Source: Peduovirus P24C9
DNA length: 32,150 bases
Sequence record: NC_049388.1
Reading direction: 5' to 3' (one strand)
Shown: piece by piece, positions 1 through 32,150 of the stretch
How positions within the stretch are numbered: position 1 is the stretch's first letter
Layout of the letters: the number at the start of each line of letters is the position of its first letter
Notes under the pieces: generated by a model
Database searches by the model: none
Told to the model about the DNA's origin: nothing
What the model saw: only the letters and a program-made list of their open reading frames with translations
Program-made: the position numbers and the translations under genes

Positions 1-142
1 TGCGCGCTGGCGGTGGTGCTGATTTTATTTTTTCAGCGTCTGAGCGCGTCGTGACGGCGCTTAGTCTGCCCGTTGAGGCGTTGGTGTGTCTGCGGGGTGT
101 TTTGTGCGGTGGTGAGCGTGTGAGGGCGTGATGACGGGGTGT

Positions 143-164
143 AAAAAAGCCGCCCGCAGGCGGC
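143..164 (-). terminator. Rho-independent terminator 3' of Q
   Basis: Perfect hairpin gccgcc-cgca-ggcggc (149-164) with an A6 run at 143-148, which is a U-tract after the stem on the minus-strand transcript; lies just beyond the Q stop at 170-172. Confidence 0.6.
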
Positions 165-169
165 GATGT

Positions 170-1204
170 TCAGCCGTTGTCAGTGTCCAGTGAGTAGTTT
201 TTAAAGTGGATGACCTCCTGACCGAGCCAGCCGTTTATTTCCCGAATCCTGTCCTGTAACGGGATAAGCTCATTGCGGACAAAGACCTTTGCCACTTTCT
301 CAATATCACCCAGCGACCCGACGTTCTCCGGCTTGCCGCCCATCAACTGAAAGGGGATGCGGTGCGCGTCCAGCAGGTCAGCGGCGCTGGCTTTTTTGAT
401 ATTAAAAAAATCGTCCTTCGTCGCCACTTCACTGAGGGGGATAATTTTAATGCCGTCGGCTTTCCCCTGCGGGGCATAGAGAAACAGATTTTTAAAGTTA
501 TTGCGGCCTTTCGACTTAACCATGTTTTCGCGAAGCATTTCGATATCGTTGCGATCCTGCACGGCATCGGTGACGTACATGATGTATCCGGCATGTGCGC
601 CATTTTCGTAATACTTGCGGCGGAACAGCGTGGCCGACTCATTCAGCCAGGCAGAGTTAAGGGCGCTGAGATATTCCGGCAGGCCGTACAGCTCCTGATT
701 AATATCCGGCTCCAGCAGGTGAAACACGGAGCCGGGCGCGAAAGGTGTCGGCTCATGGAAGGACGGCACCCACCAGTAAACATCCTCTTCCACGCCACGG
801 CGGGTATATTTTGCCGGTGAGGTTTCCAGTCTGATGACCTTACCGGTGGTGCTGTAACGCTTTTCCAGAAACGCATTACCGAACACCAGAAAATCCAGCA
901 CAAAGCGGCTGAAATCCTGCTGGGAAAGCCACGGATGCGGGATAAATGTCGAGGCCAGAATATTACGTTTGACGTAAATCGGTGAGCTGTGATGCACGGC
1001 AGCACGCAGGCTTTTTGCCAGACCGGTAAAGCTGACTGGCGGCTCATACCATCTGCCGTTACTGATGCACTCGACGTAATCCAGAATGTCACGGCGGTCG
1101 AGTACCGGCACCGGCTCACCAAAGGTGAACGCCTCCATTTTCGGGGCGCTGGCGGTCATTGTTTTTGCTGCAGGTTGCGGTGTTTTCCCTTTTTTCTTGC
1201 TCAT
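170..1204 (-). CDS. Q: Portal protein
   Basis: 344 aa ORF at the P2 Q position next to the cos end; length and sequence match my recollection of P2 gpQ; start shares ATGA with the P stop. Confidence 0.9.
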   Translation of the reverse strand: MSKKKGKTPQPAAKTMTASAPKMEAFTFGEPVPVLDRRDILDYVECISNGRWYEPPVSFTGLAKSLRAAVHHSSPIYVKRNILASTFIPHPWLSQQDFSRFVLDFLVFGNAFLEKRYSTTGKVIRLETSPAKYTRRGVEEDVYWWVPSFHEPTPFAPGSVFHLLEPDINQELYGLPEYLSALNSAWLNESATLFRRKYYENGAHAGYIMYVTDAVQDRNDIEMLRENMVKSKGRNNFKNLFLYAPQGKADGIKIIPLSEVATKDDFFNIKKASAADLLDAHRIPFQLMGGKPENVGSLGDIEKVAKVFVRNELIPLQDRIREINGWLGQEVIHFKNYSLDTDNG

Positions 1205-2976
1205 CAGTAAAACTCCAGAATGGTGGATGTCAGCGGGGTGCTGATACCGGCGGTGAGTGGCTCATTTAACAGGGCGTGCATGGTCGCCCAGGCGAGGTCG
1301 GCGTGGCTGGCTTCCTCGCTGCGACTGGCCTCATAGGTGGCGCTGCGTCCGCTGCTGGTCATGGTCTTTCGGATAGCCATAAACGAGCTGGTGATGTCGG
1401 TGGCGCTGACGTCATATTCCAGACAGCCACGGCGGATAACGTCTTTTGCCTTGAGCACCATTGCGGTTTTCATTTCCGGTGTGTAGCGGATATCGCGCGC
1501 GGCGGGATAGAACGAGCGCACGAGCTGGAACACGCCGACACCGAGGCCGGTGGCATCAATACCGATGTATTCGACGTTGTATTTTTCGGTGAGTTTGCGG
1601 ATGGATTCCGCCTGAGTGGCAAAGTCCATGCCTTTCCACTGGTGACGCTCAAGTATTCTGAATTTGCCACCGGCCACCACCGGTGGTGCCAGCACCACGC
1701 ATCCGGCGCTGTCGCCACGGTGTGACGGGTCGTAACCAATCCATACCGGGCGGGAGCCGAACGGATTGGCGGCAAACGGCGCATAGTCTTCCCATTCTTC
1801 CAGCGTGTCGACCATGCAGCGTTGCAGCTCCTCGAACGGGAACACCGACGCCTTGTCGTCAACAAATTCACACATGAACAGGTTTTTAAAATCGTCGGCG
1901 CTGTTTTCGCGTTTGAGCTGTTCAATGTCGAACAGCGTGCAGCCGCCTTTCAGGGCGTCCTCAATGGTGACAATCTGCCGCCACTGGCCGTCCGCACAGA
2001 GAAGCCCACCGGCAAGGGCGTTATGACTGACGTCGATTTCCACGCGTTCGGCGGCGCTGGCGCGTCCCCGGTTGAACAGTTCACCTGACCAGAACGGGTA
2101 GGCGTCGTGCGCCAGCGTGGACGGGGTGGAGAAATAGGTCGAGCGCAGGTGACTCTGTGAGGCCATACCTGATGCCACCTTACGCAGTACCTGAAAATTC
2201 GGGATCCAGAAAATCTCATCGACGTACAGGTCGCCGTTATGGCTCTGTGCGGTGTTGGAGTTGGTGCCGAGAAAAATCAGTTTTGCACCGTTATTGCCCA
2301 GGACAATCGGGTCACCGGTCAGGTCAACGTCAACCAGCCGGGCAAAGGCAATGATGTATTCGCGGAACACATACGCCTGCGTTTTACTGGCCGACAGAAA
2401 AATCTGGTTATGACCGGTTTTCAGGGCGCGCAGCAGCGCCTCGCGGGAAAAATAAAACGTCGCGCCAATCTGGCGGGATTTCAGGATATCGCGGATGCGG
2501 TGCTCAAGCCCGGCGCGATACCAGTGCAACTGATAGTCGAAAGACTGCTCAAAGAAAATCTGCTCCAGCTTTTCGATGGCCTCGTCACTGAAAAAATTCT
2601 TTTTCGGTTTGCGCCGCCCGCTTTTGTTGCGGTTAGCGACGTTCGGATTAAGGTCTGCCTCGCTGCCGGTCTGGCTGTAACGATTTACCCGTGCCAGTCG
2701 TTCAATCTGGCGTCCCAGCAGGTCAATTTCCTTGAAGTCACCGCCGGTTTTCTGCGGTTTGATGATGAGCTGGGTCAGCCGCGCTTCCAGGCTCATTTCG
2801 ACACGGCTGATGGGGGCAACGTTGTCCCAGCCGTCGCGCTGTTTCCAGCTCTGCACTGTCGGGCGTTTCATCTGCAACATGGCGGCAATCTGCGGCACGG
2901 AAAACCCCTGCCAGTACAGCAGCGCCGCCTGACGACGCGGGTCGTGTAAAAGAGTGGTGTCTGTGGTGATGGTCAT
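1204..2976 (-). CDS. P: Terminase large (ATPase) subunit
   Basis: ORF track gives 600 aa from 3006; I place the start at the internal Met (MTITTDTTLLHDP..., 2976), giving 590 aa as in P2 gpP; divergent from O. Confidence 0.85.
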   Translation of the reverse strand: MTITTDTTLLHDPRRQAALLYWQGFSVPQIAAMLQMKRPTVQSWKQRDGWDNVAPISRVEMSLEARLTQLIIKPQKTGGDFKEIDLLGRQIERLARVNRYSQTGSEADLNPNVANRNKSGRRKPKKNFFSDEAIEKLEQIFFEQSFDYQLHWYRAGLEHRIRDILKSRQIGATFYFSREALLRALKTGHNQIFLSASKTQAYVFREYIIAFARLVDVDLTGDPIVLGNNGAKLIFLGTNSNTAQSHNGDLYVDEIFWIPNFQVLRKVASGMASQSHLRSTYFSTPSTLAHDAYPFWSGELFNRGRASAAERVEIDVSHNALAGGLLCADGQWRQIVTIEDALKGGCTLFDIEQLKRENSADDFKNLFMCEFVDDKASVFPFEELQRCMVDTLEEWEDYAPFAANPFGSRPVWIGYDPSHRGDSAGCVVLAPPVVAGGKFRILERHQWKGMDFATQAESIRKLTEKYNVEYIGIDATGLGVGVFQLVRSFYPAARDIRYTPEMKTAMVLKAKDVIRRGCLEYDVSATDITSSFMAIRKTMTSSGRSATYEASRSEEASHADLAWATMHALLNEPLTAGISTPLTSTILEFY

Positions 2977-3149
2977 GAATACCTCGCCGTGATGAATACA
3001 CGGCAAGGCTACTGAGTCGCGCCCCGCGATTCGCTAAGGTGCTGTTGTGTCAGTGATAAGCCATCCGGGACTGATGGCGGAGGATGCGCATCGTCGGGAA
3101 ACTGATGCCGACATGTGACTCCTCTAATCACTATTCAGGACTCCTGACA
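2977..3149. promoter_or_regulatory. Divergent P/O intergenic region, expected to hold Ogr-dependent late promoters
   Basis: Non-coding gap between divergently oriented P and O; in P2 this carries the late promoters. I could not find a clean TGT-N12-ACA dyad by eye. Confidence 0.45.
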
Positions 3150-4004
3150 ATGGCAAAAAAAGTCTCAAAATTCTTTCGTATCGGCGTTGAGGGTGACACC
3201 TGTGACGGGCGTGTCATCAGTGCGCAGGATATTCAGGAAATGGCCGAAACCTTTGACCCGCGTGTCTATGGTTGCCGCATTAACCTGGAACATCTGCGCG
3301 GCATCCTGCCTGACGGTATTTTTAAGCGTTATGGCGATGTGGTCGAACTGAAGGCCGAAAAGATTGACGATGATTCGGCGCTGAAAGGCAAATGGGCGCT
3401 GTTTGCGAAAATCACCCCGACCGATGACCTTATCGCGATGAACAAGGCCGCGCAGAAGGTCTATACCTCAATGGAAATTCAGCCGAACTTTGCCAATACC
3501 GGCAAATGTTATCTGGTGGGTCTGGCCGTCACCGATGACCCGGCAAGCCTCGGCACGGAATACCTGGAATTCTGCCGCACGGCAAAACACAACCCTCTGA
3601 ACCGCTTCAAATTAAGCCCTGAAAACCTGATTTCAGTGGCAACGCCTGTTGAGCTGGAATTTGAAGACCTGCCTGAAACCGTGTTCACAGCCCTGACCGA
3701 AAAGGTGAAATCCATTTTTGGCCGCAAACAGGCCAGCGATGACGCCCGTCTGAATGACGTGCATGAAGCGGTGACCGCTGTCGCTGAGCATGTGCAGGAA
3801 AAACTGAGCGCCACTGAGCAGCGCCTTGCTGAGATGGAAACCGCCTTTTCCGCACTTAAGCAGGATGTGACTGACAGGGCGGATGAAACCAGCCAGGCAT
3901 TCACCCGCCTGAAAAACAGCCTCGACCACACCGAAAGTCTGACCCAGCAGCGCCGCAGCAAGGCCACCGGCGGTGGCGGTGATGCCCTGATGACGAACTG
4001 CTGA
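3150..4004 (+). CDS. O: Capsid scaffolding protein
   Basis: Start placed at internal ATG 3150 (MAKKVSKFFRIG...), giving 284 aa as in P2 gpO; the ORF track extends upstream to 3084. Confidence 0.85.
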   Translation: MAKKVSKFFRIGVEGDTCDGRVISAQDIQEMAETFDPRVYGCRINLEHLRGILPDGIFKRYGDVVELKAEKIDDDSALKGKWALFAKITPTDDLIAMNKAAQKVYTSMEIQPNFANTGKCYLVGLAVTDDPASLGTEYLEFCRTAKHNPLNRFKLSPENLISVATPVELEFEDLPETVFTALTEKVKSIFGRKQASDDARLNDVHEAVTAVAEHVQEKLSATEQRLAEMETAFSALKQDVTDRADETSQAFTRLKNSLDHTESLTQQRRSKATGGGGDALMTNC

Positions 4005-4062
4005 CCGTCGTCAGTCAGTCCGGGAAAACCTTCACGATTAACCCTTAATTTCAGGAAAAACT

Positions 4063-5136
4063 ATGCGCCAGGAAACCCGCTTTAAATTTAATGCCTACCT
4101 GTCCCGTGTTGCCGAACTGAACGGCATCGACGCCGGTGATGTGTCGAAAAAATTCACCGTTGAACCGTCGGTCACCCAGACCCTGATGAACACCATGCAG
4201 GAGTCCTCTGACTTTCTGACCCGCATCAATATTGTGCCGGTCAGCGAAATGAAAGGGGAAAAAATTGGCATCGGTGTCACCGGCTCCATCGCCAGCACCA
4301 CCGACACCGCCGGTGGCACCGAGCGTCAGCCGAAGGACTTCTCGAAGCTGGCGTCAAACAAGTACGAATGCGACCAGATTAACTTCGATTTTTATATCCG
4401 CTACAAAACGCTGGACCTGTGGGCGCGTTATCAGGATTTCCAGCTCCGTGTCCGTAACGCCATTATCAAACGCCAGTCCCTTGATTTAATCATGGTCGGT
4501 TTTAACGGCGTGAGGCGTGCCGAAACCTCTGACCGCAACAGTAATCCGATGCTGCAGGATGTGGCGGTCGGCTGGCTGCAGAAATACCGCAATGAAGCCC
4601 CGGCGCGCGTGATGAGCAAGGTCACTGACGAGGAAGGGCACACCACCTCTGAGGTTATCCGCGTGGGTAAGGGCGGTGATTATGCCAGCCTTGACGCACT
4701 GGTGATGGATGCGACCAACAACCTGATTGAGCCGTGGTATCAGGAAGACCCTGACCTTGTGGTGATTGTGGGACGTCAGCTACTGGCGGACAAGTATTTT
4801 CCCATCGTCAACAAGGAGCAGGACAACAGCGAAATGCTGGCCGCTGACGTCATCATCAGCCAGAAACGCATCGGTAACCTGCCGGCGGTACGCGTCCCGT
4901 ACTTCCCGGCGGATGCGATGCTCATCACAAAGCTGGAAAACCTGTCCATCTACTACATGGATGACAGCCATCGCCGCGTGATTGAGGAAAACCCGAAACT
5001 CGACCGCGTGGAGAACTACGAGTCAATGAACATTGATTACGTGGTGGAAGACTACGCCGCCGGTTGTCTGGTGGAAAAAATTAAGGTCGGTGATTTCTCC
5101 ACACTGGCTAAAGCGACCGCAGAGCCGGGAGCGTAA
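4063..5136 (+). CDS. N: Major capsid protein
   Basis: 357 aa ORF following O; length and position match P2 gpN. Confidence 0.9.
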   Translation: MRQETRFKFNAYLSRVAELNGIDAGDVSKKFTVEPSVTQTLMNTMQESSDFLTRINIVPVSEMKGEKIGIGVTGSIASTTDTAGGTERQPKDFSKLASNKYECDQINFDFYIRYKTLDLWARYQDFQLRVRNAIIKRQSLDLIMVGFNGVRRAETSDRNSNPMLQDVAVGWLQKYRNEAPARVMSKVTDEEGHTTSEVIRVGKGGDYASLDALVMDATNNLIEPWYQEDPDLVVIVGRQLLADKYFPIVNKEQDNSEMLAADVIISQKRIGNLPAVRVPYFPADAMLITKLENLSIYYMDDSHRRVIEENPKLDRVENYESMNIDYVVEDYAAGCLVEKIKVGDFSTLAKATAEPGA

Positions 5137-5139
5137 CCG

Positions 5140-5883
5140 ATGACGAGTCCCGCACAGCGCCACATGATGCGGGTCTCGGCAGCGATGACCGCGCAGCGGG
5201 AAGCCGCCCCGCTGCGACATGCAACTGTCTATGAGCAGATGCTGGTTAAGCTCGCCGCAGACCAGCGCACACTGAAAGCGATTTATTCAAAAGAGCTGAA
5301 GGCCGCGAAAAAACGCGAACTGCTGCCGTTCTGGTTGCCGTGGGTGAACGGCGTGCTGGAGCAGGGCAAAGGTGCACAGGATGACATTCTGATGACGGTC
5401 ATGCTGTGGCGTCTGGATACCGGCGATATTGCCGGTGCGCTGGAGATTGCCCGTTATGCCCTGAAGTACGGTCTGACCATGCCGGGTAAACACCGCCGCC
5501 CCCCGCCGTACATGTTCACCGAGGAGGTGGCGCTCGCGGCCATGCGCGCCCACGCTGCCGGTGAGTCTGTGGATACCCGCCTGCTGACGGAGACCCTTGA
5601 ACTGACCGCCACGGCTGACATGCCTGATGAAGTGCGCGCAAAGCTGCACAAAATCACCGGTCTGTTTCTGCGTGACGGTGGTGATGCCGCCGGTGCGCTG
5701 GCGCACCTGCAACGTGCGACACAGCTCGACTGTCAGGCAGGCGTCAAAAAAGAGATTGAACGACTGGAGCGGGAGCTGAAACCGAAGCCGGAGCCGCAGC
5801 CCAAAGCGGCCACCCGCGCCCCGCGTAAGACCCGGAGCGTGACACCGGCAAAACGTGGACGCCCGAAAAAGAAAGCCAGTTAA
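5140..5883 (+). CDS. M: Terminase small (endonuclease) subunit
   Basis: 247 aa ORF 3 nt after N, as in P2 gpM; basic Lys/Arg-rich C-terminus. Confidence 0.85.
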   Translation: MTSPAQRHMMRVSAAMTAQREAAPLRHATVYEQMLVKLAADQRTLKAIYSKELKAAKKRELLPFWLPWVNGVLEQGKGAQDDILMTVMLWRLDTGDIAGALEIARYALKYGLTMPGKHRRPPPYMFTEEVALAAMRAHAAGESVDTRLLTETLELTATADMPDEVRAKLHKITGLFLRDGGDAAGALAHLQRATQLDCQAGVKKEIERLERELKPKPEPQPKAATRAPRKTRSVTPAKRGRPKKKAS

Positions 5884-5982
5884 CAACCGAATGCGCCCCG
5901 CGCCAGGGCGGCACGCCGGTCAGTGAGGGTGAATCACCTGACACTGCACCGGCGTCCACCGCCCGACTTTTCAGAGGTAGTC

Positions 5983-6492
5983 ATGATGACGCTGATTATT
6001 CCGCGAAAGGAGGCTCCCGTGTCCGGTGAGGGTACGGTGGTCATCCCGCAACCGGCAGGCGACGAGCCGGTGATTAAAAACACGTTCTTTTTTCCCGATA
6101 TCGACCCGAAGCGCGTCCGGGAACGTATGCGCCTTGAGCAGACCGTCGCCCCCGCCCGTCTGCGTGAGGCCATCAAGTCAGGCATGGCGGAAACAAATGC
6201 GGAGCTGTACGAGTACCGCGAACAGAAAATTGCCGCCGGTTTTACGCGTCTGGCGGACGTTCCGGCGGACGATATCGACGGTGAAAGTATCAAAGTTTTT
6301 TACTACGAGCGCGCCGTGTGTGCGATGGCGACCGCGTCGCTTTATGAGCGTTACCGCGGCGTGGATGCCAGTGCGAAAGGCGACAAGAAGGCCGACAGCA
6401 TTGACAGCACCATTGATGAGCTGTGGCGGGATATGCGCTGGGCAGTGGCGCGCATCCAGGACAAGCCGCGCTGCATCGTGAGTCAAATCTGA
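5983..6492 (+). CDS. L: Head completion/stabilisation protein
   Basis: Start placed at ATG 5983 (MMTLIIPRKE...) after a GAGG ribosome-binding site, giving 169 aa as in P2 gpL; stop overlaps the X start. Confidence 0.8.
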   Translation: MMTLIIPRKEAPVSGEGTVVIPQPAGDEPVIKNTFFFPDIDPKRVRERMRLEQTVAPARLREAIKSGMAETNAELYEYREQKIAAGFTRLADVPADDIDGESIKVFYYERAVCAMATASLYERYRGVDASAKGDKKADSIDSTIDELWRDMRWAVARIQDKPRCIVSQI

Positions 6493-6695
6493 TGAAGACC
6501 TTTGCGCTACAGGGCGACACGCTCGACGCCATTTGTGTCCGGTATTACGGGCGCACTGAGGGCGTGGTTGAGACCGTGCTCGCCGCAAATCCGGGACTGG
6601 CTGAACTGGGTGCGGTGCTGCCACATGGCTCCGCCGTCGAACTGCCCGACGTTCAGACCGCGCCCGTGGCTGAAACTGTCAATCTGTGGGAGTAA
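6492..6695 (+). CDS. X: Tail protein X
   Basis: 67 aa from internal ATG 6492 (MKTFALQGDTLDAICVRYYG...), in the P2 X position between L and the holin; ORF track extends upstream to 6423. Confidence 0.8.
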   Translation: MKTFALQGDTLDAICVRYYGRTEGVVETVLAANPGLAELGAVLPHGSAVELPDVQTAPVAETVNLWE

Positions 6696-6698
6696 CGC

Positions 6699-6980
6699 AT
6701 GACAGCAGAAGAAAAAAGCGTCCTGTCGCTTTTCATGATTGGGGTGCTGATTGTTGTCGGCAAGGTGCTTGCCGGTGGTGAACCCATCACCCCGCGTCTG
6801 TTTATCGGGCGCATGTTGCTCGGTGGTTTTGTCTCGATGGTTGCCGGTGTTGTTCTGGTGCAGTTTCCTGACCTGTCACTGCCTGCGGTGTGCGGCATCG
6901 GCTCCATGCTGGGTATCGCCGGTTATCAGGTGATTGAGATTGCCATTCAGCGCCGCTTTAAGGGCAGGGGGAAACCGTAA
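6699..6980 (+). CDS. Y: Holin
   Basis: 93 aa protein with hydrophobic membrane-spanning segments and a charged C-terminus, directly upstream of the endolysin. Confidence 0.85.
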   Translation: MTAEEKSVLSLFMIGVLIVVGKVLAGGEPITPRLFIGRMLLGGFVSMVAGVVLVQFPDLSLPAVCGIGSMLGIAGYQVIEIAIQRRFKGRGKP

Positions 6981-7477
6981 TGCCGGTAATTAACACGCAT
7001 CAGAATATCGCCGCCTTTCTCGACATGCTGGCAGTGTCCGAAGGGACGGCGAACCATCCGCTGACGAAAAACCGGGGCTATGACGTGATAGTCACCGGAC
7101 TGGACGGAAAGCCGGAAATTTTCACCGACTACAGTGACCACCCGTTCGCGCATGGCCGACCGGCGAAGGTGTTTAACCGTCGCGGTGAAAAATCCACGGC
7201 CTCCGGTCGCTATCAGCAGCTTTACCTGTTCTGGCCGCATTACCGCAAACAGCTTGCCCTGCCGGATTTCAGTCCGTTGTCACAGGACAGACTTGCCATT
7301 CAGTTGATCCGCGAACGCGGTGCACTGGATGACGTCCGGGCGGGACGTATTGAGCGCGCCATTTCACGCTGTCGCAATATCTGGGCGTCCCTGCCGGGTG
7401 CCGGTTACGGTCAGCGTGAGCATTCACTGGAAAAACTGGTCACCGTCTGGCGTACCGCTGGCGGCGTACCGGCTTAA
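6980..7477 (+). CDS. K: Endolysin
   Basis: 165 aa at the P2 K position after the holin; sequence matches my recollection of P2 gpK. Confidence 0.85.
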   Translation: MPVINTHQNIAAFLDMLAVSEGTANHPLTKNRGYDVIVTGLDGKPEIFTDYSDHPFAHGRPAKVFNRRGEKSTASGRYQQLYLFWPHYRKQLALPDFSPLSQDRLAIQLIRERGALDDVRAGRIERAISRCRNIWASLPGAGYGQREHSLEKLVTVWRTAGGVPA

Positions 7478-7491
7478 ACGGAGTAAACACC

Positions 7492-7917
7492 ATGAAGAAA
7501 TTATCCCTTTCACTGATGCTGAACGTGTCGCTGGCGCTGATGCTGGCACTGTCCCTGATTTACCCGCAGAGCGTGGCCGTCAGTTTTGTCGCCACCTGGG
7601 CGATTCTGGCGACGGTTATCTGTGTGGTTGCCGGTGGTGTCGGCGTGTATGCCACGGAGTATGTGCTGGAACGCTACGGGCGGGAGCTGCCGCCGGAATC
7701 GCTGGCCGTGAAGATTGTCACGTCGCTGTTTTTGCAGCCGGTGCCGTGGCGCAGACGGGCGGCGGCTCTGGTGGTGATGGTGGCGACGTTTATCTCGCTG
7801 GTCGCTGCCGGGTGGATTTTTACCGCGCTGATTTATCTTGTGGCGTCGCTGTTTTTCCGGCTGATACGTAAAGCCTGTCGTCAGCGTCTTGAGGGGCGGG
7901 AACTATGTCAAAGCTGA
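7492..7917 (+). CDS. lysA: Lysis-timing membrane protein LysA
   Basis: 141 aa, strongly hydrophobic with several predicted membrane helices, between the endolysin and the spanin genes. Confidence 0.75.
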   Translation: MKKLSLSLMLNVSLALMLALSLIYPQSVAVSFVATWAILATVICVVAGGVGVYATEYVLERYGRELPPESLAVKIVTSLFLQPVPWRRRAAALVVMVATFISLVAAGWIFTALIYLVASLFFRLIRKACRQRLEGRELCQS

Positions 7918-8330
7918 TGATTGTGCTGGTCGTGTTGTTATCGCTGGCGGTGGCCGGTCTGTTTCTGGTGAAACATAAAAATGCCAGCCTGCGCGCCTCG
8001 CTGGACAGGGCGAACAACGTCGCCAGTGAACAGCAGACGACCATCACCATGCTGAAAAACCAGCTTCATGTTGCCCTTACCAGGGCAGACAAAAACGAGC
8101 TGGCGCAGGTGGCACTGCGTCAGGAACTGGAGAACGCCGCGAAACGTGAAGCACAGCGCGAGAAAACCATCACGAGGTTACTTAATGAAAACGAGGATTT
8201 TCGCCGCTGGTATGGCGCTGACCTGCCTGATGCTGTGCGCCGGTTGCACCAGCGTCCGGCCTGCACTGACGCCAGTGATTGTCGCCAACGCCTGCCCGAA
8301 AGTGAGCCTTTGCCCGATGCCGGGCAGTGA
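7905..8330 (+). CDS. lysB: Inner-membrane spanin component (Rz-like) LysB
   Basis: 141 aa with an N-terminal membrane anchor (MSKLMIVLVVLLSLAVAGLFLV) followed by a charged helical region; P2 lysB position. Confidence 0.8.
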   Translation: MSKLMIVLVVLLSLAVAGLFLVKHKNASLRASLDRANNVASEQQTTITMLKNQLHVALTRADKNELAQVALRQELENAAKREAQREKTITRLLNENEDFRRWYGADLPDAVRRLHQRPACTDASDCRQRLPESEPLPDAGQ

Positions 8331-8475
8331 CCCGCAGACGAACGGCGATTTAAGTGCCGATATCCGGCAGCTTGAGAACGCGCTGGCACGCTGTGCCAGC
8401 CAGGTAAAAATGATTAAACACTGTCAGGACGAAAACGATGCTCAAACCCGACAGCCTGCGCAGGGCGCTGACTGA
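8185..8475 (+). CDS. lysC: Outer-membrane lipoprotein spanin component (Rz1-like) LysC
   Basis: Internal ATG at 8185 in the +1 frame relative to lysB; N-terminus MKTRIFAAGMALTCLMLCAGC looks like a lipoprotein signal with lipobox Cys; extends past the lysB stop into the start of R. Confidence 0.7.
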   Translation: MKTRIFAAGMALTCLMLCAGCTSVRPALTPVIVANACPKVSLCPMPGSDPQTNGDLSADIRQLENALARCASQVKMIKHCQDENDAQTRQPAQGAD

Positions 8476-8905
8476 TGCCGTCACGGTGCTGAAAACTAAC
8501 CCCGATATGCTGCGGATATTCGTGGATAACGGGAGTATTGCCTCCACACTGGCGACGTCGCTGTCATTCGAAAAGCGTTACACGCTCAATGTCATTGTGA
8601 CCGACTTTACCGGTGATTTTGACCTGCTCATCGTGCCGGTGCTGGCGTGGCTGCGGGAAAATCAGCCCGACATCATGACCACCGACGAAGGCCAGAAAAA
8701 GGGCTTCACGTTTTATGCGGACATCAACAATGACAGCAGCTTTGATATCAGCATCAGCCTGATGCTGACCGAGCGCACGCTGGTCAGTGAGGTGGACGGC
8801 GCACTGCATGTGAAGAATATCCCGGAACCTCCGCCGCCGGAGCCGGTCACCCGCCCGATGGAGCTTTATATCAATGGCGAACTGGTGAGCAAGTGGGATG
8901 AATGA
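8438..8905 (+). CDS. R: Tail completion protein R
   Basis: 155 aa ORF in the P2 R position with matching length. Confidence 0.8.
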   Translation: MLKPDSLRRALTDAVTVLKTNPDMLRIFVDNGSIASTLATSLSFEKRYTLNVIVTDFTGDFDLLIVPVLAWLRENQPDIMTTDEGQKKGFTFYADINNDSSFDISISLMLTERTLVSEVDGALHVKNIPEPPPPEPVTRPMELYINGELVSKWDE

Positions 8906-9350
8906 GTTTAAGCGTTTTGAAGACCGGCTGACCGGGCTGATTGAATCACTGTCACCATCAGGGCGTCGGCGACTGAGCACCGAACTGGCGAAACATCTGC
9001 GGCAGAGTCAGCAGCGCCGGGTGATGGCACAGAAAGCCCCGGACGGCACACCCTACGCACCACGCCAGCAGCAGAGCGCCAGAAAAAAGACCGGTCGTGT
9101 TAAGCGAAAAATGTTTGCGAAACTTATCACCAGTCGTTTTTTGCATATCCGCGCCAGCCCGGAACAGGCATCAATGGAATTTTACGGCGGGAAGTCACCG
9201 AAAATCGCCAGCGTGCATCATTTCGGTCTGTCGGAAGAAAACCGGAAAGACGGTAAGAAAATTGATTATCCGGCGCGTCCTCTGCTCGGCTTTACCGGTG
9301 AGGATGTGCAGATGATTGAAGAGATTATCCTGGCTCACCTCGACCGTTAG
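8898..9350 (+). CDS. S: Tail completion protein S
   Basis: 150 aa ORF overlapping the R stop; P2 S position and length. Confidence 0.8.
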   Translation: MNEFKRFEDRLTGLIESLSPSGRRRLSTELAKHLRQSQQRRVMAQKAPDGTPYAPRQQQSARKKTGRVKRKMFAKLITSRFLHIRASPEQASMEFYGGKSPKIASVHHFGLSEENRKDGKKIDYPARPLLGFTGEDVQMIEEIILAHLDR

Positions 9351-9416
9351 TTGTGCCATTCCCGACACCTCATCGTTACATTGCCGCCGGTATGACCCGG
9401 CGGCATCCTTCCCGTT

Positions 9417-10052
9417 ATGAACACTCTCGCAAATATCCAGGAACTCGCGCGCGCACTGCGCAACATGATCCGCACCGGCCTTGTCGTCGAAACCAACCTT
9501 AAAGCCGGTCGCTGCCGTGTGCAGACCGGCGGCATGTGCACCGACTGGCTTCAGTGGCTGACCTGTCGTGCCGGGCGTTCGCGCACATGGTGGGCACCTT
9601 CCGTGGGGGAACAGGTGCTGATTCTGGCCGTGGGCGGTGAACTCGACACGGCGTTCGTTCTGCCGGGGATTTATTCCGGCGATAACCCTGCGCCGTCTGC
9701 GTCGGCGGATGCACTGCATATCCGTTTTCCTGACGGGGCGGTGATTGAGTATGAACCCGAAACCAGTGCACTCACGGTAAGCGGAATTAAAACGGCCAGC
9801 GTAACGGCTTCTGATTCTGTTACCGCCACGGTGCCGGTGGTCATGGTGAAAGCATCAACCCGCGTCACCCTGGACACACCGGAGGTGGTCTGCACCAACA
9901 GGCTGATTACCGGCACGCTGGAAGTGCAGAAGGGCGGGACGATGCGCGGCAACATTGAACACACCGGCGGTGAACTCTCATCAAACGGTAAGGTACTGCA
10001 TACCCATAAACACCCCGGCGACAGCGGCGGCACAACCGGGAGTCCTCTATGA
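9417..10052 (+). CDS. V: Baseplate central spike protein
   Basis: 211 aa, P2 gpV length and position at the head of the V-W-J-I baseplate block. Confidence 0.85.
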   Translation: MNTLANIQELARALRNMIRTGLVVETNLKAGRCRVQTGGMCTDWLQWLTCRAGRSRTWWAPSVGEQVLILAVGGELDTAFVLPGIYSGDNPAPSASADALHIRFPDGAVIEYEPETSALTVSGIKTASVTASDSVTATVPVVMVKASTRVTLDTPEVVCTNRLITGTLEVQKGGTMRGNIEHTGGELSSNGKVLHTHKHPGDSGGTTGSPL

Positions 10053-10396
10053 CAGCGCGTTATCTCGGAATGAATCGCCGTGATGGCCTGACTGTCACTG
10101 ACCTTGAGCATATCAGCCAGAGTATCGGCGATATCCTGCGCACACCGGTCGGCTCACGGGTGATGCGTCGTGATTACGGCTCGTTGCTGGCGTCAATGAT
10201 TGACCAGCCGCAGACCCCGGCGCTTGAGTTGCAGATTAAGGTCGCCTGTTACATGGCGGTGCTGAAATGGGAACCCCGCGTCACCCTGTCATCCGTCACT
10301 ACGGCGCGCAGTTTTGACGGGCGAATGACGGTCACGTTAACCGGTCAGCACAACGACACCGGTCAGCCACTTTCGTTAACCATCCATGTGAGTTGA
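10049..10396 (+). CDS. W: Baseplate wedge protein W
   Basis: 115 aa, overlaps the V stop; P2 gpW length and position. Confidence 0.85.
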   Translation: MTARYLGMNRRDGLTVTDLEHISQSIGDILRTPVGSRVMRRDYGSLLASMIDQPQTPALELQIKVACYMAVLKWEPRVTLSSVTTARSFDGRMTVTLTGQHNDTGQPLSLTIHVS

Positions 10397-10400
10397 AACC

Positions 10401-11309
10401 ATGCCGATTATCGACCTGAACCAGCTACCCGCACCGGATGTGGTCGAGGAGCTGGACTTTGAAACCATTCTTGCCGAACGCAAGGCGACACTGATTTCCC
10501 TTTACCCGGAAGACCAGCAGGAGGCGGTCGCCCGTACCCTGACGCTGGAATCCGAGCCTCTCGTCAAACTGCTGGAGGAAAACGCTTATCGTGAGCTTAT
10601 CTGGCGTCAGCGTGTGAATGAGGCCGCACGGGCGGTGATGCTGGCCTGTGCAGCCGGTAATGACCTTGATGTGATTGGTGCCAATTACAACACCACGCGC
10701 CTGACTATCACCCCGGCAGATGATTCGACCATTCCGCCGACACCGGCAGTGATGGAATCTGACACCGATTATCGTCTGCGTATTCAGCAGGCGTTTGAGG
10801 GCTTAAGCGTCGCCGGGTCGGTGGGTGCTTATCAGTATCATGGTCGCAGTGCCGACGGGCGTGTCGCGGATATTTCTGTAACCAGTCCGTCTCCGGCCTG
10901 CGTCACCATCTCTGTGCTGTCACGTGAAAATAACGGTGTTGCATCCGAAGACCTGCTGGCCGTGGTGCGTAACGCCCTTAATGGCGAGGACGTCAGGCCG
11001 GTGGCCGACCGCGTGACCGTGCAGTCTGCCGCCATCGTTGAATACCAGATAAACGCCACGCTTTACCTTTACCCTGGTCCCGAAAGCGAACCCATACGCG
11101 CTGCCGCCGTGAAAAAACTGGAAGCGTACATCACGGCACAGCACCGGCTGGGGCGCGACATCCGTCTGTCTGCCATTTATGCCGCTTTGCATGTGGAAGG
11201 CGTGCAGCGTGTCGAGCTGGCCGCACCACTGGCCGACATCGTGCTCAACAGTACGCAGGCGTCTTTCTGCACCGAATGCCGCGTCGTGACCGGAGGCTCG
11301 GATGAGTGA
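10401..11309 (+). CDS. J: Baseplate protein J
   Basis: 302 aa, P2 gpJ length and position. Confidence 0.85.
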   Translation: MPIIDLNQLPAPDVVEELDFETILAERKATLISLYPEDQQEAVARTLTLESEPLVKLLEENAYRELIWRQRVNEAARAVMLACAAGNDLDVIGANYNTTRLTITPADDSTIPPTPAVMESDTDYRLRIQQAFEGLSVAGSVGAYQYHGRSADGRVADISVTSPSPACVTISVLSRENNGVASEDLLAVVRNALNGEDVRPVADRVTVQSAAIVEYQINATLYLYPGPESEPIRAAAVKKLEAYITAQHRLGRDIRLSAIYAALHVEGVQRVELAAPLADIVLNSTQASFCTECRVVTGGSDE

Positions 11310-11832
11310 TTCGCGACTGCTGCCGACCGGCTCATCACCGCTTGAAGTTGCCGCCGCAAAAGCCTGTGCGGAAATTGAAAAAACGCCGGTCAGTATTCGT
11401 GAGCTGTGGAACCCGGATACCTGTCCGGCAAATCTGCTGCCGTGGCTGGCGTGGGCGTTTTCGGTCGACAGGTGGGATGAAAAGTGGCCGGAAGCGACAA
11501 AACGCGCCGTTATCCGCGATGCCTATTTCATCCACTGTCATAAAGGCACTATCGGCGCAATCCGGCGTGTGGTGGAGCCGCTCGGCTATCTCATCAACGT
11601 GACGGAGTGGTGGGAAAACAGTGACCCGCCCGGCACCTTCCGGCTCGATATTGGTGTACTGGAAAGTGGCATCACAGAGGCAATGTATCAGGAAATGGAA
11701 CGGCTGATTGCTGATGCCAAACCCGCAAGTCGCCACCTTATCGGTCTGAACATTATCCAGGACATTCCCGGCTGTCTGTATACAGGCGGTGTGGTCTGTG
11801 ATGGTGATGTTATTACTGTTTATCCCGGATAA
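11302..11832 (+). CDS. I: Baseplate/tail protein I
   Basis: 176 aa, overlaps the J stop; P2 gpI length and position. Confidence 0.85.
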   Translation: MSDSRLLPTGSSPLEVAAAKACAEIEKTPVSIRELWNPDTCPANLLPWLAWAFSVDRWDEKWPEATKRAVIRDAYFIHCHKGTIGAIRRVVEPLGYLINVTEWWENSDPPGTFRLDIGVLESGITEAMYQEMERLIADAKPASRHLIGLNIIQDIPGCLYTGGVVCDGDVITVYPG

Positions 11833-11842
11833 GTGAGAAACA

Positions 11843-14602
11843 ATGAGCACGAAATTTAAAACCGTTATCACTACTGCCGGAGCCGCAAAGCTGGCAGCCG
11901 CCACTGTCCCCGGCGGGAAAAAAGTAAACCTGTCTGCAATGGCCGTGGGTGACGGTAATGGCAAATTGCCGGTGCCGGATGCCGGTCAGACGAAACTGGT
12001 GCATGAGGTCTGGCGTCACGCTCTGAATAAAGTCAGCGTGGATAATAAGAATAAAAACTATATCGTGGCTGAACTGGTGGTACCGCCAGAAGTGGGCGGC
12101 TTCTGGATGCGTGAACTTGGTCTGTATGACGATGCCGGAACACTGATTGCGGTCGCCAACATGGCAGAAAGCTATAAGCCTGAACTGGCTGAAGGCTCCG
12201 GACGTGCGCAGACCTGCCGCATGGTCATTATTGTCAGTAACGTGGCATCCGTTGAGCTGAGTATTGATGCCAGCACAGTGATGGCGACGCAGGATTACGT
12301 CGATGACAAAATCGCAGAGCATGAGCAGTCCCGTCGCCATCCTGACGCCACGCTGACAGAAAAAGGTTTTACTCAGTTAAGCAGTGCAACAAACAGCACC
12401 AGTGAAAAGCTGGCAGCAACGCCAAAGGCAGTAAAAGCAGCCTATGACAATGCTGAAAAACGTATGCAGAAAGACCAGAACGGTGGCGATATTCCAGATA
12501 AGGGCGCTTTTCTGGACAATGTTGGCGTTACCAGCCTGACGTTTATGAAAAACAATGGCGAAATGCCGCTTGATGCTGACCTGAATACATTTGGTCCCGT
12601 TAAGGCTTATCTGGGGATCTGGTCTAAAGCTACCTCAACTAACGCAACACTGGAGAAAAATTTCCCGGAAGATAATGCTGTCGGTGTGCTTGAGGTTTTT
12701 GCTGCCGGCAATTTTGCAGGTACGCAACGCTTTACCACAAGAGACGGCAATGTATACATGCGTAAACTCGCCAATAAGTGGAATGGCACTGATGGTCCGT
12801 GGGGCGTATGGCGTCACACTCAATCAGCTACCCGCCCTTTGAGTACGACTATAGACCTGAATACGCTTGGAGCCGCCGAACATCTTGGTTTATGGCGTAA
12901 CAGTAGCTCGGCTATAGCTTCATATGAACGCAATTATCCAGAGGAAGGCGGCTTTGCTCAGGGGACGCTTGAGATCCTCGAAGGCGGGAATTATGGAAGA
13001 ACGCAACGTTATACCACTCGCCGTGGAAATATGTACGTCCGCTGCCTTGCGGCAAGCTGGGATGCATCAAATCCGCAGTGGGAACCGTGGTTAAGAGTCG
13101 GTCATCAGTCAGAGAGTCGTTATTACGACGGGGATTTGAATGATGTGACTTCACCAGGTATTTACAGCGTTACAGGTAAAGCGACCAACGGTCCAGTACT
13201 GGACGGAAACGGCGTGACAGTCCTCGGTATTCTGGAAGTGTTGAGGCGCTTTGATGGTGTTAACGTATGGCAGCGTTATACAACTGCCGGAACAGGTACA
13301 ACCCTTAAAGGTCGCACGTTTGAGCGTGTTTTTACCGGCAGCTCATGGAGCGAATGGCGGGAAGTTTACACATCTTATTCACTTCCCCTGAATCTGGGCA
13401 TCGGTGGCGCAGTGGCAAAACTATCCAGTCTGGACTGGCAGACCTACGACTTTGTACCGGGTAGTCTGATAACCGTTCGGCTTGATAATATGACCAACAT
13501 TCCCGACGGTATGGACTGGGGCGTCATTGATGGCAACCTGATAAACATCTCAGTCGGTCCGAGTGATGATTCTGGTTCGGGACGCTCGATGCATGTATGG
13601 CGCAGCACTGTAAGTAAGGCCAACTACCGCTTTTTTATGGTGCGTATTTCAGGAAATCCGGGAAGCCGCACGATCACAGCAAGACGAGTACCAATCATTG
13701 ACGAAGCCCAGACATGGGGCGCGAAACAGACATTCAGTGCTGGCCTTTCTGGTGAACTGTCCGGCAATGCGGCGACAGCAACAAAGCTGAAAACAGCCCG
13801 TAAAATTAATAACGTTTCGTTTGATGGAACATCAGATATTAACCTGACGCCGAAAAATATTGGTGCATTTGCTTCAGGAAAAACAGGAGACACCGTTGCG
13901 AATGATAAAGCCGTTGGGTGGAACTGGAGTAGCGGAGCCTATAACGCAACTACTGGTGGGGCATCAACGTTAATTCTTCATTTTAATATCGGTGAAGGAA
14001 GTTGTCCCGCCGCCCAGTTCCGCGTTAATTATAAGAACGGCGGTATTTTTTATCGTTCTGCTCGTGACGGTTACGGATTCGAGGCTGACTGGTCTGAGTT
14101 TTATACCACAACGCGAAAACCTACAGCGGGAGATGTCGGTGCACTGCCGTTATCTGGTGGTCAATTGAATGGTGCTCTGGGTATAGGAACATCCAGTGCT
14201 CTTGGCGGTAATTCGATTGTTTTGGGTGATAATGACACGGGCTTTAAACAAAATGGTGATGGTAATCTGGATGTTTATGCTAATAGCGTCCATATTATGC
14301 GCTTTGTCTCGGGAAGTATTCAAAGTAATAAAACCATAAATATTACGGGGCGTGTTAATCCCTCGGATTACGGTAACTTTGATTCCCGCTATGTCCGGGA
14401 TATCCGGCTTGGTGGTGCTGCCACATACAAACCTGCGAACAATGGCATGACATGGACACATCAGGCACCGTCCGGGTGTGTATATTCCGGCATTATTGTT
14501 CAGGATACCGGCTCAAACTCTGCCGATAACATTGGTGGTGTATATTACAGACCGGTTCAGAAATACATTAACGGGACATGGTATAACGTGGCGCAGGTAT
14601 AA
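11843..14602 (+). CDS. H: Tail fibre protein, with P2 H-like N-terminus and a divergent repeat-containing C-terminal region
   Basis: 919 aa (P2 gpH is shorter, as I recall); the first ~200 aa look P2 H-like; aa ~240-500 hold three ~80-90 aa tandem repeats; DNA becomes visibly AT-richer from ~12300. Confidence 0.85.
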   Translation: MSTKFKTVITTAGAAKLAAATVPGGKKVNLSAMAVGDGNGKLPVPDAGQTKLVHEVWRHALNKVSVDNKNKNYIVAELVVPPEVGGFWMRELGLYDDAGTLIAVANMAESYKPELAEGSGRAQTCRMVIIVSNVASVELSIDASTVMATQDYVDDKIAEHEQSRRHPDATLTEKGFTQLSSATNSTSEKLAATPKAVKAAYDNAEKRMQKDQNGGDIPDKGAFLDNVGVTSLTFMKNNGEMPLDADLNTFGPVKAYLGIWSKATSTNATLEKNFPEDNAVGVLEVFAAGNFAGTQRFTTRDGNVYMRKLANKWNGTDGPWGVWRHTQSATRPLSTTIDLNTLGAAEHLGLWRNSSSAIASYERNYPEEGGFAQGTLEILEGGNYGRTQRYTTRRGNMYVRCLAASWDASNPQWEPWLRVGHQSESRYYDGDLNDVTSPGIYSVTGKATNGPVLDGNGVTVLGILEVLRRFDGVNVWQRYTTAGTGTTLKGRTFERVFTGSSWSEWREVYTSYSLPLNLGIGGAVAKLSSLDWQTYDFVPGSLITVRLDNMTNIPDGMDWGVIDGNLINISVGPSDDSGSGRSMHVWRSTVSKANYRFFMVRISGNPGSRTITARRVPIIDEAQTWGAKQTFSAGLSGELSGNAATATKLKTARKINNVSFDGTSDINLTPKNIGAFASGKTGDTVANDKAVGWNWSSGAYNATTGGASTLILHFNIGEGSCPAAQFRVNYKNGGIFYRSARDGYGFEADWSEFYTTTRKPTAGDVGALPLSGGQLNGALGIGTSSALGGNSIVLGDNDTGFKQNGDGNLDVYANSVHIMRFVSGSIQSNKTINITGRVNPSDYGNFDSRYVRDIRLGGAATYKPANNGMTWTHQAPSGCVYSGIIVQDTGSNSADNIGGVYYRPVQKYINGTWYNVAQV

Positions 14603-14605
14603 TTT

Positions 14606-15133
14606 ATGCAGCATTTAAAAAATATTACGGCGGGTAATCCAAAAACGGTTGAACAATATCAATTGACAAAGGACTTTGATGTTGTCTGGTTTTTTTCAGA
14701 AGATGGTAAGAACTGGTACGAAGAACAAAAGTATTTTGCTGATGACACGATAAAAATAGCGTACGACAAAGATAATATTATCCGCTATGTGGAAAAGGAT
14801 GTGACAGCTATCAGACCGGATGGATTAAGTGTTGTTGAAGTGGCGGATATTACTACTAACCGACGGGCGGACATTTCAGGGGGCTGGATGTTTAAGGACG
14901 GCAAAGTGATTAAACGCATTTATACGGCAGAGGAATTGCTGCAGCAGGCAGAAAACCGGAAAGCCAGACTTCTTGCAGATGCTGAATCCGTGATTTTGCC
15001 GCTGGAGCGCGCGGTCAGACTGAACATGGCAACAGATGAGGAGCGTAGCCGACTGGAAGCATGGGAACGCTACAGCGTTCTGGTCAGTCGTGTGGAGCCT
15101 GCAAATCCTAAATGGCCGGAAATGCCGCAATAA
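14606..15133 (+). CDS. G: Tail fibre assembly chaperone
   Basis: 175 aa directly after H; matches my recollection of P2 gpG (conserved ...[13 protein letters not shown]...PEMPQ C-terminus). Confidence 0.85.
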
Positions 15134-15281
15134 GTTGTATGAGCTTACATATCTATTGCGTAGAGTAAAGCATAATCTGACAGTCCGCTCTGTGCCAGAA
15201 GCGGACATAGCAGGTGCCAGATGCATCTGTTATTCTTCATTGAATTGAGCAGTATCCTTAACAGGAACTCTGAATACATAA

Positions 15282-15920
15282 ATGAAGATGAAAAACATGT
15301 CTGAAGTGTTGACCCAAGAAAAGCTTATTTTTGTTGCCCAGAGACTAAAGGCCCTCGCGCAGTCAGGCCTGACCTATTCAAAAGACGTCTTTGACAAGGA
15401 ACGCTATGAAGCCTTGCGTGAAATTGCCGCTGGACTGCTGAGTTCGCAGTTTGATATTAGCCGCAATGATTTGTTTCATGTATCGGAAACGGGTTACGCG
15501 ACGCCCAAAACAGATGTGCGTGCGTTTATCCTGCGCAATAATCGTATTCTGATGGTGAAAGAGGCTGCAGATGGATTATGGAGTCTTCCTGGCGGATGGG
15601 CAGATGTTGGAGATACACCTTCTGAAGCTGTGCGTCGAGAGGTCGAAGAAGAAACCGGATTAAAAGTCAGAGTGACTAAACTATTGGGAGTTTGGGATCG
15701 TAATCTTCACGGCCATCCGCCTTTACCCTGGCATGTTTACAAGCTGATTTTTCTCTGTGAAGAAGTAGGTGGCAGCCTGTCAATCAGCCATGAGTCACTC
15801 GATGCTGATTTTTTTGATGTCAACGACCTGCCTGAATTGTCGCTTTCAAGAATTGTGCCTGAGCAGATTGCTGTCAGCCTGAGAGTAGCGAAAGGTGATG
15901 AAAAAACATGGTTTGATTAA
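15282..15920 (+). CDS. Nudix-family hydrolase with an N-terminal extension (accessory gene)
   Basis: Nudix box GWADVG-D-TPSEAVR-REVEEETGL fits GX5EX7REUXEEXGU with Asp for the first Glu; ~90 aa N-terminal domain; AT-richer than flanks; inserted between G and FI. Confidence 0.8.
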   Translation: MKMKNMSEVLTQEKLIFVAQRLKALAQSGLTYSKDVFDKERYEALREIAAGLLSSQFDISRNDLFHVSETGYATPKTDVRAFILRNNRILMVKEAADGLWSLPGGWADVGDTPSEAVRREVEEETGLKVRVTKLLGVWDRNLHGHPPLPWHVYKLIFLCEEVGGSLSISHESLDADFFDVNDLPELSLSRIVPEQIAVSLRVAKGDEKTWFD

Positions 15921-15943
15921 CTTTCTTCTGCAACCATTAAGGA

Positions 15944-16588
15944 ATGGCAATGATATTCAACGCTAAGGGTTTTTTATTCGATATGGACGGTACGCTGGTT
16001 GATTCAACAGCCGTAGTGGAAAGCGTCTGGAGAGATTTTTGTGCAGAATACGGTCTTGATACTCAGGCTGTGATTGCTTACGCACACGGGCGGCAAACGA
16101 TTGATACACTGACGCATTTTATTGGTGCAGGTGAGAAAACCAATAAAATCGCGGCCTCACTCGAAGAGGTTGAAATCAACACGACAGAAGGCGTTACTGA
16201 AGTAAAAGGGGCCGCTGCACTCTTATCAAAACTGCCACCGGATAGCTGGGCACTTGTCACTTCGGCAGGCAGAATGCTTGCCGAAAACAGGATGAAAGCG
16301 GCTAATCTCCCCTTACCCATAGTAATGGTGTGTGCAGAAGATGTAATGACGGGAAAACCAAGTCCCGAGGGTTACATCAAAGCAGCTTTGGCTTTGGGCC
16401 TTGAGCCTGGTGAATGCGTGGTATTTGAGGATGCATCTGCGGGTATAAAAGCAGGGCTGGCAAGTGGAGCTTCGGTAATAGCTGTTCAGCCTGACGCTCC
16501 GGGATCATCTGAAGCCCATGCCGTCAGCGAACTGTCTGACATTATGGTCAAGATTTCCGGAGAACGTTTCAATATCATCTGTGGTTAA
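15944..16588 (+). CDS. HAD-superfamily phosphatase, YfbT-like sugar-phosphatase subfamily (accessory gene)
   Basis: HAD motif I FLFDMDGTLVDS (DxDGT), conserved Lys in GKPSPEGY, motif IV-like FEDASAGIKAG; overall resemblance to E. coli YfbT as I recall it; RBS aggaatgg precedes the ATG. Confidence 0.8.
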   Translation: MAMIFNAKGFLFDMDGTLVDSTAVVESVWRDFCAEYGLDTQAVIAYAHGRQTIDTLTHFIGAGEKTNKIAASLEEVEINTTEGVTEVKGAAALLSKLPPDSWALVTSAGRMLAENRMKAANLPLPIVMVCAEDVMTGKPSPEGYIKAALALGLEPGECVVFEDASAGIKAGLASGASVIAVQPDAPGSSEAHAVSELSDIMVKISGERFNIICG

Positions 16589-16740
16589 TCACGTTACACA
16601 ATACGCATCAATGGACGCTGAGTAGTTCGCGAGTTTTAAACTTCCAACGTCCGCTTTTCGCTCCAAGCAGACTGTCAGATTTGATAGCGTTTTGGCTATG
16701 TAAATTGTCAGTCGGAAAATGAGTGAATACAAATCAGGAC

Positions 16741-16769
16741 AGGCGGGCTGATTGCCCGCCTTTTCTTTA
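16741..16769 (+). terminator. Rho-independent terminator after the accessory pair
   Basis: Hairpin ggcgggc-tgatt-gcccgcc followed by TTTTCTTT, lying between the HAD stop and the FI start. Confidence 0.65.
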
Positions 16770-16864
16770 TCTGTTGTTTCATCCCCTGACCAGCCAGGTC
16801 AAATAGCGTCTCATGCTCTGCACAACAGAAAATAGTTGCACCCATTAACCACGGAGTTAAACGG

Positions 16865-18055
16865 ATGAGTGACTATCATCACGGCGTGCAGGTGCTGGAG
16901 ATTAACGACGGCACCCGCGTCATTTCCACCGTATCCACTGCCATTGTCGGCATGGTCTGCACGGCCAGCGATGCGGATGCGGAAACCTTTCCCCTCAATA
17001 AACCTGTGCTGATTACCAATGTGCAGAGCGCAATTGCAAAGGCCGGTAAAAAAGGCACGCTGGCGGCGTCGCTGCAGGCCATCGCCGACCAGTCAAAACC
17101 GGTCACCGTTGTTGTGCGCGTGGAAGACGGCACCGGCGACGACGAGGAAACGAAACTTGCGCAGACCGTTTCCAATATCATCGGCACCACCGACGAAAAC
17201 GGTCAGTACACCGGACTGAAAGCCCTGCTGGCGGCGGAGTCAGTAACCGGTGTTAAACCGCGTATTCTCGGCGTGCCGGGACTGGACACCAAAGAGGTGG
17301 CTGTTGCACTGGCATCGGTCTGTCAGAAGCTGCGCGCTTTCGGGTATATCAGCGCATGGGGCTGTAAGACCATTTCCGAGGTGAAAGCCTACCGCCAGAA
17401 TTTCAGCCAGCGTGAGCTGATGGTCATCTGGCCGGATTTCCTCGCATGGGATACGGTCACCAGTACCACCGCCACCGCGTATGCCACCGCCCGTGCGCTG
17501 GGTCTGCGCGCTAAAATCGACCAGGAGCAGGGCTGGCATAAAACGCTGTCCAACGTCGGGGTGAACGGTGTTACCGGCATCAGCGCGTCCGTATTCTGGG
17601 ATTTGCAGGAGTCCGGCACCGATGCTGACCTGCTTAACGAGTCAGGCGTCACAACGCTGATTCGCCGTGACGGTTTCCGCTTCTGGGGTAACCGTACCTG
17701 CTCTGATGACCCGCTGTTCCTCTTTGAAAACTACACCCGCACCGCGCAGGTGCTGGCCGACACGATGGCTGAGGCGCACATGTGGGCGGTGGACAAGCCC
17801 ATCACCGCAACGCTGATTCGCGACATCGTTGACGGCATCAATGCCAAATTCCGTGAGTTGAAAACAAACGGCTATATCGTGGATGCGACCTGCTGGTTCA
17901 GCGAAGAATCCAACGATGCGGAAACCCTCAAGGCCGGAAAACTGTATATCGACTACGACTATACACCGGTACCTCCTCTTGAAAACCTGACCCTGCGCCA
18001 GCGTATTACCGATAAATACCTGGCAAATCTGGTCACCTCGGTTAACAGCAATTAA
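16865..18055 (+). CDS. FI: Tail sheath protein
   Basis: 396 aa, P2 FI length and position, followed by the tube gene. Confidence 0.9.
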   Translation: MSDYHHGVQVLEINDGTRVISTVSTAIVGMVCTASDADAETFPLNKPVLITNVQSAIAKAGKKGTLAASLQAIADQSKPVTVVVRVEDGTGDDEETKLAQTVSNIIGTTDENGQYTGLKALLAAESVTGVKPRILGVPGLDTKEVAVALASVCQKLRAFGYISAWGCKTISEVKAYRQNFSQRELMVIWPDFLAWDTVTSTTATAYATARALGLRAKIDQEQGWHKTLSNVGVNGVTGISASVFWDLQESGTDADLLNESGVTTLIRRDGFRFWGNRTCSDDPLFLFENYTRTAQVLADTMAEAHMWAVDKPITATLIRDIVDGINAKFRELKTNGYIVDATCWFSEESNDAETLKAGKLYIDYDYTPVPPLENLTLRQRITDKYLANLVTSVNSN

Positions 18056-18067
18056 GGAGCCTGACCG

Positions 18068-18586
18068 ATGGCAATGCCGCGCAAACTCAAGTTAATGAAC
18101 GTCTTTCTGAACGGCTACAGCTATCAGGGCGTCGCGAAGTCCGTCACGCTGCCAAAACTGACCCGTAAGCTCGAAAACTATCGCGGTGCGGGGATGAACG
18201 GCAGCGCACCGGTAGACCTCGGCCTTGATGACGATGCGCTGTCAATGGAGTGGTCGCTCGGTGGCTTCCCGGATTCGGTTATCTGGGAGCTTTACGCCGC
18301 AACCGGTGTGGATGCCGTACCGATTCGTTTTGCAGGCTCTTACCAGCGCGACGATACCGGCGAAACGGTGGCCGTCGAGGTGGCCATGCGTGGACGTCAG
18401 AAAGAAATCGACACCGGCGAGGGCAAACAGGGAGAAGACACCGAGTCGAAAATCTCCGTGGTCTGCACCTATTTCCGGCTGACGATGGACGGTAAGGAGC
18501 TGGTCGAAATCGACACCATCAACATGATTGAGAAGGTGAACGGCGTCGACCGGCTGGAGCAACACCGCCGCAATATCGGCCTGTGA
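18068..18586 (+). CDS. FII: Tail tube protein
   Basis: 172 aa, P2 FII length and position. Confidence 0.9.
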   Translation: MAMPRKLKLMNVFLNGYSYQGVAKSVTLPKLTRKLENYRGAGMNGSAPVDLGLDDDALSMEWSLGGFPDSVIWELYAATGVDAVPIRFAGSYQRDDTGETVAVEVAMRGRQKEIDTGEGKQGEDTESKISVVCTYFRLTMDGKELVEIDTINMIEKVNGVDRLEQHRRNIGL

Positions 18587-18642
18587 TTTTCATCCGGTCA
18601 GCCTGGCTGACCGGTTAACCCCGATTCAGAAGTGAGAAAACC

Positions 18643-18918
18643 ATGAACAAAGAAAACGTCATTACCCTGGACAATCCGGTCAAACGTGGTGAGCAGGTTA
18701 TCGAACAGGTCACGCTGATGAAACCCAATGCCGGGACGCTGCGCGGTGTCAGTCTGGCTGCAGTCGCGAACTCCGAAGTCGATGCACTGATTAAAGTGCT
18801 GCCGCGCATGACGGCACCGATGCTGACCGAGCAGGAAGTCGCCGCGCTGGAACTGCCTGACCTTGTGGCGCTGGCCGGTAAGGTGGTCGGTTTTTTGTCG
18901 CCGAACTCGGTGCAGTGA
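18643..18918 (+). CDS. E: Tail assembly chaperone E
   Basis: 91 aa ORF between the tube and tape-measure genes; ends ...VGFLSPNSVQ just after a TTTTTTG run. Confidence 0.85.
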   Translation: MNKENVITLDNPVKRGEQVIEQVTLMKPNAGTLRGVSLAAVANSEVDALIKVLPRMTAPMLTEQEVAALELPDLVALAGKVVGFLSPNSVQ

Positions 18919-19070
18919 CGTTTCCGAAAAATCTCTCGGTCGATGACCTGATGGCGGATGTGGCAGTGATATTTCACTGGCCGCCATCAGAACTGTATCC
19001 CATGAGCCTGACCGAACTCATCACATGGCGCGAAAAGGCGCTCCGGCGAAGCGGAAACACGAATGAGTAA
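18643..19070 (+). CDS. E': E+E' fusion product of programmed -1 ribosomal frameshift
   Basis: Slippery TTTTTTG at 18891-18897; the -1 frame stays open from there to TAA at 19068-19070, translating ...FVAELGAVTFPKNLSVDDLMADVAVIFHWPPSELYPMSLTELITWREKALRRSGNTNE; overlaps the T start. Confidence 0.7.
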
Positions 19071-21510
19071 CAATGTAAAATTACAGGTATTGCTCAGGGC
19101 TGTTGACCAGGCATCCCGCCCGTTTAAATCCATCCGCACAGCGAGCAAGTCGCTGTCGGGGGATATCCGGGAAACACAAAAATCACTGCGCGAGCTGAAC
19201 GGTCACGCATCCCGTATTGAGGGATTTCGCAAGACCAGTGCGCAGCTCGCCGTGACTGGTCATGCACTTGAAAAGGCACGGCAGGAAGCCGAAGCCCTTG
19301 CCACACAGTTTAAAAACACCGAACGTCCAACCCGTGCTCAGGCGAAAGTGCTGGAATCCGCAAAGCGAGCGGCGGAGGACTTACAGGCGAAATATAACCG
19401 CCTGACGGATTCCGTTAAACGCCAGCAGCGGGAACTGGCCGCTGTGGGAATTAATACCCGCAATCTTGCACATGATGAGCAGGGACTGAAAAACCGTATC
19501 AGTGAAACCACCGCACAGCTTAACCGTCAGCGCGACGCGCTGGCGCGTGTCAGTGCGCAACAGGCAAAACTTAACGCAGTCAAACAGCGTTATCAGGCCG
19601 GAAAGGAACTGGCCGGAAATATGGCCTCAGTAGGCGCTGCCGGTGTGGGGATTGCGGCGGCGGGAACGATGGCCGGAGTTAAGTTGCTGATGCCCGGTTA
19701 TGAGTTTGCGCAGAAAAACTCAGAATTGCAGGCCGTGCTCGGAGTGGCAAAAGACTCCGCCGAAATGACCGCACTACGCAAACAGGCGCGCCAGCTCGGC
19801 GACAATACCGCCGCCTCGGCGGATGATGCGGCCGGTGCACAGATAATCATCGCGAAAGCGGGTGGGGATGCTGCGGCTATTCAGGCGGCAACGCCGGTCA
19901 CGCTGAATATGGCACTGGCGAATCAGCGGTCGATGGAAGAAAACGCGCAACTGTTGCTGGGGACTAAGGCATCCTTTCAACTGTCAAATGATGATGTCAG
20001 CCATGTGGGCGACGTGTTGTCAGCAACGATGAATAAGTCGGCGGCTGATTTTCAGGGACTCAGTGATGCACTGACTTACCTCGGTCCGGTTGCGAGGACG
20101 GCAGGTGTAAGTCTTGAGCAGGCAGCGGCCATGACAGGTGTGCTGCATGACAATAACATCAGGGGGTCAATGGCGGGTACGGGTAGTAGTGCCGTTGTCA
20201 CCCGATTACAGGCTCCGACAGGGAAAGCATGGGAAGCACTAAAAGAGCTTGGCGTTAAAACCTCGGACAAAAAGGGAAATATGCGTCCGTTGTTCACCAT
20301 TCTGAAAGAGATTCAGGTCAGCTTTGATAAACACAAGCTGGGAACGTCTCAGAAGGGGGAATACCTTAAAACCATTTTTGGTGAGGAAGCCCTGAAATCA
20401 GCGAACGTTTTACTGGCAGCGGCTGCAAGCGGAAAACTGGATAAGCTGACCGCCACGCTGAAAGCCTCGGACGGTAAAACGGAAGAGCTGGTTAAAATCA
20501 TGCAGGACAACCTCGGCGGTGACTTTAAGGAGTTTCAGTCCGCTTATGAGGCGGTGGGGACTGACCTGTTTGACCAGCAGGAAGGCGCACTGCGTAATCT
20601 CACGCAGACGGCCACAAAGTATGTGTTAAAACTCGACGGCTGGATCCAGAAAAACAAATCACTGGCGTCAACCATCGGCATCATTGTCGGTGGTGCACTG
20701 GCGCTGACTGGTGTCATCGGTGCCATTGGCCTCGTAGCCTGGCCGGTTATCACCGGCATCAATGCCATTATCGCGGCAGCAGGCGCAATGGGGGCAATCT
20801 TCACGACGGTTGGCAGTGCTGTTATGACGGCCATCGGGGCGATTAGCTGGCCGGTTGTGGCCGTGGTGGCTGCAATTGTCGCCGGGGCGTTGCTTATCCG
20901 TAAATACTGGGAGCCTGTCAGCGCATTCTTTGGCGGTGTGGTGGAAGGGCTGAAAGCGGCATTTGCGCCGGTGGGGGAACTGTTCGCGCCACTTAAGCCG
21001 GTGTTTGACTGGCTGGGTGAAAAGTTACAGGCCGCGTGGCAGTGGTTTAAAAACCTGATTGCCCCCGTCAAAGCCACCCAGGACACCCTGAACCGTTGCC
21101 GTGATACGGGCGTCATGTTCGGGCAGGCACTGGCTGACGCGCTGATGCTGCCGCTTAATGCGTTCAACAAACTGCGCAGCGGCATTGACTGGGTACTGGA
21201 AAAACTCGGTGTTATCAACAAAGAGTCAGACACACTTGACCAGACCGCCGCCAGAACTCATGCCGCCACGTATGGCACCGGTGGTTATATTCCGGCGACC
21301 AGCTCTTATGCAGGCTATCAGGCTTATCAGCCGGTCACGGTACCGGCTGGTCGCTCTTATGTGGACCAGAGTAAAAACGAATATCACATCAGCCTGACGG
21401 GTGGTACTGCGCCGGGGACACAGCTTGACCGCCAGTTACAGGATGCGCTCGAAAAATACGAGCGGGATAAACGTGCGCGCGCCCGTGCCAGCATGATGCA
21501 TGACGGTTAA
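19063..21510 (+). CDS. T: Tail tape measure protein
   Basis: 815 aa with a helical N-terminal half and a Gly/Ala-rich hydrophobic segment, in the P2 T position. Confidence 0.9.
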   Translation: MSNNVKLQVLLRAVDQASRPFKSIRTASKSLSGDIRETQKSLRELNGHASRIEGFRKTSAQLAVTGHALEKARQEAEALATQFKNTERPTRAQAKVLESAKRAAEDLQAKYNRLTDSVKRQQRELAAVGINTRNLAHDEQGLKNRISETTAQLNRQRDALARVSAQQAKLNAVKQRYQAGKELAGNMASVGAAGVGIAAAGTMAGVKLLMPGYEFAQKNSELQAVLGVAKDSAEMTALRKQARQLGDNTAASADDAAGAQIIIAKAGGDAAAIQAATPVTLNMALANQRSMEENAQLLLGTKASFQLSNDDVSHVGDVLSATMNKSAADFQGLSDALTYLGPVARTAGVSLEQAAAMTGVLHDNNIRGSMAGTGSSAVVTRLQAPTGKAWEALKELGVKTSDKKGNMRPLFTILKEIQVSFDKHKLGTSQKGEYLKTIFGEEALKSANVLLAAAASGKLDKLTATLKASDGKTEELVKIMQDNLGGDFKEFQSAYEAVGTDLFDQQEGALRNLTQTATKYVLKLDGWIQKNKSLASTIGIIVGGALALTGVIGAIGLVAWPVITGINAIIAAAGAMGAIFTTVGSAVMTAIGAISWPVVAVVAAIVAGALLIRKYWEPVSAFFGGVVEGLKAAFAPVGELFAPLKPVFDWLGEKLQAAWQWFKNLIAPVKATQDTLNRCRDTGVMFGQALADALMLPLNAFNKLRSGIDWVLEKLGVINKESDTLDQTAARTHAATYGTGGYIPATSSYAGYQAYQPVTVPAGRSYVDQSKNEYHISLTGGTAPGTQLDRQLQDALEKYERDKRARARASMMHDG

Positions 21511-21524
21511 GGAGGTGACGAAAA

Positions 21525-22004
21525 ATGATGCTCGCGTTAGGTATGTTTGTTTTTATGCGCCAGACGCTGCCACACCAGACCATGCAGCGTGAATCAGATT
21601 ATCGCTGGCCGTCAAATTCCCGTATCGGTAAACGGGATGCCTACCAGTTTCTCGGTGTGGGTGAGGAAAACATGACGCTTGCCGGCGTGCTTTATCCCGA
21701 ACTGACCGGCGGGAAGCTGACGATGACCACGCTCAGGCTGATGGCAGAGGAAGGCCGGGCGTGGCCGTTGCTGGATGGCACTGGCATGATTTACGGCATG
21801 TATATCGTCAGCAAGGTGAGTGAAACAGGGAGTATTTTCTTTGCAGACGGCACACCCCGGAAAATTGATTTTACGCTGTCACTCACCCGCGTTGATGAAT
21901 CACTGGCCGCGCTTTATGGCGATATCGGTAAACAGGCGGAATCGCTCATCGGTAAGGCTGGCAGTATGGCGACCAGATTCACGGGTATGACGGGGGCGGG
22001 ATAA
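21525..22004 (+). CDS. U: Tail protein U
   Basis: 159 aa, P2 gpU length and position. Confidence 0.85.
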   Translation: MMLALGMFVFMRQTLPHQTMQRESDYRWPSNSRIGKRDAYQFLGVGEENMTLAGVLYPELTGGKLTMTTLRLMAEEGRAWPLLDGTGMIYGMYIVSKVSETGSIFFADGTPRKIDFTLSLTRVDESLAALYGDIGKQAESLIGKAGSMATRFTGMTGAG

Positions 22005-23167
22005 TGCTGGATGCGCTGACATTTGATGCAGGCAGTACGCTGACGCCGGATTACATGCTGATGCTCGACAGCAGGGATATTACCGGCAATATCAGCGACC
22101 GTCTGATGAGCATGACCCTGACGGATAACCGGGGCTTTGAGGCTGACCAGCTTGATATTGAACTGAACGACGCCGACGGGCAGGTAGGGCTACCGGTTCG
22201 TGGCGCTGTCCTGACGGTGTATATCGGCTGGAAAGGTTTTGCCCTGGTATGCAAAGGGAAATTTACCGTTGATGAGGTTGAACACCGGGGCGCACCGGAT
22301 GTGGTCACCATCCGCGCCCGGAGTGCAGATTTTCGCGGGACGCTCAATTCCCGCCGTGAAGGCTCCTGGCATGACACCACGCTCGGTGCGATTGTTGAGG
22401 CGATAGCCTCCCGTAACAGGCTGGAAGCCAGTGTCGCGCCGTCACTGGCAGGAATTAAAATCCCGCACATTGACCAGTCGCAGGAGTCTGATGCGAAATT
22501 CCTGACCCGTCTTGCAGAACGCAACGGCGGTGAGGTGTCGGTAAAAATGGGAAAACTGTTGTTTCTCAAAGCGGGGCAGGGCGTGACGGCCAGCGGTAAA
22601 AAAATCCCGCAGATTACCATCACCCGCAGCGACGGCGACCGTCATCATTTTGCGATTGCTGACCGTGGAGCTTACACCGGCGTAACGGCAAAGTGGTTAC
22701 ACACCAAAGACCCGAAGCCGCAAAAGCAGAAGGTAAAACTGAAACGCAAAAAGAAAGAAAAACACCTGCGCGCACTGGAGCACCCGAAAGCGAAACCGGT
22801 CACGCAGAAGAAAGCGCCAAAAGTACCGGAAGCGCGCGAAGGTGAATACATGGCCGGTGAAGCTGACAACGTTTTTGCCCTGACTACGGTATATGCCACG
22901 AAAGCACAGGCCATGCGCGCCGCTCAGGCGAAGTGGGATAAACTGCAACGGGGCGTTGCGGAGTTCTCCATCAGCCTTGCCACTGGTCGTGCTGATATTT
23001 ACACGGAAACACCGGTCAGAGTGTCAGGCTTTAAGCGCGTCATAGACGAGCAGGACTGGACAATCACTAAGGTGACACATTTTCTGAATAATAGCGGCTT
23101 CACGACGTCCTTGGAGCTTGAGGTCAGGCTTTCTGATGTGGAGTACGAAACAGAAGATGATGAGTAA
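22004..23167 (+). CDS. D: Tail protein D
   Basis: 387 aa, P2 gpD length and position; contains an internal Lys-rich low-complexity segment. Confidence 0.85.
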   Translation: MLDALTFDAGSTLTPDYMLMLDSRDITGNISDRLMSMTLTDNRGFEADQLDIELNDADGQVGLPVRGAVLTVYIGWKGFALVCKGKFTVDEVEHRGAPDVVTIRARSADFRGTLNSRREGSWHDTTLGAIVEAIASRNRLEASVAPSLAGIKIPHIDQSQESDAKFLTRLAERNGGEVSVKMGKLLFLKAGQGVTASGKKIPQITITRSDGDRHHFAIADRGAYTGVTAKWLHTKDPKPQKQKVKLKRKKKEKHLRALEHPKAKPVTQKKAPKVPEAREGEYMAGEADNVFALTTVYATKAQAMRAAQAKWDKLQRGVAEFSISLATGRADIYTETPVRVSGFKRVIDEQDWTITKVTHFLNNSGFTTSLELEVRLSDVEYETEDDE

Positions 23168-23248
23168 TGTTTTTATTTTATCTGTTTGTTTTATAAGGAT
23201 AAATTAACTAAAATGGCACCGTCAACAAAACCGGAAGAGGTGCTCGCG

Positions 23249-23467
23249 ATGTTTCATTGTCCTTTATGCCAGCATGCCGCACATGCGCGTACAAGCCGCT
23301 ATATCACTGACACGACAAAAGAGCGTTATCACCAGTGTCAGAACGTGAATTGCAGCGCCACGTTCATCACTTATGAGTCGGTACAGCGATACATCGTGAA
23401 GCCGGGAGAAGTCCACGCCGTAAGACCGCACCCGTTGCCGTCAGGGCAGCAAATTATGTGGATGTAA
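23249..23467 (+). CDS. ogr: Ogr-type zinc-finger late transcription activator
   Basis: 72 aa from internal ATG 23249 (MFHCPLCQHAAHARTSRY...CQNVNC...); Cys-x2-Cys ... Cys-x4-Cys zinc finger; sequence is what I recall for P2 Ogr; ORF track extends upstream to 23186. Confidence 0.9.
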   Translation: MFHCPLCQHAAHARTSRYITDTTKERYHQCQNVNCSATFITYESVQRYIVKPGEVHAVRPHPLPSGQQIMWM

Positions 23468-23478
23468 TTACAAACAGG

Positions 23479-23506
23479 AAGCCCCTCAGTCGAGGGGCTT
23501 TTTTGT
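23479..23506 (+). terminator. Rho-independent terminator after ogr
   Basis: Hairpin gcccctc-agtc-gaggggc followed by TTTTTTGT. Confidence 0.75.
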
Positions 23507-23527
23507 CAATGTGGTCAATGTGTGGAC
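23505..23527 (+). repeat. Tandem direct repeats (tcaatgtg...TGTGGAC), putative Int arm-type sites on the left att arm
   Basis: gtcaatgtggtcaatgtgtggac read directly; the TGTGGAC motif recurs on the other side of the core at 23684-23703. Confidence 0.5.
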
Positions 23528-23568
23528 GTGACCAGAAATAAATCCTTTTATTTCATTGTATTACGCGT

Positions 23569-23595
23569 AAAAAATAAGCCCGTGTAAGGGAGATT
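23569..23595. other. Putative attP core
   Basis: aaaaaataagcccgtgtaagggagatt lies between ogr and the 3' end of int and matches the P2 attP core as I recall it; flanked by TGTGGAC repeats. Confidence 0.6.
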
Positions 23596-23674
23596 TAGGG
23601 TGTCACCAGTAGGGGCTTTCAACGGTACAATGCGGGTTTGAGCGGCATAAATTACCACTGAAAGCCCTTAAACG

Positions 23675-24688
23675 TTACTCTACTGTGGACACTGTGTGGA
23701 CACTCTCGGCCTCAGTACCACCTCTTAGCGGATTAAGAGAAATGGCGTCCTGAAGGTACTCTGGCGCAAAATGAGCGTAAACCATAGTTTGCTCAATCCG
23801 CGTGTGACCTAGTATCCGTTGTAGCGTGATAATACTTCCTCCATTAATCATGAAATGAGTGGCAAAGCTGTGCCTTAGTGCATGTGTGGCTTGCCCCATT
23901 GGCAAATCCGGTTTTATTGCTTTCATTGTTCGTCTGAAGCGAGGGTAATCAGCATCAGGGAATAAAAAACCTCGTTTGTTATCCGCGATCATTTTGGCAA
24001 CAGCCTCTGAGATCGGGACGGTGCGTGGTTTGTTTGTTTTCGTTTTAACAAACGTGACGCGGTTATGGATGATATTTTCTGCTTTCAAACGAGCTGCTTC
24101 TCCCCAACGTGCTCCAGTACTCAGGCAAAGAATCGCAATCTTTTTGTTGTCGCCGTCAAGAGCAGCAAGCAGTAAGGCAATTTCTTCCTGCGTGAGATAG
24201 CCTGTGTCTGGTTTTTCCTCCTTAAGCCTTTTTGTCCCTCTGATAGGGTGCTCACCAAAGAATAACTCCGCTTCAATCAGGGCTGTAAACATGCCGCTAA
24301 TACATGTTAAATCACGATTGATACTCGAAGGTTTAATACCCTGACTTCTTCGGGTGGCGCAGTACTGGCTGATAAGCGATTTCGTAATTTGAAATGCGCA
24401 TGGGTCATTCGTTATTTTTGTGAAGATTTCAATTTTTCCAAGATTAGATTTCCCATGCTCTTCGTGTTTACCCTTTAAATCCCACCAGATCTGTGTCAGC
24501 TCCGACAGACGTCGCTTGTCTGTTGGTTTTGATAGCCATTCTTTATTGTGGTGGTTGTACAACGTGTATTTCTCGAAAGCGACAGCTTCGCTTTTCTTAT
24601 CAAACTTCCTACGGATGCGTTTTCCATTACGTCCAGTAGGGCGGATGTCCACTTCATATCGACCATCATCGAGTTTTTTGATTGCCAT
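23675..24688 (-). CDS. int: Tyrosine integrase
   Basis: 337 aa; C-terminal catalytic signature HALRHSFATH ... GHTRIEQTMVYAH (His-x-x-Arg plus catalytic Tyr); P2 int position and orientation. Confidence 0.9.
   Translation of the reverse strand: MAIKKLDDGRYEVDIRPTGRNGKRIRRKFDKKSEAVAFEKYTLYNHHNKEWLSKPTDKRRLSELTQIWWDLKGKHEEHGKSNLGKIEIFTKITNDPCAFQITKSLISQYCATRRSQGIKPSSINRDLTCISGMFTALIEAELFFGEHPIRGTKRLKEEKPDTGYLTQEEIALLLAALDGDNKKIAILCLSTGARWGEAARLKAENIIHNRVTFVKTKTNKPRTVPISEAVAKMIADNKRGFLFPDADYPRFRRTMKAIKPDLPMGQATHALRHSFATHFMINGGSIITLQRILGHTRIEQTMVYAHFAPEYLQDAISLNPLRGGTEAESVHTVSTVE
23684..23703 (+). repeat. Tandem direct repeats TGTGGACAC x2, putative Int arm-type sites on the right att arm
   Basis: ctgtggacactgtgtggacac read directly; same motif and orientation as 23521-23527; lies inside the last codons of int. 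Confidence 0.5.
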
Positions 24689-24803
24689 CAGAAAACCCTC
24701 CGAGTGGTGTGTTTTTTTGCGACTACTAATCGCTTTTTTCGTGGTGGCTGAAATTTAGCCACCAATAGTAGGCACTTGTGATGAATATATTCACGATGAA
24801 TTG

Positions 24804-25103
24804 TTAACCAGTCTTTTGACCGGAGTGGGGCGACGTTGTTTCGTTTTGCCCAAAGTGTGCGAGAGCGGGCGCAATTTGCCCGGACTCAGGAGCGATCTGA
24901 TTGGTCATGAACCATAAAGTGTATTTGGTGAATTGTGGGGTCTGCAGGATGTTCATCATGACATCTGTTGGAGGTGTTGAACGACCACTTTCATAGTAAC
25001 TCAGCGTGCCATACGGAACCCCTGTTAAATCAGCAAGTTGTTGTCTGCTCAAATACTCTGATTTTCGCATTAAGACTATCTTCTCGCTTATCGTGTTTGA
25101 CAT
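24804..25103 (-). CDS. C: Immunity repressor C
   Basis: 99 aa with a helix-turn-helix segment (QQLADLTGVPYGTLSYYESG); divergent from cox; matches P2 C length. Confidence 0.85.
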   Translation of the reverse strand: MSNTISEKIVLMRKSEYLSRQQLADLTGVPYGTLSYYESGRSTPPTDVMMNILQTPQFTKYTLWFMTNQIAPESGQIAPALAHFGQNETTSPHSGQKTG

Positions 25104-25217
25104 GGTGTTTAGATCTCAATAGTATTTAGTTTAGATGTAGATTGTTTAGTGCTTGGATGTGGGCACTAAAAGGCATTATAAGACATTAAACGCAATTCAT
25201 GAGGGCTAGAGGACGAC
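25104..25217. promoter_or_regulatory. C/cox divergent promoter-operator region
   Basis: 114 bp AT-rich gap between divergent C and cox starts, with clustered direct repeats TTTAGAT/TTTAGTT/GTAGATT/TTTAGTG at ~25108-25151. Confidence 0.6.
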
Positions 25218-25493
25218 ATGAGCAAGCAAGTAACACTCATGACTGATGCGATTCCTTATCAGGAGTTCGCAAAACTAATAGGAAAATCGACAGGAGCGGT
25301 TCGTCGGATGATCGATAAAGGAAAGCTGCCTGTAATTGATATGACCGATCCACAATCAGCTTCAGGTCGTGCAGGTGAATATTGGGTATACCTTCCGGCA
25401 TGGAATAACGGACTAAAACTGGCTTATGAAAGCCGACCTAAAGAGATTCGTGACGGCTGGTTGATGTGGTTAGGTCTCGGTGAACCACGTTAA
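25218..25493 (+). CDS. cox: Cox excisionase / transcriptional switch protein
   Basis: 91 aa, first gene of the early rightward operon, divergent from C; matches P2 Cox length. Confidence 0.85.
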   Translation: MSKQVTLMTDAIPYQEFAKLIGKSTGAVRRMIDKGKLPVIDMTDPQSASGRAGEYWVYLPAWNNGLKLAYESRPKEIRDGWLMWLGLGEPR

Positions 25494-25503
25494 GGAGAAC
25501 CGT

Positions 25504-25674
25504 ATGAATGAGCCTCGTTGTATTGCTCAGTTACTGCGTAACGAAAGCCCCAGGGCGATTGACTTCACCATCACCCACGGTAAGGGGCGTAAGGGAATCA
25601 TTATCCGCACCAAAAAACAGAGTCCGTTAAAAAAGGCTCTGACCTTTCTGAAAAGCCGGAGGGTATGGAAATGA
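25504..25674 (+). CDS. Small basic early protein (P2 orf78 position)
   Basis: 56 aa from ATG 25504 preceded by RBS taaggag; the ORF track start at 25480 is a GTG overlapping cox. Confidence 0.5.
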   Translation: MNEPRCIAQLLRNESPRAIDFTITHGKGRKGIIIRTKKQSPLKKALTFLKSRRVWK

Positions 25675-26171
25675 CAGTGATGACGCTCAATCTCGTTGAA
25701 AAACAGCCAGCAGCTATGCGCCGGATAATTGGTAAGCATCTTGCCGTTCCTCGCTGGCAGGATACATGTGATTATTATAATCAGATGATGGAGCGCGAAC
25801 GGCTAACAGTTTGCTTTCATGCGCAGTTAAAACAGCGTCACGCAACGATGCGTTTTGAAGAAATGAACGACGTCGAACGTGAACGACTGGTATGTGCAAT
25901 TGATGAATTGCGTGGGGCATTCTCAAAACGTCGTCAGGTCGGTGCAAGTGAGTATGCATATATTAGTTTTTTAACAGTCAGTCAGCGTCGTACTTTATTT
26001 ATGCATGCCGGATTGACTGAAAAAGAATTTAACCAGCCATACTGGCGAATTAATGAAGAGTCATGTTACTGGCGTGATGCTTTATTCCGTGCATTACGTG
26101 AATTATTCAGCCTGTTTGAGTATGCACCGACAATTCTGACGTCGGTAAAACCAGAGCAATATCTGCATTAA
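25665..26171 (+). CDS. B: Replication protein B (helicase-loader-like)
   Basis: 168 aa ORF at the P2 B position; start could be 25665 (MEM) or 25671 (MTVM). Confidence 0.75.
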   Translation: MEMTVMTLNLVEKQPAAMRRIIGKHLAVPRWQDTCDYYNQMMERERLTVCFHAQLKQRHATMRFEEMNDVERERLVCAIDELRGAFSKRRQVGASEYAYISFLTVSQRRTLFMHAGLTEKEFNQPYWRINEESCYWRDALFRALRELFSLFEYAPTILTSVKPEQYLH

Positions 26172-26234
26172 GTAATTAACCAGAGTTTTTAACGCACTTA
26201 ATCGTGCGGGGCTTCTTTTTGCCTGGAGAAAGTT

Positions 26235-26459
26235 ATGCATACAGTTTCTGAAAATCAGTGCGGTAAATACGCATTACTGCTGCAACAGGCCAGAACCGAA
26301 GCACAGGCCGACGCTGCGACGCGCTTTTCTTCTCATCTTGATGCCATGATTCGCCACATCACAAAGGCGGAGTTATCCCGCGTGGAGATAGTCGAGCTGC
26401 TCAGTCAGGAGTCGGAAAAATTTCACAATATCGGATTGTCTCGCGGGGAGGTGCTTTGA
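26235..26459 (+). CDS. Hypothetical early protein (P2 orf80 position)
   Basis: 74 aa ORF in the early operon between B and A; no recognisable motif. Confidence 0.5.
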
Positions 26460-26761
26460 TGTCCTGTTCTCGTTCAGTTGTATTACTGAATAACGCCTTA
26501 AAAATCGCCGTTATGAAAAATGGCGATTTGTCTCTTATTCAACTTGGTCTTGATAAAGAAAAACGCGAAATAACTGAGTCTGTTATCGCGATTTATCAGA
26601 ACGAATTAAACCTCCTGTCTGATGTGGTCAATTTGCTTGTTAAACGCGCTGTGTTTCACAAGCAAATCTCCTCCGTGGATGAACTGACGAAATTAACGAC
26701 AGAAATCGCCAGCTATTGCGCTGATGAATTTAAAAACCTTAACGACAAAAGGAACTGGTAA
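26456..26761 (+). CDS. Hypothetical early protein (P2 orf81 position)
   Basis: 101 aa ORF overlapping its neighbours' stop and start; no recognisable motif. Confidence 0.5.
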
Positions 26762-26985
26762 TGCCGGACAACGTAGATTTTATTCAGGCACAACAGGCTG
26801 AATTACTGGAGCGCCAGATTAACGCGGCAAGGGTAAAACATTGCGGTGCTTCTGCGATGGTTTGCGAAGAGTGTGACGCGCCAATACCTGCTGCCCGTCG
26901 TGCGGCTTATCCGTCAGCCACGCGTTGTGTTTCCTGTCAGTCAGTTTTTGAAGCAAAAAACAAACATTACCGGAGAACGGCATGA
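26761..26985 (+). CDS. DksA/TraR-type C4 zinc-finger protein (P2 orf82 position)
   Basis: 74 aa with two Cys pairs (CEECDAPIP ... CVSCQ), typical of TraR/DksA-family zinc fingers. Confidence 0.6.
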   Translation: MPDNVDFIQAQQAELLERQINAARVKHCGASAMVCEECDAPIPAARRAAYPSATRCVSCQSVFEAKNKHYRRTA

Positions 26986-27257
26986 GTATTCGTATTGAAA
27001 TTGGCGAACGTTATGTCGTTACCAGTGACAGCTTTCAGTTTATTCTCCACGAGAAAAAGAGAGCTGAAAGCGGTAAAAACGCCGGTCAGGAATGGCTGGC
27101 GGTGGTTGGTTATTACCCGAAATTAAGCCAGCTCGTTTCCGGCCTGATGCATCACGATATTCTGACCGGAAGCGCAAAGTCTTTTGCTGATTTAAACGCG
27201 CAGGTTGAGCAACTCAGCAAGCGTTGTTCAGAGGCTTTTGGCTCATATGGCCGTTAA
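26982..27257 (+). CDS. Hypothetical early protein (P2 orf83 position)
   Basis: 91 aa ORF overlapping the start of A. Confidence 0.5.
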   Translation: MSIRIEIGERYVVTSDSFQFILHEKKRAESGKNAGQEWLAVVGYYPKLSQLVSGLMHHDILTGSAKSFADLNAQVEQLSKRCSEAFGSYGR

Positions 27258-29502
27258 AGCCTCCGGGCGTTTTGTCCCTCCGTCAGCATTTGCCGCAGGC
27301 ACCGGTAAGACGTTTACCGGTGCTTATGCATGGAACGCGCCACGCGAGGCCGTCGGGCGCGAAAGACCCCTTACACGTGACGAGATGCGTCAGGTGCAAG
27401 GTGTTTTATCCACGATTAACCGCCTGCCTTACTTTTTGCGCTCGCTGTTTACTTCACGCTATGACTACATCCGGCGCAATAAAAGCCCGGTGCACGGGTT
27501 TTATTTCCTCACATCCACTTTTCAGCGTCGTTTATGGCCGCGCATTGAGCGTGTGAATCAGCGCCATGAAATGAACACCGACGCGTCGTTGCTGTTTCTG
27601 GCAGAGCGTGATCACTATGCGCGCCTGCCGGGAATGAATGACAAGGAGCTGAAAAAGTTTGCCGCCCGTATCTCATCGCAGCTTTTCATGATGTATGAGG
27701 AACTCAGCGATGCCTGGGTGGATGCGCATGGCGAAAAAGAATCACTGTTTACGGATGAGGCTCAGGATCACCTGTATGGTCATGTTGCTGGCGCTGCACG
27801 AGCTTTCAATATTTCCCCTCTCTACTGGAAAAAATACCGTAAAAGACAGATGACCACGAGGCAGGCATATTCTGCCATTGCCCGTCTGTTTAACGATGAG
27901 TGGTGGACTCATCAGCTTAAAGGCCAGCGTATGCGCTGGCATGAAGCGTTACTGATAGCTGTCGGGGAGGTCAATAAAGACCGTTCTCCTTATGCCAGTA
28001 AACACGCCATTCGTGATGTGCGTGCGCGCCGCCAGGCAAATCTGGAATTTCTTAAATCGTGTGACCTTGAAAACAGGGAAACCGGCGAGCGCATCGACCT
28101 TATCAGTAAGGTGATGGGCAGTATTTCTAATCCTGAAATTCGCCGGATGGAGCTGATGAACACCATTGCCGGTATTGAGCGTTACGCCGCTGCAGAGGGT
28201 GATGTGGGGATGTTTATCACGCTGACCGCGCCGTCAAAGTATCACCCGACACGTCAGGTAGGAAAAGGCGAAAGTAAAACCGTGCAGCTTAATCACGGCT
28301 GGAACGATGAGGCATTTAATCCAAAGGATGCGCAGCGTTATCTCTGCCGTATCTGGAGCCTGATGCGCACGGCATTCAAGGATAATGATTTACAGGTCTA
28401 CGGTTTGCGTGTCGTCGAGCCACACCACGACGGAACGCCGCACTGGCATATGATGCTTTTTTGTAATTCACGCCAGCGTAACCAGATTATCGAAATCATG
28501 CGTCGCTATGCGCTCAAAGAGGATGGCGACGAAAGAGGAGCCGCGCGAAACCGTTTTCAGGCAAAACACCTTAACCGGGGCGGTGCTGCGGGATATATCG
28601 CGAAATACATTTCAAAAAACATCGACGGCTATGCACTGGATGGTCAGCTCGATAACGACACCGGCAGGCCGCTGAAAGACACTGCAGCGGCTGTTACCGC
28701 ATGGGCGTCAACGTGGCGCATCCCGCAATTTAAAACGGTTGGCCTGCCGACAATGGGGGCTTACCGTGAACTACGCAAATTGCCGCGCGGCGTCAGCATT
28801 GCTGATGAGTTTGACGAGCGCGTCGAGGCTGCACGCGCCGCCGCAGACAGTGGTGATTTTGCGTTGTATATCAGCGCGCAGGGTGGGGCAAATGTCCCGC
28901 GCGATTGTCAGACTGTCAGAGTCGCCCGTAGCCCGTCGGATGAAGTTAACGAGTACGAGGAAGAAGTCGAGAGAGTGGTCGGCATTTACGCGCCGCATCT
29001 CGGCGCGCGTCATATTCATATCACCAGAACGACGGACTGGCGCATTGTGCCGAAAGTTCCGGTCGTTGAGCCTTTGACTTTAAAAAGCGGCATCGCCGCG
29101 CCTCGGAGTCCTGTCAATAACTGTGGAAAGCTCACCAGTGGTGATACTTCGTTACCGGCTCCCACACCTTCTGAACACGCCGCAGCAGTGCTTAATCTGG
29201 TTGATGACGGTGTTATCGAATGGAATGACCCGGAGGTCGTGAGGGTGCTCAGGGGCGCATTAAAACACGGCCTGAGAACACCAAATCGTCAGCAAAGAAA
29301 CGGAAGCCCGTTAAAACCACATGAAATTGCACCATCGGCCAGGCTGACCCGGCCGGAACGATTGCAAATTACCCGTATCCGCGTTGACCTTGCTCAGAAC
29401 GGTATCAGGCCTCAGCGATGGGAGCTTGAGGCGCTGGCGCGTGGGGCGATGGTGATTTATGATAATAAAAAATTCAAATATCCAGTGATTGATGAGTGGT
29501 AA
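27247..29502 (+). CDS. A: Replication initiation protein A (HUH rolling-circle endonuclease)
   Basis: Start placed at ATG 27247 (MAVKASGRF...); ORF track begins at 27205. Contains an HUH-like motif (PHWHMMLF) and a Tyr motif (GYIAKYISKN); P2 gpA-like size. Confidence 0.85.
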   Translation: MAVKASGRFVPPSAFAAGTGKTFTGAYAWNAPREAVGRERPLTRDEMRQVQGVLSTINRLPYFLRSLFTSRYDYIRRNKSPVHGFYFLTSTFQRRLWPRIERVNQRHEMNTDASLLFLAERDHYARLPGMNDKELKKFAARISSQLFMMYEELSDAWVDAHGEKESLFTDEAQDHLYGHVAGAARAFNISPLYWKKYRKRQMTTRQAYSAIARLFNDEWWTHQLKGQRMRWHEALLIAVGEVNKDRSPYASKHAIRDVRARRQANLEFLKSCDLENRETGERIDLISKVMGSISNPEIRRMELMNTIAGIERYAAAEGDVGMFITLTAPSKYHPTRQVGKGESKTVQLNHGWNDEAFNPKDAQRYLCRIWSLMRTAFKDNDLQVYGLRVVEPHHDGTPHWHMMLFCNSRQRNQIIEIMRRYALKEDGDERGAARNRFQAKHLNRGGAAGYIAKYISKNIDGYALDGQLDNDTGRPLKDTAAAVTAWASTWRIPQFKTVGLPTMGAYRELRKLPRGVSIADEFDERVEAARAAADSGDFALYISAQGGANVPRDCQTVRVARSPSDEVNEYEEEVERVVGIYAPHLGARHIHITRTTDWRIVPKVPVVEPLTLKSGIAAPRSPVNNCGKLTSGDTSLPAPTPSEHAAAVLNLVDDGVIEWNDPEVVRVLRGALKHGLRTPNRQQRNGSPLKPHEIAPSARLTRPERLQITRIRVDLAQNGIRPQRWELEALARGAMVIYDNKKFKYPVIDEW

Positions 29503-29631
29503 GGCTATTAAATTACGAATAAATACAGGTCTTATTGATGGATTGGGTAATAGTAAACTTTAAAAAATAATAATTGTAATGTTTTAAATTATAGTTAAAT
29601 TTCGCTTAATGACATTATCTTCTTAATATTT

Positions 29632-29661
29632 AAAGTGCCTCCCATTATTAGGGGGCACTTT
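29632..29661. terminator. Putative bidirectional terminator between convergent A and accessory operon
   Basis: Imperfect hairpin aaagtgcctccc-attatta-gggggcacttt in a very AT-rich gap, with A/T runs on both sides. Confidence 0.5.
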
Positions 29662-29677
29662 AAATTATGGGATTAAT

Positions 29678-30961
29678 TTATTGTGGCCAGTCCCAGTTAT
29701 CATATTGTTGAATTTTTTCTGATAACACTTGAGGTGCACTACCGTGAGTTACATTTTCAGCATAACCAATCGTACCGACATAGTTAATGTCATCAACATC
29801 AAGTGTATTGGCCTCCCATGGCCGTATCTTGCGAGTTGGTTCACAGATAGAAACGTCACGATTGATGGTTTTTAACCACGATATATTTATTACATTTGCG
29901 CCTGCAGCTTTTAGATACATTCTGGCTGTTTCATGAGCATTTCCTTCAGTGCAAAAATCATCAATAACTAATATTTTCTTACCTTTCAATTTAGGAGGGT
30001 TGGTATATCTTTCGCCGGTGATGAGGTTTTTAATAGGGGCAGGATTTAAATTAACGGTGTTTATTTGAGATGTGATGTTTACTTCTTGCTTAGCTATCCG
30101 AGCTTGCTGTGATTTAATAGCTGTTGTATGTCGTAAGAATAGATCTTTTAGATACTTTCCTTTGAATGAGACTGCTAAACCTTTTAGGTCATGCTCCATA
30201 ATGTTTGCTAGTTTATAAGGATCTTCAGCGTTATGTCCAACGTAGGTGGTTATAAAACTTGCTCCTTCACTTAAGCCAGAGAAATAAATGCTAGCACCAA
30301 GATATCTTATCCAAAAATCGGGGCTTCCAACCGATAGCTTTGCGAGGTCTCTTGCATTGGCTGAATACATTGTAAATTCAGGGACATATGTGCTAAATGG
30401 TGCTAAGGCGTAGTAGTGAACATCTTCATTAAAATGCCCTTGCCATCCCCACAACTGCTCTCTTAAGCAAAAGACATCAATAAATCTAGCGATTTCTTTG
30501 GGTTCTGAAAATTGAAAACCGTACTCAGTAACCGGTTCATACCAGGTCGCATTAATAAATAGGGTATTCCCGTTGGTAGCTGCTTGTAAGTCTTCCTGAG
30601 AACGCCCTACATAGATCATTTCGTTTCGTTTTAATTCTAACGCAGCCATGATGAAATCTATGGCCTTCCCTGTTTGTTTTGCTGGTATGTTGTTGTCGAG
30701 TTCACGGCAAAAGTGAATTGATTCTGGGAATTTCCTTTTTAGGTATTCGTCTAGTGTTACGATCCCGTCATGTGTTCTCACGTTTCTATTTTTATTTGTC
30801 AAGAAGATAACTTTAATCCCTTTTGATGACAAAAACGCAAACAACTTACGTAATTCAGAGTCGATTCTAGATTTTAGTTCCTGAGGTTGAGTGTTAGATG
30901 TTAATGGTAATACAACATCTGCGATTGAAAATATAACTGCCTTTAAATACATATTATTCAT
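29678..30961 (-). CDS. Phosphoribosyltransferase-domain protein, second gene of the accessory operon
   Basis: 427 aa; C-terminal PRTase-like motif KKILVIDDFCTEGNAHET; N-terminal half has degenerate HAD-like motifs (VIFSIADVV, IYVGRSQEDLQAATNGN); start overlaps the upstream gene by 8 nt; AT-rich. Confidence 0.7.
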   Translation of the reverse strand: MNNMYLKAVIFSIADVVLPLTSNTQPQELKSRIDSELRKLFAFLSSKGIKVIFLTNKNRNVRTHDGIVTLDEYLKRKFPESIHFCRELDNNIPAKQTGKAIDFIMAALELKRNEMIYVGRSQEDLQAATNGNTLFINATWYEPVTEYGFQFSEPKEIARFIDVFCLREQLWGWQGHFNEDVHYYALAPFSTYVPEFTMYSANARDLAKLSVGSPDFWIRYLGASIYFSGLSEGASFITTYVGHNAEDPYKLANIMEHDLKGLAVSFKGKYLKDLFLRHTTAIKSQQARIAKQEVNITSQINTVNLNPAPIKNLITGERYTNPPKLKGKKILVIDDFCTEGNAHETARMYLKAAGANVINISWLKTINRDVSICEPTRKIRPWEANTLDVDDINYVGTIGYAENVTHGSAPQVLSEKIQQYDNWDWPQ

Positions 30962-32003
30962 CTCCCAGAAGAGAAAGTTGCTGTGTTTTTACACCGGATG
31001 CTGATTTAATTAAGCTTTGCACGTCTTTAAAATCGGATAGTGGAATATTCATTATCGTAGCTGAGTACTCTGACAAGGCATGTTTAATCTCTTCTTGAGG
31101 TGTAGTTCCCCTAAGTAAAGGACAAAGTATCGCTCTTTTTAATTGAGCAGCATATCTCACAGTATGAGATGTCCCACTTTTTAGGCCCCATTCAACTGGG
31201 ATCAATACATCACTTAAAGCTGCTTGAATTCTATTTCTACGAACAAAGTTTTCCTGTGATGGTTTTTGGTTTGGTAAATACTCAGTAAGAATCAGTCCGC
31301 CATTATTTACAATATGGCCTCTCATCTCGCCACTATTTTTGGGATAATTTGAGTTTACGCCAGTACCTAACACAGCAATTGTCGGTATTTTAAATAACAG
31401 GGATGCTTCATGTGCAGATTGATCTATACCATATGCTAAACCGCTTACAGTTGAATAATCCGAATCTATAAATTGCGAGATTACTGCTTGAGTTAAATAA
31501 ATTCCAAGTGCGGTTGGGTTTCTGGTGCCGACAACTCCAACACACTTTTTATCTAGCAAGGATACATTGCCTTGAGCAAACAACCAGAAAGGCGGCTCAG
31601 ACAGGTCATTCAACTTGTCTGGATAGCTCGGAGAACCATGGTGGATGATTTTGTAACCACTATTATGATAATGTGTGAGTAATATTTTAGCCGTAGAAAT
31701 CATGCTGTCCCGAAAAACAGACCAATTGCCTTCATTCAAATAATAAGGTTGGCGATGAAGTTTTACTCCAAGTAGATACTCAAAGTTGGCTAATGTTTGG
31801 CTGGTAACAATGTCTCTAAATCTGATTCCCTTTTGAGCAACTTTATATAGAGTCCAATAACTAACGCCATGTATTTCTGATAGTGCCAACAAAGCGGCAC
31901 TTTCTGTGTTCCATCGAGCTGTTTCAATATCCGTCATAATGTTCGCCAAAATGGAAGATTTTTTATCGCTTTTATCATAGGTTTGTATAAAAGTGTAGCA
32001 CAT
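30954..32003 (-). CDS. DprA/Smf-like (SLOG-type Rossmann fold) protein, first gene of the accessory operon
   Basis: 349 aa; DprA-family motifs VGVVGTRNPTALG, SGLAYGIDQSAHEASL, TIAVLGTGVNSNYPKN, LTEY and FVRRNRIQAALSD...SGTSHTVRYAAQLKRAI; alternative start at MTDIETARW (31937); AT-rich. Confidence 0.75.
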   Translation of the reverse strand: MCYTFIQTYDKSDKKSSILANIMTDIETARWNTESAALLALSEIHGVSYWTLYKVAQKGIRFRDIVTSQTLANFEYLLGVKLHRQPYYLNEGNWSVFRDSMISTAKILLTHYHNSGYKIIHHGSPSYPDKLNDLSEPPFWLFAQGNVSLLDKKCVGVVGTRNPTALGIYLTQAVISQFIDSDYSTVSGLAYGIDQSAHEASLLFKIPTIAVLGTGVNSNYPKNSGEMRGHIVNNGGLILTEYLPNQKPSQENFVRRNRIQAALSDVLIPVEWGLKSGTSHTVRYAAQLKRAILCPLLRGTTPQEEIKHALSEYSATIMNIPLSDFKDVQSLIKSASGVKTQQLSLLGDE

Positions 32004-32110
32004 TAAACCAAGACTTTAGAGGGCATGTTCTTGCATCAAACTGCATGTAAAAAAACAAAAAATTAATGCACCTTAGGTCTTATCCAGTCAATCTCGAGTG
32101 TTCACATGCA
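32004..32110 (-). promoter_or_regulatory. Putative promoter region for the accessory operon
   Basis: AT-rich non-coding sequence just upstream of the DprA-like ORF on the minus strand; no -35/-10 pair confidently assigned. Confidence 0.3.
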
Positions 32111-32150
32111 TCTGCATTAAAACCGCCCCACGAAGCGGGCGGGCGAGGCG

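Follow-up and report, generated by a model that had tools for sequence, protein, structure and literature searches.

The tail fibre gpH of Yersinia phage L-413C is described in PMC7460101, which there relays Garcia et al. 2008, as a hybrid of four regions in which P2 H ends enclose a foreign middle. According to that article, L-413C gpH was shown to bind Y. pestis cells and serves as receptor-binding protein for a phage that is specific to Y. pestis. We analysed a window of 32,150 nucleotides from Peduovirus P24C9 (NC_049388.1). The gene order V-W-J-I-H-G-…-FI was as in P2 (ORFs; annotation of 11W and P2), and a gene for a 175-aa Caudo_TAP protein lay directly 3' of H. Escherichia phages 10W and 11W carry a CDS annotated as 'tail fiber protein GpH' with which H was 100% identical in nucleotide sequence, and the product of H matched the PHROG 381 tail fiber family (E 4e-204). 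Escherichia phage 10W was 100% identical to the first 25 kb of the window, which was the part queried, and a literature search found no paper on phage 10W itself. The sequence databases thus already contain H under a tail fibre annotation, and the gene is largely described and ordinary. H very probably serves a P2-like temperate coliphage as its tail-fibre gene and has the multi-module mosaic build first described for L-413C. It represents no new kind of system; the hybrid architecture has been described for L-413C, and the repeat family is named by NCBI and solved in pyocins. Minus-strand ORFs of 80-175 aa are also found within H, without support, and an Rfam search of 11000-17000 found no RNA family.

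L-413C gpH (NC_004745) was collinear with H from end to end (913 vs 919 aa) and 76% identical. Both proteins have a P2-like N-terminus, three knobs at the same positions, the domain D4, a Mu S'-like domain and a distal shaft, so that P2-like ends flank a non-P2 middle of ~560 aa. The identity differed between modules: 0.99 for the N-terminal module, 71% for the linker, 0.47, 0.68 and 0.47 for knobs 1-3, 0.70 for D4, 0.99 for aa 621-770, 0.97 for aa 771-850, 0.25 for the tip and 1.0 for the last 14 aa. P2 itself (NC_001895) shares the locus and operon, the homologous last ~150 aa, an identical C-terminal motif, a G of the same length and family, and the GC drop in distal H and G. In contrast to the present H, P2 H has 669 aa and no knob domains when searched with the knob HMM, and its tip has diverged. 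The fibre of fiAA91-ss has an almost identical tip and G, but its H (692 aa) lacks the knob block.

Three further systems resembled parts of the fibre. The R1 and R2 pyocin fibres (PDB 6CL5, 6CL6; Buth et al. 2018, PMC6116203) are P2-related contractile-tail fibres with tandem knobs, each a 5-6-strand antiparallel sheet. They have two knobs rather than three, are ~20% identical in sequence, and continue into a shaft and a lectin-like foot, whereas in H the knobs lead into D4, then a domain of the gp37_C type and finally a tip that depends on Tfa. The Mu S/S' fibre with Tfa (PDB 8JU3, 5YVQ) resembles H in aa 672-768 (Mu S'), in the linker (Mu S) and in its Caudo_TAP chaperone; unlike Mu, the present phage has no invertible segment or alternative S'U' set. 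The third system, gp37 of T-even phages (T6/T2/RB-type), which forms the distal part of their long tail fibre, shares the knob block and is compared below.

Modules of H and the exchanged tip

The module boundaries and homologies in Table 1, together with the fold assignment of the knobs, were established in the present analysis. As the initial annotation had proposed, H encodes 919 aa with a P2-like N-terminus: aa 1-204 were 86% identical to P2 gpH and contained the baseplate-attachment tail-collar fibre domain PF12571 (aa 1-151, Pfam E 5e-58) and the Phage_fiber_2 repeat PF03406 (aa 170-210, Pfam E 7e-21). DNA homology to P2 covered 9417-12448 (92% nt), a patch at 14197-14286 (81%) and 14548-15206, and was absent at 12449-14196. 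The junction between H and P2 was therefore placed at about nt 12448 (aa ~202), which bears out a mosaic of a P2-like anchor and a non-P2 middle and moves the breakpoint ~150 nt downstream of the ~12300 given initially. Across the junction, H aa 167-233 matched the Mu tail fibre S (phmmer; 5yvq residues 110-176, 8ju3 residues 111-173).

Table 1. Features of genes H and G, with nucleotide positions in the window
Feature	Residues of H	Position	Strand	Evidence
Gene H, tail fibre protein, 919 aa		11843..14602	+	ORF, nt identity, PHROG 381
P2-type N-terminal module	1-202	11843..12448	+	Pfam, P2 and L-413C identity
Linker, Mu S-like (…KDQNGGDIPDKGAFLDNVGVT…)	203-240	12449..12562	+	phmmer
Predicted knob domain 1 (R1)	243-332	12569..12838	+	knob HMM i-E 4.5e-36, hhalign, AF2
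Predicted knob domain 2 (R2)	335-424	12845..13114	+	knob HMM i-E 1.2e-40, AF2
Predicted knob domain 3 (R3), divergent copy	428-514	13124..13384	+	knob HMM i-E 1.2e-22, hhalign, AF2
Domain D4, part of gp37-like block	516-620	13388..13702	+	T6 gp37 homology
Conserved junction motif GNAATATKLKTARKINNVSFDGTSDINLTP	641-670	13763..13852	+	T6 gp37 and database homologues
Mu S'-like / gp37_C domain	672-768	13856..14146	+	phmmer, Pfam, L-413C identity
Distal shaft, homologous to P2 H 472-~530, gp37 trimerisation-like	770-850	14150..14392	+	BLASTP, PF20744
Fibre tip, exchanged relative to P2 and L-413C	851-905	14393..14557	+	identity, megablast breakpoint
Conserved C-terminal 14 aa (…RPVQKYINGTWYNVAQV)		14558..14599	+	alignments
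Gene G, tail fibre assembly chaperone, 175 aa, allele matched to tip		14606..15133	+	Caudo_TAP

The middle of the fibre is a block shared with T-even gp37. H aa ~226-630, comprising the three knobs and D4 (~105 aa), were collinear with T6 gp37 residues 105-510 at 55% identity, and 220 phage records, mostly Tequatrovirus gp37 at 59-62% identity, covered at least 80% of H aa 236-641. Knob 2 was 68% identical to T6 gp37 and to L-413C alike, and D4 was 55% identical to T6 gp37. The homology to T6 gp37 did not extend over the whole protein, as only H aa 226-~630 and the linker motif GNAATATKL…FDG could be aligned. In T6 gp37 this motif (aa 63-106, 66% identical) lies upstream of the knob block, whereas in H it lies downstream, where database homologues of H split into different C-terminal modules. 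The N- and C-termini of gp37 were unrelated to H; the N-terminus of gp37 in T-even phages binds gp36, and in T6 the gp37 C-terminus is followed by gene 38. D4 had no match in Pfam, NCBIfam or the PDB, and the AF2 model of aa 505-641, based on a shallow alignment, had a pLDDT of 35. A superficial motif resemblance had prompted the idea that D4 (aa 516-620) is a fourth, degenerate knob, which was rejected when the domain gave no HMM match and an hhalign probability of 1%.

Downstream of the junction motif, H aa 672-768 matched residues 321-417 of the Mu S/S' fibre (8ju3) with 167.6 bits and a domain i-Evalue of 3.7e-48 in phmmer (3.3e-69 for the whole-protein match, other stretches included), and Pfam gp37_C matched with E 5e-6. 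The distal shaft contains the 81% nt patch shared with P2 and matched PF20744 with E 3e-4, a value under the curated cutoff. BLASTP aligned H 770-919 with P2 H 472-669, the motifs GDNDTGFKQNGDG and INGTWYNVAQV included, so a wholly foreign C-terminus can be discarded. H is not collinear with P2 gpH over its full length, since aa ~205-769 had no homology there; this excludes a P2-type allele and not membership of the gene family.

The 55 residues of the tip were near-identical in fiAA91-ss H. They also matched residues 483-552 of 9cuy_c (E 2.7e-18), at the C-terminus of the short tail fibre from Pectobacterium phage phiTE. In many relatives, megablast coverage ended at query nt 2552, which corresponds to aa 851. 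The last 14 aa following the tip were identical in P2, L-413C and fiAA91-ss H and were conserved in Mu S too. With its C-terminal …INGTWYN(V)A motif and an adjoining Tfa (Caudo_TAP) gene, H has the features of the Tfa-dependent tip class. G matched Caudo_TAP with E 5e-33 and was 74% identical to P2 G (67-68% in the N-terminal half and 80-85% in the C-terminal half), compared to 96-99% for V, W, J, I and FI, and it is thus misleading to state that G had stayed P2-like. The tip and G form a cassette shared with fiAA91-ss at 95% nt identity and found at 95-99% nt identity in fiAA91-ss, P22H4, 9W, 12W and D8. L-413C G was 75% identical to the present G and 95% identical to P2 G, and its tip differs; L-413C therefore keeps the P2 tip and G, and the present phage carries those of the fiAA91-ss type. 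At the level of sequence, G co-varies with the swapped 55-aa tip, which is presumed to be the receptor-contacting end of the fibre.

Knobs, tip and host range

The following picture of trimer geometry, binding roles and receptor contact is inferred, with the roles of knobs and tip drawn from work on pyocins and Mu. The H product would be a homotrimeric tail fibre that reads, from the N-terminus, as a P2-type anchor (aa 1-202), a Mu S-like linker, three knobs with D4, the GNAATATKL…FDG motif, a Mu S'-like gp37_C domain, a P2-like distal shaft, the tip and the …INGTWYNVAQV end. The anchor would attach the fibre to the baseplate. If the R-pyocin analogy holds, each knob would be a 5-6-stranded antiparallel sheet arranged three-fold around the axis as a bead, and such beads may make the shaft longer and stiffer, act as nuclei for trimer folding and possibly touch saccharides (LPS) as secondary contacts. 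With G as its cognate folding chaperone, the tip would make the primary receptor contact, with the N-terminal domain of G expected to bind the fibre C-terminus as in the Mu system. The host range would then be combinatorial, set by the choice of middle block and the choice of the tip and G cassette. A host range unlike that of P2 is plausible by precedent, because the collinear L-413C gpH is the receptor-binding protein of a phage specific for Y. pestis.

The stretch with the repeats had been read initially as an exchanged receptor-binding region. The repeats belong to a shaft block common to T-even gp37, and it is not obvious that they form the adhesin. Singling out the tip as primary adhesin could nevertheless be wrong, because PMC6116203 argues that Knob2 of R-pyocins is more important than their C-terminal domain. 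The main determinants of host range might be the three knobs, whose trimers would expose saccharide-binding loops for the LPS core or O-antigen, in place of the C-terminal tip; selection for new specificities would then explain why knobs 1 and 3 diverge sharply between H alleles that are nearly identical elsewhere. We consider this reading doubtful. Consistent with it, knobs 1 and 3 were only 47% identical to L-413C when aa 1-202 and 621-850 were 97-99% identical, and knob 1 was nearer to T6 gp37 (68%) than to L-413C. Knob2 is also the most variable region of R-pyocins, and domains resembling knobs are found in fibres and spikes that bind saccharides (PMC6116203, PMC11871291). The differences from L-413C were enriched in predicted loops (48% identity vs 66% in strands, Fisher p = 0.005), but this does not discriminate between the readings because loops outvary strands in almost any protein. 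Against the knobs as main determinants, the tip is more divergent still and co-varies with G, as expected of an adhesin end, and the knob block is followed by ~400 residues and lies far from the distal end.

We tentatively raise, as a doubtful possibility, that the knob block is more than passive shaft and forms a second, independently evolving receptor-reading module. The hypervariability of knobs 1 and 3 and the closeness of knob 1 to T-even gp37 could mean that knob cassettes pass between temperate P2-like and virulent T-even phages. If so, two parts of the fibre ~400 residues from each other, the knobs and the tip, would both encode host range, which has likewise been proposed for R-pyocins, and exchange of a knob cassette could retune the recognition of LPS or glycans. 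Module maps of tail fibres mark points at which phages or R-pyocins could be cut and re-joined for retargeting, and also the pairing of chaperone and tip. H illustrates this cleanly: its junctions lie at aa ~202, at the GNAATATKL…FDG motif and at aa ~851, and G co-varies with the tip.

Base composition along H and G

The GC content fell stepwise from 0.581 in V-I through 0.528 for H aa 1-202 and 0.485 for H aa 203-919 to 0.453 for G. The corresponding intervals of P2 gave 0.579, 0.559, 0.483 and 0.438. The shift in composition noted initially is thus real, and it is stepwise and shown by P2 as well. Its reading as a signature of exchange relative to P2 had to be abandoned because distal H and G of P2 are equally AT-rich, and the same GC profile in P2 ruled out composition as evidence of recent import.

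It is accordingly very unlikely that the AT-richer stretch is a receptor-binding region recently imported into a P2 backbone from a low-GC T-even phage, even though the GC content does drop from V-I to H aa 203-919 and H aa 226-630 are homologous to T-even gp37. P2 drops equally without the block (0.483 in H aa 203-669). The block and T6 share just 65-69% nt identity, in two patches only, and differ in GC (0.503 vs 0.429), and GC was lowest not in the knobs but in aa 771-919 and G, where the homology is to P2, Mu and fiAA91-ss. Moreover, the same type of H was found at full length with 97-98.7% identity in the best-matching genomes listed, and 169 of 5426 complete E. coli genomes had a match over at least 80% of the gene. 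This type therefore represents an established allele. Overall, what the initial annotation had observed was confirmed, and its interpretation was partly supported.

Relatedness and fold of the three repeats

The three related repeats reported initially were recovered, two of them clearly and the third as a divergent copy. R1 and R2 gave z = 30 against shuffles in Smith-Waterman alignment and an hhalign probability of 99.8% (E 4.7e-29). For R3, hhalign found the correct register (E 1.5e-5 and 2.2e-4), and an HMM built from R1 and R2 only recovered it in register with an i-E of 1e-3. A stacked alignment of the repeats showed invariant L, P, R, W and W and near-invariant D and Q-Y-T-T, and the AF2 model predicted a 5-strand beta pattern common to all three. 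At the DNA level, Tandem Repeats Finder detected no tandem repeat, and the duplication is therefore old; the only repeat found by the DNA repeat search was a 22-nt pair encoding the DLNT motif at nt 12578 and 12854, a spacing of 276 nt or exactly 92 codons. That the repeats are a chance resemblance or an effect of low complexity, with R3 in particular no real copy, is hardly credible: self-BLASTP of H gave the diagonal and no off-diagonal match, the pairwise z of R3 was just 3.8 and 2.0, and no Pfam or NCBIfam model matched the region, but the score of R1 against R2 already refutes it for that pair, and the profile register of R3, the common strand topology, the motif spacing and the match of the stacked profile to solved pyocin knobs speak against it.

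Single-sequence searches (phmmer against the PDB) did not match the repeat region, and the pyocin structures were reached only with a profile of the stacked repeats, which in hmmsearch matched 6cl5_A (E 3.8e-7), 6cl6_A (4.7e-6), 6ct8_A (7.6e-5) and also Pa193 gp47. The AF2 model had a pLDDT of 75, and its top Foldseek matches were the R1 and R2 pyocin fibres (E 1.8e-7 and 7.6e-7); the inter-domain geometry of the model is unreliable because it is a monomer with a pTM of 0.45. The antiparallel sheet of 5-6 strands with long loops that characterizes the knob fold (structural type Knob1/Knob2 of PA0620; PMC6116203) was seen in the modelled repeats. By profile and model, the three internal repeats of H are thus predicted pyocin-type knob domains, and homologues are named 'pyocin knob domain-containing protein' by NCBI. 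Tandem knob arrays are common, being present in 2206 representative protein clusters; in the 150 best matches, the copy number per protein ranged over 1-8.

The P2-type anchor and the repeats of the tail fibre

The tail fibre gene H of P24C9 lies downstream of homologues of P2 V, W, J and I. Its sequence has already been deposited and annotated: phages 10W and 11W each have a CDS labelled 'tail fiber protein GpH' that was 100% identical to it, and over the 25 kb that were queried, counted from the start of the window, identity to Escherichia phage 10W (OM475433.1) was 100%. Of 5426 complete E. coli genomes, 169 had a match to at least 80% of the gene, as did 26 phage records; the best-matching genomes carried it at full length with 97-98.7% identity.

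As the initial annotation had proposed, the first ~200 residues of the fibre protein gpH were P2-like, with two Pfam domains and 86% identity to P2 gpH over aa 1-204. DNA homology to P2 covered 9417-12448 at 92%, was absent from 12449-14196 in the nucleotide comparison of window and P2, returned as a patch at 14197-14286 (81%) and at 14548-15206 (76%), and resumed at 95% from 16645. Because the first stretch ends at 12448, the anchor junction falls at aa ~202. This is ~150 nt downstream of position 12300, where it had been placed. With P2 homology lost over the interval that follows, the protein was not collinear with P2 gpH over its full length.

The three internal repeats reported on first reading were also real. 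The first and second gave a Smith-Waterman z of 30 over shuffles (hhalign 99.8%, E 4.7e-29), and the DLNT motif of the second lies exactly 276 nt (92 codons) after that of the first. The third had pairwise z values of only 3.8 and 2.0 against them and was recovered in register by profiles (hhalign E 1.5e-5 and 2.2e-4; i-E 1e-3 with an HMM of the first two repeats only); judged by its sequence, it is a divergent copy. In the stacked alignment L, P, R, W and W were invariant, and D and Q-Y-T-T near-invariant. Tandem Repeats Finder found no DNA-level tandem repeat in H, so the duplication is ancient.

No Pfam or NCBIfam model covered the repeat region, and database homologues are named 'pyocin knob domain-containing protein' by NCBI. 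The stacked-repeat profile matched solved structures of two pyocin fibres, R1 and R2 (6cl5_A, E 3.8e-7; 6cl6_A, 4.7e-6; 6ct8, 7.6e-5) and also Pseudomonas phage Pa193 gp47. AlphaFold2 modelled aa 221-526 (pLDDT 75) as three units that share one pattern of 5-6 strands, and the top Foldseek matches of this model were again the two pyocin fibres, R1 and R2 (E 1.8e-7 and 7.6e-7). Naming, profile and predicted model agree in identifying the repeats as pyocin-type knob domains, a family with a characterised structure and an established name. A knob HMM found no knob in P2 gpH and three in gpH of Yersinia phage L-413C, positioned as in H. Searched against 1.84 billion representative proteins, the knob profile matched 2206 clusters, of which 425 had E <= 1e-10. 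Arrays of 1 to 8 copies occurred among the best 150 clusters, so three in a row are nothing unusual.

The mosaic fibre with repeats is real and had been rightly spotted, although it was partly mis-explained and already known. Segment exchange between the tail fibres of P2 and those of Mu, P1, lambda and T-even phages has reportedly been a textbook case since Haggard-Ljungquist et al. 1992, a paper cited in PMC13100340. Garcia et al. 2008, as summarised in PMC7460101, found L-413C gpH to be a four-part recombinant, with P2-like N-terminal 207 and C-terminal 137 aa and a foreign mosaic middle. Added here are only a finer module map, a block of three knobs and the following domain, D4, common with T-even gp37, and a swap of tip and G relative to L-413C.

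Distal modules and base composition

Features of H and G in the window
Feature	Position	Strand	Evidence or remarks
H ORF	11843-14602	+	919 aa
Phage_tail_fib (Pfam)	H aa 1-151		
Phage_fiber_2 (Pfam)	H aa 170-210		
P2-type N-terminal anchor	H aa 1-202	+	Pfam, P2 protein identity, P2 DNA homology
Mu S-matching region	H aa 167-233	+	overlaps anchor end and aa 203-240 linker
Three knobs and D4	H aa 226-~630	+	collinear with T6 gp37 aa 105-510, 55% identity
D4	13388-13702, H aa 516-620		
Junction motif GNAATATKLKTARKINNVSFDGTSDINLTP	13763-13852, H aa 641-670	+	homologue comparison, T6 gp37 alignment
Mu S'-like gp37_C domain	H aa 672-768	+	8ju3 167.6 bits, domain i-E 3.7e-48; Pfam gp37_C
Distal shaft	H aa 770-850	+	aligns with P2 H
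Tip	14393-14557, H aa 851-905	+	L-413C, fiAA91-ss, phiTE comparisons
C-terminal end	H aa 906-919	+	same residues in P2, L-413C, fiAA91-ss
G, Caudo_TAP protein	14606-15133	+	175 aa, directly after H

The gp37-like block of H had matches in 220 phage records. Most of these were Tequatrovirus gp37, and identity was 59-62% across 98% or more of the block. D4 had no match in Pfam, NCBIfam or PDB; it was 70% identical to L-413C gpH and 55% to T-even gp37, and modelling from a shallow alignment gave no usable structure (pLDDT 35). A further knob at this position was rejected, as the knob HMM gave no match and hhalign was not supportive. The junction motif follows the knob-D4 block in H, whereas it precedes the same block in T6 gp37 (aa 63-106); it reads GNAATATKLKTARKINxVSFDGxxDIxLTP. 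Right after this motif, database homologues switch between C-terminal modules of the gp37_C type, the collar PF07484 type and the Mu S' tip. It behaves as a junction, apparently a shared linker for joining or recombination.

The GC content was 0.581 in V-I, 0.528 in H aa 1-202, 0.485 in H aa 203-919 and 0.453 in G. The reported shift was thus present, but not as a sign of exchange relative to P2: the equivalent P2 intervals gave 0.579, 0.559, 0.483 and 0.438 although P2 lacks the knob block, and the drop is therefore typical of the P2-like distal-fibre/chaperone region. Within distal H, AT content was lowest in the knobs (GC 0.49-0.51), and the lowest GC values were found in the P2/Mu-related distal shaft, the tip and G. 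With this pattern and the same profile in P2, a recent import into P24C9 was not supported by the shift. The T6 copy of the block has a GC content of 0.429 and only 65-69% nucleotide identity to that of the window. A second lower-GC stretch (0.43-0.47) at 23000-26600 contains a 337-aa ORF (23675-24688, -) and several small ORFs.

Tip, chaperone G and the proposed receptor

The tip was unlike that of P2 or L-413C (25% identity) and essentially identical to that of fiAA91-ss gpH, a fibre of 692 aa without knobs. It also resembled the last 70 aa of a short tail fibre, that of Pectobacterium phage phiTE (9cuy_c, E 2.7e-18). In 9cuy this fibre is modelled for residues 3-92 only, so that the tip-like part is outside the solved structure (PMC11972413). 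Phage phiTE has been reported to be flagellotropic and LPS-independent.

The suggestion that G had stayed P2-like was too simple, as it was 74% identical to P2 G (67-68% in the N-terminal and 80-85% in the C-terminal half) compared to 96-99% for V, W, J, I and FI. L-413C kept a P2-type tip, and its G is 95% identical to P2 G. The tip and G stretch shared 94-99% nucleotide identity with 12W, D8, P24E6b, P22H1, fiAA91-ss, 9W and P22H4, and in many otherwise close H genes similarity ended at aa 851. This co-variation shows that tip and G move as one cassette. In the Mu fibre-Tfa complex, the variable N-terminal domain of Tfa reportedly binds the fibre C-terminus (North et al. 2019), and the tip/G pattern fits such binding.

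We propose that gpH would form a homotrimer anchored through its P2-type N-terminus. Each knob may give one sheet to a three-fold bead with loops toward the solvent, as in R-pyocin fibres. Knob domains are thought to help trimer folding and occur in saccharide-binding fibres (PMC6116203). Receptor contact would most probably be made by the tip, folded with its cognate G. The P2 receptor is LPS (PMC9594776); L-413C gpH binds Y. pestis cells, and the receptor of that phage is the LPS outer-core GlcNAc (PMC7460101). By analogy, the receptor of the P24C9 fibre is likely of the LPS-core type, with a specificity unlike P2 and L-413C because of its different tip and its different knobs 1 and 3. Identity to L-413C was 47% in these two knobs and 97-99% in the N-terminal module and the distal ones. 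Knob differences from L-413C were enriched in predicted loops (p = 0.005), as expected of any protein; being hypervariable, the knobs may also bind in a secondary role.

Cargo genes

Between G and FI, where P2 has Z/fun, the window carries an intact NUDIX hydrolase (Nudix_N and NUDIX; 15282-15920, +) and a HAD-family phosphatase (15944-16588, +), with a strong terminator-like hairpin after them (16741-16761). Among 50,697 phage records this cargo was intact in phage 10W only, and phage 11W had degraded remnants, annotated 'similar to hypothetical protein', at 70-80% nucleotide identity. A very AT-rich island (29678-32003, -; GC 0.34-0.40) lies at the window's right end, downstream of a 765-aa ORF (27205-29502). 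Its two ORFs, 427 and 349 aa long, match the Shosta anti-phage defence system (ShosT, PADLOC E 2.6e-295; ShosA, E 2.2e-231), ShosA having a DprA-like DNA_processg_A domain. The position is presumably about that of a site of variable cargo genes in P2-like phages.

Follow-up and report, generated by a model that had tools for sequence, protein, structure and literature searches.

What are two genes for metabolic-type enzymes doing between the tail genes of a phage? The window analysed here, the whole stretch of 32,150 nt, is that of Escherichia phage 10W, a P2-like phage, and the gap between its genes G and FI holds two intact open reading frames encoding a Nudix hydrolase and then a HAD phosphatase, both confirmed on the + strand as the initial annotation had described them. 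The left backbone neighbour is the tail-fibre assembly gene gpG (14606..15133, + strand; Pfam Caudo_TAP, E 5e-33; GpG in the OM475433 annotation), which closes the late V-W-J-I-H-G operon, and the right backbone neighbour is the tail sheath gene gpFI (16865..18055, + strand; Pfam Phage_sheath_1, Phage_sheath_1C and Gp18_domIII_N).

The G-FI slot and its backbone

One reading would count the pair among the core genes that P2-like phages conserve at G-FI, and its position, together with an orientation that is the same as that of the tail operons, is all that speaks for it. That reading is refuted and retains next to no probability: among 5,426 complete E. coli genomes not one has the pair at G/FI, though the P2-type right flank is present in 1,061; the same position holds eight different cargos in eight other P2-like phages; and in phages P37 and FSL SP-004 the junction is empty, the G stop codon being followed by a terminator and then by FI. 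The first view of the pair as foreign cargo in the variable G-FI (Z/fun) slot was correct; the two genes do not belong to the P2 gene set and are unconnected with tail assembly.

The slot has a frame of its own. Inverted-repeat comparison identified the two arms of a hotspot docking module, neither assigned to a strand: a left arm (15134..15182), which ends in AATCTGACA, and its imperfect inverted-repeat partner, the right arm (16673..16735), which begins TGTCAGATT. The left arm is conserved across nine P2-like phages, including ones with other cargos, and both arms are absent from the empty-site phages P37 and FSL SP-004. In its G-FI location, its conserved left and right inverted repeats and its absence from, or replacement in, other P2-like phages, the pair has the characters of Z/fun-slot cargo. 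A review (PMC8987985) that summarizes Nilsson et al. (2004) describes inverted repeats flanking the Z/fun ('TO') cargo of P2-like phages, for which site-specific exchange with bacterial genomes was proposed.

A terminator scan located a Rho-independent terminator at 16741..16769 (+ strand; fold −11 kcal/mol, z −4.3), which had been taken for the pair's own. The terminator is real, but its equivalent lies directly 3' of G in P37 and FSL SP-004, and it belongs to the backbone late (G) operon, outside the cassette. Since the cassette lies upstream of this late-operon terminator and has no recognizable promoter (a promoter scan returned 0 sigma-70-like sites within it), it would be transcribed by read-through from the tail-fibre operon. 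The region 5' of FI (16770..16864, + strand) is conserved in P2-like phages and in some 1,061 E. coli genomes; going by the P2 map, it presumably contains the late promoter P_F. A 45-aa minus-strand ORF annotated at 16708-16845 overlaps this region and is probably spurious. As to base composition, the pair had been called AT-richer than its flanks, which holds against FI/FII (GC 0.57) but not against G (0.453) or the end of H (0.465), the values for the cassette and the window being 0.469 and 0.519.

The Nudix and HAD enzymes

The Nudix gene is annotated on the + strand at 15282-15920 (212 aa), but translation probably begins at M6 (15297), and the gene so defined, 15297..15920, has a product of 207 aa, the length of all orthologues. 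Pfam finds a NUDIX domain (E 8e-19, residues 77-184) preceded by a Nudix_N domain (E 8e-18, residues 14-61), and the PDB matches are 3Q1P (E 7e-50), 3O8S and 4HFQ. The Nudix superfamily is defined by the box GX5EX7REUXEEXGU with the catalytic REx2EE residues, and the protein is placed in it by the box G-WADVG-D-TPSEAVR-REVEEETGL (residues 105-127 of the 212-aa form), in which Asp replaces the first Glu; CDP-Chase departs from Glu at that position too, having Tyr. The initial description of an intact Nudix box and an extra N-terminal domain is borne out by these intact catalytic residues and by the Nudix_N match.

[quoted passage not shown] Like both enzymes it combines Nudix_N with NUDIX, within 207 aa, and carries each of the four family motifs and the two catalytic Glu. 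With the motif definitions of PMC3655063, the HLH motif G-U-X-Xar-X2-D-X-Xar-D-X-[E/D]-R-Xar is matched by GLTYSKDVFDKERY (residues 29-42), the hinge motif YXTP by YATP (residues 72-75) and LPXLS by LPELS (residues 183-187), while the family Nudix signature, GXarXsm[E/D]UX2[S/T]X2EX3KEUXEEXGU together with catalytic Glu113 and Glu162 (UDP-Xase numbering), is matched by GWADVGDTPSEAVRREVEEETGL with one conservative change, Arg standing in place of the Lys of the signature. Glu113 and Glu162 align with Glu115 and Glu166 of the window protein (207-aa numbering). Every sequence test having been passed, the protein is, as judged by sequence, a member of the CDP-Chase/UDP-X diphosphatase family, its nearest characterized family. 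The family has been described as restricted to Gram-positive bacteria (PMC3655063), unlike the window Nudix and its relatives, which occur in Enterobacterales and their prophages; a family once thought to be Gram-positive only now extends to the Enterobacterales and their phages.

The second gene (15950..16588, + strand) encodes 212 aa, or 214 aa from an alternative start at 15944. Subfamily IA of the HAD superfamily is defined by motifs I (DxDGT), II (S/T), III (K) and IV (ED/DD) together with an IA profile score above cut-off, and the protein belongs to it: it has FLFDMDGT at 10, ALVTS at 103, KPSP at 138 and FEDASAG at 161, matches Pfam HAD_2 (E 5e-22) and scores 59.8 bits against NCBIfam TIGR01509 (cut-off 29.4). 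The resemblance to YfbT that had been noted is evident in a full-length match to the YfbT model PRK11587 (191.1 bits, E 1.6e-56), but because this whole-protein score falls below the curated YfbT/HxpA equivalog cut-off of 282 bits, the protein is a paralogue of YfbT and not YfbT itself. Its best PDB match is 2QLT, the yeast Gpp1 glycerol-3-phosphatase (full-length, E 2e-22). With E. coli YfbT/HxpA and Gpp1 it shares the HAD-IA fold and motifs I-IV, and we class it as a YfbT/HxpA-like phosphatase of the sugar/alcohol phosphate type; close relatives (61-99% identity) are rare.

Unlike CDP-Chase and UDP-Xase, the window Nudix is paired with a HAD phosphatase. The two genes are co-inherited elsewhere, with a spacing conserved at 23-29 nt, and are under purifying selection (dN/dS 0.06-0.10 for the Nudix and 0.10-0.17 for the HAD gene), and the sequential pyrophosphatase and phosphatase action first suggested remains the natural reading. 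Going by family membership, the Nudix would cleave a pyrimidine NDP-X into NMP and X-phosphate, and the HAD would then cleave X-phosphate into X and phosphate. Candidates for NDP-X are UDP- or CDP-linked sugars or alcohols, such as a cell-envelope precursor. Reported substrates of the Nudix family are CDP-choline and, on the UDP side, UDP-glucose, UDP-MurNAc and UDP-MurNAc-L-Ala, and both characterized members also act as 3'-5' RNA exonucleases at the 'open' site of the asymmetric dimer (PMC3655063). The substrate class is accordingly a guess, because the family members differ (CDP-choline versus UDP-X) and share the RNA exonuclease activity.

Two other activities have to be weighed against these data. 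It had been suggested that the substrates may be immune signals or compounds of the ADP-ribose type; the Nudix would then serve in anti-defence by cutting immune signals or ADP-ribose derivatives (Thoeris gcADPR, CBASS, Pycsar), and the HAD would remove the phosphate. The chemistry of a Nudix plus a phosphatase suits ADPR-type compounds, and YfbT-type enzymes are active on ribose-5-phosphate among other sugar phosphates, as reported in the HAD screening literature. However, nothing points to such substrates here; the closest characterized relatives act on CDP-choline and UDP-X and not on ADPR. The Nudix scores far below the cut-offs of the NCBIfam ADPR and NAD pyrophosphatase models, its gene is chromosomal in many Enterobacteriaceae, most occurrences of the cassette are in an island or in resident prophages, not in lytic phages, and the viral NAD/ADPr literature surveyed contains no homologue. 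A role of the pair in immune-signal degradation has no support, and we regard such an anti-defence module as very unlikely. Less probable still is an action on RNA, in which the Nudix would be a 3'-5' exonuclease or decapping-like enzyme and the HAD an RNA-end or nucleotide phosphatase, the two modulating host or phage transcripts. The exonuclease activity of both characterized relatives and the conserved equivalent of Glu162 argue for it, but the reported RNase is slow (kcat about 0.3 per minute) and the HAD groups with sugar/alcohol phosphate phosphatases and not with polynucleotide phosphatases.

The cassette: ends, ancestry and contexts

What the initial annotation missed is that the two genes form a mobile cassette, a discrete unit with a palindrome at each end, and that this cassette is at home chiefly in lambdoid prophages, not in P2-like phages. 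The cassette comprises 1,490 bp (15183-16672) between two 24-nt palindromes, L and R, both recognized as homology boundaries: homology to non-P2 copies starts at 15183 or 15184 and stops at 16672 or 16673. L, GTCCGCTCTGTGCCAGAAGCGGAC (15183..15206, + strand), is a palindrome with a GTGCCA centre and forms the left end (fold −9 kcal/mol, z −2.9); R, GTCCGCTTTTCGCTCCAAGCAGAC (16649..16672, + strand), is palindrome-like with a TCGCTC centre and forms the right end, the window copy folding weakly (−3 kcal/mol). The two have a common 8-bp stem and differing 8-nt centres. Of the repeats annotated in AJ512685, one ends exactly at L and the other starts exactly at R, the 'left inverted repeat' stopping exactly at the inner end of L.

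Between L and the Nudix gene lies a leader (15207..15296, + strand), which is homologous to the leader plus the GGACT-Nudix junction of an ancestral three-gene cassette, and because of this match we conclude that a GGACT gene has been deleted. Sequence comparison thus makes the cassette a descendant of a chromosomal L-GGACT-Nudix-HAD-R unit of another enterobacterium that has lost its GGACT gene. Stand-alone chromosomal orthologues are ordinary genes of Cedecea and Pseudescherichia, and of Leclercia and others as assigned by source name.

Copies at least 99.2% identical and with the same ends occur in five prophage or island contexts: the P2 Z/fun slot, the P2/186-type cos-proximal slot, the lambdoid DUF977|hokD slot, which is the main home, the end of the lambdoid tail-fibre region, and an integrase island. 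Exact common ends at 99.3-99.7% identity were found in four contexts; in the fifth, the cassette is flanked by the portal gene and by a DinI-like gene that follows gpA downstream. The lambdoid site holds eight of the nine IMG/VR copies, with cassettes 99.2-99.5% identical, while in four of these eight the left flank is only 87-91% identical. Among the 5,426 E. coli genomes the cassette is present in 22, none of them having it at G/FI, and among 50,697 phage records the intact pair was found in 10W only. Near-identical copies in five prophage or island sites mark the pair as portable cargo, outside the phage tail machinery.

Four of the 22 E. coli copies look damaged, a finding compatible with weak selection though no proof of it: in two the HAD gene is truncated, a third has an IS3 truncation, and in the fourth, by annotation only, the Nudix is recorded just as an N-terminal-domain protein. 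The copy in phage 11W was considered as a further case of decay and rejected, its low identity reflecting an ambiguous consensus in which 386 of 1,340 cassette bases are N, between positions 2104 and 3332 of the record locus. When the flanks of the AR_0017 lambdoid site were joined and used as a query, no genome had them adjacent, and a site of this type held some cargo in every case. Inspection by eye of the five insertion sites revealed neither a target-site duplication nor a common target motif; no recombinase was found linked to the cassette, no integrase adjoins it in the P2 or lambdoid contexts, and no empty L/R hybrid site was found.

L and R beyond this cassette

The same palindromes bound at least 75 other cargo clusters, several of which occur in more than one context; a 2,785-bp cargo, for example, is 99.9% identical between the P2 and a lambdoid site. 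Tandem arrays are also found, in which L/R modules are joined by an R-18 nt-L junction. The L-type palindrome recurs between ordinary genes, in more than 120 stretches of genomic DNA, and in Hyphomicrobiales and several Enterobacterales a single genome has many copies. L and R are short, imperfect, multi-copy, intergenic and dispersed, and are members of a REP-like family of extragenic palindromes. An apparent integron-like array in Hyphomicrobium was rejected, the genes between its palindromes being ordinary chromosomal ones (Hsp20, rhomboid, Usp, DinB). The L stem shows no compensatory covariation (C-G 79, T-G 41, C-A 17 and T-A 6 at the paired position, consistent with independence), a result that decides neither for nor against a folded-strand mechanism. 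An Rfam search with the palindromes returned no family, and a literature search for their literal sequences gave no match; nothing relevant came up either for the 10W accessions or for hairpin-bounded moron cassettes.

We consider it probable that the locus is a mobile, L/R-bounded cargo cassette encoding the Nudix and HAD pair as an accessory passenger. It would have moved recently, with its ends intact, among at least five sites, most likely through cassette exchange, in which its L and R recombine with an L/R pair already resident at the new site, and any benefit to phage or lysogen would be that of an accessory metabolic or house-cleaning passenger ('moron'). A neutral passenger is disfavoured, because sister cassettes of the same L/R type carry homologues of the validated defence system PD-T7-1 and also PDC-S39, PDC-S51, and Mrr-like (Mrr_cat) and SMEK-domain proteins.

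These sister cassettes are also an argument for prophage defence or superinfection exclusion, in which the pair would hydrolyse a nucleotide-sugar pool (UDP-glucose or another envelope precursor) and so either alter LPS, O-antigen or capsule receptors or starve T-even phages of UDP-glucose for DNA glucosylation, exposing them to Mcr-type restriction. Slots of this kind hold exclusion and defence genes (P2 Z/fun; the cos-proximal hotspot of Rousset et al., 2022), UDP-Xase, of the same family, hydrolyses UDP-glucose and UDP-MurNAc, and the Nudix has a weak domain-level PADLOC match to the candidate PDC-S07 (36.8 bits). Yet no PADLOC-DB 2.0 model fits the pair and the HAD has no match there at all; the stand-alone chromosomal orthologues have no defence context, the ancestral unit with its GGACT gene sits in an ordinary chromosomal neighbourhood, and the promoter scan found nothing for lysogenic expression. 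A constitutive drain on UDP-sugars would burden the host, and several cassette copies look damaged. On balance we think defence an unlikely function of the pair.

The mobility of the cassette is of more interest than its enzymes. As new cargo in a known variable slot, drawn from two well-known enzyme superfamilies, the pair is a modest find, and its main value lies in what it traces. It is possible, if doubtful, that a general system of cassette exchange acts through L and R, with the pair as its passive tracer. The differing centres of L and R resemble heterospecific recombinase sites; some host or phage recombination activity would swap L/R cassettes, many of them anti-phage (PD-T7-1 homologues, for example), among the two P2-type hotspots, several lambdoid prophage hotspots, integrative islands and enterobacterial chromosomes. 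Rousset et al. (2022), in their study of P2/P4 defence hotspots, analysed the cos-proximal P2 hotspot and proposed recombination at cos ends, without mention of the L/R palindromes; they left explicitly open how phage hotspots swap cargo so fast, and their supplementary tables contain no Nudix-HAD pair, the sole Nudix entry being an unrelated Bacillus HNH-NUDIX system. The palindromes are concrete and testable candidates for the exchange points, and such an exchange, if true, would account for the speed with which phage hotspots replace their defence cargo.

Among known systems, L and R are like REP/BIME elements in being short palindromes scattered between the genes of many genomes, but, unusually for REPs, L keeps its hairpin sequence from alpha- to beta- and gamma-proteobacteria, and neither a RAYT nor an integrase was identified as linked to L/R. 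By analogy, they also resemble integron cassette arrays and the pdif modules of Acinetobacter in bounding discrete gene modules and in forming tandem arrays. An integron cassette has an attC with R''/R' cores (GTTRRRY) and stands in an array beside an IntI integrase; on inspection, L and R (GTCCGCT...AGCGGAC) have no GTTRRRY core, and we take their sequence to be unlike attC for this reason and unlike the E. coli REP consensus and Xer sites as well. The nearest parallel in position is the Z/fun cargo of Nilsson et al. (2004), as outlined in PMC8987985: like that cargo, the window pair occupies the G-FI slot between the same flanking inverted repeats, but it consists of metabolic-type enzymes and includes no known exclusion gene, and, unlike that cargo, the cassette with its palindromes has further homes, namely an island, lambdoid prophages and the other P2 hotspot. 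The L/R data thereby extend to lambdoid phages an idea that, in that account, Nilsson et al. (2004) raised for P2 alone.

The Nudix–HAD pair in the G/FI slot

The Nudix–HAD pair is real, a new but fairly ordinary cargo of an already known hotspot, and its more interesting side is that it exposes a cassette system bounded by palindromes. The window is the P2-like Peduovirus Escherichia phage 10W (OM475433.1; 100% identity). As the initial annotation had it, two same-strand ORFs lie between gpG (14606–15133, plus strand; Caudo_TAP) and gpFI (16865–18055, plus strand; tail sheath domains), and Pfam confirmed these as a Nudix protein with an extra N-terminal domain (15282–15920, plus strand; Nudix_N E 8e-18, NUDIX E 8e-19) and a HAD protein (15944–16588, plus strand; HAD_2 E 5e-22). 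All Nudix orthologues are 207 aa long, so the real Nudix start is probably M6, at 15297. GenBank names the pair 'hypothetical protein' (Nudix) and 'putative phosphatase YfbT' (HAD), and RefSeq names identical copies 'NUDIX hydrolase' and 'HAD family hydrolase'.

Comparison across P2-like phages bore out the reading of the G–FI junction as a variable slot: eight other phages carry eight different cargos there, and the junction is empty in Yersinia phage P37 and Salmonella phage FSL SP-004. Of 50,697 phage records, that of 10W alone has the intact pair. It is carried by 22 of 5,426 complete E. coli genomes, and at G/FI by none of the 5,426, 1,061 of which have the P2-type right flank; the best E. 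coli match to the whole G–FI interval is the cassette alone (86% of the query). The absence from G/FI in these genomes, the differing cargos and the empty junctions rule out the pair as a P2 gene. In P37 and FSL SP-004 the order is G stop codon, terminator, FI upstream region, FI, and this terminator is the counterpart of that at 16741–16769, which had been assigned to the pair as its own; it thus belongs to the late operon of the backbone, with the cassette upstream of it. A 45-aa minus-strand ORF (16708–16845; 'FIG00643520 hypothetical protein'), annotated in 10W and other P2-like records, overlaps the terminator and the region upstream of FI, and is probably a spurious gene call, conserved merely through conservation of the underlying regulatory DNA. 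A promoter scan found no sigma-70-like site in 15050–16900, making read-through from the tail-fibre operon the likeliest expression route in 10W. The description of the pair as AT-richer than the flanking tail genes holds against FI/FII (GC 0.57) and fails against G (0.453), the cassette having a GC content of 0.469 and the window 0.519. The C-terminal part of the tail-fibre gene H (11843–14602) has a GC content of 0.465 and, like G, is as AT-rich as the cassette, so low GC here is not cargo-specific. P2 tail-fibre genes are of known mosaic origin, with which the AT-rich end of H and G are in keeping.

Palindromic boundaries and their cargos

Homology of 10W to every non-P2 copy begins at 15183/15184 and stops at 16672/16673. 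Each end of the cassette is a 24-nt palindrome; the two, L (15183–15206, GTCCGCTCTGTGCCAGAAGCGGAC) and R (16649–16672, GTCCGCTTTTCGCTCCAAGCAGAC), are directly oriented and have a common stem, GTCCGCT(T)/(A)AGCGGAC, and the centres GTGCCA in L and TCGCTC in R. The 1,490-bp unit that has these ends occurs in five contexts at 99.2–99.8% identity: the P2 G/FI slot (10W); a lambdoid slot with a DUF977 gene on one side and hokD on the other (AR_0017, SCU-125, MLI121, 15A, PapRG-04-4 and 8 of 9 IMG/VR copies); the end of a lambdoid tail-fibre region, adjoining paoABCD; an island that encodes an integrase and an ankyrin-repeat protein and in which HAD has an internal deletion; and the variable locus near cos in a 186/P2-type prophage, flanked by the portal gene and by a DinI-like gene that lies downstream of gpA, a hotspot analysed by Rousset et al. 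(2022). In four of the eight lambdoid-slot IMG/VR copies the cassette is at least 99.2% identical, the left flank just 87–91%. Judged from these alignments, the pair travels as a portable unit. Another copy is truncated by an IS3 element, and four of the 22 found in E. coli look damaged, which fits weak selection.

An apparently decayed copy in phage 11W (L002, OM475429.1) proved to be an artefact, 386 of 1,340 bases (29%) across the cassette being N. The Ns fall at locus positions 2104–3332, solely inside the cassette, and both flanks are 100% identical to 10W, suggesting that the sequenced lysate was mixed, or coverage poor, at the variable slot; no genuine pseudogenes underlie this record's features named 'similar to hypothetical protein'. 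Beside the cassette in an IMG/VR locus (L159, UViG_2698536335_000014; 6709–8930) are three genes of 377, 142 and 215 aa, none with a Pfam match, which belong to the cos-proximal hotspot in a prophage of 186/P2 type, are not bounded by L and R, and could be a candidate uncharacterised defence system.

Every cargo of the P2 slot is bounded as AATCTGACA–L...R–TGTCAGATT, and the repeats annotated by Nilsson's group in AJ512685 stop exactly at L and begin exactly at R. By the summary in a later review, that group proposed that phages and bacteria swap fun by site-specific exchange (PMC8987985). At the lambdoid DUF977 site other cargos are bounded by the same L and R. A pattern scan of IMG/VR for L gave at least 125 sites in at least 120 contigs; among the matches listed, at least 28 sites are at the P2 slot, at least 23 at the DUF977 slot and at least 74 at other recurrent flanks, and at least 97 L...R units form at least 75 cargo clusters of 367–5,916 bp. 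Such bounding was seen in P2-like and lambdoid prophages and chromosomes (loci L004, L008, L018, L027, L028, L159 and L234–L353). Several clusters among the matches listed occur in more than one context, with 97–99.9% identity between unrelated hotspots: a 2,785-bp cargo is 99.9% identical between the P2 and a lambdoid slot, and a 1,442-bp cargo 97.8% identical between two lambdoid slots. In tandem arrays the junction between units is R–18 nt–L, a composite also found in chromosomal copies. The palindromes are general cassette boundaries.

The cargos include homologues (PADLOC E 7e-157 and 4e-83) of PD-T7-1, a validated anti-phage protein, in the lambdoid DUF977–hokD slot (L238, L313, L351) and the P2 G/FI slot (L319), as well as PDC-S39 (DUF4209/DUF7380), PDC-S51 (DUF3800), an Mrr-like protein and a SMEK-domain protein; regulators and proteins without known function occur as well. 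In E. coli 720632 (L027, 3872–6972) a PDC-S39-type gene (DUF7380 plus DUF4209) in a lambdoid L/R slot is interrupted by IS1203.

A scan of genome contigs for the L hairpin gave at least 120 loci (L029–L148). Among the matches listed, it is dispersed in many Enterobacterales and present at high copy in Hyphomicrobiales, Amphritea and Nitrosomonadales, where two or three hairpins make up a unit. In Hyphomicrobiales there are many copies per genome, the hairpins of a unit having one stem and the loops GGGTCA, ACCCCC and GTGCCA (for example L067, L071 and L073 from a Hyphomicrobium MAG, and L034–L053 from Hyphomicrobiales MAG OFTM377). These dispersed copies sit between ordinary genes, and L thus behaves as a REP-type extragenic palindrome. 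The pattern GTCYGCT-NN-GTGCCA-NN-ARCRGAC is conserved in sequence over alpha-, beta- and gamma-proteobacteria among the matches listed; such conservation across classes is unusual in REP-like repeats. The L stem showed no compensatory covariation, an Rfam search found no family for the palindromes, and their sequence has no literal occurrence in the searchable literature. No target-site duplication was seen at cassette insertion sites, and a search for joined flanks found no empty hybrid site. Exchange may occur by site-specific recombination, with a pair of heterospecific 8-8-8 sites, or by recombination over the short homology of the palindromes.

Origin and co-inheritance of the pair

The pair is also inherited together elsewhere, a point raised by the initial annotation: its closest diverged relatives retain both genes with a shared spacing of 26–28 nt, at amino acid identities (Nudix, HAD) of 91 and 85% (L015), 89 and 84% (L018), and 80 and 71% (L016/L017). 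The genes evolve colinearly, with dN/dS of 0.06–0.10 (Nudix) and 0.10–0.17 (HAD); on this comparison the two are passed on together as an operon and are subject to purifying selection. Loci L015 and L018 carry a unit L–GGACT–Nudix–HAD–R in ordinary chromosomal surroundings. In 10W the leader shows homology to two stretches of that unit, the leader ahead of GGACT and the junction between GGACT and Nudix, so the cassette found in E. coli derives from it by deletion of GGACT. More distant Nudix orthologues (69–84% identity) stand on their own in the chromosome, in Cedecea and Pseudescherichia and, going by source name, also in Leclercia and other genera. In one comparison locus (L008) an L...R unit has Nudix as its sole cargo and a second such unit follows; a solitary HAD relative is 61% identical.

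Predicted activity of the pair

The nearest characterised Nudix subfamily is the CDP-Chase/UDP-X diphosphatase family, all of whose diagnostic motifs, as defined in PMC3655063, were found: the helix-loop-helix motif (GLTYSKDVFDKERY), the hinge motif (YATP), LPELS and the family-specific Nudix signature, with a single Lys-to-Arg change. Glu113 and Glu162 of UDP-Xase, essential by mutation, both align with Glu in the 10W protein. The HAD protein has intact motifs I–IV, passes the HAD-IA subfamily threshold and has yeast glycerol-3-phosphatase Gpp1 as its best solved relative (2QLT, E 2e-22). Its noted resemblance to YfbT stands, the match to the sugar-phosphatase model PRK11587 being full-length, though at 191 bits it is below the curated cut-off of 282 bits; by this score it is a YfbT-like paralogue rather than YfbT.

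Judging by the Nudix-box and Glu residues and the HAD motifs, both enzymes look catalytically competent. Our working hypothesis is that Nudix would cleave NDP-X to NMP and X-phosphate, from which HAD would release X and phosphate. Given the family to which Nudix belongs and the affinities of HAD with sugar/alcohol phosphatases, the likeliest X is a sugar or an alcohol linked to UDP or CDP. The suggestion that the pair degrades immune signalling nucleotides finds no support: the known substrates of the family differ (CDP-choline, or UDP-glucose, UDP-MurNAc and UDP-MurNAc-L-Ala; PMC3655063), the ADPR and NAD pyrophosphatase models score far under their cut-offs, the orthologues are chromosomal housekeeping-type genes, and PADLOC has no model for the pair. 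A role in defence or exclusion is speculation, encouraged by slots and sister cassettes that are rich in defence genes; an enzyme hydrolysing UDP-sugars might conceivably change receptors or prevent T-even phages from glucosylating their DNA.

The closest solved relative of Nudix is Bacillus cereus CDP-Chase (3Q1P/3Q4I/6NCH; E 7e-50, 44.6% identity), and it is 42.6% identical to the Streptococcus suis protein 3O8S and 37.6% identical to the Streptococcus pneumoniae UDP-X diphosphatase SP_1669 (4HFQ), all four having a common two-domain layout. Both characterised family members have a slow 3'-5' RNA exonuclease activity, and the family was described as confined to Gram-positive bacteria (PMC3655063); the 10W protein and its many enterobacterial orthologues show that it is not so restricted.

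Follow-up and report, generated by a model that had tools for sequence, protein, structure and literature searches.

Organization of the ogr–attP–int Region

The sequence analyzed here is a stretch of 32,150 nucleotides from Peduovirus P24C9 (NC_049388.1), which is called the window below; all positions are those of the window unless another record is named. Read on the + strand, the region of interest runs from the end of ogr through a G+C-rich hairpin with a T run, the heptamers TGTGGTC and TGTGGAC, an A/T-rich stretch, a 27-mer, and about 88 bp of further sequence to two copies of TGTGGACA, which lie at the 3′ end of int. The features and the basis of each assignment are summarized in Table 1, in which occupancy of the protein-binding sites is annotation transferred from phage P2.

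Table 1. Features of the ogr–attP–int region and the cox gene in the window
Feature	Position	Strand	Basis
ogr, 72 aa, activator of late genes; final gene before attP on its P side	23249–23467	+	ORF; Pfam Ogr_Delta, E = 1.1e-21; P2 ogr 24036–24254
Rho-independent terminator of ogr and the F operon	23478–23501	+	P2 annotation 24265–24288
Int P arm	23506–23533	+	P2 protein_bind "Int, P arm" 24293–24320; TGTGGTC at 23510–23516 and TGTGGAC at 23521–23527, 11 bp apart
IHF binding region (predicted)	23537–23570	+	P2 protein_bind "IHF" 24324–24357
attP core, 27 bp	23569–23595	+	Exact match; P2 "attP" 24356–24382 and Int "attP core", at 23569–23595(6) of the window
Cox binding region (predicted)	23612–23685	+	P2 protein_bind "Cox" 24399–24472; identical to P2
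Int P′ arm	23683–23709	+	P2 protein_bind "Int, P′ arm" 24470–24496; TGTGGACA at 23684–23691 and 23695–23702, 11 bp apart
int, tyrosine integrase, 337 aa	23675–24688	−	ORF; Pfam Int_N and Phage_integrase
cox, excision directionality factor	25218–25493	+	ORF; Pfam Phage_Cox, E = 5.5e-48

The segment 23150–24750 (1,601 bp) aligned without gaps to positions 23937–25537 of the P2 genome (AF063097) at 98.6% identity, and to phage 10W at 100%. Window coordinates therefore equal P2 coordinates minus 787, with no insertions or deletions. Positions 23567–23760 were 100% identical to P2, and the 321 bp from 23440 to 23760 were 99% identical, with about eight substitutions: the differences fall at 23440, 23478, and 23508 and at six positions of the IHF region within 23556–23566, all to the left of the core. 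Compared with P2 attP (AF063097/NC_001895, 24293–24496), the core, the P′ arm, the Cox region, and the P-arm heptamers are the same, as is the order ogr, terminator, P arm, IHF region, core, Cox region, and P′ arm/int; only the substitutions just listed set the two apart.

The 27-mer AAAAAATAAGCCCGTGTAAGGGAGATT is present as a single copy in the window, and no match to it was obtained in 100 shuffles of the window. The first-pass annotation, which was made from the sequence without database searches, had placed the 27-bp att core of P2 at this position, and the match proved to be exact. The span that it gave for the whole site, 23505–23710, corresponds closely to the interval from the start of "Int P arm" to the end of "Int P′ arm" in the P2 record (23506–23709 of the window), and its assignment of the core and of the arm-type repeats matches the protein_bind annotation of AF063097 to the base. 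Exact copies of TGTGGAC were found on the + strand at 23521–23527, 23684–23690, and 23695–23701, and one further copy lies at 21360. The annotation had located the first two of these and the variant TGTGGTC correctly; the third had been placed 2 bp too high, at 23697–23703. Its description of same-orientation repeats bracketing the core also held, i.e., both pairs lie on the same strand, each with 11-bp spacing. Apart from this one coordinate slip, the observation is confirmed and its interpretation is supported: the feature is the real attP of P2 and its close relatives, correctly read, and the reference genome of P2 already carries its annotation.

A tyrosine integrase gene adjoins the site. 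Int was 99.7% identical to P2 Int in a tblastn search, and we take the solved structures 5c6k and 5dor to be essentially this protein. Its C-terminal end reads ...AESVHTVSTVE before the stop codon, and the right-hand pair of repeats occupies codons 330–335 of 337 (...S V H T V S T V E stop), as had been proposed when the pair was assigned to the last codons of int. Pfam returned no separate arm-domain match for Int residues 1–56. In the protein alignment, the N-terminal sequence MAIKKLDDGRYEVDIRP... was conserved across lineages. According to previous work, it is the N-terminal domain of Int that binds the arms, and the arm consensus of P2-type integrases is tgTGGaCa (PMC3448106); the direct repeats on the two flanks of the core, at 23510/23521 and 23684/23695, fit this consensus.

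When the IHF region was scanned with WATCAANNNNTTR, the best match was at 23551–23563, with two mismatches versus one in P2. The allele of the window, which differs from P2 at the six nucleotides within 23556–23566, is shared with the ogrK remnant of strain K-12 and with the prophage of strain APEC E19025, and thus occurs in an apparently complete prophage as well as in a remnant. We assume that IHF would bind this allele. The Cox region between the core and the P′ arm contains TGAAAGCC-type boxes in both orientations, at 23614–23621 (−) and 23659–23666 (+), and six cox boxes facing two ways have been described at attP (PMC3936717). On the left, a scan of the − strand, i.e., in the sense of int, gave a marginal terminator call, consisting of a hairpin at 23500–23479 followed by CCTGTTTGTA. 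Sub-threshold Rfam matches to Phe_leader, isrJ, and STnc100, which were driven by the ogr terminator hairpin, were rejected as chance.

Integration Site and Non-integrated State of the Window

To identify the bacterial counterpart of the core, as the first-pass annotation had suggested, we compared a 45-nt probe around the core with complete genomes of Escherichia coli. Matches were found in 5,421 of the 5,426 genomes, and the host gene is cyaR, which was located with Rfam, the RefSeq annotation at the attB matches being listed as "none." In strain CT29, the site is empty and lies between yegR and yegQ; here, on the − strand, the core makes up the final 27 nt of the gene for the sRNA cyaR, comprising the 3′ arm of its terminator and the U tail (Rfam CyaR_RyeE, 100.7 bits).

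Both types of recombinant junction were found in the lysogen APEC E19025, which carries a full prophage. The left junction reads yegR–core–P′–int, and the right junction, approximately 34.6 kb away, reads D–ogr–P arm–core–cyaR–trhP, with CyaR again scoring 100.7 bits. Integration therefore duplicates the core and leaves cyaR intact. In 43 IMG/VR prophage contigs, the core was likewise followed by the host B arm, and strain K-12 contains a remnant with the order D′–ogrK–P arm–core–cyaR. Yu, Bertani and Haggard-Ljungquist (Gene 1989) reportedly described the 27-nt core and locI, and Barreiro and Haggard-Ljungquist (J Bacteriol 1992) are said to have described the K-12 remnant. A P-arm-like relic, which still has one arm-type site, lies beside cyaR in nearly all E. 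coli, and it is conceivable, though doubtful, that this relic is the cause of the locus being a preferred P2 integration site. In a previous study, cyaR is listed among the insertion sites of P2-type phages in E. coli W, K-12, and B (PMC3032704, Table 2).

The window itself represents the free phage. Positions 1–25000 and 24700–32131 were 100% identical to Escherichia phage 10W (OM475433.1), a P2-like Peduovirus. The source field of the 10W record reads "Escherichia coli lysogens." The first base of the window directly follows the 19-nt P2 cosL, and the last lies 9 nt into cosR; the window is a phage genome in virion (cos-to-cos) order, without bacterial DNA. The claim that the element is not integrated at this site is borne out by these ends, by the phage origin of all of the DNA, and by an intact P arm–core–P′ arm, whereas prophages instead show host–core–P′ and P–core–cyaR.

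Comparison With Other P2-Like Integration Modules

We next compared the int 3′ ends of other P2-like phages, oriented like the window and drawn from a phage collection (Table 2). The Int identities were taken from one protein alignment, except that S164 and P37 lie outside it and their values come from a separate comparison.

Table 2. Int and P′ repeats in other P2-like integration modules
Phage	Int identity	P′ repeats	C-terminal end of Int before the stop codon
11W / S164	52% / 53%	GTCCATAA, two copies, with the stop codon inside the second	GMSIMRP
P88_4B11	50%	Inside the ORF	SVHAVSTGD
YenM_42.18	61%	Inside the ORF	GMSTNRPHL
HQ103 / P37 / FSL SP-004	51%	GTGTCCACATAGTGTCCACA, 15–17 nt past the stop codon	...LNPLKGGVTL

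These modules resemble that of the window in having two tandem arm-type sites of the same orientation on each flank of the core, with approximately 11-bp spacing and a shared GGAC, in having a P arm that adjoins the ogr terminator, and in their conserved Int N-terminal domain. However, their cores and core-binding domains are different, and their Int proteins are 50–61% identical. In the alignment of these proteins, the N-terminal ∼55 aa are highly conserved and the core-binding region diverges, a pattern that fits a common arm specificity combined with different cores. Up to position 23555, phage 11W does not differ from the window, but it has TTATGGAC in its P′ arm, and the P arm of the window is likewise conserved in S164 and in the K-12 remnant. 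The P arm is a shared module, combined with different core and int cassettes that have been swapped at a boundary 13 bp from the core.

The P′ sites were compared both among these lineages and among closer relatives. Conservation of Int ends at ...LNPLxGG, and the tail encoded by the repeats lies beyond that point. In the HQ103 type, unlike the window, the P′ sites are downstream of the int stop codon and not inside int. Since the repeats of HQ103, P37, and FSL SP-004 lie past the stop codon, overlap with the reading frame is dispensable; across the five phage-collection lineages in which it was assessed, this overlap is frequent rather than obligatory. For the closer relatives, we collected 66 loci from IMG/VR with Int 80–100% identical, mostly in prophage form, which yielded 27 distinct int 3′ ends. 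In these 27 ends, which represent close relatives only, both GTCCACA heptamers were invariant or nearly so, synonymous positions included, and the codons around and between them varied (TEAE, TDAQ, or VNTD before; VE, LE, or DG after). Invariant heptamers amid varying codons indicate that the sites are constrained as DNA; the P′ sites are thus under DNA-level constraint inside a coding region.

Alternative Explanations for the Repeats and the Locus

Two other accounts of the locus were weighed against the attP assignment. The TGTGGAC repeats could be a coincidence, arising by chance or driven by codons, and not protein-binding sites. Consistent with this, the right-hand pair lies within coding sequence, and the number of heptamers in the window (4) was not significant when compared with that expected by shuffling (4.1). 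We therefore replaced the count test, which was not significant, with a test of the tandem-pair arrangement. Tandem pairs spaced 10–12 bp apart, with no more than one mismatch over both copies, occurred 0.053 times per simulated window, and two same-strand pairs ≤ 250 bp apart occurred in none of 300 first-order Markov simulations. Since the count is at the level of chance, the weight of the repeats lies entirely in their arrangement and conservation, and these are difficult to reconcile with coincidence. Translation passes through the two right-hand copies in different frames (VH and ST), so a repeated peptide does not explain them; the heptamers are invariant at synonymous positions in the 27 distinct sequences; equivalent pairs surround different cores in 11W, HQ103, P88_4B11, and YenM_42.18; and the P2 record marks the repeats as Int binding sites. 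We regard coincidence as having a negligible probability, and the comparative data refute it for practical purposes. It is also very improbable that the region is attL or attR, at the boundary of a prophage with its host, or a degenerate relic such as the ogrK locus of K-12. The K-12 locus does have D′–ogrK–P arm–core beside cyaR, with a P side identical to that of the window, and the database relatives that were found through Int are mostly in prophage form. However, in the window the core is followed on the right by the P′ arm and int, not by the body of cyaR. An Rfam search of 23300–23900 returned no CyaR, as expected with only 27 nt of cyaR present, and the window is bounded by cos and consists entirely of phage DNA.

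A further reading concerns the placement of the P′ sites rather than their identity. The first-pass annotation had suggested that Int binding at these sites could couple recombination to int expression. In an extended form of this idea, the position of the sites at the 3′ end of int could serve regulation, such that Int bound to the DNA or to its own mRNA lowers Int synthesis and integration alters the 3′ untranslated region of int, in a manner similar to sib of phage lambda. This arrangement recurs: in four lineages (P2/10W, 11W/S164, P88_4B11, and YenM_42.18), the P′ repeats extend over the final codons of int. In addition, PMC11789052 cites a paper on the regulation of P2 int (Yu et al. 1994, J Virol 68:4220) as an example of a viral protein that is autoregulated by binding its own mRNA, which indicates that autoregulation of P2 Int is already in the literature. 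The int-sense RNA 23710–23470 folds unusually well in the attP state (z = −3.8); it runs into the ogr hairpin, which is also terminator-like on the − strand, and integration separates this hairpin from int. On the other hand, the terminator call on the − strand is marginal, the repeat-encoded tail lies past the last conserved residues of Int, and HQ103, P37, and FSL SP-004 have their repeats downstream of the int stop codon, with an Int that ends in ...LNPLKGGVTL. A regulatory purpose for the placement of the sites is therefore rather unlikely in our assessment. The geometry would allow a sib-like effect: the P′ sites and the changed 3′ untranslated region of int upon integration, in which the ogr hairpin and the P side are lost, might together provide a control of Int synthesis that depends on the integration state and acts by Int binding to the 3′ end of its gene or to its mRNA, as a counterpart of sib, but we consider this doubtful.

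We also asked whether int transcripts might end at a cyaR-type terminator located at the core. This was rejected for the phage of the window, since neither P2 nor 10W has the 5′ half of such a hairpin on the P′ side. A cyaR-type hairpin at the core is present in several relatives whose Int is 80–89% identical.

Proposed Mechanism and Comparison With Phages Lambda and 186

The attP assignment accounts for the locus: the window almost certainly carries the attP of a P2-type temperate phage in the non-integrated, virion-order form, working by the mechanism that is the textbook one for the family. The evidence seen here consists of the sequence identity to the annotated P2 sites, the attB and the two junctions of a prophage with its host, heptamers that are conserved among relatives, and ends that fall at cos. 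The model of protein binding, DNA bending, and directionality that follows is drawn from the P2 record and the literature. The N-terminal domain of a heterobivalent Int would bind the tandem TGTGGWC sites of the P arm (23510 and 23521) and the P′ arm (23684 and 23695), and its core-binding and catalytic domains would bind the 27-bp core. IHF is expected to bend the stretch that separates the P arm from the core, and Cox, bound on the other side of the core, before the P′ arm, would block integration and promote excision. Strands would be exchanged within the core, the partner being the identical 27-bp sequence with which the host cyaR ends, and the predicted products are yegR side–core–P′–int and ogr–P–core–cyaR, in which cyaR is rebuilt intact. 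The P′ sites in the last codons of int are most simply seen as a probable by-product of a compact module, with the int reading frame continuing through them past the conserved ...LNPLxGG end of the enzyme.

Many elements of this model have counterparts in lambda attP, which uses a heterobivalent Int, the arm sites P1, P2, and P′1–3, the host and phage factors IHF, Xis, and Fis, and sib retroregulation. In both systems, the tyrosine integrase is bivalent and links arm sites to core sites, DNA bending is due to IHF, the directionality factor has its sites on one side of the core, before the arm, and attP adjoins int, so that integration alters the sequence downstream of int. However, the arm and core sequences are unrelated, and lambda attP has two plus three arm sites, whereas a P2-type attP has two per arm. 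Furthermore, the P2-type Cox binds on the int-proximal P′ side and doubles as the repressor of the lytic switch, and, unlike that of lambda, the P2-type int is transcribed together with the repressor gene C from Pc (PMC3936717). The attP of coliphage 186 belongs to the same phage family as that of the window and shares the layout of the module and the direct-repeat arm sites on both flanks of the core; in contrast, its arm consensus is tgccGCCActt and not tgTGGaCa (PMC3448106).

These results leave the current view of P2 site-specific recombination unchanged. They show that the record is a free-phage genome and not a prophage, and the comparison makes a small addition, namely the DNA-level constraint on the P′ sites, the frequent yet dispensable overlap of these sites with int, and the P arm as a shared module. 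Their value lies mainly in correct annotation, i.e., of attP, of its protein-binding sites, and of the integration target, the 3′ end of cyaR, for phage 10W.

Exchange of core and int beside a common P arm

When the window was compared with phages 11W, D8, 12W, and P24E6b, the identity was 96–99.8% up to position 23555, at which point the similarity broke off within the IHF region, 13 bp to the left of the core. For D8, 12W, and P24E6b, the comparison extended up to this break; in 11W, the phage examined past it, a different core was found, together with an int of 52% identity. Because the sequences are nearly identical to the left of 23555 and the core and int differ in 11W, the P arm and the ogr terminator behave as a common module, to which interchangeable core-plus-int cassettes are joined. 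The IHF-region allele of the window differs from that of P2 at six positions and has one mismatch more to the IHF consensus than P2. This allele is identical to those of the K-12 ogrK remnant and the APEC E19025 prophage.

Locations of the features analyzed
Feature	Location	Strand	Description
Break in similarity to 11W	window 23555–23568; 11W region (L003) about 620–640		
IHF-region allele	window 23556–23566		
P arm region compared with B arm	window 23505–23568		
B arm, E. coli CT29	empty-site locus (L004) 2453–2500, left of core		likeness to P arm
B arm, APEC E19025	prophage junction locus (L006) about 2424–2500		likeness to P arm
int-sense RNA	window 23470–23710	-	predicted fold
Cox-box arms	window 23612–23628 and 23653–23669		oppositely oriented
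Two cargo genes	window 29678–32003	-	match to the ShosTA anti-phage defence system
Window start	window 1–20		
Window end	window 32132–32150		

A P arm homolog in the host

The host B arm, which flanks the cyaR core towards yegR, shares homology with the P arm of the phage. The sequence common to the two arms is TCGATGTGGTCAATG...ACCAG..., with the addition of ...TCCTTCTGTTTCATTGAATTACGCAT in APEC E19025. The B arm is carried by almost all complete E. coli genomes (5401/5426), and that of CT29 still has one intact arm-type site (TGTGGTC). The B arm has the appearance of a remnant: an ancient P2-like prophage seems to have been lost, leaving P arm-core-cyaR in place.

Cargo genes and ends of the record

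The matches of the two cargo genes were obtained with E = 4e-296 for ShosT and E = 2.2e-231 for ShosA, the latter containing a DprA-like DNA_processg_A domain. Both genes lie in the variable region that follows gene A, where homology to P2 stops at about 29500. ShosTA is already known as a system, and its site is already known as a P2 hotspot. The start of the window directly follows the 19-nt cos overhang sequence and its end reaches 9 nt into that sequence; therefore, about 10 nt of cos are absent between the end and the start. The GenBank record of Escherichia phage 10W (OM475433.1) exceeds the window in length by 129 nt. The last 19 nt of the window lie outside the main alignment to that record, and a second matching place was reported in that alignment.

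RNA structure and variant cores

The int-sense RNA across attP has a predicted fold of -73.2 kcal/mol, much more stable than its shuffles (z = -3.8), the main contributor being a long hairpin formed by the Cox-box arms. The hairpin of the ogr terminator also has a terminator-like score, a marginal one, on the - strand. Among relatives with an Int 80–93% identical (IMG/VR loci L065, L067, L074, L077, and L080), variant cores (...CCCTTACGCAGGCTTATTTTTT) were found about 60–110 nt downstream of the int stop. Here, a complementary arm precedes the variant core on the P' side, giving a complete hairpin and U tract on the int-sense strand, whereas P2 and 10W are without this 5' hairpin arm. These cores probably follow the sequence of the cyaR terminator in other enterobacterial hosts.

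Follow-up and report, generated by a model that had tools for sequence, protein, structure and literature searches.

The stretch of DNA analysed here, referred to as the window, is 32,150 nucleotides long and belongs to a P2-like phage that shows 1 mismatch over 32131 nt with Escherichia phage 10W. The genes of interest are situated between gene A, whose stop codon lies at 29502, and cos. The homology that Megablast finds with 80+ other P2-like phages ends at 29499-29500, at the end of gene A, and in an alignment with the right end of P2 it picks up again at about 32113, where the terminator and cos are found. Neither comparison detected homology between the P2 old/tin region and the interior of the cassette. 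The GC content is 37.6% from 29503 to 32150, as against 53.2% elsewhere in the window. The P2 alignment and the gene A and cos borders confirm that this is the exchangeable A-to-cos slot, which is occupied by tin and old in P2 and is a documented defence hotspot of P2-like phages (PMC9122126); both the slot and the AT-rich character of the locus relative to the backbone had been recognized in the original prediction. The last letters of the window are the first 9 nt of GGCGAGGCGGGGAAAGCAC, the 19-nt cohesive end of cos. The complete 19-nt cos of P2 was looked for in the window without a match, because the window is cut inside cos, as phage 10W and the prophage copies show.

Two minus-strand open reading frames, 29678..30961 (427 aa) and 30954..32003 (349 aa), are present in the slot, as predicted. 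The genes, designated shosA (upstream) and shosT (downstream), are adjacent and co-oriented, and they either overlap or abut depending on the start of shosT. The 8-nt overlap described earlier, ATGAATAA at 30954-30961, holds for the first ATG of shosT, which is the RefSeq start, but disappears if translation begins at the second ATG (30952). The second ATG has a GGGAGA Shine-Dalgarno sequence 9 nt ahead of it and is the Met from which the 424-residue ShosT is numbered in PMC11961720 and PMC12961424. The mechanical reading frame of shosA reaches 32003, but its first 22 codons are probably untranslated: Met23 (31937) is the start in RefSeq, in the PADLOC model and in the two crystal constructs. 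GenBank OM475433.1 and RefSeq still carry the names 'Smf/DprA' and 'hypothetical protein' for the two products. The features of the locus are collected in Table 1, in which the domain coordinates of ShosA are computed from the start at 31937.

Table 1. Features of the shosA-shosT locus and its borders (positions in the window)
Feature	Position	Strand	Basis and remarks
Exchangeable cargo cassette, ~2.6 kb	29503..32112	.	37.6% GC; takes the place that orf91-tin-old has in P2, from gene A to cos
Hairpin between convergent gene A and shosT	29628..29665	.	RNA fold -21.8 kcal/mol, z-score -5.25, 0/200 shuffles as stable
shosT, toxin	29678..30961	-	427 aa from first ATG (RefSeq WP_001062015.1); 424 aa from ATG at 30952
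ShosT C-terminal non-canonical PRTase domain, residues 165-424 in published numbering	29681..30460	-	PRPP-bound crystals; toxic activity
PRPP-binding loop ILVIDDFCTEG, residues 330-340 of 427	29942..29974	-	Translation and weak Pfam PF00156 match
ShosT HAD-like Rossmann domain, residues 1-164 in published numbering	30461..30952	-	Pfam Hydrolase/HAD_2 below gathering, 2HI0 alignment, homologue alignment
shosA, DprA-like antitoxin, 327 aa	30954..31937	-	PADLOC, PDB identity, RefSeq WP_001389235.1, Pfam DNA_processg_A
ShosA disordered C-terminal tail, residues 314-327	30957..30998	-	Reported instability determinant
ShosA DprA-type Rossmann domain, residues 95-313	30999..31655	-	Pfam PF02481 and residue positions
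ShosA SAM-like five-helix domain, residues 1-94	31656..31937	-	Domain limits seen in crystals of the identical protein (PMC11961720, PMC12961424)
Candidate sigma-70 promoter of shosA-shosT	32062..32091	-	TTGACT, 18 nt, TGcATTAAT (extended -10); read by eye
Flanking backbone	32123..32150	-	P2-conserved terminator hairpin CCGCCCGCTTCGTGGGGCGG and TTTT, then 9 nt of cos; terminator scan and P2 alignment

The putative promoter ahead of shosA would occupy a cos-proximal position equivalent to that of the P2 old-tin promoter. A consensus promoter scan upstream of shosA flagged no operon promoter; the candidate is missed because its -10 hexamer does not have the A that the scan demands as second base. 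Since the scan returned 7 promoter-like matches against a shuffle expectation of 8.7, those matches are uninformative. E. coli strain 4114 carries an IS5-family insertion at 32050-32054, directly downstream of the candidate promoter. At the other end of the cassette, the hairpin between the convergent genes is a probable bidirectional terminator, which is absent from the terminator scan list because it has no canonical U-tract. Compared with Rfam at gathering thresholds, the window as a whole yielded no RNA family, so that nothing points to an antitoxin or regulator made of RNA.

Both proteins match the PADLOC models of the ShosTA system over the full length of the models. The toxin matches ShosT PDLC03012 with an E-value of 4e-296 (979.5 bits, model positions 1-427 of 427), and residues 23-349 of the antitoxin reading frame match positions 1-327 of 327 of ShosA PDLC02997 (E 2.2e-231). 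The two models of a distant clade, PDLC03962 and PDLC03961, also recognize ShosT (E 1.9e-53) and ShosA (E 2.4e-85), respectively. ShosT is 100% identical over its full length to the proteins in PDB entries 8ZVB, 8ZVC, 8ZVD, 9W2P and 9W2Q, and ShosA to those in 9VZO and 8ZVA; 26 of the 28 checked residues named in PMC11961720 and PMC12961424 sit at the stated positions. In a DNA copy 99.9-100% identical to the locus, RefSeq annotates WP_001389235.1 and WP_001062015.1, and this pair is an entry among the P2-hotspot loci in Table S5 of Rousset et al. 2022 (PMC9122126). The same study cloned the DprA and PRTase system of E. coli APEC O1 as pFR105 and reported protection against T7 and lambda. The ShosTA systems of E. 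coli APEC O1 and KTE181 share with the present locus proteins that are 100% identical, the gene order and the location in the P2 hotspot. They are, however, prophage copies, whereas the carrier here is a cos-delimited, phage 10W-like genome, and a few SNPs in the flanking backbone separate them from it.

These matches make it very probable that the two genes are the ShosTA anti-phage system, which a P2-like phage carries in its gpA-cos-gpQ hotspot as cargo for lysogenic conversion. They would form a shosA-then-shosT operon with its own candidate promoter near cos. The PADLOC matches, the PDB identities and the cloning experiment bear out the anti-phage module of DprA-like and PRTase proteins proposed from the raw sequence, and the earlier report of such a pair in P2-like hotspots, to which the prediction referred, is that of Rousset et al. 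The pair is thus already known: it was named, tested against phages, crystallised and dissected on identical sequences (Kimelman 2012, Rousset 2022, Millman 2022, Pu 2025, Yang 2026). ShosTA shares with the P2 old/tin genes (together with orf91) the slot, the minus strand, a (here putative) cos-proximal promoter of its own and the exclusion of other phages by lysogenic conversion. The proteins themselves are unrelated, P2 Old being an ATPase-TOPRIM nuclease and P2 Tin blocking the growth of T-even phages.

ShosA is built of a SAM-like domain, a DprA-type Rossmann domain and a disordered tail. Its N-terminal region, first taken for some 140 uncharacterised residues, consists of the 22 over-called codons and the crystallographically defined SAM-like domain. 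Pfam PF02481 (DNA_processg_A) matches residues 113-317 of the 349-aa frame with 201.8 bits (gathering threshold 29.6, E 9.8e-60), and the DprA-like motifs GTR, SGLAYGID, TIAVLGTGVNSNYP and RRNRI were correctly read from the translation. ShosA carries R139, R234 and R261, K200 and R206, and L181 and F182 at the published positions. Mutagenesis assigned the first three to ssDNA binding, the next two to the contact with RecA and the last two to the dimer interface (PMC11961720, PMC12961424); R139, R234 and R261 are equivalent to R52, R143 and R170 of H. pylori DprA (PMC12961424). The full-length protein is unstable and the 1-313 truncation stable (Pu et al. 2025, PMC11961720), and residues 316-328 were reported as disordered (Yang et al. 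2026, PMC12961424).

ShosA has a SAM-like and a Rossmann domain, forms a homodimer, and possesses the ssDNA-binding arginines and RecA binding in common with canonical DprA/Smf proteins (S. pneumoniae 3UQZ, H. pylori 4LJR, E. coli Smf). In contrast to these, it lacks a counterpart to the C-terminal end of the E. coli-type model, matching profile positions 64-272 of 374 only, and it has an extra helix, alpha-14, and an antitoxin role instead of one in transformation (PMC12961424). It misses both NCBIfam DprA equivalog cut-offs, scoring 171.2 against 191.15 for TIGR00732 and 128.6 against 495 for NF008007. A SLOG-type sensor of nucleotide signals, the other affinity suggested originally, is not what ShosA proved to be: it is a type IV antitoxin. 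The Pfam cpYpsA match has an E-value of just 0.024, under the cut-off, and the published role of an antitoxin that binds ssDNA and RecA is preferred.

The PRTase nature of ShosT is less evident from general profiles. Pfam PF00156 (Pribosyltran) reaches 22.0 bits, below the gathering threshold of 26.3 (E 1.1e-4, residues 306-360 only), and distant ShosT homologues also score at or just under this threshold. The suggested profile search bore out the DprA family, but not the PRTase family at the Pfam threshold. Because the PRTase and HAD models are both sub-threshold, they are insufficient alone for a PRTase call, which is settled by the PADLOC and PDB matches. The nucleotide-binding loop ILVIDDFCTEG is present as predicted, although the protein does not end in it; the loop covers residues 330-340 of 427. 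Its D334 and D335 (427-aa numbering) are D331 and D332 of the papers. The residues H243, R288, Q299, D334, D335, T338 and G340, in the same numbering, are invariant in 34 homologues down to 35% identity. PRPP is bound, with Mg2+, in the crystals 9W2Q and 8ZVC, and the D331A/D332A and R285E mutants are non-toxic (PMC11961720, PMC12961424). ShosT resembles type I PRTases (for example, adenine PRTase) and the PRTase effectors associated with retrons in its Rossmann core, its PPi, PRPP and flexible loops and its essential acidic DD pair. It differs from these proteins in being monomeric and in having a six-stranded sheet, a nine-residue PPi loop, a long flexible loop and no known acceptor base. 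It bound none of the common purines tested (PMC11961720), and no phosphoribosyl acceptor was found (PMC11961720, PMC12961424); PRPP depletion and a toxic product are both candidates for the basis of toxicity.

The public names 'DNA-processing protein DprA' or 'Rossmann fold nucleotide-binding protein Smf' and 'hypothetical protein', together with an NCBI entry that calls a ShosT fragment 'HAD family hydrolase', would fit a different reading, according to which a housekeeping DprA/Smf for DNA uptake and a nucleotide-salvage PRTase/HAD phosphatase are carried as metabolic morons with no part in conflict. ShosA, however, stays under both equivalog cut-offs and covers only part of the E. coli-type DprA model, and ShosT is toxic, monomeric and without affinity for the common purines tested (PMC11961720, PMC12961424). 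The published toxicity and defence assays, performed on identical sequences, refute this reading, and its probability is practically nil.

The N-terminal domain of ShosT was overlooked when the downstream protein was read, correctly in itself, as a PRTase. This domain is HAD-like; a pyrophosphatase activity independent of Mg, which would drive the PRTase reaction forward, was reported for it (PMC11961720). Pfam HAD models match it with E 3e-4 and 21.7 bits against a gathering threshold of 26.4, which is exceeded in some homologues. A PDB search with this domain alone found, besides ShosT itself, only a weak match to the HAD protein 2HI0 (E 0.23), which serves to set the register and is not evidence of homology. 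The register of motif I was taken from the hydrophobic beta-1 pattern, without structural superposition, and that of motifs II-IV from the alignment to 2HI0. At the nucleophile position of motif I (AVIF-S-I-A-D-V), 29 of the 34 homologues have Ser, five have Gly and none has Asp. As placed in this register, T55 of motif II is Thr or Ser in 25/34, K95 of motif III is Lys in 32/34 and D124 of motif IV is found in all 34, and several aromatic residues of the domain are invariant alongside it. Instead of the first acid of motif IV, the proteins have Arg, Ala, Ser or Asn. The phosphate-binding R56 is kept in 7/34 and gives way to Trp in 17/34, and the R56A mutation hardly lowers toxicity (PMC11961720).

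The published pyrophosphatase role of the domain is weakly supported, and the domain may not be a true pyrophosphatase. Because the nucleophile Asp is absent in 34/34, the first acid of motif IV is replaced and R56 is unconserved, it may rather be a HAD fold whose catalytic site has degenerated and which binds phosphate or another ligand in a regulatory capacity, or binds the acceptor. This reading of the alignment is put forward tentatively, as possible rather than probable. The missing motif I Asp in every aligned member, as judged from the sequences, is a small addition to the published picture of ShosTA.

ShosT alone is toxic when expressed, and its toxicity needs PRPP binding by the monomeric, non-canonical PRTase; expression perturbs purine metabolism and causes filamentation and genome duplications (PMC11961720, PMC12961424). 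ShosA neutralises ShosT without binding to it, and the pair is therefore classed as a type IV toxin-antitoxin system. The neutralisation depends on dimerisation of the DprA-like protein, on ssDNA binding (R139, R234) and on RecA binding (K200, R206) (PMC11961720, PMC12961424). In the published mechanism, ShosTA is an abortive-infection system of this type: ShosT, with PRPP bound, disturbs purine metabolism and so brings about DNA damage, which ShosA, a binder of ssDNA and of RecA, counteracts. Since ShosA is unstable, the host shutoff induced by a phage (T7 Gp0.7), and possibly phage ssDNA, frees the toxin. T7 Gp0.7, or transient chloramphenicol or rifampicin, makes ShosA drop while ShosT persists, and the ensuing toxicity aborts infection; ShosTA under its native promoter on a plasmid lowers T7 plating 10^6-fold (PMC11961720). 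Cultures at high MOI showed no early collapse, an atypical outcome for abortive infection (PMC11961720).

The two structural studies arrived at different triggers, Gp0.7-mediated shutoff in one (PMC11961720) and disruption of the ShosA-RecA interaction by ssDNA in the other (PMC12961424). According to the latter proposal, termed 'competitive sensing', it is mainly phage replication intermediates, rather than passive decay of ShosA, that trigger the same system: ssDNA titrates ShosA off RecA and the damage is left unrepaired. An excess of ssDNA inhibits the ShosA-RecA pull-down, K200E and R206E lose antitoxin activity (PMC12961424), the ssDNA-binding arginines of DprA are retained in ShosA, and escape mutants of T7, SECphi4 and SECphi18 map to SSB and primase-helicase genes (Stokar-Avihail 2023, as cited in PMC11961720 and PMC12961424). 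The ssDNA effect, however, is an in vitro one. Co-expression of T7 SSB with ShosTA is non-toxic but that of Gp0.7 is lethal, the ShosA protein drops during infection, and either chloramphenicol or rifampicin suffices by itself to switch the system on (PMC11961720). That ssDNA is the main trigger is conceivable, though we would not put it as high as an even chance; the two triggers are not mutually exclusive.

A more distant clade of ShosTA, recognized by PDLC03961 and PDLC03962 and with ShosT homologues 35-42% identical, has the DprA-like gene directly upstream of the HAD-like/PRTase gene, as here. It shares with the present ShosT the invariant PRPP-contact residues and the degenerate HAD motif I. 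Its ShosT homologues are about 405-420 aa long with a shorter loop past strand beta-1, have Ala, Ser or Asn for the motif IV Arg and account for Trp in place of R56 (17/34). The clade sits in P4-like satellites and chromosomal defence islands, outside the P2 slot; the gene order is retained at 38-39% identity in one P4-like satellite and in one cyanobacterial locus adjoining an Abi_2 gene. PsyrTA and RqlHI are related through their antitoxins, which are DprA homologues like ShosA (Rousset 2022, PMC9122126). The PADLOC PsyrA model matches ShosA (E 3.8e-24), but PsyrT gave no match to ShosT, and the toxin architecture of these systems is different.

An alternative view is that ShosTA is primarily an addiction module that stabilises the P2-like prophage, with phage defence as a side effect. 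It is a genuine toxin-antitoxin pair of stable toxin and unstable antitoxin, it travels on P2-like phages and on a P4-like satellite, all of them mobile, and a putative plasmid-partition system occupies the same hotspot in about a quarter of P2-like phages. Against this stand the 10^6-fold drop in T7 plating (PMC11961720) and the protection against T7 and lambda (PMC9122126), the distant homologue that lies beside an Abi_2 gene and an SNF2/PLD helicase on a cyanobacterial chromosome, and the documentation of the slot as a defence hotspot (PMC9122126). Loss of an integrated prophage is also presumably too rare an event for the main benefit to lie in post-segregational killing. A primary role in addiction is therefore improbable.

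The identification of the locus as the ShosTA anti-phage system corrects the names given in OM475433.1 and RefSeq. A genuine piece of P2-hotspot defence cargo was picked from raw sequence, which makes the locus a positive control for sequence-only reading. For ShosTA itself, the analysis raises the questions of the phosphoribosyl acceptor, of what the degenerate HAD-like domain really does and of the physiological phage trigger. If the degenerate nature of this domain is true, it would, together with the question of the PRTase acceptor, leave room for undescribed toxic chemistry.

The sequences identify the locus as the reported ShosTA system itself, not merely a relative. Both proteins match their PADLOC profiles across the full model length (ShosA, E 2.2e-231; ShosT, E 4e-296). 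In a PDB sequence search, ShosT is 100% identical end to end to 8ZVB, 8ZVC, 8ZVD, 9W2P and 9W2Q, and ShosA to 9VZO and 8ZVA. An E. coli copy of the DNA, 99.9-100% identical, is annotated as WP_001389235.1 and WP_001062015.1, and Rousset et al. 2022 (PMC9122126) include exactly this pair among the P2-hotspot loci of their Table S5. The 'DprA+Phosphoribosyltransferase' system was cloned in that study as pFR105 from E. coli APEC O1 and, according to the main text, protects against T7 and lambda (PMC9122126). The statement in the original prediction that a DprA-like/PRTase pair had been reported as anti-phage in P2-like hotspots was correct. Every defining feature of ShosTA that can be tested in sequence was found in the window, and the functional ones have been shown on the same proteins (PMC9122126, PMC11961720, PMC12961424). 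No known system is closer than ShosTA, whose sequences are identical to these, and the finding is therefore not new. The observation holds, and its interpretation as a defence module is supported, with corrections to the domain content and the toxin-antitoxin logic.

From generic profiles alone the identification would have been less clear. The expected DprA/Smf match is strong (Pfam DNA_processg_A, E 9.8e-60), and the expected PRTase match is sub-threshold in Pfam (Pribosyltran on ShosT, 22.0 bits against a gathering threshold of 26.3), as are the HAD models on ShosT (21.7 against 26.4). By NCBI criteria ShosA is not a canonical DprA: it scores 171.2 on TIGR00732 (cut-off 191.15) and 128.6 on the E. 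coli-type DprA model (cut-off 495), of which only positions 64-272 of 374 are covered. PsyrTA and RqlHI also have DprA-like antitoxins, and the PADLOC PsyrA profile matches ShosA with E 3.8e-24; the other related systems are a distant ShosTA clade, P2 old/tin, canonical DprA and the type I PRTases.

The ORF list bears out the two predicted minus-strand genes, all the motif strings quoted for them are present in the translations, and the locus is AT-rich (37.6% GC in 29503-32150 against 53.2% in the rest of the window). The 349-aa shosA ORF is over-called by 22 codons. The accepted Met is encoded at 31937 and is the start in RefSeq (327 aa), in the PADLOC model (residues 23-349 correspond to 1-327 of 327) and in both crystal constructs. 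The predicted 8-nt overlap of the two genes (ATGAATAA) exists if shosT starts at its first ATG, as in RefSeq, and is absent from the second ATG (30952), which has a GGGAGA Shine-Dalgarno sequence 9 nt upstream. Both structural papers count ShosT from the second Met (424 aa; PMC11961720, PMC12961424), as is evident because their D331/D332 are D334/D335 of the 427-aa ORF. The overlap is therefore real on paper, and the translated form may differ.

Features of the ShosTA cassette in the window
Feature	Position	Strand	Details
Strong hairpin between convergent genes A and shosT	29628-29665		-21.8 kcal/mol, z -5.25
shosT ORF	29678..30961	-	427 aa, ORF list
shosA ORF, mechanical	30954..32003	-	349 aa, ORF list
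Candidate extended -10 promoter 5' of shosA	32091-32062	-	TTGACT-18 nt-TGcATTAAT, read from the sequence

The carrier belongs to the P2-like phages (Peduovirus), and over 32131 nt the window shows a single mismatch to the reverse complement of Escherichia phage 10W (OM475433.1). The window runs from cos to cos: the 19-nt cohesive end GGCGAGGCGGGGAAAGCAC lies immediately before it, and it closes with the first 9 nt of that end; in the prophage form the portal gene Q is the next backbone gene past cos. With over 80 further P2-like phages, similarity ends at 29499-29500, the end of gene A (29502), and alignment with P2 picks up again at about 32113 with a conserved hairpin terminator followed by cos, so the cargo cassette is placed at 29503-32112. 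In P2 the same slot holds orf91-tin-old, on the same strand and with its own cos-proximal promoter; the slot is shared, but the P2 Old and Tin proteins are unrelated to ShosTA. Because a consensus promoter scan did not list it, the element upstream of shosA is put forward as a plausible promoter by inference. The cos-side terminator (32123-32142) is kept in P2 (about 4056-4075 of the P2 locus compared), the sole difference being two loop bases, CA on the window's plus strand and GT in P2. It probably stops the leftward P-Q transcript when the genome is circular or integrated, and shields the cargo promoter.

Some match to 29503-32150 was found in 94 of 5426 complete E. coli genomes, chromosomal without exception, and 30 carry at least 80% of the query; in the phage collection the cassette occurs in a single record, 10W. 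E. coli strain 4114 (NZ_CP071328.1) has an IS5-family insertion of about 1.06 kb at window position 32050-32054 (3153-4213 of that strain's locus, L007), between the candidate promoter and the shosA start, with both genes intact. This natural allele may switch off the two genes together, not just shosA. The names in public records lag behind: the 10W record (OM475433.1 129-2454, window 29678-32003) calls the shosA product 'Rossmann fold nucleotide-binding protein Smf', giving it 349 aa from an over-extended start, and the shosT product 'hypothetical protein'; RefSeq has 'DNA-processing protein DprA' and 'hypothetical protein', and neither uses the names ShosA and ShosT. The 10W record also has no CDS between cox and int (OM475433.1 6914-7444, window about 24690-25220), the place of the immunity repressor C in P2-like phages, where the RefSeq prophage copy has a helix-turn-helix protein.

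A second accessory slot, in the P2 Z/fun position between the tail-fibre assembly gene G and the sheath gene FI, holds two cargo genes of about 45-47% GC (15282-16588, plus strand). One product is a 212-aa Nudix hydrolase that includes a Nudix_N domain (Pfam NUDIX, E 7.9e-19) and has a weak PADLOC match to PDC-S07 (E 6.6e-10). The other, 214 aa long, is a canonical HAD phosphatase whose FDMDGT motif is intact; its nearest NCBIfam model is sugar phosphatase PRK11587, on which it scores below the cut-off, and PADLOC gave no match. The pair could be nucleotide-directed defence or counter-defence cargo.

With the operon on its native promoter, T7 plating is reduced by six orders of magnitude (PMC11961720). 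ShosT is toxic alone and is rescued by ShosA without binding between the two, which makes the system a type IV toxin-antitoxin (PMC11961720). When ShosT is expressed, purine metabolism is disturbed, cells form filaments and genome duplications arise; toxicity is lost in D331A/D332A, and the N-terminal-domain mutation R56A is near-neutral (PMC11961720). The PRTase ShosT is non-canonical and monomeric, with six strands in its sheet and nine residues in its PPi loop; R285E is non-toxic, and H240E and K280E are merely less toxic (PMC12961424). ShosA has a SAM-like domain at residues 1-94 followed by a DprA Rossmann domain at 95-313, binds ssDNA, which is needed for neutralisation, and co-purifies with recombination proteins (PMC11961720). 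It is a homodimer that binds RecA directly, and K200E and R206E abolish both RecA binding and antitoxin activity (PMC12961424). The system is activated by T7 Gp0.7, chloramphenicol or rifampicin, and during infection ShosA drops and ShosT stays (PMC11961720). Because excess ssDNA breaks up the ShosA-RecA interaction, phage ssDNA was proposed as an additional trigger (PMC12961424), which would agree with the SSB and primase-helicase escape mutations that Stokar-Avihail et al. 2023 reported. In the window proteins, 26 of 28 residues named in the papers stand at the stated positions. The phosphoribosyl acceptor, the reversal of damage by RecA and ShosA, and the dominant trigger are steps still inferred.

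A homologue search with ShosT returned 201 proteins in two tiers, one enterobacterial (54-100% identical) and one taxonomically broad (35-42%). When 34 of them were aligned, no variation was seen at the residues that contact PRPP, H243, R288, Q299, D334, D335, T338 and G340 (427-aa numbering). In the N-terminal HAD-like domain, motif II still has its Thr (T55), motif III its Lys (K95, conserved in 32 of 34) and motif IV its second acidic residue (D124, 34 of 34). The first acidic position of motif IV is taken by Arg, Ala, Ser or Asn, and the motif I nucleophile position, in a register predicted from the beta-1 hydrophobic pattern, is Ser in 29, Gly in five and Asp in none; motif I never fell within the Pfam HAD matches of family members. 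The published phosphate-binding R56 is kept in seven of 34. These degenerate motifs are in keeping with the Mg-independence reported for the domain and with the slight effect of R56A (PMC11961720), and suggest that, in the ShosT model as published, the 'coupled pyrophosphatase' role is the least secure element. A tentative reading, given rather less than an even chance, makes the domain a degenerate module for regulation or ligand binding, and the toxic chemistry one not yet described.

The order of a DprA-like gene followed by a HAD/PRTase gene is kept in two homologues of 38-39% identity. One lies on a cyanobacterial chromosome, with an SNF2/PLD helicase gene on one side and an Abi_2 gene on the other. 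The other, a 38%-identical pair, lies in an E. coli P4-like satellite (AP027500.1; 4010-6230 of the locus compared, L003), adjoining primase, Psu and Delta genes, so that ShosTA-type systems occupy cos-proximal hotspots of helper phage and satellite alike.

Follow-up and report, generated by a model that had tools for sequence, protein, structure and literature searches.

A cap-less HAD-fold domain with replaced catalytic aspartates in ShosT, the PRTase-fold toxin of a P2-like phage

What does a hydrolase-like domain do in a toxin when its catalytic residues appear to be gone? This question is raised by a gene of the P2-like phage genome analysed here (Peduovirus P24C9, sequence record NC_049388.1; the whole stretch of 32,150 nucleotides is referred to as the window). 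An earlier inspection of the letters of this genome (the sequence-only reading) had picked out two peptides in the N-terminal half of the encoded phosphoribosyltransferase (PRTase)-domain protein as degenerate motifs I and IV of the HAD superfamily, and had suggested that they might mark a non-catalytic HAD-like binding domain fused to the PRTase effector.

The product of 29678-30961 is ShosT, a PRPP-binding toxin with a PRTase fold. Together with its antitoxin it makes up ShosTA (DprA-PRTase), a toxin-antitoxin system of two genes that defends against phages. ShosT is matched end to end by the PADLOC model PDLC03012 (residues 1-427, E 4e-296) and is 100% identical to the crystallised ShosT (PDB 8ZVB, 8ZVC and 8ZVD, together with 9W2P and 9W2Q). 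The two genes of the system are as follows:

29678..30961, minus strand: shosT coding sequence, an ORF of 427 aa counted from the first ATG
30954..32003, minus strand: shosA, encoding the DprA-like antitoxin, an ORF of 349 aa (PF02481, E 9.8e-60; PADLOC ShosA, E 2.2e-231, residues 23-349)

The true start of shosT is probably the ATG at 30952 (Met4, 424 aa). A GGGAG at 30962-30966 directly abuts the first ATG and stands 9 nt before the ATG at 30952, and the published residue numbering, which starts at Met4, is shifted by 3 relative to the one used here (PMC11961720). The published ShosA begins at Met23 of its ORF (ATG 31937), and PDB 9VZO and 8ZVA match from residue 22. The shosA gene lies directly upstream of shosT in the same orientation, with its stop 1 nt before, or overlapping, the shosT start. 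For the identical ShosT protein, neutralisation of toxicity by ShosA and protection against phage have been demonstrated experimentally in published work. Within the window, shosTA lies on the right-end side of replication gene A (27205-29502), in the cos-proximal cargo hotspot of P2-like prophages. From this hotspot, Rousset et al. described a DprA+PRTase system that acts against T7 and lambda (PMC9122126). ShosT of E. coli APEC O1 has the identical sequence, the same partner ShosA and the same hotspot context. A DprA-like antitoxin is likewise combined with a PRTase-containing toxin in PsyrTA/RqlHI; ShosA also matches the PADLOC PsyrA model (E 3.8e-24), and ShosT gave no match to the PADLOC PsyrT models. 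ShosT, its N-terminal domain and the ShosTA system are covered by the literature and the PDB; all of these, including the fold, must be regarded as already known. To this the present analysis makes modest additions: that the catalytic aspartates are lost, which had passed without comment, that this loss is coupled and clade-wide, and that a ShosTA sister clade has intact motifs.

The protein is divided into the following parts:

30461..30952, minus strand: cap-less domain of HAD fold at the N-terminus, residues 4-167, published as 1-164
30458..30553, minus strand: family-specific, very conserved linker NATWYEPVTEYGFQFSEPKEIARFIDVFCLRE from the HAD core to the PRTase domain, residues 137-168
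29681..30460, minus strand: C-terminal PRTase domain, residues 168-427, of which 306-360 match PF00156 below threshold (E 1e-4)
29939..29974, minus strand: PRPP-binding loop ILVIDDFCTEGN, residues 330-341, containing Asp334/Asp335 (published D331/D332)

PRPP-bound crystal structures of the PRTase domain have been described in the literature, and its acidic PRPP-binding loop VIDDFCTEGN with Asp334/Asp335 is present here. In the linker, W140 and G148 are invariant, and Y147, F151, P154, A158, D162 and C165 are nearly so. The sequence-only reading had assigned its HAD claim to 29678-30400. Read on the minus strand, as the gene is, these positions encode residues 188-427, which belong to the PRTase half, and the claim has to be moved to about 30461-30952.

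Is the N-terminal part a real HAD domain? Single-sequence scans with Pfam and NCBIfam gave only sub-threshold HAD and PRTase matches, which are not decisive by themselves; for the HAD part these were PF00702 (E 3e-4, 21.7 bits against a cut-off of 26.4) and PF13419 (E 4.7e-3), both at approximately residues 33-136. A total of 201 homologues were gathered, and a 36-sequence alignment of residues 1-170 (A1) was built. The A1 profile detected solved HAD phosphatases in the PDB (2HI0, E 1.3e-7; 2OM6, E 8.9e-5; 3KZX, E 2.9e-4) and, among 1.8 billion representatives, canonical HAD hydrolases of the type 'IFDLDGTL...VGDSxxD' with E values of about 1e-11. When A1 was compared by hhalign with canonical HADs (those found in the library plus the window's own canonical HAD), a probability of 99.45% and an E value of 4.9e-22 over 129 columns were obtained. 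A chance resemblance was rejected on the significance of the profile and hhalign results. The AlphaFold model of residues 1-170 is confident (pLDDT 93.9). The domain has the Rossmannoid three-layer alpha/beta core with strand order S3-S2-S1-S4-S5; the predicted linker between strand 1 and the first helix has about 15 residues, which leaves no cap domain. By descent, the N-terminal ~165 residues truly belong to the HAD superfamily and represent its cap-less form. An unrelated fold was looked for by both profile-profile comparison and the AlphaFold model, and the fold found was HAD. The proposed fusion of a HAD-like domain to a PRTase effector is thereby fully supported, and crystallography of the identical protein had shown it before (PMC11961720).

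We then mapped the individual motifs. In the HAD superfamily, strand S1 ends with DxDx(T/V), whose first Asp is the nucleophile and whose second is the acid/base; a Ser/Thr ends S2, and a Lys precedes the helix upstream of S4 (PMC8069645). Catalysis is defined by the Asp nucleophile, the Asp+2 and the Mg-binding Asp of motif IV (PMC8069645). Motifs II-IV could be aligned in profile searches of the PDB and of canonical capped HADs, but motif I could not, because capped HADs carry the cap insertion there. Motif I was resolved via cap-less ShosT-like relatives of about 380-400 aa which retain the motifs and had come up among the representatives; 15 of them make up alignment A3. Profile-profile comparison of A1 with A3 (probability 99.93%, E 3.6e-36) paired KAVIFSIADVVL with EAILFDLDGTLV and IYVGRSQ-ED with IYIGDNDRTD. 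The four motifs are located as follows:

30911..30937, minus strand: degenerate HAD motif I, VIFSIADVV, residues 9-17, placed by hhalign to the clade with intact motifs
30785..30811, minus strand: HAD motif II region, VIFLTNKNR, residues 51-59, with Thr55-Asn56 kept
30674..30688, minus strand: HAD motif III, IPAKQ, residues 92-96, containing Lys95 (published K92)
30566..30616, minus strand: half-degenerate HAD motif IV, IYVGRSQEDLQAATNGN, residues 116-132

Both peptides of the sequence-only reading were recovered in the ORF, the second 107 residues further on than the first, and their order and spacing are compatible with HAD motifs I and IV. According to the profile alignment, Ser12 takes the position of the Asp nucleophile, Ala14 that of Asp+2, and Asp15 that of the Gly of DxDG; S12-I13-A14-D15-V16 pairs with D-L-D-G-T, and the DxDx(T/V) signature is absent. 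A register shift making Asp15 the nucleophile was rejected, as its column pairs with the Gly of DxDG and holds N or G in 74 of 189 relatives. The motif II region VIFLTNKNR aligns with AVVSNK of 2HI0 and with the canonical HAD profile; Thr55 ends the strand of residues 50-55 and pairs with the S/T of the SNK/TNK motif. In motif III, Lys95 pairs with the K of KPxP in canonical HADs. Motif IV aligns with VYIGDSEIDIQTARNSE of 2HI0 and with IFVGDSQVDIETAKNAG of canonical HADs; Gly119-Arg120 corresponds to 'GD', so that Arg120 occupies the position of the first acid, and the second acid is kept as Asp124. The predicted strands 8-11, 50-55 and 115-119 terminate exactly at Ser12, Thr55 and Gly119/Arg120. 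Replacement of the catalytic Asp positions (DxD by S-I-A and GD by GR), which had been called by eye, is therefore confirmed by profile alignment, and it is clade-wide. Compared with HAD subfamily IA (phosphoglycolate-phosphatase-like; PDB 2HI0, 2YY6 and 3KZX), ShosT is without the C1 cap, has S-I-A-D instead of D-x-D-G in motif I, and has Arg at the first acid of motif IV. With neither a nucleophile Asp nor the first motif IV acid, the canonical aspartyl-phosphate/Mg2+ mechanism is excluded on sequence grounds.

Residues were tabulated for 189 relatives having residues at all motif positions. Position 12 is occupied by S (120), G (42), D (18) or A (6), S/G/A together accounting for 168 of 189, and position 120 by N (65), A (41), S (34), R (24) or D (17), with D found in the intact clade only. 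A Glu or Asp is kept at position 14 in about half of the 189 relatives. The remaining motif residues are almost fixed: Asn56 is found in 182 of 189, Gly119 in 186 and Asp124 in all 189, while position 95 is either K (174) or R (15). Arg59 (published R56) falls at an unconserved position, where 110 of the 189 relatives have Trp. When 164 positions were ranked by conservation, Asp124 came 1st, Gly119 4th, Asn56 9th and Lys95 19th; Arg59 and Arg120 ranked 82nd and 92nd. These two arginines co-occur in only 11 of 188 relatives and are thus a subclade feature. Loss of the aspartates is coupled, as the nucleophile and the motif IV Asp are both absent in 169 of 188 relatives and both present in 16, with Asp plus His in 2. 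One apparent case of a non-Asp nucleophile combined with an Asp motif IV (P0258) was ignored, being a capped canonical HAD misaligned at motif I. The N-terminal domain is not decaying and is about as conserved as the PRTase domain, with identities to the query of 0.37 and 0.40, respectively, in 93 distant homologues.

The relatives with intact motifs form a divergent ShosTA clade (such as proteins P0237, P0265 and P0219; loci L001, L003 and L004). They share 24-30% identity with ShosT over nearly the full length (E 1e-21 to 1e-37), match both PADLOC ShosT models, and have the same HAD-PRTase fusion with the W140, Y147-G148 and P154 signature, the linker segment 137-168 being retained as well. 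Unlike ShosT, they keep DxDGT, or in some cases DxSGT, together with GDxxxD; the DxSGT forms may be intermediate states. They also exceed the thresholds of Pfam HAD models, with HAD_2 scores of up to 58 bits, and, given the intact motifs, are predicted to be active phosphatases. In all four loci looked up, the intact-clade gene is immediately downstream of a ShosA-like DprA gene (PF02481 and PADLOC ShosA models). One intact-clade locus adjoins a restriction-modification gene, and another is near a HEPN/AbiU2 gene. Because HADs in general possess the aspartates, the simplest reading of these sequences is that the N-terminal domain of ShosT descends from a HAD which lost them in the E. coli-type clade.

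The N-terminal domain has been described in two papers. Pu et al. [quoted passage not shown] In PDB 8ZVD, contacts to this phosphate come from R56, from the backbone of N53/K54 and, via a water, from K92 (PMC11961720). These residues are Arg59, Asn56/Lys57 and Lys95 here and constitute the canonical HAD phosphoryl pocket of motifs II and III. Yang et al. 2026 confirmed the architecture, called the N-terminal domain 'of unknown function' and reported no domain-deletion test (PMC12961424). Neither paper mentions an aspartate, a nucleophile or 'HAD' for the N-terminal domain, so that the missing aspartates have passed unremarked (PMC11961720, PMC12961424).

On balance, we favour, with a confidence somewhat above even, the reading that the N-terminal domain is a pseudo-HAD, a phosphoryl-binding accessory module. 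Ser12 occupies the place of the Asp nucleophile, Ala14 that of the general acid/base (Asp+2) and Arg120 that of the first, Mg-binding Asp of motif IV, while the residues that hold a substrate phosphoryl group, namely the Thr55-Asn56 loop of motif II, Lys95 of motif III, and Gly119/Asp124, are kept under strong selection. Most likely, the domain forms a metal-independent phosphate/pyrophosphate pocket that assists or tunes the PRTase toxin, for instance by holding PPi, Pi or another phospho-ligand. In the subclade of the present protein, the alignment suggests that Arg59 and Arg120, which would line this pocket, could supply the positive charge which Mg2+ gives in active HADs, with Arg120 presumably sitting in the Mg2+ site. 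The absence of the Mg-binding Asp fits the reported Mg-independence, and a functional site for phosphoryl binding is supported by the strong conservation of the retained pocket and by the phosphate bound there. Mutational data point in the same direction. R56A, the sole 'PPase' mutant, lowered toxicity only marginally, whereas the PRTase mutant D331A/D332A abolished it (PMC11961720), which indicates an accessory role of the HAD-like domain. A canonical phosphatase activity is unlikely, any PPi hydrolysis would need a non-HAD mechanism, and a binding or regulatory rather than catalytic role is what we infer. Several points count against the pseudo-HAD reading: the PPi consumption of Pu et al., if robust, would mean that the domain is catalytic in an unusual way; Ser12, fairly conserved with Ser in 120 of 189 relatives, might in principle serve as a nucleophile; Glu or Asp stands at position 14 in about half of the relatives; and phosphate is the only ligand known for the N-terminal pocket. 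Ser12 as a conserved nucleophile was judged unlikely, its position being Gly or Ala in 48 of 189 relatives. The non-catalytic binding role suggested by the sequence-only reading is accordingly plausible in that the canonical Asp/Mg mechanism is precluded by the sequence and the phosphoryl-binding residues are kept, and it is left unsettled by the published Mg-independent PPi consumption.

The best-surviving alternative, which we consider rather unlikely, is the published one: a genuine inorganic pyrophosphatase that clears the PPi released by the PRTase, and in this way pulls the toxic reaction forward, by a Mg-independent and non-canonical mechanism. It draws on the end-point assay of PPi consumption and on the phosphate found in crystals obtained in the presence of 10 mM PPi at pH 6.0-6.5 (Pu et al., PMC11961720). 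We find this evidence suggestive and not conclusive. PPi kept at pH 6.0-6.5 during days of crystallisation can, in our view, give Pi without an enzyme. ShosT has no cap domain and none of the three aspartates that define HAD catalysis (nucleophile, Asp+2 and Mg-binding Asp of motif IV). Moreover, the only residue mutated, R56 (Arg59), is Trp in most relatives and its mutation left toxicity nearly unchanged; R56A appears in the toxicity assay only, and the text of PMC11961720 describes no in-vitro assay of a pocket mutant.

BT2127, the inorganic pyrophosphatase of Bacteroides thetaiotaomicron, of HAD type ('type III'; PDB 3QU2), is not the closest structural neighbour of ShosT. A 2011 study reportedly found that BT2127 has a small cap and depends on Mg2+ and on the Asp of motif I as its nucleophile. 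All three features are absent in ShosT, which has neither the full set of HAD catalytic motifs nor the C1 cap that together shape the PPi site in BT2127-like enzymes.

It is less probable still that the domain is an inert relic or structural scaffold, which folds or stabilises the PRTase domain and whose pocket has no ligand-related function. Such a role would be in keeping with the loss of the catalytic residues, the minimal R56A phenotype, and the extremely conserved linker to the PRTase domain, which suggests a role in packing. However, Asn56, Lys95, Gly119 and Asp124, all dispensable for a scaffold, rank very high in conservation within the domain, which evolves about as slowly as the PRTase domain, and a phosphate was observed in the pocket (PDB 8ZVD). 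Non-catalytic HAD-like domains are exemplified in murine CMP-sialic acid synthetase, whose C-terminal domain (PDB 3EWI) belongs to a different subfamily (KDO8P-phosphatase-like). This domain is said to serve as an oligomerisation platform. ShosT differs from it in that it has been reported to be monomeric (PMC12961424).

Finally, we give very little credence to the joint reading in which the pocket acts on or senses another phospho-compound (the 5'-phosphate of the PRTase product, PRPP, a nucleotide alarmone or a DNA end) and the domain is a specificity/regulatory module or a weak non-canonical phosphatase: in its favour, no PRTase acceptor substrate of ShosT has been found in the literature, where four purines did not bind, the intact-motif relatives are predicted active phosphatases on the same PRTase, suggesting an ancestral transfer-then-dephosphorylation reaction, and two intact-clade members weakly match the polynucleotide 3'-phosphatase model PNK3P, but the PNK3P matches are below threshold and the direct evidence is for a phosphate ligand only.

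Returning to the pseudo-HAD reading, we put forward tentatively, with a confidence a little short of even, a more specific form of it: the N-terminal domain of E. coli-type ShosT may be a pseudoenzyme and not a pyrophosphatase, a phospho-ligand sensor or clamp derived from a HAD phosphatase that is still active in the divergent ShosTA clade. If this is true, the ancestral toxin would have been a two-step enzyme, in which phosphoribosyl transfer was followed by dephosphorylation, draining PRPP or making a toxic nucleoside; the published model of a PRTase coupled to a PPase would need revision, and the ShosT substrate could be approached through the enzymes of the intact clade. Anti-phage activity of ShosTA has been validated, and the PPase role currently given to the N-terminal domain of its toxin is based on fold similarity to a HAD-type enzyme. 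The published model is weakened by the absence of the residues used in HAD catalysis, by the poor conservation of the one residue mutated to test it, and by the coupled, clade-wide loss of the aspartates with the pocket kept; a binding or regulatory role is indicated instead. The sister clade with intact motifs provides a natural comparison set, by which the function of the domain becomes directly testable.

The surroundings of the gene pair were also examined. The GC content is 0.33-0.39 across shosTA and 0.50-0.58 in gene A (gpA). The 2.6 kb holding shosTA is 100% identical to Escherichia phage 10W (Peduovirus), and the whole 5.1-kb stretch is present in 30 of 5,426 complete E. coli genomes, in which RefSeq labels ShosT a 'hypothetical protein'. 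A further element lies between the convergent gpA and shosT genes:

29628..29665, no strand assigned: strong hairpin (RNA fold dG -21.8 kcal/mol, z -5.7)

This hairpin, which was not flagged by the consensus terminator scan, is probably a terminator; none of 200 shuffled sequences folded equally well.

The two pocket arginines of the ShosT toxin (numbered from the ATG at 30961), Arg59 (30785-30787) and Arg120 (30602-30604), were found to be restricted to the subclade of the protein encoded here. In most relatives, residue 59 is Trp, and residue 120 is Asn, Ala or Ser. Because Arg59 is specific to this subclade, the published 'PPase' mutant R56A (the same residue in the published numbering, which is lower by 3) hits a non-conserved residue. 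Divergent ShosTA operons were also detected (loci L001, L003, L004 and L006). Their toxins have an intact catalytic HAD signature, with DxDGT or DxSGT as the first motif and GDxxxD as the other. The L003 operon adjoins an Eco57I-like restriction-modification gene, and a HEPN/AbiU2 gene is located near the L006 operon, whose ShosA-like gene encodes only 193 aa.

A second cargo pair lies at 15282-16588 (+), between the tail-fibre gene G and the sheath gene FI, a site that corresponds to the Z/fun position on the P2 map. Its first gene encodes a NUDIX hydrolase (domains Nudix_N and NUDIX; PADLOC candidate PDC-S07, E 6.6e-10), and the downstream gene encodes a canonical capped HAD phosphatase (HAD_2, 79 bits) with the intact motifs FLFDMDGTL, GKPSP and FEDA. 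Since this capped HAD keeps its motifs, one intact and one degenerate HAD are present in the same prophage.

The start of shosT is ambiguous within 30950-30966 (-), where ATG codons at 30961 and 30952 are both candidates. The former overlaps the end of the antitoxin gene shosA and directly abuts GGGAG, a ribosome-binding-like motif, while the latter (Met4) is located 9 nt past this motif and 1 nt past the shosA stop codon. Both the N-termini of homologues and the published residue numbering agree with a start at ATG 30952, and thus ShosT is probably a protein of 424 aa that begins at Met4. For shosA, the ORF from ATG 32003, the start also used in the annotation of phage 10W (an Escherichia Peduovirus identical over the shosTA stretch), encodes 349 aa; the PADLOC model and both crystallised ShosA constructs begin at residue 22/23 (ATG 31937; N-terminal stretch 31937-32003, -).

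Two hairpins flank the shosTA operon:

29628-29665, strong hairpin (dG -21.8 kcal/mol, z -5.7) in an AT-rich gap of 175 nt, where gpA (replication) and shosT converge
32123-32142, minus strand, GC-rich terminator-like hairpin followed by TTTTAAT, just upstream of shosA and near the right genome end

The hairpin at 29628-29665 probably serves as a two-way terminator; a consensus terminator scan made no call at this hairpin. At the opposite side, the window ends in a stretch of ~54 nt that matches the right terminus of the P2 genome.

With regard to database annotation, the shosT product (29678-30961), an experimentally characterised toxin, is listed as 'hypothetical protein' in the RefSeq annotation of complete E. 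coli genomes, and a truncated ShosT copy elsewhere carries the name 'HAD family hydrolase, partial'.
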